Source: a virus
Taxonomy: Duplodnaviria; Heunggongvirae; Uroviricota; Caudoviricetes
Length of the DNA stretch: 29,051 nucleotides
Virus record (IMG/VR): IMGVR_UViG_2547132278_000023
Strand: one strand, 5' to 3'
The notes under the pieces were generated by a model. The model searched no databases and was not told where the DNA came from. It saw nothing but the letters and a program-made list of their open reading frames with translations. A program made the position numbers and the translations under genes. Positions 1 to 29,051 of the stretch are shown piece after piece; positions within the stretch are counted from its first letter, which is position 1; each line of letters opens with the position of its first letter.

Positions 1-1284
1 TTACAGACTTCTGGAAGGTTGCACAGCTCTTACAACACGCGGTTGATCTTCCGCAGCGTCTTCCAGCGCACTTAAATCACGGTCTTTCACTTCTGGCATT
101 TTCAGCGCAGAGATTAAACCAATCACTGAATATGCCATGATCATAATGGCGATCGGATACCAGGATTCCGTCATGGTGCAGAAAATACCCGCCAGGATAG
201 GACCAAAACCGGAAGCGATAAGACCACCAATTTCTTTAGAAATGGCCATCCGGGTAAAGCGGTTTTTACAGCCGAACATTTCTGCCATGGTAATGTTTTC
301 CAGAGCAAATAATCCCAGCACCGCACAGTTATGAATCACAATCAGTGCAACCATAATGGTGCTCGGGGCATAGCTTTTATCTACAATGATAGAAAGCATT
401 GGCCATGCCAGCACAATCGCGGAGGTATTCATAATAATATACGGGATCCGGCGACCAATTTTATCGGATAACCAACCAAGGAACGGAATGGTCATAAAGC
501 CGAGAATCGAACTAATCATCAATGCATCTGTTGGAATTGCTTTGTTAAACAATAACGTCTGCACTAAATAGCCTGCAAGGAAAGTCTGAATTAACCCGGA
601 GTTACCCGCCTGACCAAAACGCAGCCCTGTTGCCAGCCAGAAGGATTTGCTCTGGAACATGCTACCAGCAGGTGCAGGTTTTGCTGTGGGTTGGTTGCTG
701 TCATTAACCTTCTCAAAGACCGGGCTTTCTTTCAGATTCATACGTAACCAGATAGCAAAGACCATCACGACAACGCTCGCCAGGAACGGTATACGCCATC
801 CCCACGCCAGCAGTTCCTCTTTACTGAGAATGAAGAACATAAAGGCCCAGATTGCCGTTGCGCTCAAGGTTCCGCAGTTAGTTCCCATAGCTACAAATGA
901 GGAGATAATTCCGCGCTTACCTTTTGGTGCATATTCCGCCAGCATCGTACCGGCACCGGAAATTTCCGCACCTGCACCCAACCCCTGAATAATACGCAGC
1001 GTCACCAGCAAGATGGGGGCAAAAACACCAATCTGTGCATAGGTCGGTAACACACCAATTAAGGTGGTACAGATCCCCATCATGGTGATGGTAATAAAGA
1101 GCACTTTTTTACGCCCTATTCTGTCGCCCATTTTGCCGAAAATAAATGCTCCGACAATACGCGCCACATAACCTGCACCGTAGGTTCCCATTGCCAAAAT
1201 TAACGCCATTGCCGTTGATGATTCAGGAAAAAATATTTCATGAAACACTAACGCTGCGCCGAGCGAATATAACTGGAAATCCAT
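1..1284 (-). CDS. ydfJ: MFS (metabolite:H+ symporter family) transporter YdfJ, missing about 30 N-terminal residues including part of TM1; truncated by prophage integration
   Basis: 427-aa ORF with multiple hydrophobic helices and an MFS loop motif (GKMGDRIGRKK). Stop codon at 1-3. The N-terminus begins inside what should be TM1 when compared with ProP/KgtP-type transporters. Confidence 0.8.
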   Translation of the reverse strand: MDFQLYSLGAALVFHEIFFPESSTAMALILAMGTYGAGYVARIVGAFIFGKMGDRIGRKKVLFITITMMGICTTLIGVLPTYAQIGVFAPILLVTLRIIQGLGAGAEISGAGTMLAEYAPKGKRGIISSFVAMGTNCGTLSATAIWAFMFFILSKEELLAWGWRIPFLASVVVMVFAIWLRMNLKESPVFEKVNDSNQPTAKPAPAGSMFQSKSFWLATGLRFGQAGNSGLIQTFLAGYLVQTLLFNKAIPTDALMISSILGFMTIPFLGWLSDKIGRRIPYIIMNTSAIVLAWPMLSIIVDKSYAPSTIMVALIVIHNCAVLGLFALENITMAEMFGCKNRFTRMAISKEIGGLIASGFGPILAGIFCTMTESWYPIAIMIMAYSVIGLISALKMPEVKDRDLSALEDAAEDQPRVVRAVQPSRSL

Positions 1285-1503
1285 AATTCATAGATATTTT
1301 TTACCATCCTATGGATTTTTGGGCGTTTTCTAAGTTTTTTCAGATGGTTGTATTTTTTCTAAAAACTCCTGATCTCGATTTTGCTGTTTGTCTGAGACCT
1401 TTTTATGTCCCATATATGCCCCAAGGTGCCCCATGTAAATCCAATTCAACTCAAAGCATCCCTGTTCAATATTTTTACAAGGGGCTTGCATATCAGTGTT
1501 TTT
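1285..1503. other. Prophage/host junction (att) region between truncated ydfJ and the last phage gene
   Basis: AT-rich 219-bp non-coding gap between the ydfJ ORF start and the tail-fiber chaperone stop. Exact att core not determinable without the other prophage end. Confidence 0.4.
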
Positions 1504-2070
1504 TTATTGCGTAACGTCAAACGCTCGGATTGAGCGTAAATCATCAAGATTATTCAGCTCTTCCTTCATCTCCCGCTGACGACGATAAATCTCGTCATTG
1601 CGATCGGCCTGTGCCCGTGCCATTACTGCCGCAAGTTCTTCCAGTTCCTGCATCGTCAGGAGGATTGGCGTATTCTCTCCATCTCCCCAAACAATTGTTT
1701 CTCTGCCAGCTCCTGATTTCGCCGCCATTACCACTGGTAAGAGGCGGGACAGCGAAACCGGACCAGCATTCCATTTGTGACCTTTCCATTCCAGCATGAA
1801 CGACATGGACTCCTGTTCCTGACGCCATACTTCGATCTCACACACTTTAGCCTCTTTTTCTGCGGCAATAAGTTCAGGCGTAACGGTAAACCGGGCTATT
1901 CCGCCCCACTTCCCGCTTTGCAGTTCCTGCCAGACCTGTTTACCCATTTCCGCAACATCATTCTCAACAGCGGTATAAGGTAGATGTACCTCCTGCCCCT
2001 CCAAAAGCACTTCACAATATACAGCACCATCCTCCAGAAACATGGCATTTCTTATATTTTTTATCTGCAT
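1504..2070 (-). CDS. Putative tail fiber assembly/chaperone protein (not lambda Tfa type)
   Basis: 188-aa ORF starting 7 nt downstream of the stf stop on the same strand, the position of tfa in lambdoid phages. Sequence does not resemble lambda Tfa as I recall it; the DUF4376-like assignment is tentative. Confidence 0.5.
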   Translation of the reverse strand: MQIKNIRNAMFLEDGAVYCEVLLEGQEVHLPYTAVENDVAEMGKQVWQELQSGKWGGIARFTVTPELIAAEKEAKVCEIEVWRQEQESMSFMLEWKGHKWNAGPVSLSRLLPVVMAAKSGAGRETIVWGDGENTPILLTMQELEELAAVMARAQADRNDEIYRRQREMKEELNNLDDLRSIRAFDVTQ

Positions 2071-2076
2071 ACTCTG

Positions 2077-4035
2077 TCACCCGACCCGCACAAATAATCC
2101 TATATACGCTTCCTTTCCGTTGGTGGTATAAAGACCATCTCCCCCCAGAGACTGATACACTCCGGGAAATGCCGATGTATTCGTTCTGCCAATGACAAAC
2201 GTTGCCTCCCCTTTCATTGTGCCTGCTCCTGTCACGCCTCCCACTACTATTTCCACCGGCGCAAGTGCTTTTCCCGGGCATGGTTGTCCACGACTCAGGC
2301 GCATTAAAACTCCACCTTCCGCTACTCCCAAAAAAGCTGCCATAACCACACTGCCGATATCCGGTTTCGGCGAACTGATACTTCTTAAAAATTCATCCTT
2401 TGATAATTTGCTCTGAGCCTCATCCATTACCACTTTGACCGCTTTTGGGGTTGCCGCCAGTGACTCGGAAGTGCTGTTTGTCGCACTACTGAGTTGTACT
2501 ATCCCTTTCTGTGCTGTCGTTGCATTCTGTGCGGTGTATTTCCCGTTAGCCAGGTCATACGCGGCCTTAACTGCTTTTGGCGTTGCCGCCAGTGACTCGG
2601 AAGTACTGTTTGTCGCACTGCTGAGTTGTACTATCCCCTTTTTCGTCGTGCTCGCATCCTCAAGCGCCACGGCGTATGCAATATCCTCTGCCCGTTTTGC
2701 TGCTGTCTCGGCGCGCGTTGCTGCGGATTCTGCCGTACTCTTGCTCTGTGCTGCCGCCGTCGCACTACCAGCTGCCTCGGTCGCTTTCGTGGATGCCGTC
2801 GTGGCACTTCCCTTCGCTGCTGACGCCTGTTTAGTCGCCTCATCTTTTGAAGCAGACGCAGATGATGCCGATGACGCCGCCGAACTGGCGGACGATGCGG
2901 CAGCCGTTTTTGAGGATTCTGCGCTGGTTTCCGACGCTTTCGCGTTCGTTTCGGATGTCTTCGCTGCGGAAGCAGACCTCGCTGCTGCGCTGGCCTGTTC
3001 AGCGGCTTCGCCAGCCTTCGTTGTGGCTGTTGAAGCAGACGATGCGGCACTTTCTGCCGATTTTCCGGCGGCGGTGGCACTGGCTGAGGCCTGCCCGGCA
3101 CTTGTTGACGCGGCACTGGCAGACGACGCAGCCGCTGTTTTTGAGCCTGCCGCAGCTGAGGCGCTCTGTCCCGCTGCCGTCTCAGAAGACTTAGCGTTCG
3201 TCTCGGACGTTTTTGCCGCCTTCGCGGAATTTCCTGCCGCCGTTGCCGAGGAAGCGGCACTACTGGCGCTCGAGGATGCGTTCGTTTCTGATGATTTCGC
3301 TGCCTCTTTTGAGGCCGCCGCATCCCGGGCTGAGGTGGCAGCTTCTGAGGCTTTCGTAGTCGCGGTGGATGCAGAAGTGGCTGCTGATTGTTGTGACGCT
3401 GCGGCATTCGTTTCTGACGTTTTCGCCGCACCGGCACTGGTGGCCGCCGCGCTTTTTGAGGACTCTGCAGCGGCAGCACTTTTTGATGCCTCAGAGGCTT
3501 TTGCTGATGCCGTTCCCGCGCTGGAAAAAGCCTCCTGAGCCGACGTCGCGGCCTGTCCGGCTGACGTGCTGGCGGCACGAGCTGAGCCTGCAGCATCAGT
3601 CGCATGGGTTGCCGCCTCACGGGCTGATGTGCTGGCATCGCTGGCTGACTTCTTCGCGGCTGCCGTGTTCTGTGCCACCGCGGACGCGTTACGCGCCACC
3701 TCTTCCACCATCAGTTCAAAACGGCGCAGTGCCTCAGGACGGGCATCATCCTCCGTCATGGCACCGAGAAAATCATTCAGCGTACCGGGTCGGGAATCTT
3801 CATACACGGTGATGGTCCCGGCATGTGACGGCGGGAATCCCTCCACCAACAGAATAACGCTGTACTGCCCGTACTCAACGTCCATGCTGTAACGCCCGGC
3901 TTCATCCGGATTTTCTGAGGCCAGCGTGTTCACCACCACCGTGGTGCTGTTACGTTTTGCTTTCAGCTGGATTGTGCAGTTCTGTACCGGTTTTCCTGTG
4001 CCGTCTTTCAGTACACCTGAAATCTTTACTGCCAT
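2077..4035 (-). CDS. stf: Side tail fiber protein Stf: lambda-like N-terminal and Ala/Ser/Thr-rich shaft, divergent C-terminal tip
   Basis: N-terminus MAVKISGVLKDGTGKPVQNCTIQLKA... and the A/S/T-rich repeats match lambda Stf as recalled. The conserved fiber motif KGIVQLSSATNSTSESLAATPKAVK occurs twice. Track ORF starts 2 codons upstream (MNMAVK), so start is 4035 or 4041. Confidence 0.85.
   Translation of the reverse strand: MAVKISGVLKDGTGKPVQNCTIQLKAKRNSTTVVVNTLASENPDEAGRYSMDVEYGQYSVILLVEGFPPSHAGTITVYEDSRPGTLNDFLGAMTEDDARPEALRRFELMVEEVARNASAVAQNTAAAKKSASDASTSAREAATHATDAAGSARAASTSAGQAATSAQEAFSSAGTASAKASEASKSAAAAESSKSAAATSAGAAKTSETNAAASQQSAATSASTATTKASEAATSARDAAASKEAAKSSETNASSSASSAASSATAAGNSAKAAKTSETNAKSSETAAGQSASAAAGSKTAAASSASAASTSAGQASASATAAGKSAESAASSASTATTKAGEAAEQASAAARSASAAKTSETNAKASETSAESSKTAAASSASSAASSASSASASKDEATKQASAAKGSATTASTKATEAAGSATAAAQSKSTAESAATRAETAAKRAEDIAYAVALEDASTTKKGIVQLSSATNSTSESLAATPKAVKAAYDLANGKYTAQNATTAQKGIVQLSSATNSTSESLAATPKAVKVVMDEAQSKLSKDEFLRSISSPKPDIGSVVMAAFLGVAEGGVLMRLSRGQPCPGKALAPVEIVVGGVTGAGTMKGEATFVIGRTNTSAFPGVYQSLGGDGLYTTNGKEAYIGLFVRVG
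2430..2645. repeat. Two near-identical direct repeats of about 75 bp, separated by about 60 bp, inside stf
   Basis: The repeat encodes the duplicated KGIVQLSSATNSTSESLAATPKAVK motif and shows on the antisense frame as the repeated peptide TAFGVAASDSEVLFVALLSCTIPF. Coordinates approximate. Confidence 0.5.
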
Positions 4036-4099
4036 ATTCACCCCACAAAAAAGCCCTCCTGAACCGGCGGGCTGTCATAACACTGTGTTACCTGGCTAA

Positions 4100-4699
4100 T
4101 CAGAATTTATAACCGACACCCACAATGAAACCGTCAGTGCGCCAGTCACCACTGCCGGAGCCTTCATAAGCAATATCAATGGCCACGGATTCGGTCGGGT
4201 TAAACTGCACGCCAGCCCCCCACGCCAGAGACGTGTTGCTGTGGCGACCGTCATCACTTCCGGTCAGCACATCATGCGTTTTCCCCGTATTGTCGGTCAC
4301 CTGCAGATAATCCCCGGAGAAAGTCGACACACGGCTGTAAGCCACACCCGCCATCGCATACGCGCTGAACCATTCATTCACGCGCACAGACGGTCCCGCC
4401 ATCACGCTGAACCAGCGGTTACGCACGGAATCCTCATGCCAGCGGGTATCGCTGTAATGCGTTTTTTGCTCATCTTCAGCGTTGGCATAACTGAATGACG
4501 TAATCAGCCCCAGCGTGTCCGTAAACTCATAACGGTATTTCACGTTAATCCCGTTCAGATTATCGCTGCCGGGAGCGTTCGTACGGGCATGAAGATACCC
4601 TGCGCTCAGTGTGGCCTGCTGCTCAGACGCCCATGCAGGCGCACCGGATACGGCCAGACAGATGGCTGCGGACAAAATGGCTGCATAAACTTTACGCAT
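4100..4699 (-). CDS. lom: Outer membrane protein Lom (Ail/Lom family beta-barrel)
   Basis: 199 aa with signal peptide MRKVYAAILSAAICLAVSGAPAWA and C-terminus ...AYEGSGSGDWRTDGFIVGVGYKF identical in character to lambda Lom. Sits directly after J as in lambda. Confidence 0.9.
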   Translation of the reverse strand: MRKVYAAILSAAICLAVSGAPAWASEQQATLSAGYLHARTNAPGSDNLNGINVKYRYEFTDTLGLITSFSYANAEDEQKTHYSDTRWHEDSVRNRWFSVMAGPSVRVNEWFSAYAMAGVAYSRVSTFSGDYLQVTDNTGKTHDVLTGSDDGRHSNTSLAWGAGVQFNPTESVAIDIAYEGSGSGDWRTDGFIVGVGYKF

Positions 4700-4720
4700 A
4701 ATTACCTCTCGCTTTTCTGC

Positions 4721-4748
4721 AATAAAAAAGGCGCCATTTCTGGCGCCC
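4721..4748 (-). terminator. Rho-independent terminator-like hairpin downstream of the original J stop (tJ-like)
   Basis: Palindrome ggcgcc-atttct-ggcgcc followed on the minus strand by a run of T (aaaaaa on plus), between the original J stop and the lom RBS. Confidence 0.45.
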
Positions 4749-4780
4749 GTATTGGGGTTATAAAATTCAGCTGATACTGA

Positions 4781-4788
4781 TGCCTGCG
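4781..4788. repeat. 8-bp target site duplication (TGCCTGCG), left copy
   Basis: Identical octamer immediately flanks both ends of the IS66-family element (second copy at 7488-7495). Confidence 0.6.
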
Positions 4789-4818
4789 GTAAGCGACTCG
4801 TCAGAACCGTATTGATAT

Positions 4819-6390
4819 TTACTGAGAGCTCAGATCAACTTTCCAGGGCAACAGATCGCGTACCCGGTTTGCCGGCCAGTCCTGGATATGTTCAATGACG
4901 TAACGCAGCCACTTTTCTGGCTCCACATTGTTCAGACGGCATGTGCCGATCAGCGAGTACAACACCGCCGCATGTTCACCACCGCTGTCGGAACCCGCGA
5001 ACATCCAGTTTTTCCGGCCTACGGCCACTCCCCGTAAGGCGTTCTCTGCGATGTTGTTGTCGATTTCCACCCAGCCATTACTGCAGTACACGTTCAGTGC
5101 ATCCCACTGTTTCAGCAGGTATGCGAACGCTTTTGCCGTATCTGAGTGACGCGACAGTGTTTTCATCTGTTGCTGTATCCAGTCATACAGTGACTGCATC
5201 AGTGGCGCGGCTCTGGCTTTTCTTGCCGCCAGACGCTGTTCTGCTGAACAGCCCCGGACCTCTGCCTCGATGGCATACAGTTCACCGATACGCTGCAGGG
5301 CTTCCGTGGTGATGTAGGTGGGCGCTCTTGCATGCACATCGTGGATTTTTCTCCGGGCATGAGCCATACACGCGGCTTCCGTTATTCTGCCGGATTCGTA
5401 TAACGCCCGGTAACCACCGTAAGCATCGGCCTGAAGCACACCGCTGTAACCGGCCAGGTGATTTTGTGGATGGATACCTTTCCGGTCCGGACTGTACGCG
5501 AACCAGACCGCCGGGGGCATCTGTGAACCGGCGTTACGGTCATCACGGACGTAGACCCACAGCCGGGCTGTCCGGGTTTTACCGCTGCCCGGCTCCTGGA
5601 CCGGGACGGGGATATCATCAGCATGGACTTTACCGGGCATCAGCACATACTGGCGCAGGACGTCATACAGCGGCTCCAGCAGTTCAGCAACAGCACCTGT
5701 CCAGCGCCCCAGTGTGGCACGGCTCAGCTCCACTCCCTGACGACGGTATATTTCTGACTGGCGGTATAACGGCAGATGGTCTGCATATTTCCCGGTGACA
5801 ACATGGGCCAGAAGCCCCGCTCCGGCATAACTGCGTGCAATGGGTTTTGAAGGTACTGGTGCCTGCACGATATGGTCGCACCGGCAACAGGCCTGTTTCG
5901 GACGTTGTGTTTCGATAACCTTAAAGGCGCTGCTGATAAGCTCCAGTTGCTCTGACACATCACATCCCAGAGAACTGAGTTCACCACCACAGGCAGGACA
6001 GCATTCCTCTTCCGGCCGGATAACCCGGGTTTCACGGGGAAGTGAGGCCGGTAACGGTTTACGGGCTGAAGACTGGCGCAGGGCGGATGGCAGTACCGGG
6101 TCATATTGCTCACCCAGCGTTTCCGCCATTTCTTCCTGAAGTGCGCTGATTCGCTCCTGTGCTTCCTGTATCTGCCGTTCGGTTTTTGCACGAAGTTTTT
6201 CTGAGCTTTTACCGAACTGCATACGTTGCAGTTTCGCAACCAGCGCCTTCAGCCGGTTGATTTCGGAAGCATAAGCCGCCACCCGCTGTGAGAGCAGGCG
6301 GTTGTATTCAGCCATCTGGCGGATGGTGTCCTGTTGCGTCTGCAACAGTGCCCGCAGGCGGGCGTTCTCATGAGCAAGTGAGGTGTCCAT
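4819..6390 (-). CDS. tnpC: IS66-family transposase TnpC
   Basis: 523 aa with a leucine-zipper-like N-terminus, CxxC...CxxC zinc-finger region and DDE core typical of IS66 transposases. Confidence 0.9.
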
Positions 6391-6409
6391 ATCCTCACTT
6401 TACAACGGG

Positions 6410-6757
6410 TTATATGCGGATTCCAGCGCGTTCCGTTCGTTTCGGGTGCTTCCAGTTGATACCTTCAAGAAGCATGGATAACTGAGCCGGAGTAAGGTGC
6501 ACCTTGCCGTCACGGGTGACTGGCCAGACGAAGCGGCCCCGCTCCAGGCGTTTGGTGAAGAGGCACAGTCCGTCACTGTCAGCCCACAACACTTTTATCT
6601 GGTCACCCCGGCGTCCGCGGAAGATGAACAGGTGTCCGGAGAACGGGTCATCCTTCAGGACGTTCTGAACTTTTGATGCCAGGCCGTTAAAGCCATTTCG
6701 CATATCGGTGATACCTGCAACCAGCCAGATACGCGAACCTGCAGGGAGAGATATCAT
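6410..6757 (-). CDS. tnpB: IS66-family accessory protein TnpB (orf2)
   Basis: 115-aa ORF between tnpA and tnpC, typical size, sequence and position for IS66 orf2. Confidence 0.85.
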   Translation of the reverse strand: MISLPAGSRIWLVAGITDMRNGFNGLASKVQNVLKDDPFSGHLFIFRGRRGDQIKVLWADSDGLCLFTKRLERGRFVWPVTRDGKVHLTPAQLSMLLEGINWKHPKRTERAGIRI

Positions 6758-7434
6758 CAGTGGCTGCTCCCTTTTATTTCGCGGATAAGTGTCTGTAATA
6801 ACGCCGGCGTCAGTTTACCTTTAAGCCTGAGAGTTCCGGCCGGCAGAACCAGCTCACAACACAGACTGTCGGGCGGTGTATTTATCTGCTCTGGTTCCTG
6901 TGCGGGGGCCGGGATTTTATTATCCGGCTCCGGCGTTAACGTCACGGGAAGCAGTGCCGGCATATTTTTTCCGGAAGGCAGCAGGCCACCTTTCCGGTAT
7001 TGATGGCGCCAGTTGAAGAGCAGGTTATCGTTGATTCCGTTTTCCCGGGCGATCTGCGCCACACAGGCTCCGGGCTGCAGTGACTGCTCCACTAAGGCGA
7101 TTTTAAACTCATAAGGGAAGTTGGGCCGCCGGGGACGTTTTTTTACCACGGGGGCTTCGGATATAACGGTGCTTTCAGGACGTACGACTGGTACCGTGGA
7201 AAATTGTCCGTAAAGGCAGGCATCAAGTTCCTGCTCCGACATGCCTGCGGGCAAAGGCCACGAAAGGCCAGCTCTCCGAAAGCGCACGAACATACTACAA
7301 ACAGTTGATTTTGGTACACCCAGGCGACGCCCGGCCACAACCCGGGGTAAATGTTCTTCAAAGTGAAGACGTAAAGCTTCAGTGATCCAGGTCCGGTGTT
7401 TCATACGATAGTGTCCATTAAAAATGATGGACAT
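6757..7434 (-). CDS. tnpA: IS66-family accessory protein TnpA (orf1); true start probably internal to this ORF
   Basis: Contains the HTH region ...VAQIARENGINDNLLFNWRHQYRKG characteristic of IS66 orf1. Stop overlaps the tnpB start by 1 nt. The 225-aa track ORF is longer than typical orf1. Confidence 0.7.
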   Translation of the reverse strand: MSIIFNGHYRMKHRTWITEALRLHFEEHLPRVVAGRRLGVPKSTVCSMFVRFRRAGLSWPLPAGMSEQELDACLYGQFSTVPVVRPESTVISEAPVVKKRPRRPNFPYEFKIALVEQSLQPGACVAQIARENGINDNLLFNWRHQYRKGGLLPSGKNMPALLPVTLTPEPDNKIPAPAQEPEQINTPPDSLCCELVLPAGTLRLKGKLTPALLQTLIREIKGSSH

Positions 7435-7470
7435 TATTTTTGTAGAGCCGGAGGAAACAGACCAGACGGT

Positions 7471-10400
7471 TTAAATGAGCCGGTTACTGCCTGCGGTGGC
7501 TTTCTTCATCACCACAACCAGCAAATCGCTGATACTTGCTGTGGGATACCAGTCATTTACCAACCATGCTGACACCGAAAACTCCAGTGTCATGTGACCG
7601 TGACCGGCAGGCATATCAATAACACCACTGTAAATCAGCGTATTATCCAGCGCGGTACGGTTATAAATTTCAGCACCGTTTTTCCGTACTATCAGACGGC
7701 ATGAGGAGTAAATATCAGTATGCTCTTTCTCATGTTTAGCGCCGCTGAATGCCACCGCCGGAATAACAATCTGCCGGTCAAACGGCTGATCGTCATAAAC
7801 CCTGACGGTAATGGTTCCTGATGGCCACCGCTCCGGTGCACGGGAGTCCCGGGGGAAAGCTTTGCCCACTGTTTTAACGAGATCGCCTTCAATCTGGTTC
7901 GCGGACAGTTTTCCCAGAACCCGACAGTTCTCGTTAATCGTGACGTTGTTGAGCGTCCCGGAGTTCGCATTCACGTTACCGCTGATATCGGCATTTTTCG
8001 CCGTCAGCCGCCCGTCCGGTGTCAGGGAAAATGCCGGAGGATTACCGCCGCTGGTAATGGTCGGAGCCGTCAGGCGTTTCAGGAACACGTCGTTCATGAA
8101 TATCTGATCGCCCTGACCAACAAACATTGGTCTTGTGTTGCCATTAGACGGATCAATAAACGCGATACGGTTAGCGGCAACCAGGAACTGGCTCAGCTTG
8201 CCTTCTTCCGTGTCCTCCATGCTGAGGCCAATACCCGCGACATAATGTTTGCCGTCTTTGGTCTGCTCAATTTTGACAGCCCACATGGCATTCCACTTAT
8301 CGTTGGCGTCCTTCCACTCTTTCGAAAACTCCTCCAGTCTGCTGGCGTTATCCTCCGTCAGCTCGACTTTTTCCAGCAGCTCCTTGCCGAGATGGGATTC
8401 GGTTATCTTGCCTTTGAAAAAATCCAGGTAACCTTCCGCATCATCGCTCGCCCGACCGACGGCCTCCACGAATGCCGATTTGCCAACGGTGTTCACACTG
8501 CGGATATAAAAGTAATAATCATGGCCCGGTTTGATATTGATACTGGCGGCTATCCAGTACAGCCCCGTGCCAAGGTAGCGGGCTGTGGTTTCAACCTGCC
8601 TGATATCGGTAATCCGCGTTTCCGAGAACCAGAACTCAAACTGCACCGTCGGGTCATATACAGCCAGTTTCGGGACCGCCGTTATCTGAAAATAGCCCGG
8701 TGTCAGCTCAATCCGCGACGGCGCTGCCGGTGCGGCAATCCGGAACGATACCGACGCCGGATCGCCCTGCTGCCCCCACGCATTTACTGCCCGGACTGTC
8801 AGCCTGTAGTTCCCCAGCGCCAGTTGTGTGAAGCGGTAAGTGGTTTCCGTCGTCCGGGCCGTGCTGACCAGCCGCTCACTGCCGTCATCCGCTGCCACGG
8901 TCAGGCGAAGCATAAAGCTCACCCCCTTCACCACCTTCGGCGTGTCCCAGCGCGCCAGCACCTGATATTCCCCGCTGTCTGCGGTGACTTCGGCAGTCAG
9001 GTGCTGCACCGCGGGCGGCGTGACACCATTCACCGTGCCGCTCTGGTCGCCGTCAAAGTGCGCCCCGTTATCCACGATGGCTTCTTTTTCCGGTACATGC
9101 TGCACGGCGGTGATGGCATACGTGCCGTCGTCGTTCTCACGGATACTCACGCAGCGGAACAGGCGCTGGCGCAGCGTCGGCAGCTTCAGCCCCCATACGC
9201 TGTATTCAGCAACGCCGTCAGGAACACGGCTCACTTTCACCTTCACGCCGTCGGTGACGGACTGAACCTCCACGCTGACCGGATTACCACTTCCGTCAAC
9301 CAGGCTTATCAGCGTGGTACCGGAGGATGGCAGCGTGATTTCACGGTCGAGCGTCAGCGTCCGGGTCTGGCTGTTCACCGCCAGCACGCGACCACCGGTG
9401 CTGATACCGGCATAGTCATCATCGCAGATTTCAATGACATCGCCCGGTACATGGCGAAGCCCTTCAGCACCCACGCTGAAATCCACGGTCTGCGTCTCCA
9501 GCAGTTCCGTTTTAATCAGCCACAGCCCGGCGCGGTGTGCCTGCCCCCGGCTGGTACAGCCAAAGGCATCCATCTTCGTGACGTTACGACCGTAACGGGC
9601 AATGGCCTGCGTATCTTCAACAAGCTCTGTCGCCGTCTCCCAGCCGTTATCCGGGTCAATCCAGTTCACCTCAACGGCATTATGGCGGTCTTTCAGGGCG
9701 CTGAAACTGTAGCGGAACGGCGCGCCATCATCCGGCATCACCACATTACTGCGGTTATAGGCCCACACCTTATCCGACGGTCGGTCCTGCACGAACGTCA
9801 GCGTCTGCCCGTTCCATACCGGCATACAGCGCATCGCCGAGCAGAAATCACTGAGCACATCCCACGCTTTGCGCTGTGTGGTCAGGTACGCATTACAGGT
9901 GATGCGCGGCTCCGTGCCGCCAAAGCCGTCCGGCACTGACTGGTCGCAGTACTGGCCGATGACATACAGCGCCCATTTGTCCACATCCGCCGCACCAAGA
10001 CGTTTCCCCATGCCGTAGCGTGGATGGGTCAGCATATCCCACAGACACCAGGCCATGTTATTGCTGTATGCTGGCTTAAACGTTCCGTCCCAGATACCGC
10101 TGTATTGCCGAGTCTGCGGGTTATAGTTCGACGGCACCTGCAGAATACGCCCGCGCAGATGATAATTACGGCTCACCTGCTGGCTGCCGAACTGCTCCGA
10201 ATCCACCTGTACGCCGACCAGTGCCGTGTTCGGGTAGCACTGTTTCACATCGATGATTTCGGTGTATGACGACCAGAGCGTTTTGTTCTGCAGCTGGTCT
10301 GTGGTGCTGTCCGGCGTCATTCTGCGCATCCGGATATTAAACGGGCGCGGCGGCAGGTTATCCACCACCACCGAGGCCAGATACTGCGAGGTGGTTTTGC

Positions 10401-10869
10401 CCTTAATGGTGATGTCTTTTTCCGTCACCCAGCCACCATTACGCTGTATCTGAACCAGCAGGCGAACTTCCGACGGATTCCGGTCCCCCTTTGAGGTGGT
10501 TTCCACCAGTGCCTGCACACCGAAGGTAAAGCGCAGACGGTCGATGTTTGCCGACGTGATGGTCCGGGTAATCGGCGTGTCGTATTTCACTTCCGTACCC
10601 AGTACCGTCTCGGAACCTGATGATTCAAATCCCTCCGGCGGTGTCTGTTCCTGCTCACCTGCCCGGAACACCACCGTGACACCAGAGATGTTAGTATTCC
10701 CCTCACTGTCCAGCACCGGTGTACTGTTCAGCAGCACGCTTTTTAATCCATCCACCGGACCTTCAACCGGCCCTTCGCTGATGGCATCGATCACACTCAG
10801 CAACTGCGTGGACTTCAGGTTGTCCTTTGCTTCGCGCGGGGTATGCCCCTTACTGCTGCCTTTACCCAT
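7471..10869 (-). CDS. J: Tail tip host-specificity protein J (central tail fiber); last 5 codons and stop come from the IS66 end
   Basis: 1132 aa, same length as lambda J, co-linear with the lambda order I-J-lom. The ORF runs 17 nt into the IS, giving ...[11 protein letters not shown] instead of the reconstructed ...KKATAGISIS*. Confidence 0.9.
7488..7495. repeat. 8-bp target site duplication (TGCCTGCG), right copy
   Basis: Same octamer as 4781-4788, abutting the right IS66 terminus. Confidence 0.6.
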
Positions 10870-10890
10870 TCCTCACGCTCCATAAACGAC

Positions 10891-10912
10891 AAAACCGCCC
10901 GGAGGCGGTTTC
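10891..10912 (-). promoter_or_regulatory. Stem-loop in the I-J intergenic region
   Basis: accgcc-cgga-ggcggt hairpin flanked by A/T runs, followed on the minus strand by the RBS gaggaa and the J ATG. Confidence 0.3.
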
Positions 10913-10929
10913 ACATAAAACATTTTGCA

Positions 10930-11571
10930 TCAGCGACCAATCACCACAACCTGACCACCATCCCCTTCGTCTGCCGTGCTGATCTCCTGAGAAACCACAC
11001 GTGACCCCACGCGCATTTCACCGTACAGAACAGGCAGAACATTGCCCTGGGCAACCATGTTATCCAGTGAGGAGAAATAGGTGTTCTGTTTGCCGTTATC
11101 CGTTGTCTGTGTACGGGGAGTTCTGGCTTTCGGTGCCAGCATCTGCGCCACACCACCGAGCACCATACTGGCACCGAGAGAAAACAGCAGATTACTCGCC
11201 ATAATTCCTACCCCCGGCATCCATATAGCAACCGCCATAACAGCCGCCCCCAGCACAGCCTGAAACACACCGCCACTTTTGGCTCCTGCCAGACGCGGCA
11301 CGATATGGATCACGGCACCATTTTCCAGCGGCTCATTAAGACGGGCAGACAATTCGGTTTCACCTGCATCACGCCCGGCAATGCGTACCTGATACCAGCC
11401 GTCGCTCAGCTTCTGACGAAACGCCGGGATCTGCATGGCCAGCGCCCGGATGGCTTCGGCCCCCGTTTTCACACGAAGGTCGATGCGGCGGCCAAATCGT
11501 TGCAAATCCCCGTAAAGGCAGATGCGTGCCATTCCCGGTGACGCCAGAGGGAGTGTGTGCGTCGCTGCCAT
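10930..11571 (-). CDS. I: Tail tip assembly protein I
   Basis: 213 aa; MAATHTLPLASPGMARICLYGDLQRFGRRIDLRVKTG... and C-terminus ...EISTADEGDGGQVVVIGR match lambda I as recalled. Overlaps K by 103 nt, as in lambda. Confidence 0.9.
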   Translation of the reverse strand: MAATHTLPLASPGMARICLYGDLQRFGRRIDLRVKTGAEAIRALAMQIPAFRQKLSDGWYQVRIAGRDAGETELSARLNEPLENGAVIHIVPRLAGAKSGGVFQAVLGAAVMAVAIWMPGVGIMASNLLFSLGASMVLGGVAQMLAPKARTPRTQTTDNGKQNTYFSSLDNMVAQGNVLPVLYGEMRVGSRVVSQEISTADEGDGGQVVVIGR

Positions 11572-12212
11572 TTGTCGGTATACCTCTCTCGTTTACTCAG
11601 TTGTTCAGGAATATGGTGCAGCAGCTCACCGTCGCCGCAGTAAATGGCGGCATGATTCGGCACCGATGAACCAAAGCAGCACAGCAGCACATCGCCAGGC
11701 TGCGCCTCTGTCAGTGGGACACGGTAAAAACCAGTCGCCTCCATATTGTCAAGATAGAGATTCTGACCGTGACGCCACCAGTCATCCCCGCGATAAAAAT
11801 CCGGCATCTCAATCCCCGCCAGATGATAAGCATCCCGGAACAGTGTGTAACAGTCCGTCACACCGTGCTCAAAGCGCCGCCCGGTGAGATGCGGCACACA
11901 GCGGAACTTATGAATCGTCCCCCGGCAGACCAGCCACCACGGCAAATCACTCTGCACCTGCAGCCGCCGGTCGGCCTCACTCAGCCAGGGCAGACCACCG
12001 GGGTGGCTGTGGACCAGCGCCACAATCTCACCCTGCATTTCTGCCTGCAGCCAGTCTTCCGGCGACATACGGAAATACGCCTCCGGCTCACCGGAGATAT
12101 TCGCGCAGGGGAAATATCTTTCCCCCTCCGGCGTTCTCACCACGAAGCCGCACGACTCCGCTGGCGCACATCGCCGGGCGTGCGCCAGAATCGCTGATTC
12201 TGTCTGTGTCAT
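11469..12212 (-). CDS. K: Tail tip assembly protein K (JAB/MPN-like HSHPGG motif in the N-terminal part, NlpC/P60-like C-terminal part)
   Basis: 247-aa ORF starting 5 nt after the L stop. The classical 199-aa lambda K would start at internal Met49 (MSPEDW...). The JAMM-type motif HSHPGGLPWLSEAD sits at residues 68-81, just downstream of that Met. Confidence 0.85.
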   Translation of the reverse strand: MTQTESAILAHARRCAPAESCGFVVRTPEGERYFPCANISGEPEAYFRMSPEDWLQAEMQGEIVALVHSHPGGLPWLSEADRRLQVQSDLPWWLVCRGTIHKFRCVPHLTGRRFEHGVTDCYTLFRDAYHLAGIEMPDFYRGDDWWRHGQNLYLDNMEATGFYRVPLTEAQPGDVLLCCFGSSVPNHAAIYCGDGELLHHIPEQLSKRERYTDKWQRRTHSLWRHREWHASAFTGICNDLAAASTFV

Positions 12213-12217
12213 GGGAT

Positions 12218-12916
12218 TTACTGCGAAAGTTTGTTAATGGAAAGGAAGCCGCCAAAGTTGCCGACGTTATTGCGGAACTTACAACCGCTCAGGCATTTGC
12301 TGCATTTATCCTTCGTGATATCGGACGTTGGCTGGTCATATTCATCCGCGACAGCCGGACCGCTATAACCGCACTCGTCACCGCGATAGGTCCAGGTGCA
12401 GGTGTTGGCCAGCATGATACGTCCCGGAAAAACAGCGCCATCCGTTTCCGTCGGCGTGGACAGTACAAAGGAGGCACTCACCGCGCTCAGTTCGCTGCAC
12501 TGCTCAATGCGCCAGCGGCTGATCACCTCCTGCTCCGGATCGGCATAACTGTTTCCGTTGACGAAGTTCACCGCATCCAGAAAACGGGCGTAAACCTTAC
12601 GCCGGACCACCGTTCCGCCGACCAGACTCTGCATATCTTCCGCCATCCCGGTGACCATACCGTACAGGTTAGAAACCGTCAGCGTGGGGCGCGTACTGGT
12701 GCCTTTGCCATTCAGTTCAAAACCGCTCCCCTGAATGGGATACGGCTGATACTGTCGCCCCTGCCAGGTGACCGGCTCACCTTTTTCGTTCTGCTCATTA
12801 CAGAAAAAATAACGTTCTCCACCGACCTCTGTCAGGTCGATTTCCCAGAGCACCACGCTGGCCGACTGCTCCGCACGGGTGCATTCATTCAGTGTTTCCT
12901 GCCGGATATCCTGCAT
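12218..12916 (-). CDS. L: Tail tip protein L
   Basis: 232 aa, same length and sequence character as lambda L, with Cys-rich C-terminus. Confidence 0.9.
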   Translation of the reverse strand: MQDIRQETLNECTRAEQSASVVLWEIDLTEVGGERYFFCNEQNEKGEPVTWQGRQYQPYPIQGSGFELNGKGTSTRPTLTVSNLYGMVTGMAEDMQSLVGGTVVRRKVYARFLDAVNFVNGNSYADPEQEVISRWRIEQCSELSAVSASFVLSTPTETDGAVFPGRIMLANTCTWTYRGDECGYSGPAVADEYDQPTSDITKDKCSKCLSGCKFRNNVGNFGGFLSINKLSQ

Positions 12917-13245
12917 CAGTTCACCACCTGTTCAAACTCTGCGCTGAACTCAACACGCAGCATACTGACCCGCGACGACCATTTTGCGCAGGTCACCTTT
13001 ATCTGCCGCCACTCATAAGGCGGCGTCCACAGAAAGGATTTCCAGCCCCCGTACTCTTCCAGAAACGACTCCAGTACCGTGGCCTCCTCACGGGGGACAG
13101 AAAGCGTCACGCTGTACGTTTTCAGGTTGGCATTCAGCCCGGCAGGCGCTCGCTGAGAATAGCCATCACCAAAGCGCACCTTTCTTACAGAAGGGACCGA
13201 AGCCACATCCATACCGGGTTTCACTTTCCAGCGGAAGGTCTTCAT
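12916..13245 (-). CDS. M: Tail tip protein M
   Basis: 109 aa, lambda M length, in lambda order between H and L. Start overlaps the H stop. Confidence 0.9.
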   Translation of the reverse strand: MKTFRWKVKPGMDVASVPSVRKVRFGDGYSQRAPAGLNANLKTYSVTLSVPREEATVLESFLEEYGGWKSFLWTPPYEWRQIKVTCAKWSSRVSMLRVEFSAEFEQVVN

Positions 13246-15821
13246 CGTCCACCTCCGGAGAACAGGCCACCATCACGCATCTGTGTCTGAATTTCATCAC
13301 GGGCACCCTTGCGGGCCATGTCATACACCGCCTTCAGAGCAGCCGGACCTATCTGCCCGTTCGTGCCGTCGTTGTTAATCACCACATGGTTATTCTGCTC
13401 AAACGTCCCGGACGCCTGCGACCGGCTGTCTGCCATGCCGCCCGGTGTACCGACATAACCGCCGGTGGCATAGCCGCGCATCAGCCGGTAAAGATTCCCC
13501 ACGCCAATCCGGCTGGTTGCCTCCTTCGTGAAGACAAACTCACCACGGTGAACAATCCCCGCTGGCTCATATTTGCCGCCGGTTCCCGTAAATCCTCCGG
13601 TTGCAAAATGGAATTTCGCCGCAGCGGCCTGAATGGCTGTACCGCCTGACGCGGATGCGCCGCCACCAACAGCTCCGCCAATGGCGCTGCCGATACTCCC
13701 GACAATCCCCACCATTGCCTGCTTAAGCAGAATTTCTGTCATCATGGACAGCACGGAACGGGTGAAGCTGCGCCAGTTCTGCTCACTGCCGGTCAGCATC
13801 GCCGCCATATTCTGTGCAATACCATCAAAGGTCTGCGTGGCTGCACTTTTTACCTGCGACATACTGTCCGTGGCGCTCTCTTCCCACTCACTCCAGCCGG
13901 ACTTCAGGCCTGCCATCCAGTTCCCGCGAAGCTGGTCTTCAGCCGCCCAGGTCTTTTTCTGCTCTGACATGACGTTATTCAGCGCCAGCGGATTATCGCC
14001 ATACTGTTCCTTCAGGCGCTGTTCCGTGGCTTCCCGTTCTGCCTGCCGGTCAGTCAGCCCCCGGCTTTTCGCATCAATGGCGGCCCGTTTTGCCCGTTGC
14101 TGCTGTGCGAATTTATCCGCCTGCTGCGCCAGCGCGTTCAGGCGCTCCTGATACGTAACCTTGTCGCCAAGTGCAGCCAGCTGGCGTTTGTACTCCAGCG
14201 TCTCATCTTTATGCGCCAGCAGGGATTTCTCCTGTGCAGACAGCTGGCGACGTTGCGCCGCCTCCTCCAGTACCGCGAACTGACTCTCCGCCTTCCACAA
14301 ATCCCGGCGCTGCTGGCTGATTTTCTCATTTGCTCCGGCATGCTTCTCCAGCGTCCGGAGTTCTGCCTGAAGCGTCAGCAGGGCAGCATGAGCACTGTCT
14401 TCCTGACGATCGCCCGCAGACACCTTCACGCCGGACTGTTTCGGCTTTTTCAGCGTCGCTTCATAATCCTTTTTCGCCGCCGCCATCAGCGTGTTGTAAT
14501 CCGCCTGCAGGATTTTCCCGTCTTTCAGTGCCTTGTTCAGTTCTTCCTGACGGGCGGTATATTTCTCCAGCGGCGTCTGCAGCCGTTCGTAAGCCTTCTG
14601 CGCCTCTTCGGTATATTTCAGCCGTGATGCCTCAGACTCGGCCCAGTCCTTTGCTGCCATCTCTCTGGCCTTTTCAAGATCGGCCTGCAACGTGGCGGCT
14701 GAAAGTCCAAGTTGCGCATTCGCTCTGTCCTCCCATGCTCCCCGGAGATTGGCACGAAATGCTGAGGTTTTACCGCGCCGGTGGCTCCGGCTCTGATACC
14801 ACTGCCATTTTTTGTCCGCCTCATCAAAAGCCTTTTCTGCTTTCTCCAGCATTCCCTGGGCAGTGTCCGGGCGACCAATATCCAGCACCGAATCCCACAT
14901 GGATTTGAATGCCCGTGCTGTCCTGTCTGCCCAGGTCTCCAGCGTGCCCATGTTCTCTTTCAGGCGGCGGGTCTGGTCATCAAACCCTTTCGTTGCGGCC
15001 TCGTTCGCCGCCTGCAATGCCCCGGCTTCATCTCCGGAACGCTGCAACTGAGCAACATACGCAATCTGCTCCGCCGTCACGTTATGGAACTGACGTGCCA
15101 TCGCTGTCAGTCCCGACGTCGGGTCTGTGGTCAGCTTCCCGAAGGCTTCAGCGACCTTGTCCACCTCCACGCCGGATGCAGAGGAGAAACGCGCCACACT
15201 CTGGCTGATCGCCTCAAACTGCTCACCACCACGCACACCGGCATTCACCAGCGCCGTCAGTGACTCGCTGGTCTGGTTAAACGTCAGCCCTGCCGCCTGC
15301 CCGGCTCTGGACAGGACCAGCATACGATCTGCCGTCAGTCCCGCCTGATTGCCGGAAAGGACCAGCGTTTTGTTGAAATCGGACAGGGTTGAGTTGCCCT
15401 GATACCAGGCATACGCCAGCGCACCGGTCGCCACCGCCAGCGAGGTGGCCCCCACCATCGGCAGGGTGATCGCACCGGCAAGCCCCCTGAACATGGGGAT
15501 CATCCCGCCGAAGGAGTCCTTAACCTGACCCCCCTGTTGCAGCAGGATCAGCCACGGACTTTGCCCGCCTGCAAGCTGCGTGGCCACGTCGGTGAACTGT
15601 GCAGGCAGCATACGCATGGCGGCTTTATACTGTCCGACGGAAATCCCCGCTTTCTGTGCAGCCAGCGCCTGCCGGTTCATTGACTGTTCAACGACTGCCG
15701 CTGTTTTTTTCGCATCACTTTCCGTATCGGAAAAATGACGCCTGACTCTGGCCATCTGCTCGTCAAATCTGGCCGCATCCAGACTCAAATCAACGACCAG
15801 ATCGCCTACCGGTTCAGCCAT
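13242..15821 (-). CDS. H: Tail tape measure protein H
   Basis: 859 aa, long coiled-coil-rich protein with Gly-rich C-terminal region, in lambda position. Lambda H is 853 aa. Confidence 0.9.
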   Translation of the reverse strand: MAEPVGDLVVDLSLDAARFDEQMARVRRHFSDTESDAKKTAAVVEQSMNRQALAAQKAGISVGQYKAAMRMLPAQFTDVATQLAGGQSPWLILLQQGGQVKDSFGGMIPMFRGLAGAITLPMVGATSLAVATGALAYAWYQGNSTLSDFNKTLVLSGNQAGLTADRMLVLSRAGQAAGLTFNQTSESLTALVNAGVRGGEQFEAISQSVARFSSASGVEVDKVAEAFGKLTTDPTSGLTAMARQFHNVTAEQIAYVAQLQRSGDEAGALQAANEAATKGFDDQTRRLKENMGTLETWADRTARAFKSMWDSVLDIGRPDTAQGMLEKAEKAFDEADKKWQWYQSRSHRRGKTSAFRANLRGAWEDRANAQLGLSAATLQADLEKAREMAAKDWAESEASRLKYTEEAQKAYERLQTPLEKYTARQEELNKALKDGKILQADYNTLMAAAKKDYEATLKKPKQSGVKVSAGDRQEDSAHAALLTLQAELRTLEKHAGANEKISQQRRDLWKAESQFAVLEEAAQRRQLSAQEKSLLAHKDETLEYKRQLAALGDKVTYQERLNALAQQADKFAQQQRAKRAAIDAKSRGLTDRQAEREATEQRLKEQYGDNPLALNNVMSEQKKTWAAEDQLRGNWMAGLKSGWSEWEESATDSMSQVKSAATQTFDGIAQNMAAMLTGSEQNWRSFTRSVLSMMTEILLKQAMVGIVGSIGSAIGGAVGGGASASGGTAIQAAAAKFHFATGGFTGTGGKYEPAGIVHRGEFVFTKEATSRIGVGNLYRLMRGYATGGYVGTPGGMADSRSQASGTFEQNNHVVINNDGTNGQIGPAALKAVYDMARKGARDEIQTQMRDGGLFSGGGR

Positions 15822-16248
15822 ACCGGACTCCTCCTGCGATCCCTTCTGATACTGTCATCAGCATTACGTCATCCTCCGTCATGTCCGCCACATCCGGGGA
15901 AGCGGGGATAACTTCATTCCCGTCCGGGCCAAAGCGGACGCCTCCGGCAAGCCCTGCCGCTTTCTGCATCAGCACATCATCTTCAGGCTCTTCGTCAGCC
16001 TCGCGCCGGTTCAGCAGACTGAAATCCAGCGGATGCATATCCGGATCGCTGAAAAACAGGCTGAGTACGGTGTACGTCAGCCCGGAAAAGTGCATATCCA
16101 GCAGAACATCATGAAAATAATGGGTACTGTAAAAGCGGTGCCAGTCGGCATACTCCGTGGATGACATCCCGGCAAGCATGGCGCGCCAGTCGGGTCGCCC
16201 CATCTCACGCGCCAGTTTCAGGGCAAAACTCAGCTCACCGTCGAACAC
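15814..16248 (-). CDS. T: T segment of tail assembly chaperone GT, expressed only as a G-T fusion by -1 ribosomal frameshift
   Basis: 144-aa ORF in the -1 frame relative to G, overlapping the G 3' end. The track's first codon is GTG, immediately after the slippery heptamer. Confidence 0.8.
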   Translation of the reverse strand: MFDGELSFALKLAREMGRPDWRAMLAGMSSTEYADWHRFYSTHYFHDVLLDMHFSGLTYTVLSLFFSDPDMHPLDFSLLNRREADEEPEDDVLMQKAAGLAGGVRFGPDGNEVIPASPDVADMTEDDVMLMTVSEGIAGGVRYG

Positions 16249-16652
16249 TTTCCCGCAGAAACAGGCTCTGCTGGCCCGGCGTCATCTGCCTGTTCAGGTG
16301 CATCATTCACAACAAACTCAGACATACCGGACAGACGCATTACCACATTTTCAGCCTGAGCAATTGCCTCTGTGGGCCAGGTGGTAAGCACTTCCTGCTC
16401 AATTTGTTTAACGGCTTCATTCATGGACGGCATCTTTGTCTTCTGCGGATGGCTATGCCACAGGGACATCGCCACCAGAAAAGCACCGGTTCTGACGAGA
16501 TCTTCCACGCTCACCTGTCGATTGAGACTGGATCCCGCCTGTTCTGCCTGTCGTTTCAGCAGGGCGAGATGCTCAATTCGCTGCAGGGCTGACAGTTCAG
16601 AAAGCGTGACGCTCACACCGTTATATTCAAATGATTCGGTTTTCAGGAACAT
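16230..16652 (-). CDS. G: Tail assembly chaperone G
   Basis: 140 aa, MFLKTESFEYNGVSVTLSELSALQRIEHLALLKRQAEQ... ends ...PVSAGKCSTVS as lambda G. Confidence 0.9.
   Translation of the reverse strand: MFLKTESFEYNGVSVTLSELSALQRIEHLALLKRQAEQAGSSLNRQVSVEDLVRTGAFLVAMSLWHSHPQKTKMPSMNEAVKQIEQEVLTTWPTEAIAQAENVVMRLSGMSEFVVNDAPEQADDAGPAEPVSAGKCSTVS
16248..16254 (-). other. Programmed -1 frameshift slippery heptamer G GGA AAG (G to GT)
   Basis: Minus-strand sequence ...gcg gga aag tgt tcg... (G frame: AGKCS) shifts to ...ggg aaa gtg ttc gac ggt gag... (T frame: GKVFDGELSFALKL). Same heptamer and position as lambda G/GT. Confidence 0.7.
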
Positions 16653-16667
16653 CGCTGACTCTCCGGA

Positions 16668-17408
16668 TTAACTGTCGGTGACGGTGATTTCTGCAACCAC
16701 AGCAAGTTCACCATTACCGGATACAACCGGAATGTTGACCTTGCCTGCAGCAACACCTTTCACGGTGATGGTCATACCACTGACCGACACGGTGACTTTT
16801 GTTTTATCCGCAGACACCGCACGGAAGCTCTTGTCGGTTGCGCCTTCCGGCTGGAATGCCACGGTCAGCGTGGTGCTCTGCCCTTTCACCACCGAAGTGC
16901 TGGCAGGCGTCACGGTCATGCCGGTTGCCGCTGTTACCGTGCTGCGATCTTCTGCCATCGACGGACGTCCCACGTTGGTGACTTTCACCGTGCGGGTGAT
17001 CACTTCCTTCGCCGTCACCGCCTTACCGATACTGCTGACCCAGCCGCGGAACACATCGACCGTGCCGTTCGGGAAGCGGATTTTATAGGCACGGGTATCC
17101 CCTTCATTAAACCACGCCAGCAGCGCCTGCTGCCCCTGCTCTCCGGGCATCCACGCCAGCGTGAAGCTGGTATCTCCGGCAGATTTCTGCCCCTGCCCGG
17201 TCGCAGTCCAGTCCGCATCTTCATCATCGAGATAGCTGTCGTCATAGGACTCAGCGGTCAGTTCGCCGGGCGTCAGGTCTTTAACTTTAGCCAGACGCGA
17301 CCAGTCAACGTCTGAAAGCGGGTTCGCATAAGGGTCACCGTTCCCCTTATAAACCCACAGTGTGGTCCCGGCCCCTTTCACCGGCATTACTGGATTTGGT
17401 ACAGGCAT
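16668..17408 (-). CDS. V: Major tail tube protein V with C-terminal Ig-like domain
   Basis: Matches lambda V from [22 protein letters not shown]... The track ORF has a 10-codon upstream extension; start set at the conserved Met. Confidence 0.9.
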
Positions 17409-17415
17409 ATCGTCC

Positions 17416-17811
17416 TCACATTTCATAGGTAATGACATAAGTCAGATCGGCTGAACTCCACAGGCCCGCATCATCGTCGCGCCGGTAGTCATAGCCACTG
17501 GCCACCATACTGGTGATCAAATCTGACAGTGCCGGGACATCGCTCATCACCGGATAAATCCGGGACTCCATCCACGAATCCAGCTCTGAATCCGGCACCT
17601 GAGCAGGCAGGAAAACTTCAATATGCAGCTCCGCCTGCCAGGTATCACTGTCCAGCTCTTCGCCCGTGTATTCAGCGCCGGTGAGATAAACGGCAATTGC
17701 CGGAAAATCCGCCTCATCAAAAACAGCGGGGCGACCATCAAAAAGCGTCGCCCCGGTGTCATGCTTCTCCAGTGCATCCAGTACGGCTGCACGGAGTTCA
17801 GTATGTTTCAT
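17416..17811 (-). CDS. U: Tail terminator protein U
   Basis: Matches lambda U from [22 protein letters not shown]... to ...LTYVITYEM. The track ORF has a 20-codon upstream extension. Confidence 0.9.
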
Positions 17812-18386
17812 CGCTTTATTACCATTCTCAGTTGATGCTGCAGCGCATAGCCCAGCTCTTTCGGAAGACATTCACGCCGTATCCGTTCAATATTCTGTTT
17901 AAACGCCGTGGTAAGCGGCACCGCCATCGGGATTTTCACCACATCAATGGGGTAACGGTTTTTCCCGGCCACACGCTGCATGACATGCCACCGGCCATTT
18001 TTCAGTTGCTGAATAAACGCGCCGGGAATACGACGGTTTCCCACCACAAGCACGCTGCCGCCACCTTTCAGGGATGAACGCTGCCCCTTTTTACGACGTC
18101 TGCGGCGGGAAAGGACAACCCGCGCGTTACCCAGCTTGATTACGGGCAAATCCCCCCGGTTAACCCTGATTCTGGCCTGCGGATTTTTGACCGTGGCCCT
18201 TTTCAGCCTGGCCCTTTCCTTTACCAGTTTCCGGCGTACCTTTGTCTCACGGGCAACCTGTGACGCAGACTGCGATATCGCGGATGACGCAACGCGGTTA
18301 ATGGTCATTGCGGCGGCACCAGGCACCGCCGTTTTGCTGATACGGCTGAGGTTTTCAACGGCCTGCTCAAGACCTTTTATGGCCAT
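17808..18386 (-). CDS. Z: Tail completion protein Z
   Basis: 192 aa, MAIKGLEQAVENLSRISKTAVPGAA..., lambda Z length and order. Confidence 0.9.
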   Translation of the reverse strand: MAIKGLEQAVENLSRISKTAVPGAAAMTINRVASSAISQSASQVARETKVRRKLVKERARLKRATVKNPQARIRVNRGDLPVIKLGNARVVLSRRRRRKKGQRSSLKGGGSVLVVGNRRIPGAFIQQLKNGRWHVMQRVAGKNRYPIDVVKIPMAVPLTTAFKQNIERIRRECLPKELGYALQHQLRMVIKR

Positions 18387-18397
18387 ACATCCCCCTT

Positions 18398-18751
18398 TCA
18401 GCGGCGACGGTTAACGGCAGGCGGCACGCCACGCCCAAGCCAGAGATGACAGCTTCCGCCATCATCCGGCGAAATCCGGTCCACCCAGAAGTTTTCCTCG
18501 CCGATGGTCAGTGTGTCTCCACGCCGCAGCTGCCGCACATCATCAGTCCGGACAAACAGGGACGGGCTGGAGCCTTCAACGCGCACCCCCTGTCCGGCAT
18601 AGCTGATATTTTCAGGGTCATCAAAAACACCACGTATCACAGCACCGGACAGCTCACCGGATGTCATGGTGGCTGACGTTCCCATGTACCCGCGTATCGT
18701 TTCATCGGCGCGGGCAATGGCAGCATCGAACAGGTTATCGGAATCAGCCAC
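18398..18751 (-). CDS. FII: Head-tail joining protein FII
   Basis: 117 aa, MADSDNLFDAAIARADETIRGYMG..., lambda FII length and order. Confidence 0.9.
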   Translation of the reverse strand: MADSDNLFDAAIARADETIRGYMGTSATMTSGELSGAVIRGVFDDPENISYAGQGVRVEGSSPSLFVRTDDVRQLRRGDTLTIGEENFWVDRISPDDGGSCHLWLGRGVPPAVNRRR

Positions 18752-18762
18752 AGCGCCTCCCG

Positions 18763-19158
18763 TTATTGCATTCTGGCCAGGCCATGTTCTGTCATTTCGG
18801 CTGCCACACCGGCAGAGACACGAAACGCCGTTCCCGGCAGCACAAATGCCACAGGCTCATCCCGCGTGGCGTGAAGTGCATCAGTATGCAGCGTCACCAG
18901 TGCCACGACCGTGACCAGAGCAGCCGTATCAATCACGGTATCCGGCTGCGCTGATACCACCTCATTTTCATGTCCGGTCAGCGCATTTTCCGGGCTGACA
19001 GATGTGTCCTGACCGGCAGCGTCATCCGTGTCATCAAGCTCCTCTTCCAGCTCTGCCACACGGAGCACCAGTTCTTCTTTCGTCCCCGTCAGGCTGACAT
19101 CACGGTTCAGTTGCTCACCCAGCACCTGAAGACGGGCAATCAGTTCATCTTTCGTCAT
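18763..19158 (-). CDS. FI: DNA packaging / head completion protein FI
   Basis: Matches lambda FI from MTKDELIARLQVLGEQLNRDVSLTGTKEEL... The track ORF has a 13-codon upstream extension through the E-FI hairpin. Confidence 0.85.
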   Translation of the reverse strand: MTKDELIARLQVLGEQLNRDVSLTGTKEELVLRVAELEEELDDTDDAAGQDTSVSPENALTGHENEVVSAQPDTVIDTAALVTVVALVTLHTDALHATRDEPVAFVLPGTAFRVSAGVAAEMTEHGLARMQ

Positions 19159-19179
19159 AGACTCCTCCACAGAGAGAAA

Positions 19180-19197
19180 ATGGCCCCGAAGGGCCAT
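19180..19197 (-). promoter_or_regulatory. Perfect hairpin in the E-FI intergenic region
   Basis: atggcccc-gaag-ggccat palindrome between the E stop and the FI RBS (cctccac on plus strand). Coordinates +/-1. Confidence 0.3.
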
Positions 19198-19199
19198 GA

Positions 19200-20225
19200 T
19201 TACGCCAGTTGTACGGACACGAACGCATCAGGGTCAGCCAGCAGCATCAGCGGTGCTGACTGAATCATGGTGAACTCACGCGCCGGATCGCCGGTGGTCA
19301 CCCAGTTTTTCGGGTAGCGGGCAGAGGCGTTAATACCTTCGCGCTGTGCGTCCGCATCCTGAATGCAGCCATAGGTGCGCAGACCGCGTGCCTGAGTGTT
19401 CCCCAGCACCATCGTGTTGTCCGGAAGGAAGTTCTTTTTGACGTCGTTTTCCACGTACTGTCCGGAATACACGACGATCGCCGTATCGCCATACATCCCC
19501 TTATAGGACACCGCTTCGCCCAGGTCTTTTACCGCTGTCTCCAGCTCGGAATTAGAGCCGCGACGGGTATCCAGCTTCTCCTTGACGGCTTTGAAGGAAC
19601 GGAACAGCGCCCAGCCTTTCGGATCAAACACGATGATATTCACCACTCCGCTGGCGTTCAGCGCATAGGCTTCGATATCGTCGGTCGGGTCATACGTGGA
19701 CTTGTCACGCTTGCTCCACTCCGTACCACCGGACTGTGTGATGTTGTTCGCCGCACTGCGGCCCATATCCACCTCAACCGGATCGAAGGCTTCACCGGTC
19801 ATGGTGTATTTGCCCTTAAGCACAGCAGAAACTGCCTGCATCTCTTCGACCTGAGCAATGGCCAGCTCTTCGTCTCGCATGTTCTGCATGATGATGCGAC
19901 GGCGGCGGTAAGCCGGGTCCGCCAGATTCTGCGGATCTTCATCCGGCAGGCGACGCAGGGTCATCTGCGGATTCACCTCATGCTTCGGCTTGACATATCC
20001 CGGTGTAAATTCAGAGGTGGAGCCGCCACGGGAGCGGATAACCTCACCGGAAACAATCGGCGAAACGTACAGCGCCATGTTTACCAGTCCCGGAATTTGT
20101 GAGAGATAGACTTTCTCCGTGGTGAAGGGATAGCTCTCACGGAAAAAGAGACGCAGAAACAGCGGATCAAACTTAAATTTCTTCTCATTTGCCGCCAGCA
20201 GCTGGGCGGTTGTGTACATCGACAT
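19200..20225 (-). CDS. E: Major capsid protein E
   Basis: Matches lambda E (341 aa) from MSMYTTAQLLAANEKKFKFDPLFLRLFF... to ...DPDAFVSVQLA. Most of the gene was hand-translated codon by codon as a check and is in frame. The track ORF begins at an upstream GTG. Confidence 0.9.
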   Translation of the reverse strand: MSMYTTAQLLAANEKKFKFDPLFLRLFFRESYPFTTEKVYLSQIPGLVNMALYVSPIVSGEVIRSRGGSTSEFTPGYVKPKHEVNPQMTLRRLPDEDPQNLADPAYRRRRIIMQNMRDEELAIAQVEEMQAVSAVLKGKYTMTGEAFDPVEVDMGRSAANNITQSGGTEWSKRDKSTYDPTDDIEAYALNASGVVNIIVFDPKGWALFRSFKAVKEKLDTRRGSNSELETAVKDLGEAVSYKGMYGDTAIVVYSGQYVENDVKKNFLPDNTMVLGNTQARGLRTYGCIQDADAQREGINASARYPKNWVTTGDPAREFTMIQSAPLMLLADPDAFVSVQLA

Positions 20226-20245
20226 AAAAAAATCCCGTAAAAAAA

Positions 20246-20259
20246 GCCGCACAGGCGGC
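20246..20259 (-). promoter_or_regulatory. GC-rich hairpin followed by a T-run in the D-E intergenic region (terminator/attenuator-like)
   Basis: Minus strand reads gccgcctgtgcggc then ttttttt, then the E RBS and ATG. Coordinates +/-1. Confidence 0.35.
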
Positions 20260-20280
20260 CTTTAGTGATGAAGGGTAAGG

Positions 20281-20613
20281 TTAAACGATGCTGATTGCCG
20301 TTCCGGCAAACGCGGTCCGTTTTTTCGTCTCGTCGCTGGCAGCCTCCGGCCAGAGCACATCCTCATAACGGAACGTGCCGGACTTGTAGAACGTCAGCGT
20401 GGTGCTGGTCTGGTCAGCATCAACCGCCAGAATGCCAACGGCAGTACCGTCGGTGGTGCCATCCCACGCAACCAGCTTACGGGTGGAGGTGTCCAGCATC
20501 AGCGGGGTCATTGCAGGCGCTTTCGCACTCAATCCGCCGGGCGCGGTTGCCGTATGTGCCGGGTCACTGTTGCCCAGCGGCTGGTAATGGGTAAAGGTTT
20601 CTTTGCTCGTCAT
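20281..20613 (-). CDS. D: Head decoration protein D
   Basis: Matches lambda D from [33 protein letters not shown]... to ...[12 protein letters not shown]. Start and stop codons verified by hand against the track. Confidence 0.9.
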
Positions 20614-20622
20614 AAACATCCC

Positions 20623-21228
20623 TTACACTGGTGTGTTCAGCAAATCGTTAACGGCATCAGATGCCGGGTTACCTGTAGCCAGCGGTGCCGGTGCCCCCTG
20701 CATCAGACGATCCAGCGCAGTGTCACTGCGCGCCTGTGCACTCTGTGGTGCAGCTGCCAGAATGCGGCGGGCCGTTTCCACGGTCATACCGGGGGTTTCT
20801 GCCAGCACGCGGGCCTGTTCTTCGCGTCCGTGAGCCTCCTCACAGTTGAGGATCCCCATAATGCGGCTGTTTTCTGCCGCAACCGCAGCGGTGATCTGCG
20901 CGTTCACGTCCGGCTGCGCCGCGCTGGCGTTTTCGCCCTCCGTCGCTGGCACCACGTCAGTAACGTCAGTCTGCGAAGCAGTGGCTGAAACAGTTGTTGA
21001 TTGAGTCTCTTTGGTCATTCGCCCTCCTGAGAGACGGGATTTACGCGCATCCAGTGCATCACGCATGACGGTGATCGCATCGGTGCTGTTAACAAGTTCA
21101 TCAGCCAGTCCGGCATCAATGGCCTCCTGACCGCTGTACACTGCAGCCTCGGTATCCAGCACAGCCTGCACAGACAGGCCGGTATATGCCGACACCTTCT
21201 GCGCAAACATCTGGCGGGTTGCGTCCAT
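20623..21228 (-). CDS. Nu3: Scaffolding protein Nu3, nested in-frame in the 3' part of C (201 aa)
   Basis: An in-frame ATG (MDATRQMFAQKV...) lies exactly 201 codons before the shared stop, the size I recall for lambda Nu3. Internal initiation is inferred from lambda. Confidence 0.6.
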   Translation of the reverse strand: MDATRQMFAQKVSAYTGLSVQAVLDTEAAVYSGQEAIDAGLADELVNSTDAITVMRDALDARKSRLSGGRMTKETQSTTVSATASQTDVTDVVPATEGENASAAQPDVNAQITAAVAAENSRIMGILNCEEAHGREEQARVLAETPGMTVETARRILAAAPQSAQARSDTALDRLMQGAPAPLATGNPASDAVNDLLNTPV

Positions 21229-21922
21229 CCGGGACTGCAGTGTCTCCCGGACGTCATCCGGAAGATGGCTGTAGGGATTGCCATCCACCTTATGGCTGCC
21301 GCTGTAAATCAGCGTGATTTCCACACCCTGTTTCTCCAGGGCAGCACCGTAATTACTGTGAGCCATCATGACGCCGATGGAGCCTGTCCGGGCGGTCTGC
21401 GTGACCAGACGCCGGGAGGCGGCACTGGCAAGCAGCTGACCTGCACTGCAGTTCATGTCGTTGGCCAGCGCCCATACCGGTTTTATGTCTCGCACACGGG
21501 CGATGATGTCAGCGCAGTCAAATGCCCCCGCCACCATTCCGCCTGGCGTGTCCATATCGAGCAGAATGCCGTCCACCATCGGGTCGCTGGCAGCCTGTTG
21601 CAGACGGGCGATAATGCCGTTGTAACCGGTCATCCCCGAGTACGGCTGCAGCGCCCGCGTCCGGCTGACCAGCGTGCCGGACACCGGCAGCACGGCGATG
21701 CCGTTCATGACCTGATAACTGCGGGCCTGTCGTGGTCCGTCATCATCACCGGATAATGCCAGCGTCGCGAGTGCCTCCTGGGCAGTCAGGCTGTCGCCGG
21801 ACACCGCATCCGTCAGGCGGCTGATCCCAAGCTGGCCTGCAAGCGCACAAAAGAAAACCCGCGCATAGGCGGGTTCAAGCATCAGCGGCTCATTAAAGGC
21901 CATGCTGGCAATATGCGGGAGA

Positions 21923-21942
<20 letters not shown>
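20623..21942 (-). CDS. C: Head maturation protease / scaffold C (439 aa), apparent GTG start
   Basis: Matches lambda C from (V/M)TAELRNLPHIASMAFNEPLMLEPAYARVFF... A GTG codon preceded by gaggaggagaa lies at the lambda start position. 20-nt overlap with the B 3' end, as in lambda. Confidence 0.85.
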
Positions 21943-25623
<3,681 letters not shown>

Positions 25624-25649
<26 letters not shown>

Positions 25650-26169
25650 TCAGCAACCCCGGTATCAGTTCATCCAGCGCGGCTGCTTTGTTCATGGCTT
25701 TGATGATATCCCGTTTCAGGAAATCAACATGTCGGTTTTCCAGTTCCGGAAAACGCCGCTGCACCGACAGGGGGATCCCGTCGAGAATACTGGCAATTTC
25801 ACCTGCGATCCGCGACAACACGAAAGTACAGAATGCGGTTTCCACCACTTCAGCGGAGTCTCTGGCATTCTTCAGTTCCTGTGCGTCGGCCTGCGCACGC
25901 GTAAGTCGATGGCGTTCGTACTCAATAGTCCCTGGCTGGAGATCTGCCTCGCTGGCCTGCCGCAGTTCTTCAACCTCCCGGCGCAGCTTTTCGTTCTCAA
26001 TTTCAGCATCCCTTTCGGCATACCATTTTATGACGGCGGCAGAGTCATAAAGCACCTCATTACCCTTGCCACCGCCTCGCAGAACGGGCATTCCCTGTTC
26101 CTGCCAGTTCTGAATGGTACGGATACTCGCACCGAAAATGTCAGCCAGCTGCTTTTTGTTGACTTCCAT
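25624..26169 (-). CDS. Nu1: Terminase small subunit Nu1
   Basis: 181 aa, MEVNKKQLADIFGASIRTIQNWQEQGMPVLRGGGKGNEVLYDSAAVIKWYAERD... (winged-HTH N-terminus), lambda Nu1. 3' end overlaps the A start. Confidence 0.9.
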
Positions 26170-26360
26170 TGTTCATTCCACGGACAAAAACAGAGAAAGG
26201 AAACGACAGAGGCCAAAAAGCTCGCTTTCAGCACCTGTCGTTTCCTTTCTTTTCAGGGGGTATTTTAAATAAAAACATTAAGTTACGACGAAGAAGAACG
26301 GAAACACCTTAAACCGGAAAATTTTCATAAATAGCGAAAACCCGCGAGGTCGCCGCCCCG
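26170..26360 (-). promoter_or_regulatory. cos packaging site: cosB (R1, R2, R3 terminase-binding repeats) and cosN with the 12-nt cohesive-end sequence
   Basis: Reverse complement of 26347-26358 is GGGCGGCGACCT, followed by CGCGGGTTTTCGCTATTTATGAAAATTTTCCGG, the lambda left end as recalled. R-site-like repeats: gaaaggaaacgacag (about 26195-26209), ctgtcgtttcctttc (about 26235-26249), cgaagaagaacggaaacacc (about 26289-26308). Lambda right-end-like sequence (cgtaacctgtcgg) continues from 26359. Confidence 0.8.
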
Positions 26361-26393
26361 TAACCTGTCGGATCGCCGGAAAGGACCCGCAAA

Positions 26394-26410
26394 ATGATAA
26401 TAATTATCAT
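26394..26410. promoter_or_regulatory. 17-bp perfect palindrome ATGATAATAATTATCAT on the right-end side of cosN
   Basis: Self-complementary sequence about 35 bp from cosN. Function unknown; possibly part of the cosQ-side packaging region or an operator. Confidence 0.3.
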
Positions 26411-26557
26411 CTGCATGTCACAACGTGCATCTACGCCATCAAACCACGTCAAATAATCAATTATGACGCAGGTATCGTATTAATTGATCTGCATCAACTT
26501 AACGTAAAAACAACTTCAGACAATACAAATCAGTGACACTGAATACAGGGCAACCTC

Positions 26558-26791
26558 ATGTCAACGAAGAACAGAACCCGCAGAACAACAACCCGCAACA
26601 TCCGCTTTCCTAACCAAATGATTGAACAAATTAACATCGCTCTTGATCAAAAAGGGTCCGGGAATTTCTCAGCCTGGGTCATTGAAGCCTGCCGCCGGAG
26701 ACTGTGCTCAGAAAAAAGAGTTTCTCCTGAAGCAAACAAAGAAAAGAGTGACATTACTGAATTGCTCAGAAAACAGATCAGACCAGATTGA
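26558..26791 (+). CDS. Small hypothetical protein, probably ribbon-helix-helix DNA-binding fold (YlcI/DUF3950-like, tentative)
   Basis: 77-aa ORF with a basic N-terminus (RTRRTTTRNIRF) then a strand-helix-turn-helix pattern (NIRFPNQMIEQINIALDQKGSGNFSAWVIEACRRRL). ATG preceded by aggg. AT-rich codon usage unlike the structural genes. Confidence 0.5.
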   Translation: MSTKNRTRRTTTRNIRFPNQMIEQINIALDQKGSGNFSAWVIEACRRRLCSEKRVSPEANKEKSDITELLRKQIRPD

Positions 26792-26849
26792 AGCAATTTA
26801 GATAATCGTGCAGACTACGCCCCCCTCATATCACATGGAAGGTTTATCT

Positions 26850-27260
26850 ATGGATCAGGTAGTCATTTTTAAACAAATATTTGATAAAGTTCGAAACGAT
26901 TTAAACTATCAATGGTTTTATTCTGAGCTAAAACGTCATAATGTCTCACATTACATTTACTATTTAGCCACAGAGAATGTTCATATTGTATTAAAAAATG
27001 ATAATACAGTGTTATTAAAGGGCCTAAAAAACATTGTGTCTGTCAAATTTTCAAAGGATAGGCATCTTATAGAAACGACCTCTAATAAGCTGAAATCCAG
27101 AGAGATCACATTTCAGGAATACAGAAGAAACCTTGCTAAAGCAGGAGTTTTTCGGTGGGTTACAAATATCCACGAACAAAAAAGATATTACTATGCCTTT
27201 GATAATTCATTACTCTTTACTGAAAACATACAGAGCACATCACAAATGTTTCCACACTAA
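26850..27260 (+). CDS. Hypothetical protein, YbcV/DUF1398-like (tentative; prophage 'putative envelope protein' family)
   Basis: The track ORF is 26808-27260. Start set at the internal ATG ([11 protein letters not shown]...) with GGAAGG about 9 nt upstream, giving 136 aa. AT-rich, 58 bp after the previous ORF, same strand. Confidence 0.5.
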
Positions 27261-27562
27261 ACCATAACGTCCGGTTTCTTCTACCCCTGCACCGGACTGG
27301 CTGACATGAAGAGCAACCCCGCGTTCAGTTGACGCGTTAATAACCCGGTGTGCATCGTTTTTGATTATTCCCGCACACTCACGCAGAAGGAATTCCCCGT
27401 CGGGCTACGGTCATGGTTAATGCGGGAATACGGCGACGATACAGCGCATGATGTGTCAGGCTTGAATACCTTTATCCGTTAAAAGGGATATCAGTTAAGT
27501 TATCCCGTGCAGGGTATAAGCCATTATCAAGCCCCCCGTAGATAGGCTTTGTAATGACATCT

Positions 27563-28087
27563 TCAATTAATCAGCAGTTCAGGCTGTGTCACCTGCAAGA
27601 TGTATTCATGCTCGACAGCCAGGACACGCTTCTCTTTCTTCCGTTCGTTCATTAACCGACTGCCGATCGTACCTTTCAGCTTTGAGCGTGTTTCTTTGAT
27701 GGCGTAGCGGTGCTGCATTTCTTCGCCAATTGCCATGCGGCGGCTCAGTTGTTCTGCCATCCAGTTGAATGCTGCGATATAGCTCTCCTTGATTGCCGCA
27801 GCAGCTTTCCCGGTGAACCCCATCACAACCATGATCCAGCCATCTTTCGTCAGGCTGTACATCGGGCGAACCTTGCCCTGCTCATCGATATAATCAGCCG
27901 ACGCAAAATTGCGTTGGCTAAACTCACGCGAGCAATCAGCCTTAACCTGCTCGATTTTCCTGAGAACATCACCGTGTCGCTTGCCGAAGTACTTGGCAAT
28001 TTTTCTGGATGTGGTAACGACCTCTCCGTTTTTGGCTTGCACCATTTCTCGGAAGTCGAAGGCTGGAATAACTGAATGATTATTCAT
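27563..28087 (-). CDS. rha: Rha-family phage regulatory protein
   Basis: 174 aa from internal Met of the track ORF. N-terminal region MNNHSVIPAFDFREMVQAKNGEVVTTSRKIAKYFGKRHGDVLRKIEQ is the Rha-family signature I recognise. Confidence 0.7.
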   Translation of the reverse strand: MNNHSVIPAFDFREMVQAKNGEVVTTSRKIAKYFGKRHGDVLRKIEQVKADCSREFSQRNFASADYIDEQGKVRPMYSLTKDGWIMVVMGFTGKAAAAIKESYIAAFNWMAEQLSRRMAIGEEMQHRYAIKETRSKLKGTIGSRLMNERKKEKRVLAVEHEYILQVTQPELLIN

Positions 28088-28429
28088 AGCGTCTTTACCT
28101 TTTAGAAAGTGAGCCTGTCTCACAGAAAAGCCGCCCGAGAGAGGTCGCCACCTATAACGGCATTTCTCAGGCTCGCTTACTGAAAGGCTCTCGTTAATAT
28201 GCGCGTGAGATGCGCTGTGAAATTCAGATATAAAAAGCCCCGCGAATGCGAGGCTAAATCCTGGTATTTGTAATGAACTGGCTCTTATCTCAACGCAGCC
28301 CCTTACTGCGCGCCAGATGCTCAATATCAAGCATCAGCAATGAGATGTTTAATCTGGATTTACTCCAGAAGTGATCACCACCCTGTCTACAGAGCCAGAT
28401 GTGAAGGATGATGAGTAAAATTATCGCTA

Positions 28430-28799
28430 TCATCGAAGGCATTGCGTCCTAATGTATTCCTGAAGCGTTCTCAGTGCTGTTTGGTCGCGGATAATTCCGT
28501 CCCGGATATCGAGAACGTTTCGTCCAGCAACTGGAGAGAGTTCGACGGTGGCATCATTGCCCATGCCGGAGGCGCTGGAGGTTTCGGCAGAGGATGGCAC
28601 AGGGCATTTTCCTTTGACGAGCACCCTGCCACCATTATCAAGCTTCCGCAGAAGAGCATCATTTTCAGCTTTCGCATCAGCTAACTCCTTCGTGTATTTT
28701 GCATCGAGCGCAGCAACATCACGCTGACGCATCTGCATGTCAGTAATTGCCGCGTTCGCCAGCTTCAGTTCTCTGACATTTTTGTCGCGCTGGGCTTTG
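28430..28799 (-). pseudogene. Rz: Rz (inner-membrane spanin) gene lacking its 5' end; interrupted by an IS21-family insertion
   Basis: The reading frame encodes ...[49 protein letters not shown]... matching lambda Rz from about residue 33 onward. Upstream of about 28800 the sequence changes to IS sequence with an in-frame stop; no signal-anchor coding region present. Confidence 0.65.
28471..28677 (-). CDS. Rz1: Rz1 (outer-membrane lipoprotein spanin), embedded in Rz in the +1 frame
   Basis: 68-aa [24 protein letters not shown]... with lipobox (MVAGC) followed by a proline-rich segment PKPPAPPAW, like lambda Rz1. Located entirely inside the Rz remnant. Confidence 0.7.

Positions 28800-29051
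<252 letters not shown>

Follow-up and report, generated by a model that had tools for sequence, protein, structure and literature searches.

Gene content of the window

The stretch of DNA analysed here, 29,051 nucleotides long and referred to as the window, opens with most of ydfJ, a gene for a transporter of the MHS family of the MFS, and continues into a prophage whose coordinates are collected in Table 1. Over 1..4790 the window is identical to ETEC-2265, a sister strain with a prophage of ~54 kb at ydfJ. The first intact phage gene sits at the position of tail fibre assembly genes; after it come a side tail fibre gene, which PGAP marks as partial and missing its C-terminus in the identical ETEC-2265 sequence, and lom. 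Further to the right, the genes of a morphogenesis block follow in the order J, I, K, L, M, H, T, G, V, U, Z, FII, FI, E, D, C, B, W and A, including an S49 peptidase (C), the portal protein (B) and a large terminase of 641 aa (A). The genes from C to J were recognized by Pfam domains (Phage_cap_E, Minor_tail_Z, Phage_tail_U, TMP_2, Phage_tail_L, Lambda_tail_I, GpJ domains and others), and the identities of B, W, A and Nu1 rest on PGAP names in loci that are 98–100% identical. Together with Nu1, the block contains the complete collinear set of a lambda-like siphovirus module (Nu1/A/W/B/C/D/E/FI/FII/Z/U/V/G/T/H/M/L/K/I/J). Beyond Nu1, the window holds ynfO- and ydfO-like genes, a Rha regulator and an Rz/Rz1 fragment; a segment of 1.66 kb (25641..27299), with the Pfam domains DUF3950 and DUF1398, is the sole Qin gene segment in the window.

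Two insertion sequences interrupt the prophage. ISCro1, in which tnpA, tnpB and the IS66 transposase were called, is bounded by an 8-bp target duplication (TGCCTGCG) and lies in the 3' end of J, where it exchanges the last four residues, such that ...ATAGISIS* becomes ...ATAGSNRLI*. The integrity of the prophage is further reduced by the truncation of Rz by IS100 and by the tail fibre gene that PGAP flags as partial. The IS-modified J protein was found in a single draft contig only, AELB01000021.1 (142 kb; GCA_000166555.2). Because this source contig ends in IS100, just past the window, the integrase end of the prophage, with its excisionase, and the 5' fragment of ydfJ fall outside the window, as does the early region.

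Table 1. Coordinates of the features in the window, with the evidence for each
Feature	Position	Strand	Evidence
ydfJ' (3' fragment of MHS-family MFS transporter gene, codons 29-455 and stop)	1..1284	-	ORF list
Host chromosome as far as the crossover core	1..1275		98.9% (1261/1275) identical to K-12
11-bp att core GAAATCCATAA	1276..1286		Exact match to both K-12 Qin junctions
Conserved phage-side att arm, equivalent to lambda P arm	1287..1424		79% (110/139) to K-12 Qin left end
DinI-like gene remnant	1344..1433	+	PGAP on identical ETEC-2265 sequence: 'DinI-like family protein, incomplete, missing C-terminus'
Tandem pair TGCCCCA-N3-TGCCCCA, candidate arm-type integrase binding site	1417..1433	+	Inference
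DUF4376 protein, 188 aa, first intact phage gene	1504..2070	-	Pfam PF14301 2.6e-13; PGAP
Side tail fibre gene, Ala/Ser-rich	2077..4041	-	Pfam phage_tail_N 6.9e-72, Phage_fiber_2
lom (Ail/Lom outer membrane protein)	4100..4699	-	Pfam Ail_Lom 1e-123
ISCro1 (IS66 family)	4789..7487	-	100% identical to ETEC-2265 ISCro1 copies
Lambda-like morphogenesis block	7471..25649	-	Gene calls and Pfam; PGAP names from 98-100% identical loci
Mosaic switch interval	12660..13052		Mismatch maps against two ETEC-2265 prophages
Segment common to K-12 Qin (nohA / small terminase, ynfO, ydfO)	25641..27299		97.1% to K-12 Qin-locus extract 9840..11497
Rz spanin fragment, N-terminally cut by IS100	28430..28738	-	Pfam Phage_lysis, profile positions 26-125 of 126 only
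IS100 (IS21 family) end	28799..29051	-	100% identical to IS100 of both ETEC-2265 prophages; IstB C-terminus ORF

Truncation of ydfJ

The ydfJ' ORF encodes 427 aa, begins MDFQLYSLGAALVF, and takes as its start the ATG of the internal Met29. An intact copy of the gene is present in strain 600468, between ydfI and rspB (1368 bp, 455 aa), and its final 1284 nt equal the window sequence with no differences; the absent segment consists of 28 residues, MTIEKHERSTKDLVKAAVSGWLGTALEF. The first-pass annotation had read the ORF as a 5'-truncated MFS transporter gene that lacks roughly 30 residues, a reading with which the intact gene, the N-termini of orthologues and the point of entry into the family profile all agree. 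The loss was judged by profile entry positions and a conserved motif rather than by hydropathy. On TIGR00883, the NCBIfam model for metabolite/H+ symporters, the 427-aa product scores 453.5 bits, above the cut-off of 443.45 (the intact protein scores 462.9 bits). Its match to the profile, however, begins only at position 7 of 400, whereas that of the 455-aa protein begins at position 1. The corresponding entries are 37 versus 12 for the ShiA model and 40 versus 22 for the ProP model. By these entries and by orthologue alignment, the 427-aa product does not have a complete MHS-family N-terminus, which includes the start of TM1. The intact N-terminus gives a broad hydropathy profile, from which the limits of TM1 could not be set.

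Orthologues were sought in one genome per species, and their N-termini were then compared. Relatives of YdfJ at 79–85% identity, all aligning from residue 1, were recovered from Citrobacter, Enterobacter, Leclercia, Lelliottia, Klebsiella, Raoultella, Kosakonia, Phytobacter, Salmonella arizonae and others. At the 17 orthologous loci in at least 10 other genera, every start lies 28 residues upstream of the window Met and none at that Met, as is also the case in other Escherichia species, and a stretch that is invariant among the orthologue N-termini, AAVSGWLGTALEFMDFQLYSLGAALVFHEIFFPE, spans the break point. A start at residue 29 was seen only in the representatives of E. coli and E. ruysiae and in an obviously contaminated 'Caldithrix' MAG contig, each of which has a Qin-type arm upstream. 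PGAP (NCBI) calls the 100% identical gene of ETEC-2265 a pseudogene ('incomplete; missing N-terminus').

The window copy differs from that of K-12 by 14 nt and 1 aa, and from that of E. ruysiae by 114 nt and 8 aa. Differences among the cut-down copies are mostly synonymous, a pattern that either recent or repeated integration could explain, as could retained function, and that does not indicate decay. Upstream of Met29, where the mRNA sense reads ...AGGATGGTAAAAAATATCTATGAATT-ATG, there is no Shine-Dalgarno sequence at normal spacing, and a promoter scan of 1150..2150 returned no sigma-70-like site (weak evidence, with 1.7 sites expected by chance), and so lent no support to a promoter of its own for ydfJ'. 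These results suggest that ydfJ' is most likely a non-functional remnant. Since the late genes lie on the same strand and read towards ydfJ'-ydfI, any transcription of ydfJ' would probably amount to read-through from the prophage late operon at most.

The host–phage junction and its att site

Compared with K-12 MG1655 region by region, the left end of the window is 98.9% identical over 1..1275, exact over 1276..1286, 79% identical (110/139) over 1287..1424, and at random level beyond 1424. This sharp change at the core places the discontinuity between host and phage at the ORF's own ATG. The 219 bp that separate ydfJ' from the first phage ORF (1285..1503) are phage DNA. A prophage end about 220 bp away from the ORF had been proposed in the first-pass annotation; a phage/host discontinuity indeed exists, but its place is 1276..1286, in the start-codon region of the ORF itself. 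A junction at 1503/1504 was accordingly rejected, since 1287..1424 is homologous to the Qin arm and the step in identity falls at the core.

On the minus strand the core reads TTATGGATTTC, encoding (F28)-M29-D30-F31, and it holds the ATG of Met29. The same 11-mer, GAAATCCATAA, is common to the window, both ends of K-12 Qin and the integrase-side junction of ETEC-2265, such that comparison of the junctions, the route suggested at the outset, did define the core. A wider, imperfect att of 18 bp, CTGGAAATCCATAATTCA, surrounds it at the window junction (1273..1290), and the integrase-side junction of ETEC-2265 carries one of 19 bp, CTTGAAATCCATAAATTCA. From these we infer an attB of 19 bp, CTGGAAATCCATAAATTCA, and an attP of 18 bp, CTTGAAATCCATAATTCA. 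The lengths agree with the att of 18 or 19 bp described for prophages at ydfJ, with attB from an unoccupied strain (PMC8112680, S7 Fig). The window junction is the integrase-distal one, attR (POB') in the lambda convention.

The opposite end of such an element can be examined in K-12 and in ETEC-2265. In K-12 MG1655, Qin is annotated at 1632277..1652745 and starts 9 bp inside the 1284-bp ydfJ (b1543). At its far end ynfP (b4534) lies beside the intQ pseudogene and rspB; its translation is MTIEKHERSTKDLVKAAVSGWLGTALEFMDF, the missing N-terminus of YdfJ, followed by KSHAC*, which adds five phage-derived residues. The prophage end of ETEC-2265 encodes an 83-aa DUF1233 excisionase and a 431-aa tyrosine integrase (Arm-DNA-bind_2 and Phage_integrase domains) that is 98% identical to the intQ remnant. 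The order there is the integrase, directly CTTGAAATCCATAAATTCA, the ydfJ 5' fragment with the ynfP sequence, and rspB. With the same core, a homologous phage arm and the missing N-terminus in ynfP, the statement in the first-pass annotation that ydfJ is the Qin site of K-12 was borne out.

To evaluate how often the site is occupied, attB was rebuilt by joining window 876..1286 to the host flank of ETEC-2265 (819 bp) and compared with 5426 complete E. coli genomes. The rebuilt site is contiguous in 2010 of them, many at 100% identity, and in these empty-site genomes 1..1275 runs on into the rspB-side flank. It is not contiguous in roughly 3400 genomes, a number close to the 3186 of the 5426 that have a homologue of the phage arm. 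Part or all of window 1..2100 is matched in 5366 of the 5426, and seven complete ETEC genomes match it with 100% identity.

The annotation of b1543 as an ordinary 427-aa CDS in the K-12 RefSeq record would fit a native, full-length ydfJ with the prophage in intergenic DNA upstream and ending near 1503, as would the first phage ORF that begins only at 1504. However, such an arrangement conflicts with the intact gene of 455 aa and the site that is unbroken in 2010 genomes, with the earlier starts and the invariant motif across the break in at least 10 other genera, with the fall in K-12 identity from 98.9% to 79% exactly at the core, and with the homology of bases 1287..1424 to Qin DNA. We give it virtually no credence. 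The 427-aa ORF as a full-length protein was rejected on the intact gene, the empty sites and the orthologue N-termini.

It is instead very probable that a lambdoid prophage of the Qin (PPydfJ) family inserted into codons 28–31 of ydfJ by site-specific recombination through a tyrosine integrase. Direct observations cover the junction with its core, the truncation, the homology of the arm to Qin and the frequency of site occupancy; the integrase mechanism is a proposal, the enzyme having been seen only in the sister strain ETEC-2265, and so are the arm-type sites and the loss of function of ydfJ'. The crossover would lie within the 11 bp of identity common to attB and attP. In the window, the 3' part of ydfJ (1..1275) is followed from left to right by the core (1276..1286), the P arm, which includes the DinI-like remnant (1287..1503), and the genes for tail fibre, tail and head. 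What YdfJ loses is its cytoplasmic N-terminal tail together with the beginning of TM1, as far as the conserved E-F-M-D-F motif, and the 427-aa ORF arises because Met29 lies inside the core. As the third gene of the same-strand cluster rspA-rspB-ydfJ-ydfI, the gene is also cut off, together with ydfI, from its native upstream DNA, and integration separates the two from the rspAB side of a cluster that probably serves the utilisation of sugar acids.

The phage-side arm overlaps the DinI-like remnant, and related arms in O157 and O111 strains are likewise annotated as DinI-like. GC content falls to 0.36–0.38 over 1201..1500, which fits an AT-rich att arm and is not decisive alone. Counting either strand, the heptamer TGCCCCA occurs only twice in the 29-kb window (at 1417 and 1427), as a tandem pair, and ETEC-2265 and K-12 each have a similar pair in their integrase-side arm. 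On the tail-side arm the distance to the core is ~130–150 bp, and on the integrase-side arm ~60–77 bp; P1/P2 and P'1–P'3 of lambda lie at comparable distances from their core. In light of the arm-binding domain of the cognate integrase and these lambda-like distances, the TGCCCCA pairs are proposed as candidate arm-type integrase sites.

Mosaic structure and relation to known prophages

Mismatch maps against the two lambda-like prophages of ETEC-2265 reveal that the window is a mosaic. To the left of the switch, 1..12659 corresponds to the ydfJ-locus prophage at ~100% identity, with 7 differences after the IS. To the right, 13053..29051 corresponds to the prophage at att-lambda/bio at 99.98% identity, with 2 differences in 16 kb. 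The last difference from the att-lambda prophage occurs at 12659, and the first run of differences from the ydfJ-locus prophage at 13053. In ETEC-2265 the two prophages are in opposite orientation, ~0.92 Mb apart. None of the 5426 complete E. coli genomes exactly matches window 11400..14400, which spans the mosaic junction (best, 99.0%), and window 4052..29051 is absent from all of them (best, 97% coverage at 98.7% identity, at a different locus), so ETEC-2265 served as the comparison strain in place of the source genome; this combination of mosaic and IS pattern was found in no complete genome searched. Since the element is mosaic relative to ETEC-2265, its far end in the source genome might not be the ynfP/rspB junction.

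Homologous recombination between the two inverted prophages could have produced an inversion of ~0.9 Mb, in which case the far end would be an att-lambda junction, and the integrase–ynfP end would reside on the reciprocal hybrid. The near-complete match of each half of the window to one of the two ETEC-2265 prophages, and the opposite orientation and spacing of these, are what such an event would predict, and PMC8112680 describes inversions in which the prophages at ompW and ydfJ were the partners. We nevertheless consider it unlikely, because gene conversion, or the mosaicism usual among lambdoid phages, would leave an identical pattern locally, the junction occurs in no complete E. coli genome, with 99.0% as the best match, and ETEC-2265 could itself be the derived form. 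In addition, the IS positions differ from those of ETEC-2265, so neither strain derives simply from the other. An inversion of ~0.9 Mb would also strongly displace the terminus region, as judged from the K-12 map.

The mosaic might also be an artefact, created by an assembler that crossed from one prophage copy to the other within a stretch of 393 bp identical in both. The source is a 2010-era draft contig, AELB01000021.1, that ends in a repeat (IS100), the switch interval is devoid of sites that distinguish the two prophage types, and the junction is seen in no complete genome; against this, assemblers tend to stop at repeats of this kind instead of bridging them, and the positions of IS66 and IS100 are self-consistent, with clean target duplications. 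We regard an artefact as doubtful, and the ydfJ junction, which is 100% identical over 4790 bp to seven complete genomes, would in any case be untouched by it. A strain-specific exchange between the ydfJ-locus and att-lambda prophages is, in our estimation, improbable. If reciprocal, it would have inverted ~0.9 Mb including the terminus region, and ydfJ' would now adjoin a prophage body with its integrase end elsewhere in the chromosome; were this true, both hybrids would be locked in place, because their att ends would no longer match.

The essentials of integration at ydfJ, the truncation by 28 codons and the att site are already published (PMC6379469, PMC8112680). Qin was described as integrating site-specifically at the 5' end of ydfJ, with loss of the promoter and of 28 codons (PMC6379469), and its locus as occupied in 48% of 638 strains, by prophages of 11–97 kb (PMC6379469); 'Qin-locus' prophages of this size range were reported in 189 strains (Ramisetty & Sudhakari 2019, PMC6379469). 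Nakamura et al. 2021 (PMC8112680) described the PPydfJ prophages of STEC/EPEC and noted an occupied ydfJ in many strains, K-12 among them, and ETEC-2265 was among the strains analysed in the published surveys of ydfJ-locus prophages (PMC8112680, PMC6379469). The ydfJ prophage is in this sense an ordinary feature that leaves current understanding unchanged, and its value is mainly for annotation: the 427-aa 'YdfJ' of K-12 and of roughly 60% of complete E. coli genomes is a remnant of integration, the native protein has 455 aa, and the true prophage boundary lies inside the start codon of the ORF. As ydfJ is a well-documented lambdoid hotspot, whose occupants include carriers of Stx toxin and effectors, correct att coordinates help to delimit prophages.

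Integration into ydfJ at the shared core, the homologous arm and the shared Qin genes place the element in the Qin/PPydfJ family. Several segments of Qin are also present in the ydfJ-locus prophage of ETEC-2265, namely ydfU (84%), hokD (98%), ydfA to ydfE (92%), which includes dicF-dicB, and int (98%). The window element resembles Qin in its ydfJ site, 11-bp core and 427-aa remnant ORF, and in an int-distal arm with 79% identity over 138 bp; past these first 138 bp, its tail-fibre/DinI end differs. Qin measures 20.5 kb, retains of the head and tail genes only nohA', stfQ and tfaQ, and carries pinQ, cold-shock genes and relBE. In contrast, the window element extends over more than 27 kb, with a full lambda-like A-to-J block, ISCro1 and IS100. 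The first-pass annotation had described the site as holding a far more complete lambda-like genome, and the element as possibly a less decayed relative of Qin. The full head and tail set, with an A-to-J block that Qin lacks, sustains the former, and with the 1.66 kb shared at 97% identity it is reasonable to regard the element as such a relative. Being both IS-damaged and mosaic, it should not be assumed to represent an intact or single-origin ancestor of Qin.

Like the PPydfJ prophages of STEC/EPEC and the Qin-locus prophages of the 189 strains, the element is lambda-like, lies in ydfJ with an att of 18/19 bp, and belongs to a site that is very frequently occupied. The STEC examples differ in their T3SS effector loci and tandem clusters; no effector cargo was seen in the 29-kb window. 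With lambda, the family shares a short core and the placement of Int/Xis at one prophage end and of the tail genes at the other, but it differs in core, target and arm motif, and the insertion lies inside a coding sequence, whereas that of lambda lies in the intergenic DNA between gal and bio.

Hybrid composition of the window relative to ETEC-2265

Sequence comparison divided the window between two prophages of the sister strain ETEC-2265, which lie at the ydfJ locus and at att-lambda/bio in inverted relative orientation. Positions 1..12659 resemble the ydfJ-locus prophage and positions 13053..29051 the att-lambda/bio prophage (2 differences in 16 kb), with the switch located in the interval 12660..13052. 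This hybrid composition implies either recombination between the prophages, through an inversion of ~0.92 Mb or gene conversion, or misassembly of the draft; the hybrid junction was absent from all complete genomes searched.

The ydfJ site and its attachment arms

The counterpart of the window's left flank in strain 600468 (L004 77..5296), where the site is free of prophage, carries rspA, rspB, ydfJ and ydfI head-to-tail on a single strand, with a gap of 57 bp between rspB and ydfJ. Given this arrangement, the inserted prophage interrupts what is probably an operon under control from the rspAB side. Both att arms contain tandem TGCCCCA pairs with a spacing of 10–11 bp, and no further pair occurs across the window outside the att arm; these pairs are proposed as arm-type sites to which the Arm-DNA-bind_2 integrase could bind.

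Features of the window and of compared att arms
Feature	Location	Remark
Tandem TGCCCCA pair	window 1417..1433	att arm
Tandem TGCCCCA pair	L003 (ETEC-2265, integrase-side end) 9845..9862	att arm
Tandem TGCCCCA pair	L002 (K-12 Qin locus) 26670..26687	att arm
Side tail fibre gene	window 2077..4041
Spurious ORF	window 2435..3538 (+)	within side tail fibre gene
Spurious ORF	window 2631..3638 (-)	within side tail fibre gene
ISCro1 (IS66 family)	window 4789..7487	in last codons of tail tip gene J
Rz1-like lipoprotein ORF	window 28471..28677	embedded
IS100	window, start 28799 (Rz and IS100 together: 28430..29051)	truncates Rz spanin gene

In the Escherichia ruysiae representative (L012), an element whose arm is of the K-12 Qin type occupies the ydfJ site, so use of the site extends beyond E. 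coli sensu stricto. Separately, contig SMXE01000224.1 (L010), assigned to a 'Caldithrix sp.' MAG, carries a ydfJ remnant 100% identical to that of E. coli, the Qin arm lying upstream of it, and is almost certainly E. coli contamination of the MAG.

Tail genes, lysis genes and insertion sequences

The side tail fibre gene, C-terminally incomplete according to PGAP, has a long low-complexity centre rich in Ala, Ser and Thr (GC at most 0.67), and long spurious ORFs appear in its other frames. ISCro1, flanked by an 8-bp target duplication (TGCCTGCG), alters the end of J from ISIS* to SNRLI*, a variant found in the protein-position collection on one contig only (listed for 2 samples). The Rz1-like ORF is retained despite the IS100 insertion. 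In the corresponding ETEC-2265 prophage, IS100 lies 596 bp away from its position in the window, and the ISCro1 sites also differ, although the surrounding sequences are 99.98% identical; insertion sequence positions therefore vary within otherwise near-identical prophage sequence.

Follow-up and report, generated by a model that had tools for sequence, protein, structure and literature searches.

Side tail fibres and their chaperones set the range of strains adsorbed by lambdoid phages and by engineered delivery particles based on lambda, and tail-fibre mosaicism of the kind described here has been known since the early 1990s. The locus examined here raises the question of what sits at the far end of a side tail fibre that begins as lambda's does, i.e., whether the end and its chaperone are diverged forms of lambda's own or a unit of another kind, and, if the latter, where that unit was joined in. 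The locus lies in a window of 29,051 nucleotides (the whole stretch of DNA that was analysed, IMG/VR record IMGVR_UViG_2547132278_000023), whose lambda-like prophage belongs to an ETEC lineage of E. coli and is integrated at ydfJ. We consider it quite probable that the gene is a lambda-type stf carrying a rare non-lambda tip and a DUF4376 chaperone, exchanged together as one cassette, with the tip acting as a knob and the downstream protein as a fibre chaperone. It is otherwise ordinary tail-fibre mosaicism, with exchange boundaries that are unusually clear.

Organisation of the locus

All genes at the locus lie on the minus strand in the ORF list. The features discussed below are, in the direction of transcription:

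4100..4699, minus strand: lom, Ail/Lom outer-membrane protein (Pfam Ail_Lom, E 1e-123)
2077..4041, minus strand: stf, side tail fibre gene (ORF list; identity to lambda orf-401; Pfam phage_tail_N and two PF03406)
3634..4035, minus strand: phage_tail_N (PF08400), tail attachment, aa 3-136 (Pfam E 6.9e-72)
2653..3633, minus strand: Ala/Ser/Thr-rich shaft, aa ~137-463 (direct-repeat families D1, D3 and D4; two overlapping HSPs against orf-401)
2521..2652, minus strand: PF03406 unit 1, 44 aa, aa 464-507 (repeat search, Pfam)
2434..2520, minus strand: PF03406 unit 2, aa 508-536 (repeat search, Pfam; megablast breakpoints at its 3' edge)
2080..2433, minus strand: non-lambda tip, aa 537-654 (without lambda match; phrog_2636 C-terminus; family alignment)
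1504..2070, minus strand: putative DUF4376 tail-fibre chaperone gene, 188 aa (Pfam PF14301; phrog_1141; hhalign to V22 gp27)
1504..1600, minus strand: conserved 3' end of the chaperone gene, C-terminal helix, codons ~157-188 (identity shifts against L003 and CH4793)

The stf ORF runs for 654 aa from a GTG at 4041 to a stop codon at 2077-2079, and its start is probably the ATG at 4035 (MAVKISG..., the lambda equivalent), which would give 652 aa. The chaperone gene starts 6 nt past the stf stop, and both ORFs are intact in the ORF list. As in lambda, lom sits between J (7471-10869) and stf, so that stf follows these two genes where the tail operon ends. The ORFs for head and tail (7471-26169) are of lambda-like size. 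An IS66 element of 2.7 kb lies between J and lom, where it splits lom, stf and the chaperone gene from the tail operon and changes the last residues of J. Sister strains such as 120899 and 602354 lack the insertion. The element may impair expression of the fibre genes lying downstream of it and, since it both separates them from the operon and alters the end of J, the prophage in the window may not make infectious, fibre-bearing particles. A consensus scan of positions 1200-4900 found no promoters, and no NCBIfam model matched any of the three proteins queried.

A lambda-type fibre with a non-lambda end

The first-pass annotation had read the N-terminus and the A/S/T-rich shaft of Stf as lambda-like, and the C-terminal ~115 aa and the 188-aa chaperone as non-lambda, and alignment to the lambda proteins bore out each part of this reading. 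The N-terminus is near-identical to that of lambda Stf, with PF08400 matched over its full length (1-134/134), and over 352 aa N-terminus and shaft together share 80% identity with lambda orf-401. The shaft has a biased composition, contains many imperfect internal repeats and is ~86 aa longer than lambda's because of internal duplication. When the last 118 aa were compared to lambda orf-314 by BLASTP, no significant similarity was found (best E 2.7), and the 188-aa ORF likewise did not match lambda Tfa significantly (E 3.2) and had no Pfam family of the Caudo_TAP type. Lambda Tfa belongs to the Caudo_TAP class of tail fibre assembly proteins, as does the T4 gp38-replacing type.

The PF03406 repeats

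Next to the shaft, a tandem 25-aa motif encoded by ~75-bp direct repeats had been proposed at ~2430-2645. Its core, KGIVQLSSATNSTSESLAATPKAVK, does occur twice: one copy covers aa 468-492 (nt 2566-2640) and the other aa 512-536 (nt 2434-2508), with 25/25 residues identical between the protein copies and 68/75 nucleotides between the DNA copies. In the repeat search, the DNA repeat covers 94 nt (84% identity) at a spacing of 132 nt, which equals a 44-aa unit, and Pfam assigns both units to PF03406, 'Phage tail fibre repeat' (E 3.9e-37), so the duplication is not due to chance. The motif sits outside the compositionally biased shaft.

The duplication is thus real, but it is not special to this gene. 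Lambda has a single copy of the 25-aa motif, followed by the same KAVKVVMDE, and other Stf proteins often have two or three; the duplication is therefore a family trait and no peculiarity of the window's gene. Strain CH4793 has an allele that is nearly identical except for its repeat units, of which there are three against the two found here. This difference shows that the PF03406 repeats do recombine.

The tip and its relatives

The tip is laid out as a short linker helix followed by a C-terminal, beta-rich 'domain B' of ~95 aa (~nt 2080-2376), its structure model has a pLDDT of 74.8, and it is presumed to be the receptor-binding knob. It matches the tail fibre family phrog_2636 at positions 473-567/568 (E 1.6e-14), and every one of its 18 remote relatives is located at the extreme C-terminus of a fibre protein. 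Identity to any relative is ~30-36%, and at the strongly conserved columns of domain B the tip keeps 17/24 and changes 7/24, the changes including DxD to ExG, GSRL to GKAL and ALSG to SLGG. Judged from the family alignment, the tip is no orphan but belongs to a known C-terminal domain family, as a divergent, single-domain member.

In most relatives domain B is preceded by a domain A of ~170 aa (LPG..GFG ... PGRY ... FYG..GD). This domain is absent from the window's gene, in which a linker of ~20 aa connects repeat 2 and domain B. A fibre with domain B but no domain A was also found in P0131, and inspection by eye gives the same layout for the collagen-like fibres of PhiR5_2 and P-EibA; for PhiR5_2, a complete phage genome is on deposit, and the host according to the record is E. 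coli K-12 MG1655.

The tip is rare. It is present in 10 of 5426 complete E. coli genomes, with all copies at least 99.7% identical and 0-1 differences within the tip. One copy lies at another site, in a potB-adjacent prophage with three repeats, and differs at 1 nt in 354. A word-indexed protein search with the tip returned three near-identical partial clusters only, tblastn against 50,697 phage records gave no match, and the tip-family profile had no match among PDB sequences. None was found when the tip was scanned against GTDB species representatives, a scan for which the tip alignment is too variable as a query. In sister strains, PGAP labels stf as a pseudogene 'missing C-terminus'; this flag comes from alignment to longer reference proteins and not from a lesion, and it illustrates how automatic annotation labels such intact mosaic fibres pseudogenes.

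The putative DUF4376 chaperone

The sole Pfam family reported for the 188-aa protein is PF14301 (DUF4376), which scores 50.8 bits over residues 71-175 where the gathering cut-off is 25, and the protein matches phrog_1141 with an E of 9e-75. When the DUF4376 family profile was aligned to V22 gp27, hhalign returned a probability of 92.3% (E 5.4e-7, 153 columns), and hmmsearch with the A2 profile matched V22 ORF27 (E 5.8e-7). The structure model (pLDDT 90.4) is mostly helical, with three N-terminal beta-strands and then long helices. These matches point to a remote homologue of V22 gp27, a proven tail-fibre chaperone, and suggest that the 188-aa protein itself has chaperone activity. In V22, gp27 is needed for a functional gp26 fibre (PMC7289586), and a Campylobacter H-fibre construct was functional only with a co-expressed putative chaperone containing a DUF4376 domain (PMC11464564). 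The fold of DUF4376 chaperones is reportedly like that of the intramolecular chaperone domains of T5 pb1 and K1F endosialidase (PMC10579305).

Boundaries of the exchanged cassette

Where stf is compared with its counterparts in other prophages and phages, homology stops either at 2433/2434 or at 2554, between the repeats. The megablast breakpoint (query 1134/1135, window 2433/2434) falls directly after repeat 2 and gives the 5' boundary of the cassette. The repeats had been proposed as recombination substrates for swapping tips, and both the breaks in homology at the repeats and the third unit of CH4793 agree with this. The 3' boundary lies inside the chaperone gene in two independent comparisons: against L003, a relative at the ydfJ site, chaperone identity is ~60-70% and then at least 85% below ~nt 1640, and against CH4793 identity is near 100% above ~1600 and lower below ~1600. 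The swapped cassette extends from ~nt 1600 to 2433.

Tip divergence correlates with that of the N-terminal part of the chaperone at a Spearman coefficient of 0.66, versus 0.23 for the C-terminal part (6 pairs). In 21 of the 27 related loci examined, which are not independent of one another, the DUF4376 gene comes straight after the end of an ORF with domain B, and this adjacency is seen both in myoviruses (phiP27, Av-05) and in lambdoid prophages.

Stf is a mosaic, in which a lambda-type attachment domain, shaft and two PF03406 repeats carry a short non-lambda tip, the last ~95 aa of which form a small beta-rich knob. The DUF4376 protein, of a chaperone class other than that of Tfa, would aid trimerisation of the fibre, starting at the fibre C-terminus. 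The knob is probably contacted by the beta-sheet part at the chaperone N-terminus, and the helices at the chaperone C-terminus probably hold its trimer together. The tip moves with its chaperone as one cassette (~nt 1600-2433), with the PF03406 repeat DNA as one recombination arm and the conserved 3' end of the chaperone gene as the other.

Alternative explanations

It could be argued that the motif and the mosaic are low-complexity artefacts of Ala/Ser/Thr-rich sequence, the shaft being biased in composition and full of imperfect repeats, and that the C-terminus is merely a fast-diverged lambda Stf/Tfa. We regard this as refuted, with practically no chance of being right, given that the motif is not part of the biased shaft and shows full protein identity between its copies and a strong PF03406 match, and that tip and chaperone match phrog_2636, PF14301 and phrog_1141 with no orf-314 or Tfa signal. 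An unlikely but more serious reading is that of a truncated, decaying fibre, in which recombination between repeat DNA and the distal part of a longer fibre removed domain A, the true receptor-binding domain, and left an in-frame, non-functional stump in a defective prophage. Domain A does precede domain B in most relatives, PGAP calls stf incomplete, seven conserved tip columns are altered, and the element shows decay across its lineage (IS66 in J here, tail genes frameshifted in ETEC-2265, a remnant in strain H3). Nevertheless, stf stays in frame up to its stop just before the chaperone start, the PGAP flag reflects longer references, fibres with domain B only exist elsewhere (P0131 and, by eye, PhiR5_2 and P-EibA), and the same tip is intact in two prophage contexts. 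In addition, with only ~30-36% identity to any relative, the tip did not arise recently by deletion from a known two-domain fibre.

T2-type gp38 and Mu Tfa remain on the fibre tip, and the DUF4376 protein might similarly stay there as a cap or adhesin, adding to or masking receptor binding, which we hold to be improbable. In its favour, a 'transient cap' role was proposed for DUF4376 chaperones in a study of Alteromonas phages (PMC10579305), sources label homologues of the 188-aa protein 'tail fiber protein', and the N-terminal ~140 residues of the chaperone co-vary with the tip, showing a specific interaction surface. However, the mature V22 fibre was fully separated from gp27 on size-exclusion chromatography and still bound cells (PMC7289586), while the 188-aa sequence has no surface-exposed adhesin signature and its model is mostly helical.

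Comparison with known systems

A lambda-type stf with an exchanged tip and chaperone shares with lambda (Ur-lambda) Stf/Tfa the gene order J, lom, stf, assembly gene, the 80% identity in attachment domain and shaft, and a PF03406 motif followed by KAVKVVMDE. It differs in having two PF03406 units where lambda has one, and in that orf-314 (a Gly/His-rich tip) and Tfa (of the Caudo_TAP type) are replaced by the 118-aa tip and the DUF4376 protein. The E. coli and Shigella fibres of the phrog_2636 type (L003, phiP27 L56/L57, Rac-SA53, Av-05 gp76/gp77) have the C-terminal domain and the adjacent chaperone in the same families, and the L003 prophage additionally shares the ydfJ integration site and backbone with the window. 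In contrast, their chaperones are 59-68% and their tips ~30-36% identical to the window's, they carry the extra domain A, and L003 has a lambda-like 'APLDSPAFTGTPT' segment that is absent here.

As in the Alteromonas phage pairs V22 gp26/gp27 and A5 gp8/gp9, the chaperone gene directly follows the fibre gene, the chaperone has three N-terminal beta-strands and then long helices (here in the model), and single-knob and double-knob fibres occur in both systems (PMC7289586, PMC10579305). The knob sequences, however, are unrelated, hosts and phage types are different, and the E. coli pair is known from sequence. The Campylobacter CJIE1 H-fibre and Fletchervirus RBPs also have a DUF4376 protein downstream of the RBP, which the retargeted fibre requires, and in the hybrid chaperone of F341 the N-terminal part is that of the tip donor and the C-terminal part that of another lineage, the same split as at ~nt 1600 here (PMC10877375, PMC11464564). 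Hosts and fibre folds are again different, and the relation consists of a shared Pfam family only.

A more general rule is conceivable, though we hold it only tentatively: the host-range exchange unit of DUF4376 systems would be the knob plus only the knob-specific N-terminal portion of the chaperone gene (two-thirds to four-fifths of its length), with the DNA of the conserved chaperone C-terminal helix as the downstream arm and that of PF03406 as the upstream one. Under such a rule, the window would hold a minimal single-knob variant, recently imported into ETEC, whose ExG, GKAL and SLGG residues specify a receptor unused by other E. coli prophage fibres.

A literature search for the junction peptide 'MDETNR' found none; a junction at MDETNR has presumably been used for engineered lambda Stf chimeras. 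With its 118-aa tip and 188-aa chaperone, the locus offers a compact natural example whose mapped junctions (5', between KAVK and VVMDE; 3', at chaperone codon ~157) could serve as templates in fibre engineering. The class of DUF4376 chaperones, still thinly studied, gains an E. coli case.

Mosaic structure of the tail fibre gene

The first-pass annotation had described a side tail fibre gene (stf) with a lambda-like beginning, a divergent tip, a duplicated motif and a non-lambda chaperone gene, and our searches supported and sharpened this interpretation. The relevant genes are all on the minus strand of the window, and the stf and chaperone ORFs are both intact.

2077-4041, minus strand: stf ORF from the ORF list, 654 aa from a GTG
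aa 468-492 (nt 2566-2640), minus strand: 25-aa motif, copy 1
aa 512-536 (nt 2434-2508), minus strand: 25-aa motif, copy 2
1504-2070, minus strand: putative chaperone ORF, 188 aa, Pfam DUF4376

From the ATG equivalent to that of lambda, at 4035, stf encodes a 652-aa protein beginning MAVKISG. Over 352 aa the ORF product matches lambda orf-401 at 80% identity, and it contains a phage_tail_N domain at aa 3-136 of the 654-aa form (Pfam, E 6.9e-72). Its last 118 aa, here called the tip, showed no similarity to lambda orf-314 by BLASTP. Compared with lambda, a stretch of about 86 aa is duplicated within the shaft (window ~2960-3220, aa ~273-358), including a repeated AAKTSETNA.SSETAA motif. The shaft DNA also has many repeats with 42/126-nt periodicity, so the length of the shaft is variable as well.

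The proposed duplication of a 25-aa motif ahead of the tip was borne out: the two copies are identical in protein and match at 68 of 75 nt, and they belong to two Pfam PF03406 "Phage tail fibre repeat" units (E 3.9e-37). At the DNA level the repeats extend over 94 nt with 84% identity and are spaced by 132 nt, i.e., one 44-aa unit. Lambda itself has one copy of the motif, followed by KAVKVVMDE as in the window Stf, which corrects the first-pass annotation. PhiR68_2 has two copies of the motif, and the prophage of strain CH4793 has at least two.

Boundaries of the exchanged segment

In megablast, similarity to other prophages and phages breaks off either at window 2433/2434, right after the second repeat, or at 2554, between the repeats, which places the 5' boundary of the segment at the repeats. 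A relative at the same ydfJ site (L003) is only ~20-50% identical to the window across the tip and 50-80% identical over most of the chaperone gene, rising to at least 85% below ~nt 1640 and ~100% below 1500. The CH4793 prophage lies next to potB, a different integration site, and offers an independent comparison: it is virtually identical to the window from ~1600 up through stf, with one synonymous difference in the 354 nt of the tip, shares the chaperone up to ~codon 170, and diverges below ~1600, in agreement with L003 on the 3' boundary. The exception is one extra 132-nt repeat unit, so that its 696-aa Stf probably carries three PF03406 units versus two in the window.

These boundaries thus define a transferable cassette at ~nt 1600-2433, made up of the tip and about 157 codons from the start of the chaperone gene. 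Tip and chaperone were exchanged as one unit, flanked by homology in the form of the PF03406 repeat on one side and the conserved chaperone 3' end on the other. Between the chaperones of PhiR5_2 (L009 3501-4082) and P-EibA (L010 2661-3236), identity is 100% beyond window residue 140 and ~59% before it (by eye, full identity begins at about residue 75), and the tips of their collagen-like fibres are 26% identical. This pair is a second example of a breakpoint within a DUF4376 gene. A hybrid chaperone with the same kind of split occurs in Campylobacter phage F341 (PMC10877375).

The putative chaperone

The 188-aa ORF showed no similarity to lambda Tfa by BLASTP, as the first reading had expected, and instead matched Pfam DUF4376 (50.8 bits, cut-off 25) and phrog_1141 (E 9e-75). 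About 1,500 relatives were found in the protein collection, and the great majority of the best matches listed come from E. coli, usually with 62-68% identity. Among phage records, relatives were found in phiP27 and Rac-SA53, followed by Av-05 at 39%; identity to the Eib prophages and the PhiR5/PhiR12 phages is ~32%. A profile of the subfamily also aligned with gp27 of Alteromonas phage V22 over 153 columns (probability 92%, E 5.4e-7). Experiments have shown that gp27 is required for a functional V22 gp26 fibre (PMC7289586), and that a Campylobacter H-fibre construct is active only when its putative chaperone, which has a DUF4376 domain, is co-expressed (PMC11464564). AlphaFold models the 188-aa protein with confidence (pLDDT 90.4): the N-terminus forms three strands and one short helix, and the body that follows is arranged as helix/hairpin/helix/hairpin/long helix.

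The tip and its relatives

No tblastn matches to the tip were found in phage records, and a word-indexed search of 5.8 billion clusters retrieved near-identical partial relatives only. Scanning 1.84 billion representatives exhaustively with HMMER yielded 18 remote relatives at 28-40% identity. The match falls at the very C-terminal end of the target in 17 of these, and those of the 17 that were inspected are fibre proteins; in the 18th (P0138) it is internal. The last 95 positions of phrog_2636 also match the tip (E 1.6e-14). The family alignment has the motifs AAY.G, RG, PGSRL, PG.Y.ALSG and GLF.R; the window tip retains 17 of 24 strongly conserved columns, with DxD changed to ExG, GSRL to GKAL and ALSG to SLGG.

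Most relatives, including the 769-aa fibre of L003, have an extra domain of ~170 aa before this terminal domain (domain B, ~95 aa), and in the window Stf ~20 residues connect the second repeat to it. Precedents for the single-domain arrangement are P0131 and, by eye, the collagen-like fibres of PhiR5_2 and P-EibA. In the monomer model (pLDDT 74.8) a short helix leads into a small, beta-rich domain, and a structural neighbour search with the model gave none that was informative. The locus encodes a lambda-type Stf whose tip is rare, has a single knob and is of the phrog_2636 C-terminal type, along with a putative DUF4376 chaperone. Its kind is already known and the member is new; its value, modest overall, lies in the clean junctions and the under-studied chaperone class.

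HMMs made from the tip and chaperone alignments were used to search all fetched loci. An ORF with domain B ends immediately 5' of a DUF4376 gene in 21 of the 27 loci, which are not mutually independent; the exceptions are V22, which has a different knob, the two collagen-like fibres, whose tips have diverged beyond the reach of the HMM, and remnants of the Shigella type. Across six fibre/chaperone pairs, a small and non-independent sample, tip divergence correlated with that of the N-terminal part of the chaperone (Spearman 0.66) and not with that of the C-terminal part (0.23). Shigella flexneri SFBU1023 and E. coli ECMA0423 (L016-L031) carry seven to nine DUF4376 genes of the same subfamily per genome, most behind truncated fibre ORFs of 100-135 codons with domain B only, a pattern that suggests many decayed lambdoid prophage ends.

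Prevalence and annotation

Of 5426 complete E. coli genomes, 10 carry the tip DNA, with all copies at least 99.7% identical and thus unusable for a selection estimate. No diverged DNA relatives were found among these genomes, and the tip was absent from all GTDB species representatives scanned. It is a rare, recently spread allele with a donor outside the sampled genomes. In sister strains PGAP labels stf a pseudogene ("incomplete; missing C-terminus"), namely in L001 (7093-8736), L011 (CH4793, 2387-4150) and L012 (2593-4236), its features stopping ~100 codons short of the real stop. Since stf has no frameshift or premature stop, the label most likely arose because the reference fibres used in the alignment are longer, and the call looks like an annotation artefact from the non-canonical tip.

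Prophage setting and an IS66 insertion

The window represents the end of a lambda-like E. coli prophage, whose insertion site is ydfJ. Several human ETEC chromosomes (e.g., ETEC-2265, strain 120899) are 100% identical to window 1300-4790, and the annotated ETEC-2265 has the gene order truncated ydfJ, DinI-like remnant, DUF4376 gene, tail fibre gene, lom and J, as do the MB06231 and H3 records. Large minus-strand ORFs across 7471-26169 match the lambda head and tail genes in size, with J alone checked by sequence. In E. coli H3 (L013 4425-5570) the cassette is kept as a remnant: the rest of the tail region is deleted, and truncated lysis genes directly adjoin what is left, the DUF4376 gene and ~240 codons of stf. 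In the window, the DinI-like fragment separates the chaperone gene from truncated ydfJ and marks the extreme end of the prophage; it is listed here with the parts of an IS66-family element.

~1344-1433, plus strand: DinI-like pseudogene fragment, 90 nt, inferred from sister-strain annotation
6757-7434, minus strand: tnpA
6410-6757, minus strand: tnpB
4819-6390, minus strand: tnpC
4783-4790 and 7490-7497: IS66 target duplications, 8 bp, CCTGCGGT

The element (2,699 bp, window 4791-7489) sits between J and lom. It was inserted in the last codons of gpJ, replacing the C-terminus ...KKATAGISIS* with different residues, and it parts lom, stf and the chaperone gene from the tail operon; it may compromise this particular prophage. 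Matches to nine near-identical genomes end by window 4790, where the element starts, and its absence was directly confirmed in ETEC-2265, the sole genome so checked. A strong terminator-like hairpin (window 4729-4748, minus strand; 8 pairs, 6 of them GC, with a T-run) is located between the end of J and lom.

Follow-up and report, generated by a model that had tools for sequence, protein, structure and literature searches.

An ISCro1 copy in the last codons of a lambda-like prophage J gene rewrites the C-terminus of the tail-tip protein

The window analysed here, a stretch of 29,051 nucleotides of viral DNA (Caudoviricetes), carries an insertion sequence at the 3' end of J, the gene of the tail-tip protein that binds the receptor. 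This raises the questions of which element is present, how it came to lie there and what it means for J and for the genes behind it. The best explanation is a simple and recent transposition of ISCro1 into the last codons of J, for which we estimate a probability of about 0.9. It would have been a single event in a lambda-like prophage at ydfJ of an ETEC strain.

The segment 4789-7487 is 100% identical in nucleotide sequence, across positions 1-2699, to copies in ETEC genomes that RefSeq assigns to ISCro1. The annotation of these identical copies reads 'IS66-like element ISCro1 family transposase', and it is this near-identity to a named element that defines the copy as ISCro1. The preliminary description had proposed a complete 2699-bp IS66-family element of the IS679/ISEc8 type. 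Ends, Pfam set and boundaries uphold the family and the completeness, but IS679 or ISEc8 as the identity is ruled out by the annotation and by the exact identity to ISCro1. The three genes are encoded on one strand with tnpA and tnpB upstream of tnpC, and base 6757 is common to tnpA and tnpB. The tnpC product covers positions 1-283 of the 284 in the PF03050 profile and also matches zf-IS66, LZ_Tnp_IS66 and DDE_Tnp_IS66_C (Pfam). The ends read GTAAGCGACTCG... from 4789 onwards and GTAACCGGCTCA... in the reverse complement from 7487, with 18 of the first 26 positions identical. A repeat search recovers the same arms as imperfect inverted repeats, both GTAA-initiated (GTAAGCG... and GTAACCG...). 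A DDE TnpC, accessory tnpA and tnpB, GTAA-initiated repeats and an 8-bp duplication are thus all present, as expected for the IS66 family. The order tnpA-tnpB-tnpC, the GTAA-initiated imperfect repeats and the 8-bp duplication are common to this copy and the IS66 and IS679 prototypes; gene order and repeats are reportedly family features according to Han et al. 2001.

The duplication flanking the element is exact, as first described, and the probability that 8 nt agree by chance at two given places is 1/65,536. Alignment of the termini gives IS66-family end behaviour in nine independent copies: for eight other copies at fetched loci, the alignment runs exactly from 1 to 2699, and each has its own, different 8-bp duplication. 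An 8-bp target duplication is also the reported footprint of IS66 (PMC6778807). ISCro1 of Citrobacter rodentium ICC168, where the element was first named and where it is the most expanded IS (PMC3072379), has the same three genes, ends and 8-bp duplication. Identical copies occupy many different sites in related genomes, an indirect sign that the element may transpose, with 7-10 places per chromosome in the same lineage. Compared to these copies, the element itself shows no difference; what distinguishes this strain is the insertion site alone.

Table 1. Features at the J-lom region of the window.
Feature	Position	Strand	Basis or remark
Complete ISCro1 (IS66 family), 2699 bp	4789..7487	-	genes co-oriented with phage late operon
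tnpA, 225 aa, accessory protein with HTH domain	6757..7434	-	HTH_Tnp_1, PF01527, E 8.5e-15; RefSeq annotation of identical copies
tnpB, 115 aa, IS66 Orf2-like accessory protein	6410..6757	-	TnpB_IS66, PF05717, E 4.7e-40
tnpC, 523 aa, IS66-family DDE transposase	4819..6390	-	DDE_Tnp_IS66, PF03050, E 2.5e-103
tnpA-proximal terminal inverted repeat, minus-strand GTAACCGGCTCATTTAAACCGTCTGG	7462..7487	-	supplies new J codons AGT AAC CGG CTC ATT TAA
tnpC-proximal terminal inverted repeat GTAAGCGACTCGTCAGAACCGTATTG	4789..4814	+	18/26 positions match other end
Target-site duplication copy 1, TGCCTGCG	4781..4788	.	exact 8 bp
Target-site duplication copy 2, TGCCTGCG	7488..7495	.	exact 8 bp
J (tail-tip / central fibre protein), 1132 aa	7471..10869	-	six J-specific Pfam domains; translation
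Displaced native J 3' end, 11 coding nt (..TC AGT ATC AGC) and TGA stop at 4767-4769	4767..4780	-	
Native terminator-like hairpin between J and lom, GGGCGCCAGAAATGGCGCCT + TTTTTATT	4729..4748	-	predicted; present in empty-site relatives too
lom (Ail/Lom outer-membrane protein)	4100..4699	-	PF06316, E 1e-123; distance from J increased by 2.7 kb
Side tail fibre (stf-like) ORF	2077..4041	-	PF08400, PF03406
DUF4376 protein in tfa position	1504..2070	-	PF14301 and annotation

J shows all six Pfam families of its domain series above cut-off (FNIII-A, Phage-tail_3, two Ig_J, Phage_Tail_Tip and Ig_GpJ_C). This is the series of lambda J (gpJ, 1132 aa; PDB 8IYK, 8XCJ, 8XCK) and of A8 gpJ (9WCA, 9WCB). 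Its last five residues, SNRLI, and its stop codon are encoded by the ISCro1 end. Deletion of the element and one duplication copy reconstructs a J of 1131 aa that ends KKATAGISIS*. Translation and reconstruction therefore agree with the initial proposal that the insertion rewrites the C-terminus, and with the native end given there. The element would have entered after the first base of codon 1128 in the 1131-codon gene with duplication of 8 bp of target, and reading from J into the tnpA-proximal repeat replaces the native G-I-S-I-S* by G-S-N-R-L-I*.

The empty site exists in nature. Nine E. coli records, among them the same prophage at ydfJ in ETEC 120899, contain a reconstructed site of 600 bp unbroken and with 100% identity, and 3261 genomes contain it at a coverage of at least 80%. 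These IS-free relatives end in ...GISIS and not in ...SNRLI. That J natively ends in SNRLI in this phage lineage, next to a repeat that flanks the element by coincidence, is excluded: the terminal repeat of the IS contains both the codons for SNRLI and the stop, this end occurs in 0/120 close homologs and in 0/44 tabulated representatives with a full tail, and the exact SNRLI-ending J is recorded on a single contig. This contig is AELB01000021.1, a draft assembly that belongs to ETEC TW10722 according to the strain listing of a paper. The filled junction in one piece has no match in 5426 complete E. coli genomes, and exact-junction scans of metagenome_contigs and of genome_contigs (species-representative genomes) returned none. 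The event is thus recent and specific to the strain.

A draft assembly from a lineage with many ISCro1 copies could also yield such junctions through homologous recombination between two copies or through an error that collapses repeats, and the identity to the sister prophage indeed falls from 100% to about 97% beyond window position ~13000. Yet recombination between IS copies gives non-matching flanking 8-mers (PMC6778807), while here both flanks carry the identical duplication and, when joined, are 100% identical to natural empty sites. Window positions 1-4790 are 100% identical to the ydfJ locus of ETEC 120899, and J differs at only 2 nucleotides. The first mismatch to the sister prophage lies 1.7 kb from the IS rather than at the junction, and the mismatches accumulate mainly beyond 13 kb, so that we reject a breakpoint at the element and regard an origin other than simple insertion as scarcely credible. 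We also find it very improbable that ISCro1 targets the J-lom junction, by a hot spot or a preferred orientation, or that selection favours insertions there for uncoupling lom and stf from J. ISCro1 does occur in other genomes no more than about 700 bp away from this site and in both orientations, namely in B19374 (duplication TTTTCTGC), AUSMDU00014361 and B1_2 (GTTTACGC), Z1322HEC0005 (GTTGAGCG), 94_0962 and three anti-oriented cases. However, every position and every duplicated 8-mer differs, which means that there is no shared target sequence, and about 8 of 5426 genomes compare with about 14,000 places similar to ISCro1 and with a target region present in about 14,000 copies. The first five neighbours were all co-oriented. 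This pattern was an artefact of a search that joined same-strand pieces only; a mirrored query found the three anti-oriented cases, and with 3 genomes anti-oriented versus 4 co-oriented an orientation bias is rejected. Accumulation of IS elements is known for prophages in general (PMC3072379).

The residues exchanged by the insertion are not arbitrary. From homologs we define a C-terminal motif K-K-x3-G-I-x-[I/V]-x-COOH, which is our own and not a curated one; the reconstructed J conforms to it and the J of the window does not. An AGI[ST]IS end is present in 118 of 120 close J homologs, and lambda J ends in GISVV, to which the native GISIS tail of this J corresponds. Across 34 distinct receptor-binding domains (39-100% identity), K130, G134 and I135 never vary and I137 is conserved at 97%, and each of the 44 tabulated representatives ends exactly 4 residues past the Gly. 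The motif is among the most conserved parts of the otherwise variable receptor-binding domain of J. The insertion replaces the invariant Ile by Ser and the conserved Ile/Val by Arg, and the copy in the window has lost the conserved G-I-x-[I/V]-x end. Taken literally, the first description of J as intact apart from its terminal residues is correct, but it makes the change look smaller than it is. Since the replaced residues belong to the invariant motif, intact J function should not be assumed. With the invariant Ile and the conserved Ile/Val removed, the altered tail probably impairs J, be it by weaker folding, trimer packing or adsorption. J1127-1, constructed as an adsorption-rate allele of lambda, has the change L1127P one residue before the conserved Gly (PMC3176204).

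Could the last four residues instead be a dispensable tail, so that their exchange is neutral and adsorption normal? We consider this unlikely. Only 4 of 1131 residues change, and the papers on J structures place the receptor contacts in four bottom loops, L1-L4, and not at the C-terminus; those on lambda J do not discuss residues 1129-1132 or mention a C-terminal tail. In an AF2 monomer model of the native domain (28-row alignment), the domain has a pLDDT of 80-96, while the last six residues are below 50 and have no secondary structure. A single-sequence AF2 model of the altered domain was unusable, with a mean pLDDT of 51.6. Against a dispensable tail stands a G-I-x-[I/V]-x of fixed length that is invariant or nearly so across domains otherwise only 39-60% identical, and the fact that Ser and Arg now occupy both conserved hydrophobic positions. 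The native-domain model matches 9WCA, 8XCK, 8XCJ and 9WCB, the last being A8 gpJ bound to OmpC. The last 249 aa of J match A8 gpJ with E 1.2e-110 and lambda J with E 5.2e-90, and the receptor-binding domain of this J differs from the LamB-binding domain of lambda. It is a quite improbable outcome that the J ending in G-SNRLI still assembles with an altered adsorption or host range, or that the G-I-x-I-x tail is a structural element of the J trimer that had escaped notice. If the former were true, IS ends that land in the final codons of a receptor-binding protein would be a natural way for new C-termini to arise; if the latter, the natural G-SNRLI variant would offer a test of it. The strict conservation and fixed length of the G-I-x-[I/V]-x end of J proteins could interest engineers of lambda-type receptor-binding domains.

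Downstream of J, ISCro1 displaces by 2.7 kb the native stop codon of J, the hairpin between J and lom, and the genes lom, stf and the one in tfa position. The physical separation of lom, stf and tfa from the late operon, noted in the preliminary description, is confirmed at this distance. In lambda, polymerase modified by Q passes through terminators. On this basis lom and stf probably remain within reach of late transcription, since such a polymerase already has to pass the native hairpin, and since the IS is co-oriented with the late operon and has no terminator-like site predicted on that strand. A polar effect of ISCro1 on lom and stf, if any, is expected not to be absolute.

ISCro1 in J is a case of ordinary prophage decay, which is an already known kind of event. 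The insertion would be neutral or mildly beneficial to the host as part of ongoing, IS-driven decay. With ISCro1 in J and IS100 interrupting its Rz, this prophage is best handled as a decaying one, and its J should carry a flag in annotation that marks it as IS-modified, so that it is not taken for a natural receptor-binding variant. The prophage is not obviously dead, since every other morphogenetic ORF of the window has its full length. Disruption of prophage genes by IS elements is likewise seen in other pathogenic E. coli, where genes are disrupted, whereas here the nearness to the stop codon leaves J rewritten and not truncated. In ETEC 120899, ISCro1 has entered the sister prophage at its terminase gene and a second prophage at a tail gene, and in O26 RM10386 it lies at the end of a tail-fibre gene.

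The block between J and lom is an identical copy of a known insertion sequence, ISCro1, in a prophage gene, and the event is of an ordinary, already known kind. Its three genes carry the IS66 set of Pfam domains (see table). The block begins with GTAAGCGACTCG and its opposite end, read inward, with GTAACCGGCTCA, with 18 of the first 26 positions in agreement. It is directly flanked on both sides by TGCCTGCG (4781-4788 and 7488-7495), a match expected by chance at two fixed positions once in 65,536, and an 8-bp duplication is the footprint reported for IS66 (PMC6778807). Domains, terminal repeats and flanks together bear out the preliminary description of a 2699-bp IS66-family element with an 8-bp duplication. 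Its suggestion of an IS679/ISEc8-type element holds for the family but not for the member, as the block matches, at 100% identity over its full length, copies in at least 13 records of ETEC chromosomes and plasmids. In RefSeq these copies are labelled "IS66-like element ISCro1 family transposase", alongside tnpA and tnpB. Eight further ISCro1 copies from fetched loci align over exactly 1-2699, with duplications GGTTAACC, TGTCATTC, GTTCATCG, TTTTCTGC, GTTTACGC (in two genomes), GTTCAACC and GTTGAGCG. Because these copies share the same limits and differ in their duplications, the boundaries of ISCro1 are fixed independently of the window. ISCro1 is the most expanded IS in Citrobacter rodentium ICC168 (PMC3072379).

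Features of the window, with strand and basis of assignment
Feature	Coordinates	Strand	Basis or remark
Terminase genes	23724-26169	minus	ORFs
J	7471-10869	minus	ORF and domains
IS block	4789-7487 (2699 bp)		between J and lom
tnpA	6757-7434	minus	HTH_Tnp_1 (Pfam)
tnpB	6410-6757	minus	TnpB_IS66, E 4.7e-40 (Pfam)
tnpC	4819-6390	minus	DDE_Tnp_IS66, E 2.5e-103, with zf-IS66, LZ and C-terminal IS66 domains (Pfam)
Native terminator-like hairpin	4748-4729	minus	GGGCGCC-AGAAAT-GGCGCCT, then TTTTTATT; between native J stop and lom
lom	4100-4699	minus	ORF
Side-fibre ORF	2077-4041	minus	ORF
DUF4376 gene	1504-2070	minus	ORF
Truncated ydfJ (MFS transporter)	1-1284		where the series of ORFs ends

Excision of 4789-7495 restores a J of 1131 residues with the native end ...KKATAGISIS*. 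In the window, the terminal repeat of the IS supplies the codons AGT AAC CGG CTC ATT TAA, and J has 1132 residues. The reconstructed 600-bp empty site is found unbroken and 100% identical in nine records; of 5426 complete E. coli genomes, 3261 contain it at 80% coverage or more. Among the nine is ETEC 120899, where the same prophage occupies the same ydfJ site; that prophage is 100% identical over window positions 1-4790, and its J differs by two nucleotides. These IS-free relatives confirm that J natively ends in G-I-S-I-S and was altered by the IS, as proposed. A recombination breakpoint at the IS can be ruled out because the first mismatch to the ETEC 120899 prophage lies 1.7 kb away, and IS–IS recombination or a chimeric assembly is ruled out by the matching duplications on both flanks. 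The observation as a whole is confirmed, and its interpretation is supported. From 7488 to about 13000, window and sister prophage show nearly no differences; over 13000-24351, in tail-tube and head genes, identity is mosaic (5-44 mismatches per 500 bp), a pattern typical of lambdoid recombination.

Neither filled junction was found in one piece in any of the 5426 complete E. coli genomes, nor was the exact 28-nt junction string found in metagenome or species-representative genome collections. For the exact altered J, contig AELB01000021.1 (GCA_000166555.2) is the only record; AELB00000000 is listed as ETEC strain TW10722 from Guinea-Bissau, 1996 (PMC4309559). On account of these absences and the single contig, the insertion is recent and strain-specific.

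A modestly useful by-product is the recognition of a conserved C-terminal tail of fixed length in lambda-type J, which the insertion destroys here. Lambda J ends ...KKQALGISVV*. Among 120 close J homologs, 118 end in AGI[ST]IS; another is short of just the final residue, and the remaining one ends KKSHCRHHD, apparently a frameshift product. The close homolog P0033 ends ...VVVMKKSHCRHHD instead of ...KKSTAGISIS, apparently through a frameshift, and is, besides the window's J, a natural variant without the conserved tail. The last 139 residues of J, run exhaustively with HMMER against 1.84 billion cluster representatives, gave 127 matches. In all 44 tabulated representatives that keep the domain end (39-99% identity), the stop falls exactly four residues past a glycine, with endings such as GISIR, GISIS, GITIS and GISVV. 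Aligning 34 distinct domains (39-100% identity) shows no variation at K130, G134 and I135 and 97% conservation at I137, and the mean frequency of the commonest residue in blocks elsewhere in the domain is 0.40-0.77. The common motif, drawn from the J receptor-binding domain (window 7471-7890) and proteins P0121-P0227, is K-K-x3-G-I-x-[I/V]-x-COOH.

The insertion changes G-I-S-I-S to G-S-N-R-L-I, placing Ser and Arg at both conserved hydrophobic positions and lengthening J by one residue. The earlier wording that J is intact except for its terminal residues is right in confining the change to the tail and too lax in that the replaced residues are this fixed-length motif. In lambda, L1127P, one residue N-terminal of the motif glycine, is part of an allele built for altered adsorption rate (PMC3176204). 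Given this allele, the conservation of the tail and the loss of both hydrophobic positions, the function of J in the window is, on indirect evidence, probably impaired. In an AF2 monomer model, the native domain adopts an Ig-like fold (pLDDT 80-96), with the last six residues below 50 and without secondary structure; this is compatible with inter-subunit contacts in the trimer and with a floppy tail alike, and a tail unstructured in the monomer hints at a trimer contact. The model fits best to A8 gpJ (9WCA; 9WCB for the OmpC-bound form) and to gpJ of lambda (8XCK, 8XCJ). Structural papers on J assign the receptor contacts to four bottom loops and do not mention the C-terminal tail.

The lambda-like late region spans the whole window on the minus strand. 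As had been stated, the IS physically separates lom, stf and tfa from the late operon, putting 2.7 kb between them and J. Its genes share the direction of the late operon, and a scan of that strand found no terminator-like site inside the IS. The only strong such site on this strand is the native hairpin, which late transcription already has to cross in IS-free relatives. In lambda, a similar hairpin with a run of T after it can be seen by eye past the J stop. Since Q-modified polymerase of lambda is established to read through terminators, late transcription would be expected to continue across the IS into lom and stf. Upstream of lom, promoter prediction on the minus strand gave no sigma-70-like candidate. 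The side-fibre ORF is uninterrupted (654 aa); as the 100% identical sequence in 120899 is annotated as a pseudogene without C-terminus, the fibre encoded by this stf may be truncated or recombined. In window 1-1500, the prophage adjoins truncated ydfJ, and a fragment of the DinI family lies at about 1344-1433; in E. coli K-12, ydfJ is the site of the Qin prophage.

The prophage is in decay, and its lineage is rich in IS elements. An IS100 (IS21 family) starts near 28800, at the right window edge, and runs off the end (IstB C-terminus 28866-29051, minus strand). It cuts an Rz-type lysis gene, of which a 102-aa ORF (28430-28738) is left where about 155 residues are expected; the Rz1-like lipoprotein ORF embedded there (28471-28677) is unbroken, and all remaining morphogenetic ORFs of the window have their full length. 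In the ETEC 120899 sister prophage (L003), the J site is empty and an identical ISCro1 copy in opposite orientation lies inside the large terminase gene (37148-39846, equivalent to window 24344-24351; duplication GTTCATCG). ISCro1 thus hit the same prophage independently in two related strains. A second prophage of ETEC 120899 carries ISCro1 in a tail gene.

In at least seven other E. coli genomes (L004-L008, H179-H181), ISCro1 lies within about 700 bp of the J–lom boundary; in L006, ISEc22 adjoins it. A seeming bias towards co-orientation with J arose because the search joined same-strand pieces only. A mirrored query gave three anti-oriented cases; the co-oriented ones number four genomes, at three sites. 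Both orientations occur and positions and 8-mers all differ, and a bias or hot spot was dropped. A mild IS excess in prophage DNA is expected through tolerance of insertions (PMC3072379).

Follow-up and report, generated by a model that had tools for sequence, protein, structure and literature searches.

Organization of the rha locus

The DNA analysed here, called the window, is a 29,051-nt stretch of a Caudoviricetes virus (IMG/VR record IMGVR_UViG_2547132278_000023). The minus strand between 27563 and 28442 forms the end of the late operon of a lambdoid phage, with Rz/Rz1 and a small membrane-protein gene followed by a predicted terminator, a leader and rha:

28430..28804, minus strand: Rz spanin gene, 5'-truncated (Pfam Phage_lysis, E 6e-24)
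28471..28677, minus strand: Rz1, embedded in Rz
28290..28442, minus strand: short ORF encoding 50 aa, or 47 aa if the second Met is the start, phrog_11822
28226..28255, minus strand: predicted intrinsic terminator, AGCCUCGC-AUUC-GCGGGGCU and then UUUUUAUAU
28088..28215, minus strand: whole non-coding leader RNA, about 128 nt, consisting of a GC hairpin and a pseudoknotted stem and ending at the rha ATG
27563..28087, minus strand: rha coding sequence, 174 aa plus stop, ATG at 28087-28085

The 174-aa product of the last gene matched the Pfam family Phage_pRha (PF09669) over profile positions 1-90 of 91 (E 2.2e-28, 99.1 bits, curated cutoff 29.9) and phrog_518 (E 4e-78). It is 73% identical to phi80 Rha over 173 aa and 37% identical to P22 Rha. 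The assignment to the Rha family, which a preliminary description had made from the letters alone, was thus borne out by the Pfam check, and so was the position that it gave for the gene, between the lysis genes and the cos-proximal genes: Rz/Rz1 lie on one side, DUF1398/DUF3950 genes, cos, Nu1 and A on the other. Two Rfam miRNA matches at 26189-26255 correspond to an inverted repeat next to Nu1. In the window, as in phi80 and P22, rha comes directly after Rz in the late operon. Judged by its sequence, the gene is an ordinary phage rha in its usual place, one more copy of a gene that is already known. Mozola and Friedman in 1985 and Henthorn and Friedman in 1995 reportedly described the rha loci of phi80 and P22. 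The phi80 protein has been defined experimentally as the "DNA synthesis inhibition in IHF- hosts" protein (phi80 record; PMC4936722).

Read mechanically, the rha frame stays open upstream as far as a TTG at 28330, which makes an ORF of 255 aa, and the GenBank record of PhiR70_1 annotates a 253-aa CDS matching this upstream extension. We rejected the N-terminally extended protein: the terminator falls inside the extension, unrelated genes follow the same leader and are joined to it at the ATG, and the Rha domain begins at residue 25 counted from the 28087 ATG, an offset equal to that in P22 if the equivalent ATG is taken there. The annotated rha starts in P22, phi80, HK639 and phiv205-1 fall inside the RNA element described below, likewise the start of the PhiR70_1 CDS, and should be corrected.

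Similarity of the truncated Rz gene to intact Rz ends near 28800, and an IS21-family IstB lies beyond it. The 50-aa ORF overlaps the Rz stop codon, has a hydrophobic N-terminal helix and matches phrog_11822 end to end (residues 1-50 of 50, E 2e-37). It is the same as gene 65 of Sf6 and is annotated also in Ayreon, PhiR70_1 and phiv205-1. The frame is intact in 14 nucleotide versions, among them a Kluyvera copy with 62 nt differences; close variants carry mostly non-synonymous changes, so these do not prove selection at the protein level. The sequence identifies the ORF as a gene for a membrane-type protein.

The predicted terminator stem (28255..28236) has 8 bp, six of them GC pairs, with a 4-nt loop and the T run UUUUUAUAU behind it. 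The Ayreon, HK639 and phi80 records annotate this hairpin as a terminator, and across copies the loop varies whereas the stem is kept. A strict terminator-like hairpin stands upstream of 72 of 87 members of the leader family, about 15% of the copies being without a clear terminator. By its sequence, 28226..28255 is an intrinsic (Rho-independent) terminator. A sigma-70 promoter scan of the coding (minus) strand between 28088 and 28430 found none, and neither did a search of the leader-family alignments for conserved promoter hexamers; the best candidate found by eye (TTCACA and TATTAA with a 16-nt spacer) is not conserved, and HK639-type copies have lost it by deletion. Of the two signals whose prediction the preliminary description had proposed, the analysis thus brought to light a terminator, which it had missed, and no promoter. 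With a terminator directly upstream and no promoter after it, transcription of the leader and rha would depend almost entirely on Q-modified, terminator-resistant RNA polymerase in late lytic growth.

At the equivalent place, in the slot between Rz and cos, lambda carries bor on the opposite strand, as the earlier account correctly stated. The bor gene has its own expression signals; the rha gene of the window, unlike bor, points the same way as the late operon, and it has a terminator upstream and no promoter that we could find. If the word is used strictly, for a gene with its own promoter and its own terminator, rha is therefore not a moron, a concept reportedly introduced by Juhala et al. 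in 2000.

A conserved structured RNA precedes rha

The leader was matched by a covariance model at 28094-28200 with 104.6 bits (E 2e-20), and its minimum-free-energy fold has -61.7 kcal/mol (z -2.9). Its parts are, from 5' to 3':

28201..28215, minus strand: GC hairpin, GCGC-AUCUCAC-GCGC, 99.7% paired
28188..28193, minus strand: 5' strand of the pseudoknot, CGAGAG
28180..28187, minus strand: anti-Shine-Dalgarno (anti-SD) block, 5' strand of P0, CCUUUCAG, with a near-invariant CUUUCAG core
28168..28174, minus strand: 5' strand of P1, GAGCCUG
28158..28167, minus strand: 5' strand of P2, AGAAAUGCCG, covariation
28142..28153, minus strand: mini-hairpin P3 at the apex, optional, AGGUGGCGACCU, part of the minimum-free-energy fold
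28136..28141, minus strand: 3' strand of the pseudoknot in the apical loop, CUCUCG, complementary to CGAGAG
28124..28133, minus strand: 3' strand of P2, CGGCUUUUCU, covariation
28118..28123, minus strand: 3'-side bulge, GUGAGA, conserved (GUGCGA in most homologues)
28111..28117, minus strand: 3' strand of P1, CAGGCUC, complementary to GAGCCUG
28098..28105, minus strand: 3' strand of P0, CUAAAAGG, including the Shine-Dalgarno (SD) AAGG and pairing with CCUUUCAG

The module would be made up of the GC hairpin, a long stem (P0-P1-P2) and a pseudoknot. The stem is quasi-continuous over about 28 bp and has an asymmetric internal bulge; the P3 mini-hairpin is deleted in short variants, which have a 51-nt core. 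A GC hairpin lies within 45 nt upstream of the element in 85 of 87 contexts, with variants such as GCGCC/GGCGC, GCGU/ACGC and CGCUU/AAGCG. The 5' strand of the pseudoknot adjoins P0 with no linker between them, and the pseudoknot joins the apical loop to the six nucleotides just 5' of the anti-SD block.

The leader at 28088..28215 is non-coding. We rejected a protein-coding function of either the leader or its antisense strand: homologues differ by 1-2-nt indels, 66 of 88 leaders contain in-frame stops, and leader lengths (89-117 nt) are not multiples of three. An ATG follows close behind the element in 88 of 92 copies, the distance between AGG and ATG being 4-11 nt in nearly all of them.

The 340 bp in front of rha had been described as an ORF-free leader with a short inverted repeat, and rha as a moron. 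An independent ORF of 60 aa or more is indeed absent, the rha frame itself being mechanically open as noted above, and the inverted repeat gtgag-cctgt-ctcac is present at 28109-28123. However, about 140 bp are taken up by the conserved 50-aa ORF, and the remaining 200 bp or so by the terminator and the pseudoknotted leader RNA; the search for small ORFs or sRNAs recommended in that description thus yielded a small ORF and a structured leader RNA at 28088-28215, and a conserved small protein accounts for part of the region. The repeat itself is not in excess over chance (five perfect 5-bp stems with 3-8-nt loops in the region vs. 2.0 +/- 1.7 in shuffles). It is perfect in only 11 of 90 distinct homologues, and its changes are uncompensated; made from the bulge (28118-28123) plus 28109-28117, it is an unconserved by-product of stem P1. 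With neither a conserved hairpin nor a promoter, an unstructured leader before a self-contained moron is scarcely credible as an explanation of the region. The preliminary observation was confirmed in part, and its interpretation is partly supported.

When the Rfam 15 covariance models, including C4, IsrK, STnc100, AsxR, AgvB, riboswitches and self-cleaving ribozymes, were compared with positions 26000-29051 of the window, no match to the element was found at E <=1, and the element in eight divergent loci had no Rfam match at E <=0.5. Among the sRNAs known from EHEC and from prophages, AsxR and AgvB lie close to stx2, while the Pas sRNAs and STnc100 are found by Q or the holin gene; we rejected all of them as identities of the leader element. 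A hammerhead-like CUGANGA core noticed by eye is not conserved. The structured leader is absent from the retrievable descriptions of the phi80 and P22 rha loci, and a text search of the literature for an earlier account of the motif found a single one, the P22 RNA discussed below. The leader RNA is without an entry in Rfam or in genome annotation. While the rha gene is routine, the leader is out of the ordinary: it is a sequence-conserved, pseudoknotted RNA of about 105-130 nt, which precedes rha in phi80 and P22, the two phages from which this gene was defined.

Compensatory changes uphold the GC hairpin, P1, P2 and the pseudoknot

Structure statistics were calculated for 90 distinct copies; 92 homologues were aligned. 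The patterns used for retrieval had P1 or else CTTTCAG...CTAAAAGG as their anchor, one alignment was fitted to the covariance model, and with this bias toward the proposed structure 91.4% of the cells were paired vs. 82.0% in shuffles, 20 of 22 pairs were changed on both sides, and the covariation score was 0.330 vs. 0.164, a value reached by none of 500 shuffles and compared with at most 0.103 in slid controls. All ten pairs of P2 vary on both sides; one of them is AU in 31, GC in 31 and CG in 20 copies. When retrieval left P1 free, compensated P1 variants were recovered (GAGCCA/UGGCUC, GAGCCUUG/CAAGGCUC and CAGCUUCG/CGAGGCUU).

The register of the pseudoknot differs between subfamilies, therefore we gave up column-wise counting and tested it per sequence and by permutation. 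At least 15 distinct compensated pairs occur across the leader family. The mean complementary run was 6.24 nt for cognate strands, 4.63 nt for non-cognate ones and 4.50 nt with shuffled flanks; in a permutation test with 20 classes the mean run was 6.0 vs. 4.79 +/- 0.22, which none of 5000 permutations reached. Compensatory changes in the 90 distinct copies thus uphold the GC hairpin, P1, P2 and the pseudoknot.

For P0, the helix on which the proposed mechanism depends, the evidence is of a different kind. The SD region and the anti-SD block are complementary, and their pairing (CCUUUCAG with CUAAAAGG) is predicted in both the minimum-free-energy fold and the RNAalifold consensus. CAG and UUU of the anti-SD block are at least 95% conserved among the 90 distinct copies, and both strands of P0 are nearly invariant, with two compensated variants: that of the Stx2a phages, CCUUUCAG/CUGAAAGG, which forms a perfect 8-bp helix with C-G replacing C.A, and L123:11119, which is fully compensated (CACAUAG/CUAUGUG). 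A register shift by one base accounts for some of the covariation that P0 seems to show. As P0 joins two conserved motifs, its support consists of the complementarity and the two compensated outliers.

The element could also be conserved as DNA, either as a recombination "boundary sequence" or as a protein site such as an IHF site or an operator. Mosaic junctions do lie at the edges of the element, and rha is said to be regulated by IHF (PMC4936722). But neither DNA homology nor protein sites predict compensatory changes that keep four helices, including a pseudoknot; the IHF consensus WATCARNNNNTTR, with at most one mismatch, was not found in 28088-28290, and the RNA has been detected in P22 (PMC13397905). 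We consider conservation at the DNA level alone very improbable.

The leader is a module shared by many phages

The phi80 leader is 100% identical to that of the window over 107 nt, and the order of the features (Rz, annotated terminator, leader, rha) is the same. The P22 rha gene is also preceded by the element, this copy scoring 29.8 bits with the covariance model. The phi80 and P22 loci thus have the same gene family, the position after Rz and the upstream terminator, and differ from the window in nothing essential. Other carriers are HK639, phiv205-1, HK620 (before a KilA-N gene), SPN3UB, Klebsiella phages and Stx2a phages; in the last group the element stands before two genes, one of which is an antirepressor-like gene between R and Rz. 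Of 5426 complete E. coli genomes, 723 (at least 13%) contain the element, as do prophages of 76 species, most of them Enterobacterales.

The genes behind the element vary. HK620 is 95.8% identical to window positions 28083-28800, yet a KilA-N gene follows; the mosaic junction is at the ATG, and the leader is better conserved than its cargo. A census of the cargo genes counted Rha 10 times, KilA-N 10 times and ORF11CD3 8 times, in addition to P22_AR_N, ANT, AntA, TerB and HNH. Some cargos are not obviously toxic, among them a glycosyltransferase-like protein of 486 aa and proteins that match Phage_Tail_Tip.

Copies of the element occur in tandem cassettes. This, its place in a terminator-rich late operon and its two stem-loops, with the GC hairpin taken as one of them, could suggest a put-like processive antitermination signal or another polymerase-modifying RNA, serving downstream structural genes. 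The put RNA of HK022 has two stem-loops of about 70 nt with a triplex and no pseudoknot and is located just after the early promoters (PMC9378689); since the leader has a different architecture and position, we rejected its membership in the put family. Moreover, the element lies downstream, not upstream, of the associated terminator, the SD of the cargo gene in its 3' strand points to translation, and these phages already use Q. A role in antitermination is highly unlikely.

The core RNA accumulates in P22-infected cells

The one earlier trace of the motif is P22F, an 89-nt P22 RNA described in June 2026 as having "no known function", which reached 2054 RPM during infection and was confirmed by RT-PCR (PMC13397905). 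It is among the ten loci that hold 99.8% of the P22 small-RNA reads; for comparison, the levels of oop and sar were 1513 and 2724 RPM, respectively (PMC13397905). P22F maps to P22 positions 39550-39638, which are the hairpin and the SD tail of the P22 copy of the element. Its 5' end is just after the anti-SD block and its 3' end 6 nt before the ATG; it is the P22 homologue of window positions 28092-28179, approximately, comprising stems P0.5, P1 and P2 and the SD tail. The window copy differs from it in sequence. P22F was reported as a read cluster only, with no mention of structure, pseudoknot, anti-SD pairing, family or other phages (PMC13397905). Through P22F it is experimentally proven that the core RNA accumulates during P22 infection.

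These data raise the question whether the element is mainly the gene or precursor of a stable, trans-acting small RNA, whose position before rha would be secondary and which would target host or phage, or its own mRNA in trans as IsrK does. The abundance of P22F, comparable to that of oop and sar, and its validation by RT-PCR (PMC13397905) speak for this, as do the ends of P22F, which bracket the hairpin exactly, the near-invariance of P1 and the bulge, such as a seed or a protein-binding site would show, and the precedent of IsrK (PMC4825925). On the other hand, the 89-nt species has no flanking promoter or terminator, the ATG is close behind the element in nearly all copies, the SD belongs to the conserved unit, and structured leaders often persist as decay intermediates. 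We regard a primarily trans-acting RNA as rather unlikely.

The same ends, which suit processing or a free-standing sRNA no worse than a simple lock, are also relevant to the idea that the leader is an RNA processing or stability element, i.e. an RNase III or RNase E site excising the accessory message from the late transcript, where cleavage would free or destroy the ribosome-binding site (cf. the R sites of T7 and the RNase III site of the lambda N leader). The length and continuity of the stem with its asymmetric bulge would fit such a site, P22F has discrete ends at the stem base, and the upstream GC hairpin could shield the new 5' end. However, a processing site requires neither a pseudoknot nor SD/anti-SD pairing, and RNase III sites tolerate far more variation than P1, the bulge and CUUUCAG, all near-invariant, display. 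Processing as the main function appears unlikely.

Discussion

It is instructive to compare the leader with other RNAs that control accessory or toxic genes. The c4 antisense RNA of P1 and P7 is processed from the leader of the antirepressor operon (icd-ant) and controls translation downstream. Like c4, the element is a structured leader RNA of an antirepressor-type operon; the loops of c4 pair with repeated target sites, and no c4-type repeated a/b sites were seen at the window leader. The mom gene of phage Mu is a harmful accessory gene of the late region, whose start site is in a stem-loop opened by the Com protein. The Mu lock is a simple hairpin, whereas the leader of the window has a pseudoknot.

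The +42 mRNA of tisB, a toxic gene, reportedly has a buried ribosome-binding site, a pseudoknot about 100 nt upstream and a processed active form; unlike rha, tisB is a chromosomal type I toxin gene of unrelated sequence, and its pseudoknot promotes ribosome standby (PMC7708055). In the Salmonella prophage Gifsy-1 the antirepressor (anrP) mRNA is transcribed but kept translationally silent by intramolecular structure (PMC4825925). The IsrK/orf45-anrP system shares with the window the lambdoid prophage setting, an antirepressor-like gene, a leader region that contains a terminator, and a stable small RNA derived from this leader. Unlike the window leader, however, IsrK has its own promoter and a terminator between sRNA and ORF; it activates in trans via a leader ORF, and the locus is near antQ, not behind the lysis genes. 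The Rfam families IsrK and C4 did not match the element.

On balance we lean toward the view, with somewhat more confidence than doubt, that in the late operon this leader serves as a portable translational lock on accessory genes of the antirepressor-like kind. As a cis-acting RNA module it would pair the invariant CCUUUCAG with the SD region of rha in the long stem; the predicted fold probably conceals the rha ribosome-binding site, and translation of rha would then be low or conditional. The sequences establish the gene identities, the terminator-like hairpin, the conservation and non-coding character of the leader, helices P1 and P2, the pseudoknot and the SD/anti-SD complementarity; from these we infer translational repression, dependence on Q read-through and relief of the lock. 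Mis-expressed Rha would harm the phage, which may be the classical IHF-minus phenotype. The same module is reused before other antirepressor-like or potentially toxic genes (KilA-N, P22_AR_N/ANT, TerB, HNH), and its folded core persists as an abundant RNA of about 90 nt, which in P22 is P22F.

Unpaired bases are strongly conserved, which suggests a function more specific than passive attenuation. It is possible, though doubtful, that the leader is an undescribed riboswitch-type RNA, with an aptamer-like fold that toggles the SD between hidden and exposed on a specific signal. The signal may be a small molecule, a protein of the host or the phage, e.g. IHF, or the kinetic state of the Q-modified polymerase. 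If true, this RNA would time the antirepressor, KilA-N and Rha-type genes of temperate Enterobacterales phages, including the Stx2a phages, P22 and phi80, and would be a missing link in the 40-year-old IHF-dependent Rha phenotype.

If the leader gates translation, whether as a lock or as a switch, it would offer a concrete way to study by mutation how proteins of the Rha, KilA-N and Ant types stay harmless in the most strongly transcribed operon of the phage. It would also be an entry point to the toxicity of rha in the absence of IHF, and it would explain the abundant P22F RNA.

The rha gene and its neighbours

The features discussed here, with their coordinates in the window, are:

28869-29051, minus strand: C-terminus of IstB (Pfam PF01695, E 8e-24)
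28804..28430, minus strand: truncated Rz (Pfam Phage_lysis, E 5.7e-24)
28677..28471, minus strand: Rz1, embedded in Rz
28442..28290, minus strand: 50-aa ORF overlapping the Rz stop by 13 nt (end-to-end match to phrog_11822, E 2e-37)
28255..28226, minus strand: GC-rich hairpin followed by UUUUUAUAU, scoring as an intrinsic terminator
28215..28088, minus strand: structured RNA of about 128 nt (the leader), ending at the rha ATG
28087 (ATG)..27563, minus strand: rha, 174-aa ORF with AAAAGG before the ATG (Pfam Phage_pRha, E 2.2e-28)
26808..27260, plus strand: DUF1398 gene (Pfam, E 2.8e-46)
26558..26791, plus strand: DUF3950 gene (Pfam, E 4.9e-21)

The preliminary description had recognized a Rha-family gene, and the Pfam match, together with 73% identity over the whole length to the Rha of phi80 and 37% identity to that of P22, bears this out. 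The phi80 record calls its Rha "DNA synthesis inhibition in IHF- hosts". In both phi80 and P22 rha directly follows Rz, with an annotated terminator between the two in phi80, and work of the 1980s-90s had already established the gene and its location (references cited in PMC4936722). Judged by its sequence, the rha of the window is one more ordinary copy of a gene already known. The comparison made earlier with the position of lambda bor was also correct: in lambda, bor lies directly after Rz on the opposite strand, and relatives of the DUF1398 and DUF3950 genes come next. In the window the latter two are followed by the genes of Nu1 and the large terminase subunit, on the minus strand.

Some further observations concern the flanks. 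An IS21-family element (window 28800-29051) cuts the 5' end of Rz near 28805, thus the prophage is without a full-length Rz spanin gene; this Rz/IS21 junction was found in no complete E. coli RefSeq genome. On the plus strand a 44-aa ORF (MCIVFDYSRTLTQKEF...; 27348-27482) runs towards the 3' end of rha. It matched nothing in Pfam or PHROG; PhiR70_1 has it as an annotated ORF, and a 69-aa form occurs in a Stx2a phage (3100-3309 of locus L005). Just upstream of Nu1 there is a long, near-perfect inverted repeat (26189-26255), which gives spurious microRNA matches in Rfam. Its arms resemble the cosB R-site sequence CGTTTCCTTTCT, to which the small terminase binds.

A small ORF and a terminator precede the leader

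The region upstream of rha had been described as a 340-bp ORF-free leader, which is wrong in substance, as it contains a small ORF, a terminator and a structured RNA. The 50-aa ORF is gene 65 of Sf6, annotated also in Ayreon, PhiR70_1 and phiv205-1. It has a hydrophobic helix at its N-terminus, its frame is unbroken in 14 nucleotide versions, and in a Kluyvera version with 62 nucleotide differences the ORF that begins at the second Met is still open over 47 aa. Because the majority of the changes among close variants are non-synonymous, we conclude that the ORF probably, not certainly, encodes a real small membrane protein. The ORF of the window, a member of the Sf6 gene 65 family, lies directly after Rz/Rz1 and overlaps the Rz stop; judging by this placement, it may have an accessory function in lysis or at the membrane.

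The terminator hairpin is annotated as such in the records of Ayreon, HK639 and phi80. Across phages its stem is kept and its loop is variable; the Stx2a phages have a different terminator-like hairpin in its place. Of 87 leader copies, 72 have a strictly defined terminator-like hairpin in front of them, at a median distance of 28 nt from the end of the stem to the start of the covariance model (see below), and several more have an imperfect one. Between the terminator and the rha ATG there are about 138 nt without a credible ORF.

The leader is a portable non-coding module

BLAST searches with the 358-nt region found the small ORF alone (Sf6) or with the terminator (mEp460). HK639, 2B8 and Salmonella, Klebsiella and Stx2a-converting phages (73 of 185 matching records) lack the small ORF but have the terminator and the next 150 nt or so, as far as the ATG. 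HK620 is 95.8% identical to window 28083-28800, yet its next gene encodes a KilA-N protein. The gene 3' of the leader (the cargo) is KilA-N also in SPN3UB, a phi80-like ORF in mEp237 and a divergent Rha, unaligned by BLASTN, in Stx2a phages. Conservation is thus higher in the non-coding piece than in its cargo, with the mosaic junction between the two at the start codon.

Leader variants are separated by 1- and 2-nt indels, their lengths (89-117 nt) are not multiples of three, and an in-frame stop interrupts 66 of 88 distinct leaders before the ATG is reached, all of which shows that the leader is not coding. For these reasons we rejected a 255-aa extended rha ORF as well as the upstream GTG starts annotated in HK639, phiv205-1, phi80 and P22. 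Annotated rha starts (upstream GTG/TTG) fall inside the leader at 39575 in P22 (L218, NC_002371), 1240 in phi80 (L295), 2120 in HK639 (L006), 2850 in phiv205-1 (L004) and 3487 in PhiR70_1 (L001), L-numbers denoting individual phage or prophage loci. The ATG after the Shine-Dalgarno sequence (SD) is at 39644 in P22 and 1276 in the phi80 locus; when this ATG is used, the Rha domain starts at residue 25 in the window and in P22, the two cases covered by this check. The P22 ATG is also the start used in PMC13397905.

Predicted fold of the leader

Two word-anchored IMG/VR scans, one with fixed helix P1, the other with fixed CTTTCAG...CTAAAAGG, and a covariance model built from 24 diverse copies yielded 92 aligned copies, 90 of them distinct. 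On the RNA strand these consist of a GC hairpin (upstream of 85 of 87 copies), a 7-12-nt linker, the pseudoknot 5' strand, CCUUUCAG, the 5' strands of P1 and P2, an apical loop with an optional mini-hairpin (P3) and the pseudoknot 3' strand, the P2 3' strand, a 6-nt bulge (GUGMGA), the P1 3' strand, CUAAAAGG (SD) and the ATG. The inverted repeat noticed earlier is the bulge GUGAG plus the P1 3' strand, and is perfect in only 11 of 90 copies.

In the nested helices 91.4% of the alignment cells are paired (82.0% in the shuffled control), and 20 of 22 pairs have changes on both sides (shuffled mean 9.9), counts that are flattered by the model-fitted alignment on which they were taken. The covariation score was 0.330, against 0.164 for shuffled alignments, none of 500 of which reached it, and all slid controls gave at most 0.103; the sequences compared were retrieved through anchored word patterns and these tests are not phylogeny-aware. 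Covariation in P2 was already visible in a MAFFT-only alignment (e.g. AU 36/GC 32; AU 35/CG 22/GC 11). The invariance of P1 in the first set is by construction, as the pattern fixed it; the second set contains the compensated forms GAGCCA/UGGCUC, GAGCCUUG/CAAGGCUC and CAGCUUCG/CGAGGCUU.

The 6-8 nt directly 5' of CCUUUCAG are complementary to a pyrimidine tract in the apical loop. This pseudoknot complementarity is kept by at least 15 different sequence pairs, among them CGAGAG/CUCUCG (window), CCCCGAG/CUCGGGG, CACAGAA/UUCUGUG, CCACAGAG/CUCUGUGG, CCAAGAA/UUCUUGG, CUCAGAA/UUCUGAG, CCAAAGA/UCUUUGG and CGAUA/UAUCG. Cognate runs average 6.24 nt, compared with 4.63 nt for non-cognate pairs and 4.50 nt for shuffled flanks; in 5000 loop permutations among 20 flank classes the observed mean was never reached.

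Helix P0, the pairing of two near-invariant motifs (SD and anti-SD), was predicted by RNAfold for the window (-61.7 kcal/mol, 181 nt, z -2.9) and by RNAalifold. Its pairing has no mismatch in the Stx2a variant, and one outlier (CACAUAG/CUAUGUG) compensates every change; covariation support is otherwise weak. The pseudoknot 5' strand would continue straight into the P0 5' strand, and its 3' strand would be followed after 0-3 nt by the P2 3' strand; from this we infer either that the four helices close into a compact, ring-like whole or that the pseudoknot and P0 exclude each other.

Distribution and cargo

The window variant, at 80% or more of a 175-nt query, occurs in 723 of 5426 complete E. 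coli genomes, with no annotated feature beneath it among the matches listed. The P1-invariant subfamily was found in 76 species-representative genomes, almost all Enterobacterales (Enterobacteriaceae, Erwiniaceae, Yersiniaceae, Pectobacteriaceae); a few odd metagenome-assembled genomes may be contamination or chance. The corresponding region of lambda contains no copy. Tandem cassettes are common (L015, L064, L178, L196), L123 has a second or tandem leader, and phi80 has two copies, the second at 2757-2848. In L178 nothing but a remnant ORF of 11 codons separates the first leader from a second complete cassette, suggesting that cassettes decay and are turned over. Stx2a phages carry two leaders (in LC645411, L005, at 1178-1285 and 2544-2652): an antirepressor-like gene (P22_AR_N/ORF11CD3) situated between R and Rz has one in front of it, and the divergent Rha after Rz has the second. 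DNA-binding antirepressor-like domains dominate the cargo set.

Table. Pfam domains in 56 diverse cargo proteins (number of members)
Phage_pRha: 10
KilA-N: 10
Phage_Tail_Tip: 9
ORF11CD3: 8
HNH_3: 2
TerB: 2
P22_AR_N, ANT, AntA, T5orf172/MUG113, P63C, AP2, Glycos_transf_2: 1 each

In L149 two copies of the STnc100 sRNA (677-872 and 3723-3925, minus strand; scores of 68 and 57 bits, both exceeding the gathering score) share a strand and flank a TerB gene (4135-4557) with a leader at 4563-4666, therefore several RNA elements cluster in late-operon accessory regions.

The leader RNA and its possible function

No Rfam 15 family matched the leader, either in the window or in divergent copies. Identity with a known EHEC/EPEC prophage sRNA was rejected, AsxR, AgvB, Pas and STnc100 being situated elsewhere, and the put RNA of HK022 differs in architecture and position. 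A June 2026 small-RNA survey of P22 infection lists P22F, an 89-nt RNA with its 3' end 6 nt from the rha start codon, validated by RT-PCR and labelled "No known function" (PMC13397905). Infected cells contained it at 2054 RPM and vesicles at 926 RPM, uninfected samples at 0. The printed sequence of P22F maps to P22 39550-39638 and coincides exactly with the P0.5/P1/P2 hairpin and SD tail of the leader copy in P22, thus the leader RNA has already been seen experimentally. The covariance model found this copy with 29.8 bits (E 1.6e-4); terminator and GC hairpin are present here too, and the sequence directly shows CCACCGA (39529-35) and UCGGUGG (39588-94), which pair perfectly over 7 bp as the pseudoknot. 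In the literature searched we found no description of the fold, family, ribosome binding site link or spread of this RNA.

The leader consistently has the orientation of a start codon that comes immediately after it, and a predicted helix takes up the SD of that gene. What precedes the leader is usually a terminator, not a promoter, and its core builds up in infected cells. Silence of the cassette in a lysogen would follow from the terminator and the lack of a promoter, and in late lytic growth Q-modified polymerase would read through the terminator. The fold would limit or condition ribosome access to the cargo mRNA, and regulators that do damage when overproduced (Rha in IHF-minus hosts, KilA, antirepressors) could have a low or timed output from a very strongly transcribed operon. 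On balance we lean slightly towards the leader being such a translational lock acting in cis. In function it may be compared with P1 c4/ant, Mu mom/Com and the tisB standby pseudoknot. Closest among the cases already worked out is IsrK/anrP of Gifsy-1, in which an antirepressor-like mRNA is transcribed and stays translationally silent until its structure is opened (PMC4825925).

Some features point to more than a passive lock: unpaired positions invariant in sequence (the CAG of CUUUCAG and the bulge), the pseudoknot, and the defined ends of P22F. Because of these, an RNA that acts in trans after processing, an element for processing or stability, and a switch that responds to a ligand or protein are live alternatives. 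The 5' end of P22F lies just after the anti-SD block, where cleavage would remove the lock, and its 3' end lies between the SD and the AUG, where cleavage would kill the message. The region upstream of rha holds a widespread structured RNA family, unannotated and apparently uncharacterised, which may serve as a structured translational leader for phage antirepressor-type genes.
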